Positions 1 through 32,000 of a stretch of DNA of 32,000 bases are shown piece by piece (position 1 is the stretch's first letter; every line of letters starts with the position of its first letter). Both the position numbers and the translations under genes were made by a program. The notes beneath the pieces are model-generated. The model ran no database searches. It was not told where the DNA came from and was given only the letters and a program-made list of their open reading frames with translations. This stretch comes from Methanobacteriota archaeon (GTDB lineage Archaea > Thermoplasmatota > Poseidoniia > Poseidoniales > Poseidoniaceae): assembly GCA_002720095.2 (NCBI GenBank), contig PBGP02000019.1, forward strand, positions 90,177-122,176, read 5' to 3'.

Positions 1-1616
1 TATTTTTCTAATTCTTCTTGTTCAATTCTTAACCTTTCCTGCTCTTCTAAAAACTCTACTCTACCTAATCTAAGCTTCTCTAACTCAATCGCATAACTTT
101 CTCCAACATTAAAAATTTCAAAACCTCTCAATTCTTCTAAGTCATCTAATGTTTTCATTTGATCCCTAAGTTTTTGATAATTTTCTCTATAACCTTCTTC
201 TCGTATTTTAGCTACTAAAGAAGCTCTTTTAGAAACTTTCAATTCATTTAGCATTATTAAATTATCACCCTCAATATCCTCAAATTCAAGATTATCTATC
301 TCAAGTACACTTGTTGCATTGGTGATTCTATCTTCATAACTTTTTACTGCTGCACTTAAAATCTCATCCTCAAGTTCGGCGATTCTTTCATTTCTCATTT
401 TGATTAATTCAAATTCATTTTCTTCACTGACACCAGTTATTATCATTTCATTTAATTCATTTACACTACTAGAATTACTAATTTTATTTTCATACATAAT
501 ATTTGCAACAATCATCCTTCTCATTCTTTTTATTTGTTCTAATTCCTTCATTTGTCTGGGGTTAACTCCATCAATCACTAATTCATCAAACTCATTTAAT
601 TCTGTTAATTGTTCAATTTTTTCTATTAACTCCTCATATCTTTTTAATTGCTTAGCTAATGTTTCTCGATCTGATAATAACTTATGTCTTTGTTTATACA
701 CCTCATTCAGCTTATTATTTTGAATCTCATTTACATCCTCTATCGTAACTTTTTCTAATTCCTCCACGGTTGGTGAATTCAATATTTCTTCATTCAACCT
801 TTCAAAATTTTCTAAATGTCTTAACTCCTCCTCTTCTTTCAGAATTCTTTCTCTACTAATTTCAATTAACTCGTTCAATTCTTTTAATTCTTCTTTATCC
901 TTTGTTTTTATTTCTATATTTTCTAGCTCTTCGATGGTTTTAGCATTTTGAATATTATATCTCAATGCTTCTTCATCCTTCATTTTCTTTAACCTATCTT
1001 TAAGAAGGGCCTCTTCCATTTCCAACTTCTTTTTCTCTTGAATCATACGTTTTTCTGTAACTTCCTCTTGCTTTCTTCTCAATCTCTCTTTCATTTTTTC
1101 AGCATCTTGATGGTCAACTTCCCTTCTTAATAACCTCAAAACATGTGATAGTTCAGTCATTCTCAAATCTAAATCAACCAAATCCATATTTTCAATATTA
1201 TCATCGAAGGCCTCATCAGGAGGAATACCCAATTTATCCTGTATTTGTAATACTTCATCAGCCATGTTCATACATTTTGTGCGCTTTTCTTCTAATTCTC
1301 TCCTTGCCGCAGTCCTTGCATTTCTTATTAGTTGTACATCTCCAATTTCCTGTTCTAAAGATGTTAAACTTTTCCTTTTACCTAACATTTCTCCTCGTAG
1401 TGATTTTATATTTTCACTTTCTTCATCCTTACTTTTCTTTTTTCTAAACGAACCGAAGAAACCTTTTTCTTTCTCAGCAAATAATTTTGGCATTTGAAAG
1501 TCTACTATTGATGATAGCCCATCATCACCATCTAATTCATTATTAGTGAAGAATACAAACCAAATTAAAATCACTAAAAATATAGTAACCCCTACTATTA
1601 TCAATGTAACCATCAT
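1..1616 (-). CDS. Membrane-anchored long coiled-coil protein, 3' end outside the window (hypothetical)
   Basis: Reverse complement from ATG at 1616-1614 (in-frame TAG immediately upstream at 1619-1617) reads MMVTLIIVGVTIFLVILIWFVFFTNNELDGDDGLSSIVDFQMPKLFAEKEKGFFGSFRKK.... The parts I hand-translated are open, and the frame looks open to position 1. One N-terminal TM helix is followed by more than 480 aa of E/K/L/R-rich heptad-like sequence. It is missing from the ORF track because no stop lies in the window. The three + strand ORFs listed here (400-723, 1145-1447, 1264-1497) are its low-complexity antisense. Confidence 0.7.
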   Translation of the reverse strand, partial: MMVTLIIVGVTIFLVILIWFVFFTNNELDGDDGLSSIVDFQMPKLFAEKEKGFFGSFRKKKSKDEESENIKSLRGEMLGKRKSLTSLEQEIGDVQLIRNARTAARRELEEKRTKCMNMADEVLQIQDKLGIPPDEAFDDNIENMDLVDLDLRMTELSHVLRLLRREVDHQDAEKMKERLRRKQEEVTEKRMIQEKKKLEMEEALLKDRLKKMKDEEALRYNIQNAKTIEELENIEIKTKDKEELKELNELIEISRERILKEEEELRHLENFERLNEEILNSPTVEELEKVTIEDVNEIQNNKLNEVYKQRHKLLSDRETLAKQLKRYEELIEKIEQLTELNEFDELVIDGVNPRQMKELEQIKRMRRMIVANIMYENKISNSSSVNELNEMIITGVSEENEFELIKMRNERIAELEDEILSAAVKSYEDRITNATSVLEIDNLEFEDIEGDNLIMLNELKVSKRASLVAKIREEGYRENYQKLRDQMKTLDDLEELRGFEIFNVGESYAIELEKLRLGRVEFLEEQERLRIEQEELEK

Positions 1617-1828
1617 CTAATAATCACCCAATTTCAATCCTTAGATAGCACACCCAACCACTCATTAAATTTGACCCTTTTTATTTTCAATATATATTTT
1701 TTATAAAGTATTTTATTATTAATTTATTAATAATATAATAAGTTAAAACTTACAAACTCAAGAAAAACATTTTTTAATTATTACAAGAGTTGATATCCTT
1801 CCATCTATTCGGGTAATTACTGAATGCC

Positions 1829-2719
1829 ATGCGGGATCCTAGAGCGTCCATATTAGAAAAAGATCTTTTTTCAAAAAATAATGATGGTGTTAGACCATTT
1901 AATCCCAATAAATTGCCAAAAACACCTCAAGAATCACCTCTTTTTCAACGTTTTTGGGAGATTTCAATGAACCAATCTATAGTACATCATAAAGGCAAAC
2001 TTTGGCATTTTAGCAAAGAAGAAAGACAACATTTACTTTTAGCCGTAGGAGCGTTCTCTATTGCCATTGCCTTCATGAGCGTTGGGGGAATCTTCAATTT
2101 ATTGAGCGGCGATATAATTGCAGGGGTTTTAGAAATGCTAGTCTATACTCCAATATTCATATTTGCTATAGCTCCAGCTTTTGTATTACACGAAATAGGC
2201 CATAAAATAGTAGCTAAGTATTATGGTTGCTGGGCAGAGTTCAGAGCCGATCCCAAAGGTCTTCAAACTGGAATCCTAATATCAGCAATACTGGGCTTTA
2301 TTTTCATGGCTCCGGGAGCTGTAATGGTTGCAGGCATGGTTTCTAAGAAACAGAATGGCCATATAGCCATAGCAGGGCCACTCGTTAACTTGTGCTTGTT
2401 TCTTTTAGGGATACCTTTAGGGATTGTACTGTTTGTTTTAATGGGAATTACAGAACCCCTTTCTCCACTTACAATCTCAGGATTATCACTTAAAGGGGTT
2501 GGATATCAAATGGTGTTTTACTGGTTGAGTGTCAACGCTTTCTTAGGATTATTCAATATGATTCCATGGGGGCCGCTCGATGGATTAAAAATAAAGGGCT
2601 GGTCAGAGGAATACTTTTGGTTAACAATTGGAATCTTTGCATTACTTGTCTTCCTCACAATATTTTCCGGGTACACAATGGGCACAATTTTATTGATCTC
2701 TGAAATGTTAAGTCCATAA
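1829..2719 (+). CDS. Site-2 protease family (peptidase M50) intramembrane zinc metalloprotease
   Basis: HEIGH (HExxH) lies inside a TM segment (VLHEIGHKIVAKYYG). The second M50 signature is NMIPWGPLDG (NxxPxxxLDG). Multiple hydrophobic helices. The start could instead be the internal Met (MNQSIV...). Confidence 0.85.
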   Translation: MRDPRASILEKDLFSKNNDGVRPFNPNKLPKTPQESPLFQRFWEISMNQSIVHHKGKLWHFSKEERQHLLLAVGAFSIAIAFMSVGGIFNLLSGDIIAGVLEMLVYTPIFIFAIAPAFVLHEIGHKIVAKYYGCWAEFRADPKGLQTGILISAILGFIFMAPGAVMVAGMVSKKQNGHIAIAGPLVNLCLFLLGIPLGIVLFVLMGITEPLSPLTISGLSLKGVGYQMVFYWLSVNAFLGLFNMIPWGPLDGLKIKGWSEEYFWLTIGIFALLVFLTIFSGYTMGTILLISEMLSP

Positions 2720-2723
2720 TTTA

Positions 2724-4373
2724 TCACAGATACGAGTTTAAGATTGGTTGATGATCAAGATGCAAGAAAATCATTGTTCCGTACCATGTCATTAAATCTA
2801 CAGAATTAATCAGGTTCTGCATTCCAGAAGCATAATCGTTTTCCATCCAATATAACATTTCATCAATCGTATCACATGTTTGATGGTAACAATCATATCC
2901 ATCAACTAATCCACCAAAACCCACAGTCACAGTATCTATTGCTTGGAATGAAGCATGATCACTCCTTGCAGTTGTTGCCTCATTTATGATAATTCCAGGT
3001 TCTCCAGCTTCAGACCATGCATTATTAAGTTCTCCATTTAGTACAGCTAATTGCTCTTCCACTCCTAAAGCGTCTCCTGCTAACCATTCGGCTAAATATA
3101 CCATTTTTGGTTGATTGATTACATCTTCTTCGGTGTCTGGACCAATATATACTCTAAATGGCCAATTTTCTTGACTCGCAGGGTAAGAACCAGTTCCATC
3201 AGGCCCCACTCTATCAGAAGGAGTTCCATTTCCTGGCCAATTAACACCCCCCATGTCGATATTTATGTAATTTGAAATAGTCACCTCATTAGGTATGTCT
3301 TCAACCCAAGCAATACTTCCTCTTTTACCACCTTCTTCACTACTCCATAAACAAAATACAATCCCTCTTCGAGTTGGAATATCAAACATTGCTTCCGCCA
3401 TAGTTAATACCACAGAAGTTCCTACAGTGTTATCATATGCTCCAACACGCGTTCCGTAACCTCTGGGCGCACCTAAATCTACTGGGGTAGGTGCGATAAT
3501 TGGCGCAATATCGAAATGAGCACCTATTACCATCCATTCATTAGGATATTCATAACCTTCTTTATATGCACAAATATTGTAAGCTTCTGGATTTGCTTCT
3601 ATATATTGAAATCTGTGCCTTTCAACATTTTCATATCCATATTCTGTAAACTCTTGTACTAAGAAATCAGCGGCATTTTCATAGGCAGGGTTTCCTTGTC
3701 CTGCCCATCTATTCAGGTAACCTTTTGCTCCATCAAATGGATCTGGTGAAGGGGTTTCATCAGATAGTACTGATAACATATTAAATGTCTCTAGTCCACT
3801 TACAATACCAGTGCTGTGAGCTCCTCCATTTTCAATAGAAACTCCCGCGGCCACTTGTCTAATTATAGTAGCAACTTTAACCGAAACGTAACCACCAGTT
3901 TCAGTACTATTTGATAATTGTAATAGTCCATTTTCAAATTCACTATCAATGATTTTTACTCCTCTGGAGTTTTTCATACCATTTTCAATCCATGTGGTCC
4001 ATGAAACATTTCCTTCACGAATAGGAAAATATTCCCGTCCTGGTTCACCAACTAATACAACAAAATTATCTATTCTAGGAGGAATAAGAATTACAATTTC
4101 ATAGTCTTCATTTTCTCCTAAATCAAGAACAGTACCATTCTGTATGTATCCAGTATTAGGTTGTAATACCAGATAAGGAACTAACACCCTCATCGCTTCA
4201 TCAGCCTTAAATGATATAGTTTGAAAAATTCCAGCAGTTAATGGATCGGGTGCAATAGTAAGTGCATCCGCATTTGGCATGTCACTCTTTTCATTATCAG
4301 CAAAACAACCAACCATTGATGCATTCAGTACTAGTAATATTAGTAAAAATGAACGATAGTTAATCTGTCCCAT
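2724..4373 (-). CDS. Secreted or lipid-anchored M28-family zinc aminopeptidase
   Basis: M28 metal and catalytic motifs appear in order: GAHFDIAP (HxD), GAYDNTVGTS, SSEEGGKRGS (EE), NIDMGG, RSDHASFQ. The N-terminus is a signal peptide ending in the lipobox-like MVGC. The track start at 4385 is TTG. I prefer ATG at 4373, which is preceded by GGAGG (ttGGAGGttattATG). Confidence 0.85.
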   Translation of the reverse strand: MGQINYRSFLLILLVLNASMVGCFADNEKSDMPNADALTIAPDPLTAGIFQTISFKADEAMRVLVPYLVLQPNTGYIQNGTVLDLGENEDYEIVILIPPRIDNFVVLVGEPGREYFPIREGNVSWTTWIENGMKNSRGVKIIDSEFENGLLQLSNSTETGGYVSVKVATIIRQVAAGVSIENGGAHSTGIVSGLETFNMLSVLSDETPSPDPFDGAKGYLNRWAGQGNPAYENAADFLVQEFTEYGYENVERHRFQYIEANPEAYNICAYKEGYEYPNEWMVIGAHFDIAPIIAPTPVDLGAPRGYGTRVGAYDNTVGTSVVLTMAEAMFDIPTRRGIVFCLWSSEEGGKRGSIAWVEDIPNEVTISNYINIDMGGVNWPGNGTPSDRVGPDGTGSYPASQENWPFRVYIGPDTEEDVINQPKMVYLAEWLAGDALGVEEQLAVLNGELNNAWSEAGEPGIIINEATTARSDHASFQAIDTVTVGFGGLVDGYDCYHQTCDTIDEMLYWMENDYASGMQNLINSVDLMTWYGTMIFLHLDHQPILNSYL

Positions 4374-4449
4374 AATAACCTCCAATAACTATTACATGTT
4401 GAAGTTGACGAATTAAAAATTATTATTATTCGGAATATTTTTAATTATT

Positions 4450-4839
4450 TTACATTACATTAATACTACCAATAAAACCTTCTAAATCACATTCATAGTC
4501 ATAAATCTTCCCAACAGTAAAGGTTTCAGTAATAGTCATTCTAAAATTTCCCCCAGCTAAAATTTCTCCTGAGTTAAACTCACCATCTAAAGAGACAACA
4601 CTGTGAGACACCTGGTCTTGATTATTCCAAGTAATAGTATCTCCAACCATAACATCAATTAGATCTGGATCAAATCTATCCTCTGTTATATTTATAGAAT
4701 ATTCAACAGGTTCTCTTTCAATGGTAGTGTCATTGGTAGTGTCATTGGTAGTGTCATTACTGTCATCACTACCTGTGCAACCACTAATAATTGGCGCACA
4801 AAATAAGATTAAAGCAACACAAATATTCCTCAGAATTAT
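4450..4839 (-). CDS. Cupredoxin-like (amicyanin/halocyanin-like) lipoprotein; start codon unresolved
   Basis: The track gives only 66 aa from ATG 4650, but the frame is open upstream to 4887. The upstream part encodes ...ILRNICVALILFCAPIISGCTGSDDSDN(TTND)x3 TTIEREPVEYSINITEDRFDPDLIDVMVGDTITWNNQDQVSHSV...YDYECDLEGFIGSINVM. That is a signal peptide with a lipobox, a Thr/Asn/Asp linker and the first cupredoxin strand. There is no in-frame ATG, GTG or TTG between 4650 and 4887, so the 5' end (ATA, ATT or CTG near 4831-4848?) is a guess. Confidence 0.6.
   Translation of the reverse strand: MILRNICVALILFCAPIISGCTGSDDSNDTTNDTTNDTTIEREPVEYSINITEDRFDPDLIDVMVGDTITWNNQDQVSHSVVSLDGEFNSGEILAGGNFRMTITETFTVGKIYDYECDLEGFIGSINVM
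4723..4758 (-). repeat. Perfect 3 x 12-bp tandem repeat (ggtagtgtcatt on the + strand) encoding (TTND)x3 linker
   Basis: Read directly: ggtagtgtcatt ggtagtgtcatt ggtagtgtcatt at 4723-4758. It is in frame with the cupredoxin-like ORF, between the lipobox Cys and the domain. Confidence 0.9.
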
Positions 4840-5040
4840 GTTATTAATTGAGTACTTAGACCGAATATTGAGTATATTAATTTTATATTAAAATTATTAA
4901 TTATACAGAGATACTTCATATTCAGGTAATAACCCAACCAAATCTTTTGACATTTTAGTTTCATAGAAACTCACCCCCTCTCATATGAGCTATATTATTC
5001 CTGCATTTGAAGGATAATCTATGATGACCACTTTCGATCA

Positions 5041-5160
5041 TATTCGGCACTTGAGATACCCAATGCCCACCCCAACCTACTATACTTGCACCATCTTTCA
5101 ATCAATATATGAATTTCTAGTAGGACAGACATCAACAACCCCAGATGATAATTCCACTAA
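5041..5160 (-). pseudogene. Decayed, frameshifted relic of one more repeat unit of the 5230-6267 gene
   Basis: The minus strand reads LVELSSGVVDVCPTRNSYID* in one frame, then LKDGASIVGWGGHWVSQVPNMIESG in another. The intact unit is SEDLSSGVVEIFSTKYAFAALKDDGSVVTWG. There is nucleotide-level resemblance too: + strand caccatctttcaatc (about 5089-5103) versus ccatcatctttcaatgc in the gene, and ccccagatgataattcc versus caccagatgataaatcttc. Confidence 0.55.
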
Positions 5161-5229
5161 AGCCAAGAGTGAGAATCTTAGGCAGTTTCATAAGATTACA
5201 TGATGTCAAGTTGCCTCATTTACAGGAAA

Positions 5230-6267
5230 TCATTCTGCTACAAGAGCAGCAAATGCATATCTAGCGGAAAAAATCTCTACAACACCTGAATTCAAATCTT
5301 CTTGTTTCTCAGGCTCAAACCAGAATTCCCCCCAAGCAACCACACTTCCATCATCTTTCAATGCTGCCAATGCTCTATGAGTAGAAAAAATTTCTACAAC
5401 ACCGGATGATAAATCTTCTGAAACAGCAGAACTATCTCCTCCATAATCCTCATACCCCCAAGTAACCACACTTCCATCATCTTTCAATGCAGCAAATACA
5501 CTTTGACTGGAAAAAATCTCTACAACACCAGATGATAAATCTTCTGAAACAGCAGAACTATCTCCTGAACCACCAGCTCCCCATGTCACAACCGAACCAT
5601 CATCTTTCAATGCAGCAAATGCATATTTAGTCGAAAAAATCTCTACAACACCAGATGATAAATCTTCTGAAACAGCAGAACTATCTCCACCATATGTCGA
5701 ATACCCCCAAGTAATTACTCCATATGTTTGAATAATAGTTTCTGATACTCCAGTTCCAACATTTACAGTAATTACACCACTTTGACCTGCAATTGTTTTA
5801 CCTTTATATTGCAATCCAACTTTGAGTTCACAAGTAGTGCTTTCACCACAGATATCAACACCATTTTCTGATAATGTTATAATTTCATTACCTTGCCAAG
5901 TATCATCTTTAGTTTCTTCATTAATTGCACAGTTATCATCACCATTTGGAGTACATTTGTATGTTTGACCAGAACTCTCATCATACAAAGTGACTGTTAG
6001 AAAAGACCATTGTAAATCATCAGGTCCATTTGTAAAAGACATACGTAAAAGCGTATCACTTTCAGCATTATCACCTGGAGAATAAACCCCTTCTACAGAA
6101 TAAGTGTTAAGTGATCCAGCATCTACTTGATTGCCAGCAAGTTCACTTGCCCACACATACAGAACACCTGAAAGTACAACAGTAATTGCAACCATCAGTA
6201 TTGTAGCTATGACTGGACTTACACCAAATTCATCATCTTCTATTTTTAATGAATATTTCTTTCTCAT
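5230..6267 (-). CDS. Archaeal type IV pilin-like (DUF1628-type class III signal peptide) protein with C-terminal RCC1-like (ALKDDGSVVTWG) repeats
   Basis: The N-terminus MRKKYSLKIEDDEFGVSPVIATILMVAITVVLSGVLYVWASEL matches the archaeal pilin/flagellin-type prepilin signal (G|VSPVIATILMVAIT). The C-terminal 160 aa are 41-42-aa units: GGDSSAVSEDLSSGVVEIFSTxxAFAALKDDGSVVTWG. Confidence 0.78.
   Translation of the reverse strand: MRKKYSLKIEDDEFGVSPVIATILMVAITVVLSGVLYVWASELAGNQVDAGSLNTYSVEGVYSPGDNAESDTLLRMSFTNGPDDLQWSFLTVTLYDESSGQTYKCTPNGDDNCAINEETKDDTWQGNEIITLSENGVDICGESTTCELKVGLQYKGKTIAGQSGVITVNVGTGVSETIIQTYGVITWGYSTYGGDSSAVSEDLSSGVVEIFSTKYAFAALKDDGSVVTWGAGGSGDSSAVSEDLSSGVVEIFSSQSVFAALKDDGSVVTWGYEDYGGDSSAVSEDLSSGVVEIFSTHRALAALKDDGSVVAWGEFWFEPEKQEDLNSGVVEIFSARYAFAALVAE
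5233..5721 (-). repeat. Intragenic tandem repeat, period 123-126 bp, about 3.8 units, with long identical cores
   Basis: The 35-nt string gatgataaatcttctgaaacagcagaactatctcc occurs exactly at 5405-5439, 5531-5565 and 5654-5688. The flanking tctacaacacc and ccatcatctttcaatgc are also reiterated. Confidence 0.9.
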
Positions 6268-6324
6268 AAAGAATGCTTGACCGACCCTATTTAATTAATT
6301 CTTCCAAATTATAAAATCTTAATA

Positions 6325-8352
6325 TTATTCTTCATCCGTAGCGACCCAAAGTGCAGGATAATCATACCTTGCATCTTTATCTTCATCAAATTGAACTATA
6401 TAAATTCCTGAAACCATTTCAGAAATTACAACATATCCCCTAGGATCAAATTGTAATCCCCAATCAAAAGGAATCATACAAGAAGCCCAACAATCCGCCA
6501 TATCGTATTCTAAAGCATCAATTCCACTTTGATTCATCCATTCGGGCCCAGCAGGCAGATAGTATCCGAGAGTTTTTGTTTCAGCTAATTCTTTAATTGC
6601 TGGAAAACCGATTTCTGGCTGAGCAGTTCCATTTTCCCAAACTAAATCTTCCCAAATTTTTCCATGATCTGTAAGCCATATTCCTGCATGATAATGAGTC
6701 CAGTATACATGTCCACGTAATCCAGTATCTCCATTATGTGGACTGAAGATGTATCCTCCAGGAATATAATGTTGAGGATGACTTGAACCATTTGCTAGTG
6801 TACCTTGTCCCGGTAATTTCCATTTACTCACCAAGAATGGTTTAGCAGGATCAGTTGTATCGATTGTCCAAACATATCCAGTATGATTTGCATTCTCCCC
6901 ATATTCTGGAGCAATAATTGTAAAATGTCTCCAATTTATTCCAAATTCAGGGTCTTCGGGACCAGTACCACAATTTTCAGGCCATTCTGATTTAGGGTCT
7001 CCCTCATAAATCCCATTACAAATCAAGTGGTCATATGGTACAGCGTAGTGAATATTGTCATTTCCTTGCCCCGCATCTAACCATTCATCGGGAGTCATGC
7101 CAGCATGTCCACCCCCCTCTGGACCATACCAACCAGATTCATCAGTTGGACATCCCAACCATCTACCAACTTCGTAATCTTGAGGCCAACTAATCCCTTC
7201 AGGATCAGGAATTACAGGAGGATTTGTAACATCAACAATTCTTAAACCAGCACCCCAATAAGAAACATACAATAATTTCTGACCAGTTACAGGGTGTACA
7301 TGGAATACATTATCATGATTAAAAATAGATCCTCCACAAGTAGTTTCAGGCTCAGGAGAATATCCACCCCATCTTAGGATTTGCCTACTAGTATTTTCTT
7401 GCTCATCGTTCTGAAGAGGATTTAACCATGATTCGAGACCAAGTGGCACATAAAATACTTGAGTGCCTTTGTAGTAAACTCCACTATCCCCTTCTATCAT
7501 TTCTGGATATGGGTCAGCTCCAAATAAGAACAAACTACATTCTTCTTCAGGACTTGCAGCTCCTTCCCAATCACAATAAACATGCAAATCTTGATTATGA
7601 AAACCTGCAGGGGGATTATTCCATTCTGCAACTTTCACAGGAGAGCTTTTGTCACCTACATAGATTACATCCAAACGATTTGCCCCGGAATTCGCATCAT
7701 CATCATTTGGAATAGGGTCTAATTCACTATTAGTTAATTCATGATTGACCAATACCCAATTATTATCTGGAGTTACTTTAATATCAATCATTCTAGCAGT
7801 TTCTGCATAATATGTTGAAAGCAATCTAATATTATTTGGTTTAGAAATATCCAATATTTCAAATTGGTTATAACTTGAAACATATGCATAACAACCACCA
7901 ATCACACCCGAAGGGCTACTTGAATCGGCGGTTATTACACAATCTTCTCCAAAATTACCCTCAATTGATACTTCTGAATTATCACCGGGAGTTGGGCCTA
8001 TATTTTTGTAATCATCACTACAAGGTCTTCCAGCAACGTCATCTAATTCTGCAGGAGGTTTTACATTACCATCACAATTTAAATTATGATAGTCAATTAA
8101 ATGTACATTTGGTGTTTTCAATCTGTGTTGTGATAAATTGTTGTGAGAGTGATTAGCATCTTCAATTTCCATTACTGGGTCAATCCAAACCCATTCTCCA
8201 TTTTCAATACTATTTTCATCATCGGTTGAAGTAAAATAGATTACAACAGATCCTATTGAAAGAACAATTAGACCAGCTAAAGCTAATGCTGTAGTTATTT
8301 GGCTTGTCATTATCCCTGTTGCAACTTCCGCAGTCGCCGCTTCTGAAGACAT
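6325..8352 (-). CDS. Membrane-anchored extracellular LVIVD-repeat beta-propeller protein
   Basis: N-terminal TM helix (ALALAGLIVLSIGSVVIYF). LVIVD-type blades: FEILDISKPNNIRLLSTYY, GAGLRIVDVTNPPVIP, SGIYIVQFDED. Large, acidic, Trp/Gly/Pro-rich ectodomain. Confidence 0.7.
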   Translation of the reverse strand: MSSEAATAEVATGIMTSQITTALALAGLIVLSIGSVVIYFTSTDDENSIENGEWVWIDPVMEIEDANHSHNNLSQHRLKTPNVHLIDYHNLNCDGNVKPPAELDDVAGRPCSDDYKNIGPTPGDNSEVSIEGNFGEDCVITADSSSPSGVIGGCYAYVSSYNQFEILDISKPNNIRLLSTYYAETARMIDIKVTPDNNWVLVNHELTNSELDPIPNDDDANSGANRLDVIYVGDKSSPVKVAEWNNPPAGFHNQDLHVYCDWEGAASPEEECSLFLFGADPYPEMIEGDSGVYYKGTQVFYVPLGLESWLNPLQNDEQENTSRQILRWGGYSPEPETTCGGSIFNHDNVFHVHPVTGQKLLYVSYWGAGLRIVDVTNPPVIPDPEGISWPQDYEVGRWLGCPTDESGWYGPEGGGHAGMTPDEWLDAGQGNDNIHYAVPYDHLICNGIYEGDPKSEWPENCGTGPEDPEFGINWRHFTIIAPEYGENANHTGYVWTIDTTDPAKPFLVSKWKLPGQGTLANGSSHPQHYIPGGYIFSPHNGDTGLRGHVYWTHYHAGIWLTDHGKIWEDLVWENGTAQPEIGFPAIKELAETKTLGYYLPAGPEWMNQSGIDALEYDMADCWASCMIPFDWGLQFDPRGYVVISEMVSGIYIVQFDEDKDARYDYPALWVATDEE

Positions 8353-8581
8353 AATCAGTCCGACTTACATCTATATTATCAATAAATCCCTTTGTAACTT
8401 CAGTATTATTATTGAAAATCAAAGTGAGTTGTACCATATGGTTGTTACGCAGTTAAACTTGAATGGACATCTATTAAAGTCGTAAATTTTGCAAATTTAG
8501 ATATGAAACGCTTTTAGAGTAATCTGACATGTCGAGGCAGACAATCAAAGTAAACATAAGATTACACCGTTTGCGAGAGTT

Positions 8582-9391
8582 GTGTCGACCTCTTCGCATT
8601 CGGATAAAAAGAATATAATTGTACGTCCACCACCTAAATCTTTTGCCAATGCACTAACAACTAGCCAATTTACAAATGGAGAAAAACCGAATTATGAGTT
8701 AGCAATAAAACAACATAAAGAATATGTTAAAACATTTGAAAAATTAGGATTAAATGTAATAATTCTCGAATCAGAAGAAGAATATCCTGATTGTTGTTTT
8801 GTTGAAGATCAAGCATTGATTGTGGACAATAACGTTTTTTTTCCAATTCCTGGGGCCCCTTCTAGAAGAGGTGAACAAAAATCAATAATCAAAGCAATTA
8901 CACCACATATGAGAAGTATTCATTGGTGTCAAGAGCCAGGAAAAATCGATGGAGGAGATGTAGTTAGGGTTGGAGATATATTCTATATCGGTAAAAGTAA
9001 AAGGTCTAATGATTCAGGGATATCACAATTCCAGGGCTTTTTAAGGAAACTAAATTTTGAATCATATGTAGTTAATGTCCCTGACTATTCTTTACACCTT
9101 ACTACTTTATGTTCTTCACCTAATTTTAATTTATTACTAATACCAGAATCTTGTCAAAATGACTTAGTGTTTACAAATCTTCCTAAATCAGTAGAAATAA
9201 TAACAATACCTGATGATGAGACATATGGTTGTAATACTATTGGAATTGAGGATAAAGTAATTATTTCTGAAGGATATAGTACAGTTAAAAAAGAATTAAT
9301 AGAAAGAGGACTTGAGATAATTGAATTACCTATGTCAGAATTTAGAGCTGTGGACGGCTCACTAACTTGTTTATCACTATTTTACAAATAA
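8582..9391 (+). CDS. Amidinotransferase-fold hydrolase (dimethylarginine dimethylaminohydrolase / arginine deiminase-like)
   Basis: GTG start. Length about 269 aa. Family-typical segments are CCFVEDQALIV, GGDVVRVGDIFYIGKSKRSN, HLTTLCS and the C-terminal catalytic-Cys motif AVDGSLTCLSLF. Confidence 0.72.
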   Translation: MSTSSHSDKKNIIVRPPPKSFANALTTSQFTNGEKPNYELAIKQHKEYVKTFEKLGLNVIILESEEEYPDCCFVEDQALIVDNNVFFPIPGAPSRRGEQKSIIKAITPHMRSIHWCQEPGKIDGGDVVRVGDIFYIGKSKRSNDSGISQFQGFLRKLNFESYVVNVPDYSLHLTTLCSSPNFNLLLIPESCQNDLVFTNLPKSVEIITIPDDETYGCNTIGIEDKVIISEGYSTVKKELIERGLEIIELPMSEFRAVDGSLTCLSLFYK

Positions 9392-9440
9392 CTATTAATT
9401 CATTGTCTAATATTTCCAATTAGACGAATAACATATGTTA

Positions 9441-9448
9441 TTTAAAAA
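9441..9448 (+). promoter_or_regulatory. Candidate archaeal TATA box for the tRNA-Leu gene
   Basis: TTTAAAAA is centred about 27-28 nt upstream of the first tRNA nucleotide (9472), the canonical archaeal spacing. An oligo-T run (ttttttt, about 9573-9579) follows the tRNA. Confidence 0.4.
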
Positions 9449-9471
9449 AATACAATCCCCACTCATATTAC

Positions 9472-9555
9472 GCAGTGATTGCTAAGCTTGGTCAACGGCG
9501 CTGGGATGAGGTCCCAGTCTCTAAGAGTTCGTAGGTTCAAATCCTACTCACTGCA
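9472..9555 (+). tRNA. tRNA-Leu(GAG): tRNA-Leu, anticodon GAG (class II, long variable arm), CCA not encoded
   Basis: Folded by hand. Acceptor GCAGTGA/TCACTGC (7 bp) with discriminator A. Anticodon stem CTGGG/CCCAG with loop A-T-GAG-G-T. 13-nt variable arm tCTCtaaGAGttc. T arm GTAGG-TTCAAAT-CCTAC. GG in the D loop. Confidence 0.93.
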
Positions 9556-9594
9556 TTCTTTCTATCTATGAAAATGTTTTTTTCACTACAACAA

Positions 9595-10164
9595 TTATTT
9601 GCGAAGTTTTTTATGTTTTGAATCCTTTTTGTGAGATTCACATTCTTCAATATTTTCAATACAATAATTTAATTTTTCTAAATTCATATTTATTCGTGAT
9701 TCTTTTTTGGTTAAAATATCACTGTTTATAGTACATTCATCAGAAGCCTGGCAGGCATCAATAATCATAAGTTTATCATTTAATTTCATGATTTTATTTG
9801 AAATATGTTCATCAAATGTCAAATCTTTAAATTCACCTTTATTCATTTTTTTGTGTTTTTGAAGATTGGGTTTTTCAGTTTCATCAGGATTTAAAATATA
9901 TGCATCTATTTGTTCCAATTTTTCTATTAAAACAATTCTTTTTTCATTTAACTGTAGTGAATCAACAGTGCATTCTTCAGAATCCAAACACGCATCAATC
10001 ATCATTAATTCATCTGTGATGTGTATGATGGCACGATCTAATTTTTCTTGTGGTACAAACCTTTCTTCGGTGAAAGCATCAAAACCTTCAATAGCTGCAA
10101 CACCAAATATACTGCTCACAACCATCATTAATGCAGTCATTAACCCAGAACCTATAGTACTCAT
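9595..10164 (-). CDS. Hypothetical N-terminally anchored protein with an internal duplication carrying IDAC-x3-(E/D)ECT motifs
   Basis: N-terminal TM helix (GLMTALMMVVSSIFGVAAI). Two homologous modules: DELMMIDACLDSEECTVDSLQLNEKRIVLIEKLEQID and DKLMIIDACQASDECTINSDILTKKESRINMNLEKLN. Basic C-terminal tail. I do not recognise a family. Confidence 0.55.
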   Translation of the reverse strand: MSTIGSGLMTALMMVVSSIFGVAAIEGFDAFTEERFVPQEKLDRAIIHITDELMMIDACLDSEECTVDSLQLNEKRIVLIEKLEQIDAYILNPDETEKPNLQKHKKMNKGEFKDLTFDEHISNKIMKLNDKLMIIDACQASDECTINSDILTKKESRINMNLEKLNYCIENIEECESHKKDSKHKKLRK

Positions 10165-10234
10165 GATACTATTGATAATAATTTACTATTTTAAACATTC
10201 TTATTTTTGATACCAAATAATATGATTAATTATT

Positions 10235-10780
10235 TTAAAAAAAATCACTATTTTGTTTGCATTTATTGTAGTGCGCCTCATCCCTTTTTGAAAATACAGT
10301 TGCTGGATGACCTCCTGCAATAGAAAGGGGAGGAATATCATTTACAACAACACTTCCCGCTTGAATAATTGAACCTTCTCCAATAGTTGTATTTCCCAGT
10401 ATTGTAACCCTACTACCAATCCAAACATTATCTTCAATTGTAATTTCAGTTAAAACATATTCATCATCATAAGGAATGGCTTTAGCATCTTTCCAGTTAT
10501 GATTTTGAGTAATTAATAGAATTTCTTTTCCAGAATGGAAATTATTCCCAATTATCACTTTCCCTTTACCTTGGACTTCCATTCCGTTAAGATTAACATT
10601 ATTTTTTACAGTAACGGACTTATTTAATCTACACATTTCATTTACTTTGAAACCTTTTCCAAACCCATTTATTTGTTTTTTCACAATTTTTGTAAAAAAT
10701 CTTTGTCTACGAGATTTATTTGAAAATGATTTCTCTACAAACAAAATTCTCCATTCTCCTAGTAATTTGATTAGTCCCAC
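10235..10780 (-). CDS. Left-handed beta-helix (hexapeptide-repeat) acetyltransferase, sugar O-acetyltransferase-like
   Basis: Hexapeptide run NVWIGSRVTILGNTTIGEGSIIQAGSVVVNDIPPLSIAGGHPATVFSKR. GTG start at 10780. Confidence 0.8.
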   Translation of the reverse strand: MGLIKLLGEWRILFVEKSFSNKSRRQRFFTKIVKKQINGFGKGFKVNEMCRLNKSVTVKNNVNLNGMEVQGKGKVIIGNNFHSGKEILLITQNHNWKDAKAIPYDDEYVLTEITIEDNVWIGSRVTILGNTTIGEGSIIQAGSVVVNDIPPLSIAGGHPATVFSKRDEAHYNKCKQNSDFF

Positions 10781-10909
10781 AGTACTTCGAAGAGACAGTC
10801 ACATATCAATATAGGGTCGAACAATCTAAATTTTTGATAACTAAAAATAATTACTAATCTTTCAGAACTTTCCGCCGAAATCATAAGTTATAACGAATTC
10901 ACATGTGCA

Positions 10910-12100
10910 ATGCAGACTAGGCTGTTAGTAGCAGTAAGAGACTTCGATTCTCTTGTAGGTGGTGCAGAGAAAAGCCTTACGACATTAATTTTAGGGATCG
11001 AATCATTAAATCCCGAATTAAAAATTAATATTTTCCAATCCAGTGATAGAATTCCAGATGAATCTCTTTTTCATAATTCCTCAATAGAATTCATAAAATT
11101 TAATTTAAATATTGAGGATTTATATTCTGGTTTATCTTGGAAATTCCGAAACAGAAAATCTGGTAGACCAATGAAATTTTTTAGACGTATTCACCTCAAA
11201 AAGAAGAATAGACTTTTTTCAGTCTGCCTAAATAAACATTTTTCAAAACTAATAAAAAAATCTAGACAAAATAATGAAAAATTACTCGGGGTTACTCAAT
11301 TAGATTGGTCTGCTGGAGCGTCTTCATCTTTTATCGAACATGGTATTCCTTATGTTGTTTTTGTAAGAGACGAGGTTTGTTTTCAATATCCAGAATTATT
11401 TAGAAGATGTTTAGAAAAAGCAGAATCCGTGTTAGTAGCAGGTACAGGTTTAGCGACTCAGATAAGGGAGAAATTCAACACTAAGTCAATTTCAATAGTC
11501 CATCTCCCAATTAACTTTGATGAAATATATCCTAAGAATCAAATTCAAGATAAATTAGATCAAGCAAACAAATACAGATTAGAAAATAAATTGACTAATC
11601 CAAGAATAGCAATTGTTGGAATGGTACCAGAAAAAGGATTTAAATTTTATAATAATGAATTAATTCCTAAAATGAATATAATTTGGCCAGAAGCTACTGT
11701 ACATATATACGGAGGCGGCCCTCTATCTCAAGAATTGTCTAAACATTCGAATACATTCGATGAAGGCTACCTTAGGCTAGAAGAGATATTCCCTTTTTGT
11801 GATATACATTTGTTCAGGTTAGAACTTGTAGGGACATGGGGTAGAGTAATTAATGAAGCAGGATATTTCTTCAAACCTACAATATCAAATGATATTGGCT
11901 CACAACCAGAAGCAGTGGGTGAGGGAGGCATAATAATGCCAATTTCTGCTTCAGCAGAAGAATGGATTGAAGCCATGAAAGAAATATATTCTAATTTGAA
12001 AAGTTATGGTAACAGTGCGCACCAAAATATTAGTATTGTAGATAAAAATAATAGTATTCAGGAATTTTTTACAGTTATTGATGGTGTTTTTAATGATTGA
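10910..12100 (+). CDS. GT-B fold glycosyltransferase (GT4/GT1-like), divergent
   Basis: The N-terminus VAVRDFDSLVGGAEKS resembles the GT4 N-terminal glycine motif. The C-terminal half has VHIYGGGP and the E-x7-E-like segment WGRVINEAGYFFKPTISNDIGSQPEAVGEGGIIMP. The assignment is motif-level only. Confidence 0.55.
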   Translation: MQTRLLVAVRDFDSLVGGAEKSLTTLILGIESLNPELKINIFQSSDRIPDESLFHNSSIEFIKFNLNIEDLYSGLSWKFRNRKSGRPMKFFRRIHLKKKNRLFSVCLNKHFSKLIKKSRQNNEKLLGVTQLDWSAGASSSFIEHGIPYVVFVRDEVCFQYPELFRRCLEKAESVLVAGTGLATQIREKFNTKSISIVHLPINFDEIYPKNQIQDKLDQANKYRLENKLTNPRIAIVGMVPEKGFKFYNNELIPKMNIIWPEATVHIYGGGPLSQELSKHSNTFDEGYLRLEEIFPFCDIHLFRLELVGTWGRVINEAGYFFKPTISNDIGSQPEAVGEGGIIMPISASAEEWIEAMKEIYSNLKSYGNSAHQNISIVDKNNSIQEFFTVIDGVFND

Positions 12101-13592
12101 AAAATATTTTAATTCTAAAAAAAAGGCCACTTTAGGACTGACTCTTGTAACATTAATTTGGGGTCTTACATTTATATGGATGGATTCAGCGGTAGAAGTA
12201 GCTATTAAACACAATCCTAATTTATCTAATCAATCACTTGCATCATCATTCGTATTTTTCCGTTTTTTTATCGCAGCAATTATCTTAATACCTTTTACAC
12301 CGAATGTCAAGGAAGCATTTACAAATATACAATCTATTAAGGGAGGTGTTTGGTTGGGAATAATAGTTTGGTTAGGCTTTCTTTTTCAGATGATTGGGAT
12401 AGTTTATCCAGATATAACTCCCGCTGTATCAGCATTTCTTACTAGTTTATACGTAGTTTTCACAGCTTTTATTGGTTTAATTATGGGTAGACAACATTTG
12501 AGTTTTTTTATGGTAATTGGAGTACTGCTAGCAACCTTCGGAGCTGGGTGGATTAGCGGCCCTCCACAATTGAATTTTAACTTACCAGAGTGGTTGACAG
12601 TTATTGGCGCATTTATGTTTGCAGCGCACATTATTGCGACTGATAGAGTGACACAAGATAGAAATACGACACATTTAACAGTAGTAATGATCTCCACAAT
12701 CGCACTAATTTCAATGATAATTTTACCATTATTTATCCTTAAAAATCAGGATTCTTTTACAGATATTATTCAATTATTATTAATACCAGGATATATTATT
12801 CCACTGCTATTCTGCGCTATTTTTGGTTCAATTATTGCACTATTATTATTGACAGTCTTACAAAAACAACTTTCTCCAGTTAGGGCAGCAATATTATATG
12901 CACTTGAACCAATTTGGGCTGTGATATTTTCTTTAATTTTAGGTATGGAGGGTGAGATTACATTTTGGTTATTCCTTGGAGGTGGTTGTTTAATAATTGG
13001 TAACCTGATTGTAGAAATAGCTAACTTAAATAAAAATAAGAAATTGCAATTTAAACCTGAAATTGAACGGAGATTCCTCTTAGAAAAATTACCCCCTGAA
13101 CTGGATAATAATTACTTAATCGAGCAAATATATCTGCCTAAGGATAGTATCAAAATAGATAGTAAAGGTATATCATTTGATAATTTTTCTCTGTCTAATC
13201 AATCAGACATATCCGAATTAGGATTAACATTAGAAAATATTGAAAATATTTCTTACAGGGTTAGAAAAACAACCCATATCAAAAAAACGCAATATATCTT
13301 TAGCATTAAAATAAGAGATGCCCCCGGAATTCGTAGAGAAATTGAGTTAAATTTGAATAAAGACGCTGAAAAATTCTTTTCTTTACAACTCCCAAAGATT
13401 ATCAAAAGAAGACATGAATACAAGGACGAAATTGGAACTTGGGAAATAGACGAATTCCTAGGGAAGAACCAAGGGTTAATTATCGCAGAAATTGAATTAA
13501 TCGGTATAGAGGAAAATATTACCTTGCCGAATTGGATTGGAAAAGAAATCACTGATGAAATTAAATATCTAAATTCAAACTTAGCCTCTTAA
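12081..13592 (+). CDS. Fusion protein: EamA/DMT-superfamily 10-TM transporter (N-terminal) + cytoplasmic CYTH (triphosphate tunnel metalloenzyme) domain (C-terminal)
   Basis: About 10 hydrophobic helices in two EamA-like halves (LTLVTLIWGLTFIWM...; ...ILYALEPIWAVIFSLILGME). From 13059 there is a CYTH signature: EIERRFLL (ExExK-type start), RVRKT, REIELNL, KIIKRRHEY, GTWEIDEFLGKNQGLIIAEIEL...LPNWIGKEITDEIKYLNSNLA. Possible starts are TTG 12078, ATG 12081 and ATG 12093. It overlaps the stop of the upstream glycosyltransferase (12098-12100). Confidence 0.8.
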   Translation: MVFLMIEKYFNSKKKATLGLTLVTLIWGLTFIWMDSAVEVAIKHNPNLSNQSLASSFVFFRFFIAAIILIPFTPNVKEAFTNIQSIKGGVWLGIIVWLGFLFQMIGIVYPDITPAVSAFLTSLYVVFTAFIGLIMGRQHLSFFMVIGVLLATFGAGWISGPPQLNFNLPEWLTVIGAFMFAAHIIATDRVTQDRNTTHLTVVMISTIALISMIILPLFILKNQDSFTDIIQLLLIPGYIIPLLFCAIFGSIIALLLLTVLQKQLSPVRAAILYALEPIWAVIFSLILGMEGEITFWLFLGGGCLIIGNLIVEIANLNKNKKLQFKPEIERRFLLEKLPPELDNNYLIEQIYLPKDSIKIDSKGISFDNFSLSNQSDISELGLTLENIENISYRVRKTTHIKKTQYIFSIKIRDAPGIRREIELNLNKDAEKFFSLQLPKIIKRRHEYKDEIGTWEIDEFLGKNQGLIIAEIELIGIEENITLPNWIGKEITDEIKYLNSNLAS

Positions 13593-13634
13593 ATAAGACA
13601 ATATATCATATATCTCTTTCTATTCGAACGAGAC

Positions 13635-15260
13635 ATGAGCCAAAGCGAGTCAGAAAATTCCAATGACATTTTATGGGATATTAGGGACTATCTCGATAAA
13701 AATAATAAAACATTAAAAGACGTCTTTAAAGATTTAGATGAGGACAATAGTGAAAAAATTTCAGTTGATGAATTCAGATCTGGATTGTTAAATTTAGATA
13801 TTGCTAATATGTCTGAATCTGCAGTAAATAATCTTGTTAAAGTTCTTGATGAAAACAATGATGGTGAAATAAGTTTAGATGAATTTAAAGCAGCATATAA
13901 CGACGATAATCTTCCAGCTAAGATTGTAAATCCTGAGGAGGTACCAAGAGTGAAATCTACAGACTTTATTTCAGTAATAACCTGTGACATGGAAGGTAGA
14001 ATAGAATCATTTAGTGATGGGGCATCTAACGTTTTTGGATATACCTCAGAAGAAGTAGTAGGGAAAATGAGAGTCTCACAATTTTCTCCAGGTAGAGTTG
14101 TTCTAGGCCATGTAGCTAATTGGCTCAATGTCGCCTCTACTACTGGAAAATATGAAGGTGAAACAACATTCGTTCACAAGGATGGCTCATTGATTCCCGC
14201 GAATATTGAAATTACTCCAGTGTTCAAGAAAGTGAATGATGTGCGAACTCAAGTTGGATATTGCGGCAAAACAAAGATTCTAGACAAAGACCCTATGGAT
14301 ACCATGCCAGATGAACCTTGGTGGGTTACTCCTTTAACTTGGGTGGCGATTACTAGATTACCATTTGTTGTTGCAACATGGATGCCCCTTCTTTTCGCTA
14401 TGGTGTGGGCATTTAATGGTGGAATTGATGATTTATCTTGGGAAACCGATTTTTCCTTCCCCTTGTTTATGTTAGTATTTTTAGGAGGTTCTGCTTTGCA
14501 TCTCTCGGCAAACGTTTTCAATGATTATTTCGATTGGCAATCAGGAACAGATCAAGCGAATAATGATTATTTTTTACAATATTCTGGCGGCTCCAGAGCA
14601 ATTGAATTGGGAATAATTACTGAAAAAGGTTTATTCCAATTGGGTTCAATTTTCATTGGTGTTGCAGCATTATGTGGATTAACCCTGATGATTGGCCCAT
14701 GGACAGCTGACTTTGGGTTACTCATTTACGCTGCCTTAGGAGCATTAGGTGGTTATTTCTACACAGCTCCCCCATTACGCCTCGTTGCTCGAAGTGGTTT
14801 GGGAGAATTATCTATTGGTCTCTTGTTTGGCCCTGTTTTAACTATGGGGACAGTATTTGCTTTTTCTGGGTGCCATTCTTTTGATGCATTCTTAATAGGT
14901 GTTCCACTCGGTCTTTTCACAACAGCAATATTATGGATCAATGAATTTCCTGACACTCCTTCAGATATTGAAACAGGAAAAATACATTTAGTAGCAAAAC
15001 TAGGTGTTGAAAACGCTAGATGGGGATATTTGGTGCTACTACTTCTTGCTTATCTTTCTTCAATCTTATTGGTGATGTGTGAAGTAATTGGTAGTGAAAC
15101 ATTAATCGTACTACTTACAGTTCCATGGGCTGGATGGTTAGTCTACAGATTATTCCAAGATTATCAGAGTAGGGATTTAGTTTCAGCAAACGTTCAAACT
15201 ATTGCACTTCAAGCAATCGCTGGTCTATTACTAATAATCGGAGCATGTGATATTTTTTAA
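13635..15260 (+). CDS. Fusion protein: EF-hand pair + PAS domain + MenA-like UbiA-superfamily polyprenyltransferase
   Basis: EF loops DEDNSEKISVDE and DENNDGEISLDE (canonical DxNxDGxIxxxE). PAS-like CDMEGRIESFSDGASNVFGYTSEEVVGKMRVSQF...GETTFVHKDGSLIPANIEITPV. Then about 8-9 TM helices with the MenA-type Asp-rich motif NVFNDYFDWQSGTD and YTAPPLRLVARSGLGELSIGLLFGPV. Confidence 0.8.
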   Translation: MSQSESENSNDILWDIRDYLDKNNKTLKDVFKDLDEDNSEKISVDEFRSGLLNLDIANMSESAVNNLVKVLDENNDGEISLDEFKAAYNDDNLPAKIVNPEEVPRVKSTDFISVITCDMEGRIESFSDGASNVFGYTSEEVVGKMRVSQFSPGRVVLGHVANWLNVASTTGKYEGETTFVHKDGSLIPANIEITPVFKKVNDVRTQVGYCGKTKILDKDPMDTMPDEPWWVTPLTWVAITRLPFVVATWMPLLFAMVWAFNGGIDDLSWETDFSFPLFMLVFLGGSALHLSANVFNDYFDWQSGTDQANNDYFLQYSGGSRAIELGIITEKGLFQLGSIFIGVAALCGLTLMIGPWTADFGLLIYAALGALGGYFYTAPPLRLVARSGLGELSIGLLFGPVLTMGTVFAFSGCHSFDAFLIGVPLGLFTTAILWINEFPDTPSDIETGKIHLVAKLGVENARWGYLVLLLLAYLSSILLVMCEVIGSETLIVLLTVPWAGWLVYRLFQDYQSRDLVSANVQTIALQAIAGLLLIIGACDIF

Positions 15261-15292
15261 TTAGGTAAACTTCAAAAACAAGACTAATGTAC

Positions 15293-15379
15293 GCTTCAAT
15301 GGGGAGCTTTTGCTGAGAGGTCGCCAATAGGTGACGACCCACAGACCTGATCTGGTTAATGCCAGCGGAGGGAAAAAAT
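15293..15379 (+). promoter_or_regulatory. TPP (THI-box) riboswitch controlling the downstream thiamine ABC importer
   Basis: The conserved core is read directly: GGGGAGC-ttttG-CUGAGA-...-GACCC-acag-ACCUGAUCUGGUUAAUGCCAGCGGAGGGAA (15301-15375). Compare the E. coli thiM aptamer GGGGUGC...CUGAGA...ACCC...ACCUGAUCUGGAUAAUGCCAGCGUAGGGAA. The 3' conserved GGAGGGA doubles as the Shine-Dalgarno for ATG 15380. A TATA-like tttttaatta lies at about 15253-15262. Confidence 0.88.
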
Positions 15380-16492
15380 ATGTACAAAGAGATAAAAAAA
15401 TCGGTAAAAAAAAGAATAAAAGAATCTATTGTAATAGGATTATTTCTGATGATGTCGCTATCTGGATGCATTTCAGAAGATGAATCGAAGGAATTAGTAA
15501 TTGCTACTTACGATATTTATGGTTTAAGCGAAGAAATGATTGAAGAGTTCGAAAATCAAACAGGTATCAGTGTTTCTATGATAAAGCTTGATGATGCAGG
15601 CTCTGTCTTAGATTATTTAATCAAAAATAAAGGAACTAATGATATTGATTTAGCAATCGGTCTTGACAATACATATCTATCAACAGCTATACAACAAGGT
15701 GTCTTAACCAACCACACTGCTAGTAATTTAGGGGAGATATCTCAAGTGGCTCTTGGCCCCTATAACGGGCAACTTGCAGTACCATTTGACATGGGGTATG
15801 TTTGTCTGAATTATGACAATAATTTAGTAGATGGGAAAAACATGTCTGTTCCTACGAGCCTATGGGATCTTACTGAAGAAGAATGGAGAGGAAAAGTTGT
15901 AATTCCATCACCCCAAACTAGTAGTCCTGGTAGAGCTTTCATGTTGGCGACTATGGATTATTTTACATCGGAAACAGATAGAAGCGACACATCCCAATTT
16001 GAATCATGGTGGTCTGCAATGAAAAATAATGATGTTATTATTACTTCTGGATGGACAGAAGCCTATGAAATGTATTATTCAGGTGGATATGGTGAGACAA
16101 CTGAAGGGTATATTGGAAGCGCACATATCACAGTATCATATTGTCATTCTCCAGGTGTAGAGGCTTGGTATAGCGGATCCAATATAACTAAATCATCGTC
16201 ATTGGATATTCCTATGGCGTCATTCTTTCAAGTAGAGTATATCTCCTCAGTTATGGGTGGAGATGTTGAATCATCAGCATTATTCATAGAATATCTTTTG
16301 AGTGAAGAAGTAAATAGTAAGATGCCCGAACAAAACCAAATGTATTCGGTTTTAGAAGGTAACGATTTACCAGAAACCAGTGGTTACTTGTTTCATTCAA
16401 TAATTCCTGAGCAACCCTCTAATCTTTCAATGAGCGAAATTGGTGATAATATAGAGTCCTGGCTTCAATTATGGAATTCAGCTATGATTTAG
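15380..16492 (+). CDS. thiB: Thiamine/TPP ABC transporter substrate-binding lipoprotein (TbpA/ThiB-like)
   Basis: Signal peptide with lipobox LSGC. PBP2 fold family shared by thiamine and Fe3+ binders (VPFDMGYVCLNYDNN, SPQTSSPGRAF, GWTEAYEMYYSGGYGE). Substrate is assigned from the TPP riboswitch directly upstream. The track start at 15359 lies inside the conserved riboswitch core (AAUGCCAGC), so I use the in-frame ATG at 15380. Confidence 0.75.
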   Translation: MYKEIKKSVKKRIKESIVIGLFLMMSLSGCISEDESKELVIATYDIYGLSEEMIEEFENQTGISVSMIKLDDAGSVLDYLIKNKGTNDIDLAIGLDNTYLSTAIQQGVLTNHTASNLGEISQVALGPYNGQLAVPFDMGYVCLNYDNNLVDGKNMSVPTSLWDLTEEEWRGKVVIPSPQTSSPGRAFMLATMDYFTSETDRSDTSQFESWWSAMKNNDVIITSGWTEAYEMYYSGGYGETTEGYIGSAHITVSYCHSPGVEAWYSGSNITKSSSLDIPMASFFQVEYISSVMGGDVESSALFIEYLLSEEVNSKMPEQNQMYSVLEGNDLPETSGYLFHSIIPEQPSNLSMSEIGDNIESWLQLWNSAMI

Positions 16493-16500
16493 GTGATTAA

Positions 16501-18162
16501 TTGAAGAATATTGGCAGCTTTATCGCTGTATTTTTATATTCAGGATTAATTTTTATTCCACTATTTTTAGCACTTAACAGGTTAATAATGGTTACAGGAT
16601 TTTACCCGTCAATTTGGTTTAATTCGCTTGAAAATAACTATATATCTCAAGACATCCTACAGTTTACTTTATTTCAAGCCATTTTTTCGACAATTGTAAC
16701 ATTAATGATTGGTATTCCTATAGCTTGGATGTTAGGAAGGTATAGATGGCCATTAGAATCATTGATAAGAACAGTGTTAACCTTACCATTTGTGATTCCC
16801 TCAATAATTGCTGCAATGGGCATTCTTACGATTATTGGACCACATGGGATTAACATTAGGGCTGACGAAGATACATGGTGGTGGACACTTATAATTGCAC
16901 ATGCTTGGTTTAATATGGCACTTGTAATTAGATTCTGTGAACCTATCTTAACTACATTAGACCCTAGTTTAGAGGAACAATTAAGATTATTACCAAACGG
17001 ACAAACACGAATTTCAAGATTTAGGTATCTATGGGCTCCATTACTCGTCCCCTCAATTACAGCAGCAGCTTGTATGACATTTGTATTTTCATTCACGTCC
17101 TTCGCACTAGTTAGATGGATCACTGTTGGAAATGAGAGTTTGGAGAGTATGATGGCAACAATCTCATCTTCAGCAGGCATCGAAGGATATATGGAATTTA
17201 CCTCAGAAATGGTACTAGGTGCATCAATAATTCAATTTTTAATTTTACTAATTTCATTGTGGATTACATCTATAATTCAAAGAAACAGAAAATCTAAAAT
17301 TCCTCAGGTTAATACAAAGTTTGTGAAAACAAAAAATTCAATGGGCTGGTTAATTATTGTTCCAGCTCTCATTTTCGCACTTTTACCAATAATATCAGTT
17401 TTTTTAGGTTCTTTTAGAATTAGAGAGCCTGTTGAAAACGAAATAATTTTTAGATGGAGTTTTGATGCCTGGGTTGTAGCCTGGCGAGGATCTAACTCTT
17501 TTCCTCCGTTAACTGATGCATTAATAAACTCTATTGGTTACGCAATAATTACTCTTTGTGTCTCATTACCTATCGGATTTTCATTAGCATCTACAATCAG
17601 TAAATTAGAAGAAAATCATAAGTTTTTATCTCAAGTTCTAGATGTTTTTACAATGTTGCCTTTTGCCTTAAGTGCAGCTATGGTCGGATTAGGAGTATTG
17701 CTTGGCATTATAAAATTGGATATTGGCTTTTTACATAATTTCTGGCCGCTTCCAGCACTAGCTCATATTATGTTAACAGTTCCGTTTGTTGTTAGAATTT
17801 TTTTACCAGCCATAAGATCACTAGACCCGATGTATGACGAGAATGCTAAGGTGCTAGGACTTAAACCATGGAAAAGATTCTTCAGTGTTAAATTACCATT
17901 ATTGAAGAGTTCACTTATTATCTCTACAATATTTACATTAGCTATGTCTTTAGGAGAATTTGGAGCATCTTTTGTTGTGGCCCGTAATTCAGATTGGGTT
18001 ACTTTACCATTATTGATAGACTCTTGGAGATCTAAACCAATGAAAGATCCATTTACTGGCCCCGCATCTAACGTAGTAGCAACGGTTTTGATGTTAATAA
18101 CGATTATACTTTTTTTGTTTGCAGAAAGATATAGAACCAATAAGGAAGGAGGTATGTTTTAA
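16501..18162 (+). CDS. thiP: Thiamine ABC transporter permease (ThiP-like, duplicated 6+6 TM)
   Basis: 553 aa, two MetI-like permease halves, about 12 TM helices. TTG start preceded by aGGTGAttaa. Its stop abuts the ATPase start (ttt TAA ATG). Confidence 0.8.
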   Translation: MKNIGSFIAVFLYSGLIFIPLFLALNRLIMVTGFYPSIWFNSLENNYISQDILQFTLFQAIFSTIVTLMIGIPIAWMLGRYRWPLESLIRTVLTLPFVIPSIIAAMGILTIIGPHGINIRADEDTWWWTLIIAHAWFNMALVIRFCEPILTTLDPSLEEQLRLLPNGQTRISRFRYLWAPLLVPSITAAACMTFVFSFTSFALVRWITVGNESLESMMATISSSAGIEGYMEFTSEMVLGASIIQFLILLISLWITSIIQRNRKSKIPQVNTKFVKTKNSMGWLIIVPALIFALLPIISVFLGSFRIREPVENEIIFRWSFDAWVVAWRGSNSFPPLTDALINSIGYAIITLCVSLPIGFSLASTISKLEENHKFLSQVLDVFTMLPFALSAAMVGLGVLLGIIKLDIGFLHNFWPLPALAHIMLTVPFVVRIFLPAIRSLDPMYDENAKVLGLKPWKRFFSVKLPLLKSSLIISTIFTLAMSLGEFGASFVVARNSDWVTLPLLIDSWRSKPMKDPFTGPASNVVATVLMLITIILFLFAERYRTNKEGGMF

Positions 18163-18762
18163 ATGCTAAAATGCAAAGCACTTTCCAAGAAATTTGAGCA
18201 CATATTATTTGATAATCTTGATATATTTCTTGAACCTGGTGAAATATTGGCAATAATTGGGCCTTCAGGATGTGGTAAAACAACATTATTGAGGTGTATA
18301 TGTGGGCTTGAAGAATTAGATTCTGGCTACATAGAATTGAATGGTGAAGAAATTACGAATTTGAAGGTAGAAGAAAGGGGAATAGGTATGATTTTTCAAA
18401 AACCCGTTTTGTATCCTCATTTATCCGTTTCTGGAAATCTGGCCCTTGCTTCAAAAAATAAACACAGTGAAGCCCTTACAGAAGTCGGCTTATCAGGTTT
18501 TGAAGAACGCTCAGTGCACAAACTGTCTGGGGGAGAAGGGCAGAGAGTGGCTCTTGCCAGAGCATTATTAGCCAATCCAAAGGTCTTGTTGCTTGATGAA
18601 CCATTTAGTGCTTTAGATAACAAACTATCACTTAAATTAATTTCTGATGTTAGGAAGTTACTAAAAAAGCGTAATTGCCCAAGTATTTTAGTTACACATA
18701 ACTACAAAGAGGCTGAATTATTTTCGGACAGAATTATTGATATTTCATTAATTGAGAATTGA
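18163..18762 (+). CDS. thiQ: Thiamine ABC transporter ATP-binding protein (ThiQ-like)
   Basis: Walker A GPSGCGKTT, signature LSGGEGQRVALARAL, Walker B LLLDEPFSALD, H-loop LVTHN. Short single-domain ATPase (199 aa). Confidence 0.85.
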   Translation: MLKCKALSKKFEHILFDNLDIFLEPGEILAIIGPSGCGKTTLLRCICGLEELDSGYIELNGEEITNLKVEERGIGMIFQKPVLYPHLSVSGNLALASKNKHSEALTEVGLSGFEERSVHKLSGGEGQRVALARALLANPKVLLLDEPFSALDNKLSLKLISDVRKLLKKRNCPSILVTHNYKEAELFSDRIIDISLIEN

Positions 18763-18826
18763 ATTTATTTAGTAATTTAATTTTTCGAATACAAGTCTTT
18801 ATGAGTTAATTAAATGTGAATATATC

Positions 18827-19657
18827 ATGCGAAGCGTGAAATTTGTTATAAAAACTCACACTGTATTTGAAGGTGGCGGGTTTAAAGTTCGAAGACCTGT
18901 TTCTATGGGCAGTCTCATGAGCCCTTTTTTACTCCTTGATGAAATGGGTCCAGCAGATTATGGGCCAGGTGAAGCAATAGGCGCACCATGGCACCCTCAT
19001 CGGGGTTTTGAAACTGTAACTTACATGTTAGCTGGTCAAATGCAGCACGAGGATAGTGCTGGAAATAAAGGAGACTTACTTCCAGGAGATGTCCAATGGA
19101 TGACGGCAGGCAGAGGTATCATTCATTCAGAGGAACCACATCCCGATTTTAAAAGAAAAGGTGGTCTAATGCACGGATTTCAAATCTGGATTAATTTACC
19201 AGCGAAACATAAAATGATGCCACCACGTTATCAAGAGATTCCAGCTTCTGAATCCCCTATGATTGAAAAAAATGGAGTTTGGGCAAGAGTTATCGCAGGT
19301 GAGTGTTTAGGAATTAGATCCAAGATTGATACTATGGTTCCTATAGAATATATTCACGTCAGAATGAATAACAACTCGGTTTTAGAAAAAGAAATTGAGT
19401 CATCCTTAAACACAATGATTTACGTTTTTGGAGGGCAAATTACTATTCAAGATAAAATTATTAAAGACGGAGAATTAGCACTTTTATCAGAGGGACCAAA
19501 GTTAAAAATAAAAACAAAAGACTCATCTGAATTTTTAATACTTGCAGGCCCTGAATTGAATGAACCTATAGCACGTCATGGACCTTTCGTAATGAACACT
19601 AGAGAAGAAATACAACAAGCATTTACTGATTTTAGAAATGGAACATTTGCTAACTGA
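18827..19657 (+). CDS. Pirin-family bicupin protein (quercetin 2,3-dioxygenase-like)
   Basis: Classic pirin N-terminal cupin: FKVRRP...APWHPHRGFETVTYMLAGQMQHEDSAGNKGDLLPGDVQWMTAGRGIIHSE. C-terminal GPFVMNTREEIQQAFTDFRNG. Confidence 0.9.
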   Translation: MRSVKFVIKTHTVFEGGGFKVRRPVSMGSLMSPFLLLDEMGPADYGPGEAIGAPWHPHRGFETVTYMLAGQMQHEDSAGNKGDLLPGDVQWMTAGRGIIHSEEPHPDFKRKGGLMHGFQIWINLPAKHKMMPPRYQEIPASESPMIEKNGVWARVIAGECLGIRSKIDTMVPIEYIHVRMNNNSVLEKEIESSLNTMIYVFGGQITIQDKIIKDGELALLSEGPKLKIKTKDSSEFLILAGPELNEPIARHGPFVMNTREEIQQAFTDFRNGTFAN

Positions 19658-19684
19658 GAAACAAAAATTAGATTAATTATACAA

Positions 19685-20551
19685 TTAGGAAGTGGATAGT
19701 AATTTCCTTGACTTTTTCACAAGATTAATTATTTCGACTCTTAAATCATCAGCTTTTATTCTTTTTTCAAAGGGGGTATACGTCATGCGTTCAGGATTAT
19801 TTGAATGCATCATAATTCCTCCACAATCTAAATCGATCATCTTTACAGTTTTCGGAGAGAAATCATGAATGCCTTGACATATGGTAATCATTGCATCTTC
19901 ATGGTCATCATTCATATGTTCTATCGATCCAACTTTAATATTTTGAATCTCAATATCAGAAATTTCCTTTTCCACTTCATCACCATTTATCCAACAGATT
20001 TTACCGAATCCAGCTATATACCTTACTTTTTCTATATTTTTCATTTTCCAAAAATAGAAATTATGTGTTTCTAAATAACTTTTAGCGCTAGGAACTCTTT
20101 GGCAATATCTAACCAACATTCTTTCTTCTTCTTCTTCAGATACGTGTATACATTTTTCTAGTTCACTCATATTGAACTTATCTTTTCTAGATGGAGTAAT
20201 CACACGTTCAAATTCTCCAAAAATACTTGCCCTCCAATTTGATTGAGGATCCCCTTTTGGATTTGGATGAGAGATAAATAAACAGGATTTAGAGTTAGTC
20301 AGTATATTTTTAGTATGTGCAGCTATTTCGGCAATCAGAATGTAGGGCATACCGTCACTGCTTATAGCGAATGGTACTATTGATCCATAAGGAAAACCTT
20401 CTAATTCTGAATGTGATGATATAGTGCATAAGGTTCCGTGATGAACATCTTCTAGCCATTGAGCGACATTTGATGCGGGGTTTTCATTTTTATTAGCTAG
20501 TCTTTCAGCTAAAACTGAACTATTAGAATCTGACGTATTACTTTCAGACAT
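19685..20551 (-). CDS. PNPOx-like split-barrel + DUF2470 protein (HugZ/HOZ-type haem-utilisation / haem oxygenase-like)
   Basis: N-terminal split-barrel segment HHGTLCTISSHSELEGFPYGSIVPFAISSDGMPYILIAEIAAHTKNIL. C-terminal DUF2470-type motif IEHMNDDHEDAMITICQG. Recognised from memory of COG0748-like proteins, not searched. Confidence 0.68.
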   Translation of the reverse strand: MSESNTSDSNSSVLAERLANKNENPASNVAQWLEDVHHGTLCTISSHSELEGFPYGSIVPFAISSDGMPYILIAEIAAHTKNILTNSKSCLFISHPNPKGDPQSNWRASIFGEFERVITPSRKDKFNMSELEKCIHVSEEEEERMLVRYCQRVPSAKSYLETHNFYFWKMKNIEKVRYIAGFGKICWINGDEVEKEISDIEIQNIKVGSIEHMNDDHEDAMITICQGIHDFSPKTVKMIDLDCGGIMMHSNNPERMTYTPFEKRIKADDLRVEIINLVKKSRKLLSTS

Positions 20552-20602
20552 AATCCTGTGGTATAATGGTTATCTTATAAAACCATCATCTTAAGTTATG
20601 AT

Positions 20603-21067
20603 TTAGATATTACCGAGTTTCTCTAATGTGGATTTTATCCAGTTTTCGCACTCGTCATCATCATCATAATCTACATCACAATCAATTCTATCATTTACCC
20701 TTTTTCCACCTTTCTGCTCGATTATTGTATCCCACTGTTTTCCAGACTCACAGAAAAATTCGTATGCAGTATCGCCGAGGGCAAGGACTGCAAAATTTAC
20801 ATTGTCCATTGACCCTTCATCCGCTTCACAGACATCTTCATACAAATCTTCAGCATTTGTTGGTTGGTCTCCTTCTCCCCAAGTGCTACAGCAAATTAGC
20901 AGTCTTTTCGAGTTAGAGATATCTTCAACAGACACATCATCCATGTCCATAATCTTAGCATCTAGTCCATAATCCCCTGCCAAGCTTTTAGCATCATCAG
21001 CCAAAGCTTCAGAATTACCTGTTTCCGTTCCAAAAATTATCAATATTTCTTTATCACTCATGTTCAT
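20603..21067 (-). CDS. Flavodoxin (CysJ/short-chain flavodoxin-like FMN domain)
   Basis: FMN phosphate-binding loop ILIIFGTETGNSEALADDA, then STWGEGDQP and FAVLALGDTAYEFFC. Its start overlaps the upstream ATPase stop (ATGA, 21064-21067). Confidence 0.8.
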   Translation of the reverse strand: MNMSDKEILIIFGTETGNSEALADDAKSLAGDYGLDAKIMDMDDVSVEDISNSKRLLICCSTWGEGDQPTNAEDLYEDVCEADEGSMDNVNFAVLALGDTAYEFFCESGKQWDTIIEQKGGKRVNDRIDCDVDYDDDDECENWIKSTLEKLGNI

Positions 21068-21927
21068 TCCTCCTCTTCTTTCCTTTTATTTTTTTGTTTA
21101 ATTTCGTCTTTAATTATTATTCTCATAGACTCGTATTCTGTTCTTTTTTCTACTACACAACTCACTCCATACACTGTAGCAATATTCTCTTCATTTAACA
21201 CTTCTTCTGGTGTTCCCTCTCCAATTAATTCGTTTTGATGGAGGAGTAAAATTCTATCTGCAAAACGTGCGGCAATGTTAATATCATGAATAGCAATTAT
21301 TGCAGATTTATCTTTACCTTCTCGTATTAATTTCTTTATATTTTTCATTACAACAATTTGATTTTTTAAATCTAAATCGCTTGTAGGTTCATCCATTAGT
21401 AATAACTTCGAATCTTGAGCAACAGCTTTTGCAATGATTACTCTCTGTCTTTCCCCGCCTGATAATTTGTTAAAACTTCTGAAAGCAAAATCCTCTAATT
21501 TCAAAAATTTTAATGTATTCGACACTATTTCCCTGTCATTTTCTGAAACTCTCCAATTAATATGCGGTCTTCTTCCAAGAAGAACAACATCAAAAACATC
21601 CATTGAAAACTGAGTCAATACGGATTGTGGGACATAAGATATGTTTTTAGCCAACTCAACTAAATTTAAATCGTTAATATCTTTGTTTAGTAGTTTAATA
21701 AATCCTTTTTCAGGTTTAAGAATTCTATTTACGCATTTTAGCATTGTTGACTTACCTGCGCCATTGATGCCTAAGACAGCCACGAGTTCATTTTTTGGAA
21801 TTGTGAAGTTAATTCCATTCAAAACTTTATTTTCACCCCAACTAAAATGTAAATTTTCTACTGATAACAATTCGTCATTATCAATTATTGAGTAATTTTG
21901 AGCGTAATTTTTATAATTATTCATCAA
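21064..21927 (-). CDS. ABC transporter ATP-binding protein, iron-chelate/haem/B12 type (FepC/HmuV/BtuD-like)
   Basis: Walker A GINGAGKST, signature LSGGERQRVIIAKAV, Walker B LLLMDEPTSDLD, H-loop AIHDIN. Lys/Glu-rich C-terminal tail. 4-nt overlap with the permease stop. Confidence 0.9.
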   Translation of the reverse strand: MMNNYKNYAQNYSIIDNDELLSVENLHFSWGENKVLNGINFTIPKNELVAVLGINGAGKSTMLKCVNRILKPEKGFIKLLNKDINDLNLVELAKNISYVPQSVLTQFSMDVFDVVLLGRRPHINWRVSENDREIVSNTLKFLKLEDFAFRSFNKLSGGERQRVIIAKAVAQDSKLLLMDEPTSDLDLKNQIVVMKNIKKLIREGKDKSAIIAIHDINIAARFADRILLLHQNELIGEGTPEEVLNEENIATVYGVSCVVEKRTEYESMRIIIKDEIKQKNKRKEEEE

Positions 21928-23087
21928 TACTTCCTCCTCTTCTGAAGTAGTAGATACATGAAAAATGGCCCTCCTATTATTGATAACATTATTCCAACAG
22001 GAATAACTATTGGAGCGAATAATGTTCTTCCAAGAGTATCAGCGAATAACATCAGCAACGAACCGAATACAGCAGAACATGGTATCAACTTTCTGTAATC
22101 ATTACCCACAATCAATCTACTCATGTGCGGCGCCGCTAATCCTAAGAAACCAATCAAACCCGTAAAAGAAATTATTATCGAGGTCATAAATGCGGACAAT
22201 ATTAGAATTTTTTTACGAGTTACTATAGGATCTACTCCTGTTGATATAGCAAAATCATCACCCCCTAAAGAGAGTGAATTCAAGTCCCATGCCCATTTCA
22301 TTGCATTTGGCATAAGTAGAATAATAATTATTGATATACTAATTGATTGAATAAGTGATGTTCTAGCTAGGCTTCCAAAAGACCAGTGAGTTAGTTGTGA
22401 TAATTGGGAGTCGCTGGCAAAATACGTCATTGTTGAAACAATAGCACCGCAAATGAATGTAATTGCTATTCCCACCAAAATGTAAGATTCTGCAGAAACA
22501 GATCTGTAATTACCTAATTTAATGATTAAGAACACAACAAATAGAGAGAAAATAAAAGCATTTGTAATAATTACAGTTTCTGCGCCTGTAAATGGTATTG
22601 GCGGAATATCCAATGCAACTGAAAAGATAGCCATAGAGATCATATTAACTGGATAAATTATTATATTGAGAATTAAATTCCATAAAAAATCTATAATTAT
22701 TCCAATAGGCTCACTAATTGAAAATCCAATAATGATGCCCAAAGCAGCGCCTAGAGCAGCACCAGAAGCAACTCCTAAAGTCAGTGGAGATACTAACGGA
22801 TTTCCTAGACTGCCCTGCATTAATGCACCTGCGGTGGCCAATGCTGCACCCCCTACGATTGCTATAATAACCCTAGGAAGACGTATTCTCCAAATTATTG
22901 AAGATTGTATGTCATTCGATTGATCAATTCCTAGAACAATTTTAAAAGTCGAAAAAAAACCCAAATTTTCAGATGACCCTACTCCCATTGAGGTTATAGC
23001 TAAGATTAAAGTAACTAATGAGAGAGCCAAAATTAATAAAATCTGAAATTTAGATTTTTTAATATGTATCTCTGAAATACTTTCCAT
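21924..23087 (-). CDS. FecCD-family ABC permease (iron-siderophore/haem/cobalamin importer)
   Basis: Signature RLPRVIIAIVGGAALATAGALMQGSLGNPLVSPLTLGVASGAALGAAL. About 9-10 TM helices. C-terminal GGPFFMYLL. Confidence 0.9.
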   Translation of the reverse strand: MESISEIHIKKSKFQILLILALSLVTLILAITSMGVGSSENLGFFSTFKIVLGIDQSNDIQSSIIWRIRLPRVIIAIVGGAALATAGALMQGSLGNPLVSPLTLGVASGAALGAALGIIIGFSISEPIGIIIDFLWNLILNIIIYPVNMISMAIFSVALDIPPIPFTGAETVIITNAFIFSLFVVFLIIKLGNYRSVSAESYILVGIAITFICGAIVSTMTYFASDSQLSQLTHWSFGSLARTSLIQSISISIIIILLMPNAMKWAWDLNSLSLGGDDFAISTGVDPIVTRKKILILSAFMTSIIISFTGLIGFLGLAAPHMSRLIVGNDYRKLIPCSAVFGSLLMLFADTLGRTLFAPIVIPVGIMLSIIGGPFFMYLLLQKRRKY

Positions 23088-24200
23088 CTAATCAACAACC
23101 ATAGTTTTACATACGAATTTACCCTTTTTGTCAATATTGTGATATTTACTAAAATAATCAATTAGGTAAGCTTCCGCATCTAAATCATCGAATAATTCCG
23201 GATGTAGCATTTTTGCGAGGGTTGGTAATCCATGGATCATCATTGGACCTGCGAACTCTCCAGACATGATCATCATAGAGTTATTTTTTACAGCATTCAT
23301 ATGTTCAAATCCAACTCTTCCCCTAATAAAATCAAGATGTTCATCACAACTAATTCCCTCATTATCGTATGAATTAAATCCAATATCAAAAGTAATACCA
23401 TCAAACATCATATAATCTGGATTTTGAGATATTATTTTTTCCATGTCTACATGAGTCGTATGTCCTGGTAAATCTTTAAAAACATTAATTCCACCTGCCC
23501 TTTCGATAATATCTGTCCACTGAGAAGTGCCTGTCAAGACAACAGGATCTCTAGTAAGTGACGCATGATGTTCCATCACTATTCGTGGTCTTTCAGAATA
23601 ATTTAGTAATGATATTCTTTTTGAGATATCATTTTCAATTCTTTCAAATTCATCAAATAGAGCATCTCTTTCAATTTCTTTCCCAAAAAGTTTTGCCGTT
23701 ACATTTATTTCATCTCTTAAAGAATCATATTTATAAAAATCTAAAGCAATAACCTTTATTCCAATAGGTTCTAATTTCATTCTAATTGCTTTAGTATCTA
23801 CCATTCCATTGGTGGCAAAAACAATGTATACTTCTGGTCTAGTATCAATCAATGCTTCAAAGTCAATTTCAGAATGCGCAGATCTTTGGATTTGTTTTTT
23901 GTCTACATATTCAGGCCATAATTCTTCATCATAGAAATCTCCTGAAACTCCAACGACCACAGAGGGGTCAACACCTAGCATTCTCATTACAGTTGCGGCA
24001 TAAGTATTTGCTATAGCTATTCTTTTCGGTTCTTCACTAAAATTGTGCCAGACTTCATTTGAATCTTGAACAGAGATTGAATACTCTGGAATAATTGGTG
24101 AAACATTACTATCATTTACATCATTGAAAAAATATTGTATTGTGGTAACTGATATAAGTAGAATAAAAATTTGCAATCCAATAATAATTTTTTTATCCAT
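23088..24200 (-). CDS. Membrane-anchored periplasmic-binding-protein (FecB/BtuF/HmuT class, cluster A) substrate-binding protein
   Basis: N-terminal TM anchor. RIAIANTYAATVMRMLGVDPSVVVGVSG and PEVYIVFA match the PBP_2 (PF01497-like) pattern. Its stop abuts the permease start with no gap. Its start overlaps the upstream gene by 8 nt. Confidence 0.75.
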   Translation of the reverse strand: MDKKIIIGLQIFILLISVTTIQYFFNDVNDSNVSPIIPEYSISVQDSNEVWHNFSEEPKRIAIANTYAATVMRMLGVDPSVVVGVSGDFYDEELWPEYVDKKQIQRSAHSEIDFEALIDTRPEVYIVFATNGMVDTKAIRMKLEPIGIKVIALDFYKYDSLRDEINVTAKLFGKEIERDALFDEFERIENDISKRISLLNYSERPRIVMEHHASLTRDPVVLTGTSQWTDIIERAGGINVFKDLPGHTTHVDMEKIISQNPDYMMFDGITFDIGFNSYDNEGISCDEHLDFIRGRVGFEHMNAVKNNSMMIMSGEFAGPMMIHGLPTLAKMLHPELFDDLDAEAYLIDYFSKYHNIDKKGKFVCKTMVVD

Positions 24201-26631
24201 TAAAACCTCTCCTTTTAATTATGGCAGCACTCAAAAGAACAACAGCAGAAAGAGCTAAATTTATTGGAGCAGGAGTTTCTTTGTTTTCAACTAGCGGTGG
24301 TGAAACTACAGGCTCTACATTTACGAAAATTGAGGATGAATATTCGGAAACTTTTCCATTTTCTATAGCCGCTTTGATTTGAATTCTATTCTGTCCGACA
24401 TTTAGTTTATCTATTGTAATTTTATTCTCAGTACCATTATAAACTTCAGTCGTAATTCCATCTCCAAAATAATCAGTGACAATTACTGAATACCATTTGA
24501 TATTTTCAATTTCATCCCAACTTATTTCGATAGATTCATTTTCAAAAATTTTTAGATTAATTCCCTCATTTAATTCAGGTATAGTTTTGATATTGCTAGG
24601 AGGTGGAAGAATATAACCAATATTAACATTCAATGATGTACTTCTAATTGGGTTATCATTTCTAAAAGCCATCAAAAAATATGTAAACTCACCATCGTTT
24701 CTGTCTCTTATTTCAAATGATAAATCCTTACCTTCGTATATTAATACATCATTTTCAAATAATTGATAAAACTCAGTTCCTGGAAATACTCCCCATTCTA
24801 AAGTATAGTCTTTGACAGAGAAATCTCCTCCTTCTGTAATAAATTGAGGTGATGTTGGAACATCATATGAAGTTAGTTCGGAAATCACGGAATCACTATG
24901 TGAACCAGGTAACCTATCGATTATTTTCACCCAATTTCTTACCGTTTCGTTATACCATAATTCCCACGATATCACATCATCCTTGAGATCAATAATTTGA
25001 AAATATGTGGTTGAAAAATTCCCGGCGACAGTTTCAATCATCACATTTTTGTATATATTCACGATATTTTGTGTATCATCATAACCGTTTGGATGCCCAG
25101 GTACTCCAATAATATTAGTTCGGTTAAAGTGCATATTTAAACTACTATCAGAGGTCAACAGGTCTGCATTAGTTCCGTTCAAATTAGTGAAATCCCACCC
25201 CATAGTTCCTTCAACATAATATGATGAGGAGGAAGGAGCATCAGCCCAATATGTCTTAATATTCAACAAATTTTCTGAATCAACCCAACGATATGCTTTT
25301 TCTCCGTCTTCATAACTATCATCGGAAACTCTGAGTAGAAAACATTCTTTATTCATACCGAATGAATCTTTTATTATTTCTGAACCTACCGCAGTATATG
25401 TTCGATTATGTTGGTATTCAGGAGTGTGTCTTATGTGATAGTCCCAACTCATTCCGACAGACCACCAGTCCTCATTTCTTTGTTCTTGTATCACAATCAG
25501 AATAAATGGTTGGTAACTTGAAGTAGTTCCATTTCGATTTTTAGCTATGACATCAAATTCATAAGTACCGGGTTTATCTGTCCAAAAATAGTAAAATTCA
25601 CTTTGTGTTTTCTGTATTGAAACGCCGTCTACAAACAATTCATATTCGTCTGTATATTGTCCTCCATTCCATTTAATTTGGAAACCATCCATAATTGGAA
25701 TAGTTTGAACAGAGGATTCGAAGGTTACATTACCAGGTAAATTAATATCTATAGTAGAACTTACGTTTAACCACCCATCACATTCATTAATGAATTCATT
25801 GATTGGTTCTACAATTTCTTCTCCATTCTGTTGATAAGTAATGAGTTCTGTATTTCCAACTGTCAAATTTTGCAGTAGATAGAACCCATCTGAATTTGTT
25901 ATTGCATTTTCAACACCATTCGAGACAGATACCCCTGGAAGTGGAGCACCATTAGGATCCTTGACGTATCCATATTTACTCTGTGAACCTTTGAAGACTT
26001 CAAAATTATTTGGGGTGTCCCCGCTCATTTTAAAGTGAATATCATTACAAGTAGAGTCTCCATTTCCACCAAAAGTTGTTATTAACGAGTAATACTCCCC
26101 AATTTCATAAACACCGAATTCGGCTCTTCCTTGATCCCAAAAATTGGCATTCTCAATTAAAACACCTGTAGAATCTGTAATTTTAGAACAATCTTCATCA
26201 TCTCCTAGTTCACAATTATCATTGACATTCTGAAGGTATGGATCCCCATTTTCATCAAAGAGTTTAATCGTCACCCAATTCATTCCGACATACCAATCTA
26301 ATTCAATGTCAGATTCTACCAGAATTTTTCTGTAGGAAACGGTATGACCATCATTCATAAAATATGCACGAATTGTATGTTCTCCTGCTGTTACTCCTTC
26401 AAATGTATATGTTCCGTAGTCAGGAGAGGATACATTATCGTTAGACCAAGAGGATTTCATAGAGTCTACTTTTATTGATGTGAGATTGGCTATTTCTCCA
26501 GTTTTTGTGTATATATTTCCGTAAATAGTAAAAGTTTCCTCAATTGTTTCATTCGTAGAATTTTCTGTAGCGTTAATTGGTAATAAAACCATCATAATTA
26601 GAAAGTATGCAATGAATATTCTGCTCTTCAT
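24193..26631 (-). CDS. Large secreted, C-terminally anchored surface protein (CarboxypepD_reg-like + Fn3-like modules + unassigned central domain); first gene of the ABC importer operon
   Basis: Signal peptide MKSRIFIAYFLIMMVLLPINA. A CarboxypepD_reg-like segment GYVKDPNGAPLPGVSVSNGVENAITNSDGFYLLQNL. At least three Fn3-like segments (for example FQIKWNGGQYTDEYELFVDG, YTLEWGVFPGTEFYQLFEND, IEISWDEIENIKWYSVIV). Many N-x-S/T sequons. C-terminal TM plus KRR tail. Confidence 0.7.
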   Translation of the reverse strand: MKSRIFIAYFLIMMVLLPINATENSTNETIEETFTIYGNIYTKTGEIANLTSIKVDSMKSSWSNDNVSSPDYGTYTFEGVTAGEHTIRAYFMNDGHTVSYRKILVESDIELDWYVGMNWVTIKLFDENGDPYLQNVNDNCELGDDEDCSKITDSTGVLIENANFWDQGRAEFGVYEIGEYYSLITTFGGNGDSTCNDIHFKMSGDTPNNFEVFKGSQSKYGYVKDPNGAPLPGVSVSNGVENAITNSDGFYLLQNLTVGNTELITYQQNGEEIVEPINEFINECDGWLNVSSTIDINLPGNVTFESSVQTIPIMDGFQIKWNGGQYTDEYELFVDGVSIQKTQSEFYYFWTDKPGTYEFDVIAKNRNGTTSSYQPFILIVIQEQRNEDWWSVGMSWDYHIRHTPEYQHNRTYTAVGSEIIKDSFGMNKECFLLRVSDDSYEDGEKAYRWVDSENLLNIKTYWADAPSSSSYYVEGTMGWDFTNLNGTNADLLTSDSSLNMHFNRTNIIGVPGHPNGYDDTQNIVNIYKNVMIETVAGNFSTTYFQIIDLKDDVISWELWYNETVRNWVKIIDRLPGSHSDSVISELTSYDVPTSPQFITEGGDFSVKDYTLEWGVFPGTEFYQLFENDVLIYEGKDLSFEIRDRNDGEFTYFLMAFRNDNPIRSTSLNVNIGYILPPPSNIKTIPELNEGINLKIFENESIEISWDEIENIKWYSVIVTDYFGDGITTEVYNGTENKITIDKLNVGQNRIQIKAAIENGKVSEYSSSIFVNVEPVVSPPLVENKETPAPINLALSAVVLLSAAIIKRRGFNG

Positions 26632-26654
26632 GAACAGTCGTGTAGCAACTGATA

Positions 26655-26670
26655 TTTAGGTTAACCTAAA
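26655..26670. promoter_or_regulatory. Perfect 16-bp palindrome TTTAGGTTAACCTAAA: candidate metalloregulator (DtxR/IdeR-like) operator overlapping the putative TATA box of the 26631 operon
   Basis: The sequence is its own reverse complement (verified by hand). It lies 24-39 nt upstream of ATG 26631 (minus strand). Minus-strand TAAATAT (26652-26658) is a TATA-like element centred about 24 nt from the ATG, which suggests a leaderless or near-leaderless mRNA. Half-sites TTAGGTTA/TAACCTAA equal the outer halves of the DtxR/IdeR consensus TTAGGTTAGGCTAACCTAA. Confidence 0.45.
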
Positions 26671-26743
26671 ACCTGTTAAATCCATATAGTCCTTGTCTAC
26701 TTAATACCAAAAAAATAAGAAATATTTTAGCGACCCCACCGCA

Positions 26744-29422
26744 ATGACTAGAATGACAATCGGGGTTTTACTAGTCATTATTATCAATATTTTTACGATT
26801 TTGCCAATTTTTGAGGAGGCAAAAGGTCTTTCGATATCTACAGTATCTAAACAGGATGAACTCAATTGTAGTCAACATAATTTGACACTAACAAATGAAA
26901 TTCACGTTGATAATCAATTAGGCAATAATAATTATTCTGGTACAAAAGAGTGCCCTTTTAGATCTGTTGATGAAGCGTTAAAAGTATCTAGAGACGGGGA
27001 TACTATTATTCTTCATGAGGGTGTTTATTATGAAGAGATTTTTATTGAAAATTTTGAAAATTTAACTATACGTAAAGCCGAAAATAATAGAGTGGTATTT
27101 GATGGAACCTCTAGTATCATTGATGATTTAAATGGTACTTGGATTCATTCTTCGAATGAAATTTACGAGGTTGAAATAGATCAGAAAGGCTGGCAAGTCT
27201 TCGTAGATTACAAAGAACAGGTACCCGCACGGTGGCCAAATGCAAACTTCACAGATTTTTCGGTATTTGACCAAACAAACAATTGGGCCAAAGGTACAAT
27301 TGATGAAGGAGGTAATTACATCAATGGAGAATTGCAAGATAATGGGAAATTAAGCTCAAGTGGCATTGATCCAGTTGGAGCAATAGCAATTCTAAATGTG
27401 GGCTCTTTCAAGACTTGGAGTAGAACCATTAATGATTACGACTCCACTAATAACACTTTGTTATATGATCAAGTCCCAAATTGGAAGACGAAACACCATC
27501 ATTACTTTTTGGAGGGAAAGAGAGAATTGATTGATGTTCCAGGTGAATGGTGGTTCGATAGTAGTGTTAACAAATTGCATATGAAATTTGAAAATGGAAC
27601 AAATCCAAATAATTTAGACATTAGAGTTAAAACCCAAGCTTATGCATTTAACATCACTAACAGCAACAATATTTCGATAGAAGGGTTAGAATTCTTCGGT
27701 ACTACGTTCAATATTAACCATTGTAACGGTTGCGTTGTCAGAGATTCTGATTTTATGTATCCTAGTACTTCCAAAAGAGGTTTAGGAATTGTGGGAGAAG
27801 ATGTGGAAGAAAGATGGGTTTCGAGAATGGACTTCTGCACTAACAGTTTGATAGACAACTCTTCATTTGCTTACACAGACGGCTCTGCACTTGAATTTCA
27901 TGGGGCCTCCTTGAAGTCTCACAATAATACAGTAAACAATACGCATTTTGAATATATTGATTGGTCATCTTCTGATTTAATTGGATTGATGGTGACAATA
28001 TACGATGGAGGAAAAGATAACACTTTTTCTAATAATACGGTTAAAAATACAGGGGCATCATCAACACTTAGCATTGGAGACTCACCAAAAATATTTTTTA
28101 ATAATATTTCAAATACGGGCTTGATTCAAAGCGATGGGGCAGTAGTTCAAATGATGATGTTAGAACAACAAGGCGCGCAAATAGCGTATAATTGGATTCA
28201 TAACACTGAAAAATATGGAATTAGAATGGATGGACCAGCGGGCGGAATCAACATAGGAAGAAACGCAACTATACATCATAACGTATTATGGAATATAAAA
28301 ACAGGAATAATGGCTAAGGGTGACTATCATGAGATTAGCTATAATACTGTATTTGGTGGGGGTTTAGACTTAGGTAAAAATGATATAATTATTTTATTTG
28401 AGAACGGAGAAGGAAATGAAAACTCATCAACGAATAATAATGCCGCAGATAAAATATCTGCTCATAGATCGAAGTCATACGAAGAACATCCTGTCAAAGG
28501 ATATTTTGTCGATAACTATAATGGGTATCAAGAGGAATTAGGCGAGGTGGAAAATTACTTATTAGATCCAGATAATTATGATTTTAGACCGATAAATAAC
28601 TCACCACTGGATAATCTAAGTGCAGGAGCATATCAGGCATCAGATCCAGACCCATGGGAACCAGGCGCCGAGAGAAAATGGATTATAATGCAATCGTTAT
28701 ATAAAGGATGTACAAATATTTCAGCGAAAAATTACGATTATTTGGCAGGAATACACAATCATGAGTGTATGTTTGATGTTGAAATTCAACCCGAACCTGA
28801 GCCTGAACCTGACGGGCATTGTTTAATCATAGACAATCTAACTGTCAACGAGACCTATTTTGTTACCCTTGACCTTGTGAATACATGTGATAAAAGCATA
28901 CACTATCCAGGAGTTAATGCCACAGCAGATCACCTTCTGGTCAGTGGATTTCCGGACTATGTCGAGTGGTATTACCTAATATTCCCCCACACAACCTACA
29001 ACCACTCTTGGCAACTTTATTTTGATGAGGCGATTTCTAATGGAACTGAGATTTCGTTTAACTTTGAAGCAGCCATCTTGAGTTGTGAAGAAGAAGGTTA
29101 TTGGCACGATTGTCCAGATTCGATACTTGAGTATACATTTACATTAATTTGGGTTGATAATGAAACGGAAGAAGATTCAAAAACAGAACAGTTTATTGAA
29201 TTCCATAATGAAACAGATGATTTAGATAATGATGATAATGATGGAATACCAAATGAAAAATTCGATCTTAAAAAATTTTATCAAGATTTTTGTTGTACAA
29301 TTGGTTGTGGATTATTAATGGGTTCACCATTTCTACTATGGCCTAAGAAGGAAAAATCATTGAATAAAGTAGAGGTTCCCCCAAAATCTATAATTCTTGA
29401 AAACTTACACGAGAAAAAATAA
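26744..29422 (+). CDS. Secreted right-handed parallel beta-helix (pectate-lyase-fold) protein with Cys-rich C-terminal module and TM anchor
   Basis: Signal/anchor MTRMTIGVLLVIIINIFTILPIF. DUF1565/beta-helix-like start CPFRSVDEALKVSRDGDTIILHEGVYYEEIFIENFENLTIRK. Repeated N-x-hydrophobic turns (ITNSNNISIEGLEF, NNTVKNTGAS, NNISNTGLIQ, HHNVLWNIKTGI). PEPEPEPD linker at about 28790-28812. Hydrophobic C-terminal segment followed by KKEK. Confidence 0.7.
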   Translation: MTRMTIGVLLVIIINIFTILPIFEEAKGLSISTVSKQDELNCSQHNLTLTNEIHVDNQLGNNNYSGTKECPFRSVDEALKVSRDGDTIILHEGVYYEEIFIENFENLTIRKAENNRVVFDGTSSIIDDLNGTWIHSSNEIYEVEIDQKGWQVFVDYKEQVPARWPNANFTDFSVFDQTNNWAKGTIDEGGNYINGELQDNGKLSSSGIDPVGAIAILNVGSFKTWSRTINDYDSTNNTLLYDQVPNWKTKHHHYFLEGKRELIDVPGEWWFDSSVNKLHMKFENGTNPNNLDIRVKTQAYAFNITNSNNISIEGLEFFGTTFNINHCNGCVVRDSDFMYPSTSKRGLGIVGEDVEERWVSRMDFCTNSLIDNSSFAYTDGSALEFHGASLKSHNNTVNNTHFEYIDWSSSDLIGLMVTIYDGGKDNTFSNNTVKNTGASSTLSIGDSPKIFFNNISNTGLIQSDGAVVQMMMLEQQGAQIAYNWIHNTEKYGIRMDGPAGGINIGRNATIHHNVLWNIKTGIMAKGDYHEISYNTVFGGGLDLGKNDIIILFENGEGNENSSTNNNAADKISAHRSKSYEEHPVKGYFVDNYNGYQEELGEVENYLLDPDNYDFRPINNSPLDNLSAGAYQASDPDPWEPGAERKWIIMQSLYKGCTNISAKNYDYLAGIHNHECMFDVEIQPEPEPEPDGHCLIIDNLTVNETYFVTLDLVNTCDKSIHYPGVNATADHLLVSGFPDYVEWYYLIFPHTTYNHSWQLYFDEAISNGTEISFNFEAAILSCEEEGYWHDCPDSILEYTFTLIWVDNETEEDSKTEQFIEFHNETDDLDNDDNDGIPNEKFDLKKFYQDFCCTIGCGLLMGSPFLLWPKKEKSLNKVEVPPKSIILENLHEKK

Positions 29423-29468
29423 TATTTAATCTTAATTTATTTTAGTAATTACAATAAGAATAAGAAAA

Positions 29469-30083
29469 TTACTTTTTTCCAAACATTACTAATGTACCAA
29501 TGAAGTTTTCATTAGAAGCAACTTGATGGATTTCTACATCTTTAAACCCTGCATCTAACATTCCCTTTTTCCAATCATTAATGCTAAGTTTTGTCATATG
29601 CACATTCAATTTTTCAGGCCAACTATGACAGTCTTCATTTTCCAAATAATAATCAATTCCAGCTATAAATAAACCATCTGGATTAAGCCAAAAATTAAAA
29701 AAATCTTTTAACATTTTTAGGGGGTCTTTTAGATAATATAAAAACTCCATACTATGTATTAAATCGAACTTTTCTTGAGGTTTCCAATGAGGAAGTTTAG
29801 CGTGAATATAATTTCCTTCAGGATCAATTTCTTTCGCTTTTATTATCATCTTTTCCGAACCATCAATTCCCACAATTTTTTTACATTTTTGATTTTGTGA
29901 TAGTTTCCTACAAACCCAACCATTTCCACACCCAACATCAACGGCAGCAAACATATAGTTTAATTTAGGATTAATTAAAGATAGCATTTTATTTACAGAG
30001 GGTGCGTGTCCTATTTCCATTCCTTCATCCTTTTTTTTTGAGACCCACTCTGAAAATACATCCGTAGCATCTAACTTCTCCAT
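29469..30083 (-). CDS. Class I SAM-dependent methyltransferase
   Basis: Motif I VDVGCGNGWV, motif II-like KIVGIDGSEKMI, post-I acidic residue, DLIHSMEFLYYL. 204 aa. Confidence 0.8.
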   Translation of the reverse strand: MEKLDATDVFSEWVSKKKDEGMEIGHAPSVNKMLSLINPKLNYMFAAVDVGCGNGWVCRKLSQNQKCKKIVGIDGSEKMIIKAKEIDPEGNYIHAKLPHWKPQEKFDLIHSMEFLYYLKDPLKMLKDFFNFWLNPDGLFIAGIDYYLENEDCHSWPEKLNVHMTKLSINDWKKGMLDAGFKDVEIHQVASNENFIGTLVMFGKK

Positions 30084-30175
30084 TTTTAATTGTAAATTGA
30101 TTCACCCAATCAATCTTACTAATTTTTGATGATTGTACATAAGTGTTTAATTATTATTTCGTCACAGCGGAGACT

Positions 30176-32000
30176 ATGACTAAGAGAGGATTGACCTGTA
30201 TTTTTGTATTGCTGATTATGATAAGTTCTGGATGTACAGGAGCTGTTGAAGAAGTCGTTAATGAAATTGAGGATATAGATTCTCCAATTATTGATGAAGT
30301 AATTGATGATGTGTTAGCTCCAATTTCAAACTGGATGGAGGTTGGAGATAGAGATAGAACCTCTCCTAATTTAGTATCTTACAACTCTTGCGACTTATTA
30401 GAAAACGAAATTCGTGAAAATTTAAAAGAAAAAATGCGAATAAATATTTTACAACAATCTTCTGATTATTATGGAGGAGGAATTTGGATAGAAGATGACA
30501 TGGTTTTCGATGACGGGATGGCTGAAGGAGCCCCAGTTGCATCCGACTCTGCCGATTCGTCATCAACTTCTAATTCTAATACTAGAGAAGAGGGAGTAGA
30601 TTTCTCTGGCACTAATAATCAGGAAGAAGGAGTCGATGAATCAGATTTTGTTAAAACAGATGGAGATAATATTTACGTTATTAATAATGGAAAATTAATT
30701 ATCTTAGGAGTTCCTGAGTTTGGAGACATAATTTTTAGTTCTTCAATTCAAATCGAAGGGAACGCAAGAGAGATGATGCTTTACGGAGATAAATTAGTTG
30801 TACTTTCTTCAATTTATACTTGGGGCCTTCCTCAGGAAGATGAATTAAGAACTTTGTTGACCGATGTAGTTTCTGGTCAATCTAGAATGCGAGCATCTAG
30901 TCTAACAAAGTTTACTGTGATTGATATTGAAATTAAAGATTCACCGCAAATAACTAGTGAGTTGTATTTAGAAGGCCAATATTTGACTGCTAGAGAGCAA
31001 AATGGAATGGTTAGAGCAATAACACATGGATACTTAGATTTACCCGGCCTATTAAATTGGGTAATAATTCCTCAAGATTTACAAGATGAATATTATAACA
31101 GCGGGTTGGATTGGGAAGATTCGCGTCGTCAGGATATTTGGAATGCCTCAATGAATTATACAATTCAACAGAATAATATTATAATTAACAACTCACAAAT
31201 TCAAGACGTAATGCCTCAGATGTATCACAAGAGTGGTACATCAGTTGTCAAGGTACCGATGCATACTGAAACTTGCAATGAGTTTGTTGCATCCGAGGAC
31301 AATGCAGGCATTGAATTCACCTCTATTCTAACACTTGATTTGCTAAGTTTAGGATTTAGTTTTGAGGCTGACCATCTGATGGGTAATTGGCCGACAATTT
31401 ATGCTTCAGGAGATACATTATTAATCGCCGAACCGGCTCATGATTGGTGGTGGTACTGGGGCTCTGAAGACATTAAGGAGGAAACAAATATACATGCATT
31501 TTCATTAGATAATCAGGGAACTACGTATCTTGGAAGTGGAAGAGTCGATGGTACAGTCTTAAATCAATTTTCATTGTCAGAGTACGAGGGTAATATTCGT
31601 TTAGCCACAACTACAGGAGAATGGAATCGTTGGTGGGTTTCAGATCCTGACCCTATGGAAAACCATGTTATTATCCTACAACCCAATGAATCTACATCTA
31701 CTTTAGACGAAATCGGTAGAATTGATGGAATTGCTCCCAACGAAAGAATTTGGTCAGCTAGATTTATGGAGGATAGAGCATATATTGTTACATTCAGAGA
31801 TATTGACCCTTTATGGACAATTGACCTATCTAATCCATATTCACCTGTAATTATGGGTGAATTAAAAATTCCTGGTGTCTCGACATACATTCATCCTTTA
31901 AGCGATAGTAATATCTTAACAATAGGTATTGGTCCTGAAAATTTAGAAACAGGCTTAGGTTTAGATTGGTCAACAACTCAAGTATCATTATTCGACGTAA
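30176..32000 (+). CDS. Secreted lipoprotein with Beta_propel (PF09826/COG4880-like) beta-propeller domain, 3' end outside the window
   Basis: ATG 30176 is preceded by GGAG. Hand translation is open to 32000, and the ORF is absent from the track because it has no stop. MTKRGLTCIFVLLIMISSGCTG is a signal peptide with a lipobox. Family hallmarks: GTNNQEEGVDESDFVKTDGDNIYVINNGKL, VLNQFSLSEYEGNIRLATT, RFMEDRAYIVTFRDIDPLWTIDLSNPYSPVIMGELKIPGVSTYIHPL. Confidence 0.82.
   Translation, partial: MTKRGLTCIFVLLIMISSGCTGAVEEVVNEIEDIDSPIIDEVIDDVLAPISNWMEVGDRDRTSPNLVSYNSCDLLENEIRENLKEKMRINILQQSSDYYGGGIWIEDDMVFDDGMAEGAPVASDSADSSSTSNSNTREEGVDFSGTNNQEEGVDESDFVKTDGDNIYVINNGKLIILGVPEFGDIIFSSSIQIEGNAREMMLYGDKLVVLSSIYTWGLPQEDELRTLLTDVVSGQSRMRASSLTKFTVIDIEIKDSPQITSELYLEGQYLTAREQNGMVRAITHGYLDLPGLLNWVIIPQDLQDEYYNSGLDWEDSRRQDIWNASMNYTIQQNNIIINNSQIQDVMPQMYHKSGTSVVKVPMHTETCNEFVASEDNAGIEFTSILTLDLLSLGFSFEADHLMGNWPTIYASGDTLLIAEPAHDWWWYWGSEDIKEETNIHAFSLDNQGTTYLGSGRVDGTVLNQFSLSEYEGNIRLATTTGEWNRWWVSDPDPMENHVIILQPNESTSTLDEIGRIDGIAPNERIWSARFMEDRAYIVTFRDIDPLWTIDLSNPYSPVIMGELKIPGVSTYIHPLSDSNILTIGIGPENLETGLGLDWSTTQVSLFDV

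Follow-up and report, generated by a model that had tools for sequence, protein, structure and literature searches.

A six-gene operon conserved across marine group II archaea is a candidate iron-responsive uptake system with haem as a probable cargo

Organization of the operon and its control regions

The DNA analysed here (the window, 32,000 nucleotides long) contains six minus-strand open reading frames (ORFs) between positions 19685 and 26631, as read from the ORF listing of the window. They encode an 812-amino-acid (812-aa) surface protein, a substrate-binding protein (SBP), a permease, an ATPase, a flavodoxin and a 288-aa HOZ-like protein (Table 1). A preliminary description of this DNA had proposed a tightly packed six-gene operon, and we find the same ORFs with the same boundaries, joined by junctions that overlap or abut. 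Read from the sequence, the 812-aa protein and SBP genes overlap by 8 nt at ATGGATAA, the SBP and permease genes abut (TAG followed directly by ATG), the ATPase and flavodoxin genes overlap by ATGA, and a gap of 51 nt separates the flavodoxin gene from the HOZ-like gene. All four had been described correctly. However, the ATGA overlap also claimed between the permease and ATPase genes is not present, the sequence there being ...tatTGATGaat (tTGAtg). The permease stop codon, TGA, overlaps either the TTG start chosen by the ORF finder (by 4 nt) or the ATG at 21924 (by 1 nt), and this ATG is the probable true start of the ATPase. GGAGG-like Shine-Dalgarno motifs precede the starts of the SBP, ATPase and flavodoxin genes.

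Table 1. Positions of the operon genes and of the neighbouring features in the window
Feature	Position	Strand	Source or remark
812-aa surface protein gene	24193-26631	-	ORF listing
SBP gene, 370 aa	23088-24200	-	ORF listing
Permease gene, 387 aa	21924-23087	-	ORF listing
ATPase gene, 287 aa from TTG start	21064-21927	-	ORF listing
Flavodoxin gene, 154 aa	20603-21067	-	ORF listing
HOZ-like gene, 288 aa	19685-20551	-	ORF listing
Divergent intergenic region, 112 nt	26632..26743	-	Presumed operon promoter, from archaeal promoter geometry
Perfect 14-bp palindrome TTAGGTTAACCTAA	26656..26669	.	Candidate metal (iron)-responsive operator
Spacer, 51 nt	20552..20602	-	TTTATAA ~28 nt ahead of the HOZ ATG
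Convergent spacer, 27 nt	19658..19684	-	After the HOZ stop; T-rich run aatttttgtttc

A TATA-like element lies approximately 24-30 nt before the ATG of the 812-aa protein gene, pointing to a transcript with a short leader or none. The palindrome TTAGGTTAACCTAA, with a single exact match in the whole window, ends 24 nt upstream of the same ATG and runs into the TATA-like sequence AAATAT. The TTTATAA in the spacer ahead of the HOZ-like gene is flanked by a short inverted repeat (ATGGTT...AACCAT) and is a possible internal promoter for that gene, and the convergent spacer likely holds the operon end or terminator.

In 427 kb of marine group II (MGII, Poseidoniales) loci we counted 26 copies of the motif TTAGG-N4-CCTAA, where 0.26 would be expected (around 100-fold enrichment); 856 kb of bacterial loci contained a single copy. 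In MGII the motif is found upstream of operon orthologues or of genes for Fea1/phytotransferrin-like, transferrin-like and ZIP (M28-ZIP) proteins. Fea1-domain genes lie directly upstream of the 812-aa protein gene in seven MGII loci, with the operator motif in common, and the MGII HOZ gene is flanked by this importer on one side and by a transferrin-like/BPD Fe3+-type importer on the other. The co-encoding of Fea1-domain genes (in those seven loci) and flavodoxin recalls the algal iron-starvation set (FEA1/ISIP2a phytotransferrin and flavodoxin). However, the present window contains no Fea1 gene, and the eukaryotic phytotransferrin system works via endocytosis and not by ABC import.

The palindrome resembles the DtxR/IdeR iron box in its TTAGG/CCTAA half-sites and in its position over the promoter element of iron genes. 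Aligned with the DtxR consensus TTAGGTTAGCCTAACCTAA (PMC7762939), it agrees with the initial 14 nt at all but one position, but the consensus is 19 bp long and the MGII sequence is a 14-bp palindrome in an archaeal host with a putative regulator. No DtxR-family regulator was found in the window. The palindrome, together with the enrichment of its motif beside iron genes, makes iron regulation of the operon and a role in iron acquisition well-supported predictions; the iron-box-like operator and the Fea1 and transferrin-like neighbours thus lend independent support to an iron context.

Conservation across marine group II

The same gene order was found in 25 species-representative MGII loci that include both MGIIa and MGIIb, a recurrence that places the arrangement far beyond chance. 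Gene counts were taken only over loci with sufficient upstream DNA. On that basis the 812-aa protein and the SBP are each kept in 19 of 19 loci, the permease in 21 of 21 and the ATPase in 24 of 24, whereas the flavodoxin is kept in 17 of 25 and absent from the other eight. Conservation of the six-gene order had been put forward as a check on the preliminary description, and apart from the flavodoxin it holds in both groups; the MGIIb metagenome-assembled genomes (MAGs) UBA19, UBA182, UBA558, UBA40 and UBA552 all carry the operon. Two divergent HOZ clades, with 44-67% and 30-36% identity to the protein of the window, occupy an identical position in the operon. Across both HOZ clades the remaining operon proteins are 50-70% identical, except for the 812-aa protein, which is more divergent (34-49%). 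The six-gene operon is therefore real and conserved across these abundant marine archaea.

The encoded proteins and their nearest relatives

The SBP, permease and ATPase match Peripla_BP_2 (PF01497, 82 bits), FecCD (PF01032, 252.9 bits) and ABC_tran (PF00005, 109.7 bits), respectively, and the adjacent or overlapping arrangement of their genes identifies them, at the level of sequence, as a type II (FecCD/BtuCD-like) ABC importer. With the flavodoxin, split-barrel and DUF2470 matches given below, every domain named in the preliminary description was recovered.

The SBP is a predicted membrane-anchored class III substrate-binding protein of the YiuA-like type. The best folds for its AF2 model (pLDDT 81) are YiuA structures (6b2x, 9hrj, 9hrp, 9if3 and 9ht5), with TM scores of 0.75-0.79 at 20% identity, and PhuT and RhuT rank only 33 and 41; the Ni-(His)2 protein CeuE and the molybdate binder MolA are also among its structural neighbours. 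A profile search against the PDB gave the same nearest relative (YiuA, 2.5e-24), followed by MolA (4e-12) and IsdE (1e-7), and neither PhuT/ShuT/HmuT nor BtuF was among the matches at E<0.01. With phmmer, BtuF was reached at E values of only 0.016-0.95, and the score against the IsdE model TIGR03659 was 32.6, compared with a cut-off of 298.65. Nine invariant histidines lie in predicted cleft loops of the SBP, and in YiuA the residues aligned with the invariant His-rich loops EHHASL and GHTTH are not histidines. The YiuABC system of Yersinia, an importer of iron chelates whose YiuA binds Fe-catecholate or metal chelates, is of type II like that of MGII and contains the best sequence and fold match to the MGII SBP, but HOZ, flavodoxin and surface-protein partners are absent from it, and YiuA does not keep the His-rich cleft motifs.

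The permease reaches no NCBIfam equivalog cut-off, the best score being that of BtuC (178 versus 334). The best NCBIfam match of the ATPase is the haem ABC ATPase NF010068 (HmuV), at 227.5 and below the cut-off of 261. All nine MGII ATPases tested fail this cut-off (197-239, the range also of seven orthologues of the window protein) and tie between the HmuV, corrinoid, FecE and F420-0 models. In contrast, two ATPases linked to bacterial HOZ genes pass it, with 284.5 in Pseudoalteromonas rubra (L030) and 325.3 in a second bacterial locus (L018). By sequence, the importer does not group with the HmuTUV/PhuTUV-type haem importers, on the ATPase score and the missing PhuT/ShuT/HmuT match of the SBP.

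The 288-aa protein consists of an N-terminal split-barrel (CREG/PNPOx-like; PF13883, residues 27-192, 66.5 bits versus a cut-off of 27) and, C-terminal to it, a DRI/DUF2470 domain (PF10615, 30 bits versus 22, residues 210-275). Both domains had been named beforehand as the decisive check on this protein, and both are present. Precomputed PF01243 annotations are found on many of its homologues. Its nearest solved relatives, by profile against the PDB, are PA4388 (1e-39), AtHOZ1 (1e-30), PtHOZ1B (1.5e-27) and MSMEG_6519 (1.2e-26), all of them proteins that bind or degrade haem, which upholds the proposed tie to a haem-related family. Residues H79, H212 and H217 do not vary among 20 homologues and, together with R177, are kept in both MGII HOZ clades. 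According to an alignment with 9bl1 and the text of the corresponding paper, H79, R177, H212 and H217 correspond to PtHOZ1B H90, Q163, H201 and H206. The histidine contacting the haem propionate is H135 in AtHOZ1, H136 in HugZ and H90 in PtHOZ1B, and the pair H201/H206 in the DRI domain of PtHOZ1B corresponds to the extra-haem site of ChuZ (PMC11602992). The characterised HOZ-like members bind or degrade haem, and several members of the HOZ and DRI families are non-enzymatic haem binders or sensors (PMC11602992).

The preliminary description had called this protein HugZ-like. HugZ, ChuZ and HutZ belong to the same superfamily and have the DRI domain and the propionate-contact histidine in common with it, but in HugZ the DRI domain precedes the barrel (PMC11602992), the reverse of the order found here. 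The scores are far below the equivalog cut-offs for HugZ (TIGR04109, 58.9 versus 240 bits, with the match through the DRI part only) and HutZ (TIGR04110, 30.3 versus 225 bits). The sequence thus places the protein firmly in the HOZ-like haem-binding split-barrel family and not in HugZ proper, and it is predicted to be cytoplasmic and to bind or degrade haem.

The 812-aa protein has an N-terminal signal/transmembrane helix, a series of Ig/FN3/CarboxypepD_reg-like domains and a C-terminal transmembrane helix. CarboxypepD_reg is its only Pfam match, its AF2 model (pLDDT 75.8) is all-beta with transmembrane helices at residues 2-15 and 789-810, and Foldseek returned only generic Ig/FN3 ectodomains. 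The central domain (approximately residues 383-600) is specific to the family, with 35 matches among 1.84 billion representative proteins and no sequence match in the PDB. We regard the protein as a candidate for capture outside the cell or for a scaffold role. A surface receptor ahead of a haem importer had been presented as without precedent, but the Gram-positive relays, Isd NEAT proteins with IsdEF and HtaA/B with HmuTUV, follow an analogous logic, in which a surface-anchored beta-sandwich receptor is encoded with an importer of the Peripla_BP_2/FecCD kind and with an enzyme that degrades haem in the cytoplasm. The enzyme of those relays, however, belongs to the IsdG/HmuO family and not to HOZ, and Pfam, Foldseek and PDB sequence searches of the 812-aa protein revealed no NEAT, HtaA (CR) or other recognised domain that binds haem.

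The flavodoxin is of the short-chain type (PF00258, 112.5 bits, full profile 1-143/143), with the N-terminal FMN phosphate loop GTETGNSE present in the translation. It is absent from eight of the 25 loci and could simply be an iron-sparing substitute for ferredoxin that is co-regulated with the operon.

Bacterial HOZ-like proteins also adjoin iron or haem transport genes (Grosjean et al. 2024, PMC11602992). In the Pseudoalteromonas rubra locus, a TonB haem receptor (above cut-off), an SBP, a FecCD permease and an HmuV ATPase accompany the HOZ-like gene. Bacterial and MGII loci agree in HOZ domain order, in the conserved histidines, in the position of the HOZ gene directly downstream of the FecCD permease and ATPase genes, and in their iron-assimilation context. 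In contrast, the MGII loci belong to archaeal hosts without an outer membrane or TonB receptor, their ATPase and SBP are not of the HmuV/HmuT type, and they add the lineage-specific 812-aa protein and, in most loci, the flavodoxin. Neither addition was detected in the bacterial loci examined, and such partners are not mentioned with HOZ in PMC11602992. The searchable literature yielded no archaeal equivalent, in agreement with the preliminary description.

Cargo of the importer

Most likely, the cargo is an iron-carrying compound taken up under iron shortage; the fuller proposal of an iron-starvation-regulated uptake and utilisation system of MGII, with haem as its probable cargo, has in our judgement about an even chance of being correct. 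When iron is scarce, the palindrome over the TATA box would be vacated by a repressor that responds to metal and is probably a DtxR-type protein. The 812-aa protein and the membrane-anchored SBP, which are translationally coupled, would then capture the iron-bearing chelate outside the cell, and the FecCD permease and ATPase would carry it inward. In the cytoplasm the HOZ-like protein would bind the cargo and, as we favour, cleave it to free the iron, or else hold it or pass it on. The flavodoxin would supply electrons, perhaps to the HOZ-like protein, without the cost of an iron-sulphur cluster. Because a HOZ-like split-barrel and DRI protein would be the one to bind the cargo, that cargo is most likely haem. 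Haem as the transported substrate, as first proposed, thus finds its evidence in the HOZ gene and not in the transporter, in which the SBP is nearest to YiuA and the ATPases fail the HmuV cut-off.

The main competitor, distinctly less probable but to be taken seriously, is an iron chelate other than haem, for example a ferric siderophore, part of a siderophore or another small Fe(III) complex. The HOZ-like protein would then be an intracellular haem or iron sensor, a regulator or an iron-release step, and the flavodoxin a ferric-chelate reductant or general iron-sparing carrier. In its favour, YiuA in complex with Fe-DHB-Arg-Ser or Fe-NTA comes closest to the SBP in both fold and profile, neither the ATPase nor the permease is an HmuV/HmuU equivalog, and non-haem Fe(III) is what the neighbouring Fea1 and transferrin-like proteins handle. 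However, the identity to YiuA is only around 20%, with non-His residues opposite both His-rich loops, and to our knowledge MGII archaea are not known to make siderophores. HOZ-like genes are found beside siderophore-interacting proteins, fused to FepB/FhuD-like domains, and next to other non-haem iron systems, but all biochemically characterised HOZ, HugZ and DRI proteins bind haem (PMC11602992). With such neighbours in bacteria, and with its position between two importers in MGII, the HOZ gene is not necessarily a guide to what this transporter carries.

It is rather unlikely that haem is imported for cofactor salvage and not for iron, with the HOZ-like protein chaperoning or buffering haem in the cytoplasm, a role that would suit MGIIb in particular. 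Haem pathways are reported to be deficient in MG-IIb and MG-III, and complete haem biosynthesis is predicted to be absent from MGIIb (Kim et al., bioRxiv 10.1101/2021.01.11.426183). The five MGIIb MAGs listed above have the operon, and non-enzymatic haem binders or sensors are known among HOZ and DRI proteins. However, MGIIa keeps the operon equally, the iron-box and Fea1/transferrin/ZIP context favours iron nutrition, and the transporter parts are not haem-type in sequence.

Uptake of a complex of a different metal (Ni, Co, Zn, Mn or Mo) by way of the His-rich SBP, under a DtxR/MntR-type regulator, appears very improbable: the nine cleft histidines, the CeuE and MolA neighbours, the motif at a ZIP transporter and the Mn sensors within the DtxR family are in keeping with it, but Fea1, transferrin-like proteins, flavodoxin and HOZ all indicate iron or haem. 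Least probable of all is cobalamin or another corrinoid, with the flavodoxin as cobalt reductant, which had been listed as a live alternative: BtuC is the best sub-threshold match of the permease and the corrinoid ATPase model scores about as high as HmuV, but the ATPase falls far short of the corrinoid (210 versus 537) and BtuD (148 versus 281) cut-offs, the permease and SBP likewise lack a BtuC- or BtuF-level match, Rfam gives only tRNA and no cobalamin riboswitch in the window, the operator motif is common to iron genes, and we know of no corrinoid role for HOZ.

As a candidate iron-responsive uptake system, with haem as the cargo that we prefer, this operon offers a first testable lead on iron acquisition by the uncultured MGII archaea.

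Operon structure and conservation

All six minus-strand open reading frames (ORFs) predicted in the preliminary description were found at the coordinates it gave, and each of its domain predictions was confirmed by Pfam (see table). The only Pfam match of the 812-aa surface-protein gene is a CarboxypepD_reg-like module, and none of the six proteins reached an NCBIfam equivalog cut-off. Most of the junctions were also as proposed: the 812-aa gene and the binding-protein (SBP) gene overlap by 8 nt (ATGGATAA, read from the sequence), the SBP and permease genes abut (TAG directly followed by ATG), the ATPase and flavodoxin genes share a true ATGA overlap, and 51 nt separate flavodoxin from HOZ, the gene of the 288-aa split-barrel protein. 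However, the permease/ATPase junction is not the ATGA overlap that had been claimed, but tatTGATGaat, in which the stop codon TGA shares 4 nt with a TTG or 1 nt with the ATG at 21924; the ATG, with its 1-nt overlap, is the more plausible ATPase start. GGAGG-like motifs lie ahead of three internal starts, and the G+C content of the window is low (about 0.34). The flavodoxin–HOZ spacer (20552-20602) contains TTTATAA approximately 28 nt before the HOZ ATG, within a short inverted repeat (ATGGTT...AACCAT), and HOZ may have its own promoter there in addition to read-through.

Features of the operon, its surroundings and related loci (window coordinates unless a locus number is given)
Feature	Location	Strand	Evidence or description
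Type IV pilin-like/RCC1-like protein, 345 aa	5230-6267	-	archaeal pilin-like N-terminus fused to RCC1-like repeats
LVIVD-repeat protein, 675 aa	6325-8352	-	beside the pilin-like/RCC1 gene
UbiA-family fusion, 541 aa	13635-15260	+	EF-hand pair, PAS and prenyltransferase; NCBIfam MenA-like, below cut-offs
Second ABC importer, then pirin	15359-19657	+	SBP passes TIGR01254 (ThiB/SfuA subfamily)
HOZ, 288 aa	19685-20551	-	ORF; CREG/PNPOx-type split barrel, 66.5 bits, then DUF2470, 30 bits
Flavodoxin, 154 aa	20603-21067	-	ORF; Pfam full-length flavodoxin, 112.5 bits
ABC ATPase, 287 aa	21064-21927	-	ORF; Pfam ABC_tran
Permease, 387 aa	21924-23087	-	ORF; Pfam FecCD, 253 bits
SBP, 370 aa	23088-24200	-	ORF; Pfam Peripla_BP_2, 82 bits
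812-aa surface protein	24193-26631	-	ORF; Pfam CarboxypepD_reg-like module
Palindrome, 14 bp	26656-26669		perfect
892-aa predicted surface protein	26744-29422	+	weak DUF1565/beta-helix match; 27 N-X-S/T sequons, Cys-rich tail, C-terminal hydrophobic segment
TTAGG-N4-CCTAA sites	L001 3190; L002 4024; L004 2632/2666; L007 4091/4125; L012 2755; L031 3306; L035 2593; L071 2478/2523; others		
Archaeal Fea1-domain genes	L004 2696-4552; L008 2723-4000; L009 3512-4630; L012 2817-4085; L059 279-1454; L064 2-742; L071 2538-3818		PF07692
M28-ZIP fusions, ~770 aa	L031 998-3301; L033 5884-8202; L035 9275-11593		peptidase M28 and ZIP metal transporter; MGIIb loci, adjoining the motif
Genes after HOZ	L004 10963-12706		ATPase and permease
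Genes after HOZ	L008 10874-14915		also convergent GSDH-like gene and transferrin-like binding protein with its own motif

A search with the HOZ alignment, covering a single genome of each GTDB species, yielded 80 loci, in which homologues of all window proteins were placed by tblastn; presence was counted only in loci with enough upstream DNA. The order 812-aa protein, SBP, permease, ATPase, (flavodoxin), HOZ is repeated in 25 loci of marine group II (MGII). The window itself is from an MGII archaeon, and the proteins are 100% identical to those of a 'Methanobacteriota archaeon' MAG. The 812-aa protein and the SBP are each present in 19 of the 19 assessable MGII loci, the permease in 21 of 21, the ATPase in 24 of 24 and the flavodoxin in 17 of 25. 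Two HOZ clades occupy the same operon slot, one 44–67% and the other only 30–36% identical to the HOZ of the window, while the other operon proteins remain 50–70% identical and the 812-aa protein is more divergent (34–49%). According to Tully (2019, Supplementary Data), the loci nearest to the window are from Poseidoniaceae/MGIIa MAGs, UBA596 and SP3024 are also MGIIa, and several divergent-clade loci (UBA19, UBA182, UBA558, UBA40 and UBA552) are from MGIIb MAGs. Since the six-gene order recurs in MGIIa and MGIIb loci, the synteny that the preliminary description proposed to test holds across both families of the order. The flavodoxin had been regarded as the importer's own partner; it is indeed co-encoded, but accessory, and it may be a classic iron-sparing substitute for ferredoxin, not a dedicated reductant of HOZ.

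The HOZ protein and the importer

Both the split barrel and the DUF2470 domain that had been sought in the 288-aa protein are present, but its description as HugZ-like does not extend to the HugZ equivalog, for which it scores 58.9 against 240 bits. Among solved structures, its profile best matched PA4388 (2arz, E 1e-39), AtHOZ1 (6m09, E 1e-30), PtHOZ1B (9bl1, E 1.5e-27) and the haem-binding/degrading MSMEG_6519 (5bnc, E 1.2e-26). ChuZ (3swj, E 5.3e-8), Dri1 (8gdw, E 3.6e-6) and HugZ (3gas, E 7.6e-5) were matched in the DRI/DUF2470 part only, and the single-domain HutZ (3tgv, E 5.6e-4) through the split barrel. In the HOZ-like architecture the barrel precedes the DRI domain, and in HugZ the order is opposite (Grosjean et al. 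2024, PMC11602992); the protein of the window has the former order, reversed with respect to HugZ. Residues H79, R177, H212 and H217 are among those invariant in 20 homologues, and all four are retained in both HOZ clades. Counted along the 9bl1 alignment, H79 corresponds to PtHOZ1B H90, the equivalent of AtHOZ1 H135 and HugZ H136, a histidine contacting a haem propionate; the counterparts of H212 and H217 are PtHOZ1B H201 and H206, whose positions overlay those of the two histidines holding the 'extra' haem in ChuZ (PMC11602992). Because of the profile matches, the domain order and the kept histidines, the protein can be firmly assigned, on sequence grounds, to the HOZ-like family.

The nearest non-archaeal HOZ relatives are approximately 40% identical. 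Bacterial relatives, in Pseudoalteromonas, Alteromonas and marine Myxococcota, lie directly 3' of a FecCD permease and an ATPase, and in Pseudoalteromonas rubra a TonB-dependent haem/haemoglobin receptor is encoded alongside (342 bits, curated cut-off 324). Two bacterial HOZ-locus ATPases exceed the HmuV equivalog cut-off of 261 (284.5 and 325.3), whereas the ATPase of the window and seven MGII orthologues fall below it (197–239); the MGII ATPases are tied among the HmuV, corrinoid, FecE and F420-0 models. The bacterial SBPs resemble the MGII SBP at best at 22.6% identity over 226 aa. This weak likeness and the sub-threshold ATPase scores therefore indicate that the MGII importer is not an HmuTUV orthologue, and by these comparisons the HOZ gene is its sole link to haem.

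The SBP family is highly conserved (mean column identity 63%), with an N-terminal membrane anchor, two invariant cysteines and nine invariant histidines. Many of these histidines are in the loop motifs SAHSEIDFE, MEHHASLTRDP, PGHTTHVDME and GPMMIHG, which are predicted to follow beta strands of both lobes and are not conserved in YiuA, the Yersinia iron-chelate binder. YiuA is nevertheless the best fold match of the AF2 model (pLDDT 81.4; TM 0.75–0.79, about 20% identity), the structures matched being those of Y. ruckeri with Fe-DHB-Arg-Ser, Fe or Fe-NTA and of apo Y. pestis. Uncharacterised 'iron' binders, MolA and Ni-His CeuE follow, and the haem binders PhuT and RhuT are only at ranks 33 and 41. 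The sequence profile likewise matched YiuA (2.5e-24), MolA (4e-12) and IsdE (1e-7), and PhuT, ShuT, HmuT and BtuF were absent from its matches to solved structures. The SBP ligand is thus, as far as such comparisons go, not transferable by homology, and the evidence leans, though not decisively as regards haem, against a classical haem or B12 binder.

Surface protein, candidate operator and neighbouring genes

The 812-aa gene leads, or nearly leads, the operon in all assessable loci, and its family is lineage-restricted. From N to C terminus its AF2 model (pLDDT 75.8) comprises a helix, a string of beta-sandwiches, a 200-residue all-beta central domain, two FN3-like domains and a TM helix. Most of the invariant positions fall in the central domain, H501, H513, H578 and numerous Trp and Tyr residues among them. 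The profile of this domain (383-600) matched no PDB sequence at E<=10 and, among 1.84 billion representative proteins, only 35, of which almost all belong to the same ~780-aa family; the few outliers bear HYR, PKD or W_rich_C repeats and gave no functional clue. A Foldseek search of the PDB returned generic Ig/FN3 ectodomains and S-layer-like proteins (TM about 0.1–0.2), which do not identify the protein. It has 16 N-X-S/T sequons, which do not prove glycosylation. A role in capture or as a receptor is a reasonable inference.

The perfect palindrome TTAGGTTAACCTAA lies 24 nt upstream of the 812-aa ATG and runs into a TATA-like AAATAT. Apart from one mismatch, it is identical to nucleotides 1–14 of the DtxR consensus 5'-TTAGGTTAGCCTAACCTAA-3' (quoted in PMC7762939); no gene for a DtxR-type regulator was found within the window. 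A first-order Markov model predicts 0.26 occurrences of the pattern TTAGG-N4-CCTAA in the 427 kb of MGII loci, where 26 were counted (approximately 100-fold enrichment); the 856 kb of bacterial loci contain one. The motif is directly 5' of the orthologous 812-aa gene in five loci (L001, L002, L007, L031, L035), and in three others (L004, L012, L071) it is 5' of a gene with a Fea1 domain ('low iron-inducible periplasmic protein') whose immediate 3' neighbour is the 812-aa gene. Elsewhere it precedes genes for transferrin-like/phosphonate-bd binding proteins (L008, L010, L013, L055) and M28-ZIP fusion transporters (L031, L033, L035), an unusual architecture. Because the motif is enriched, DtxR-like and placed 5' of iron genes, we conclude that the operon probably belongs to an island of MGII iron-acquisition genes controlled by a metal-responsive operator of DtxR-like type, and the motif marks out a candidate iron regulon of MGII whose operator resembles a DtxR box. 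A further site at 15261, found when three mismatches were allowed in the window, is not above chance (2.77 expected). The motif also occurs in near-identical contexts in L050 (12373/17356) and L052 (11547), one labelled as a Methanobacteriota archaeon and the other as an Acidimicrobiaceae bacterium; a mis-binned contig or an element common to both could be the cause.

Fea1 (PF07692) is the algal low-iron-inducible/phytotransferrin family. In seven MGII loci a Fea1 gene stands directly ahead of the 812-aa gene, and no report of archaeal Fea1 homologues was found in the literature searched. Next after HOZ, many MGII loci encode an ATPase and a BPD_transp_1 permease, and several also a transferrin-like binding protein, so that HOZ lies between two different iron-type importers.

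Other neighbours were set aside. The second importer of the window (fused double permease of 553 aa, short ATPase of 199 aa), between HOZ and the UbiA-family gene, has a thiamine/SfuA-type SBP and is missing from the nearest loci, L001 and L002, where the UbiA fusion gene adjoins HOZ. That fusion is MenA-like, not a haem O synthase, and may be a membrane prenyltransferase under calcium or signal control. The divergent 892-aa gene shares with the operon a 112-nt intergenic region containing the palindrome, but it adjoins the operon in the window, L001 and L002 alone, and is thus not conserved. The pilin-like/RCC1 and LVIVD-repeat proteins are probably further surface proteins unconnected to the operon.

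Probable cargo and significance

In the mechanism we propose, the operon would be induced by iron starvation, the 812-aa protein and the SBP would trap a chelate carrying iron, the type II importer (permease and ATPase) would take it up, and HOZ would handle the cargo in the cytoplasm with electrons from flavodoxin. Haem is the most likely cargo, since all characterised HOZ, HugZ or DRI proteins bind it (PMC11602992) and the bacterial relatives examined are in genuine haem loci; the chances that haem is imported, for iron through degradation and for salvage taken together, seem about even. Salvage of haem as a cofactor should be singled out, for haem biosynthesis was reported to be deficient in MG-IIb and MG-III (bioRxiv 10.1101/2021.01.11.426183), and MGIIb genomes carry the operon. 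The main rival, a non-haem Fe chelate, is a possibility to be taken seriously if somewhat unlikely: the SBP is YiuA-like, the ATPase is not HmuV, and HOZ-like genes also adjoin non-haem iron systems (PMC11602992). Other metals are a highly improbable cargo. Cobalamin is more improbable still, as an Rfam scan of the window detected a tRNA-Leu only and no riboswitch.

That HOZ-like genes are linked to transport genes of the FecCD, BPD and transferrin types has already been described in bacteria (PMC11602992), in a paper that mentions neither archaea nor flavodoxin. Iron or haem uptake is not discussed in the main MGII comparative-genomic and transcriptomic literature examined, and a targeted literature search for archaeal haem-uptake systems found none, in agreement with the earlier statement that no characterised archaeal equivalent is known. 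What is new here is the 812-aa surface protein, together with a YiuA-like binder rich in histidine, a flavodoxin encoded in the same operon, and an operator that resembles an iron box and has a Fea1/transferrin/ZIP regulon.

Taken jointly, and doubtful as a whole, these elements could represent the machinery, long missing, by which the most abundant archaea of the ocean plankton acquire haem/iron. The 812-aa protein would be a new class of archaeal surface haem/iron-chelate receptor passing its ligand to the His-rich SBP, and HOZ with a dedicated flavodoxin a self-contained haem-processing pair independent of iron-sulphur proteins. The same system would give MGIIb the haem they are predicted to be unable to make, and the whole island, with its Fea1/phytotransferrin-like, transferrin-like and ZIP genes, would be under the DtxR-like 14-bp iron box, which would define an MGII iron regulon.

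MGII archaea are uncultured and among the most abundant heterotrophs of the surface ocean. The conserved, apparently iron-regulated island provides clonable targets (SBP, HOZ, flavodoxin, the 812-aa protein and the operator), by which their iron acquisition becomes testable. Haem can likewise be tested as a growth factor for haem-pathway-deficient MGIIb, which bears on cultivation, and with the operator motif an archaeal iron regulon could be delimited and the iron stress of MGII followed in metatranscriptomes.
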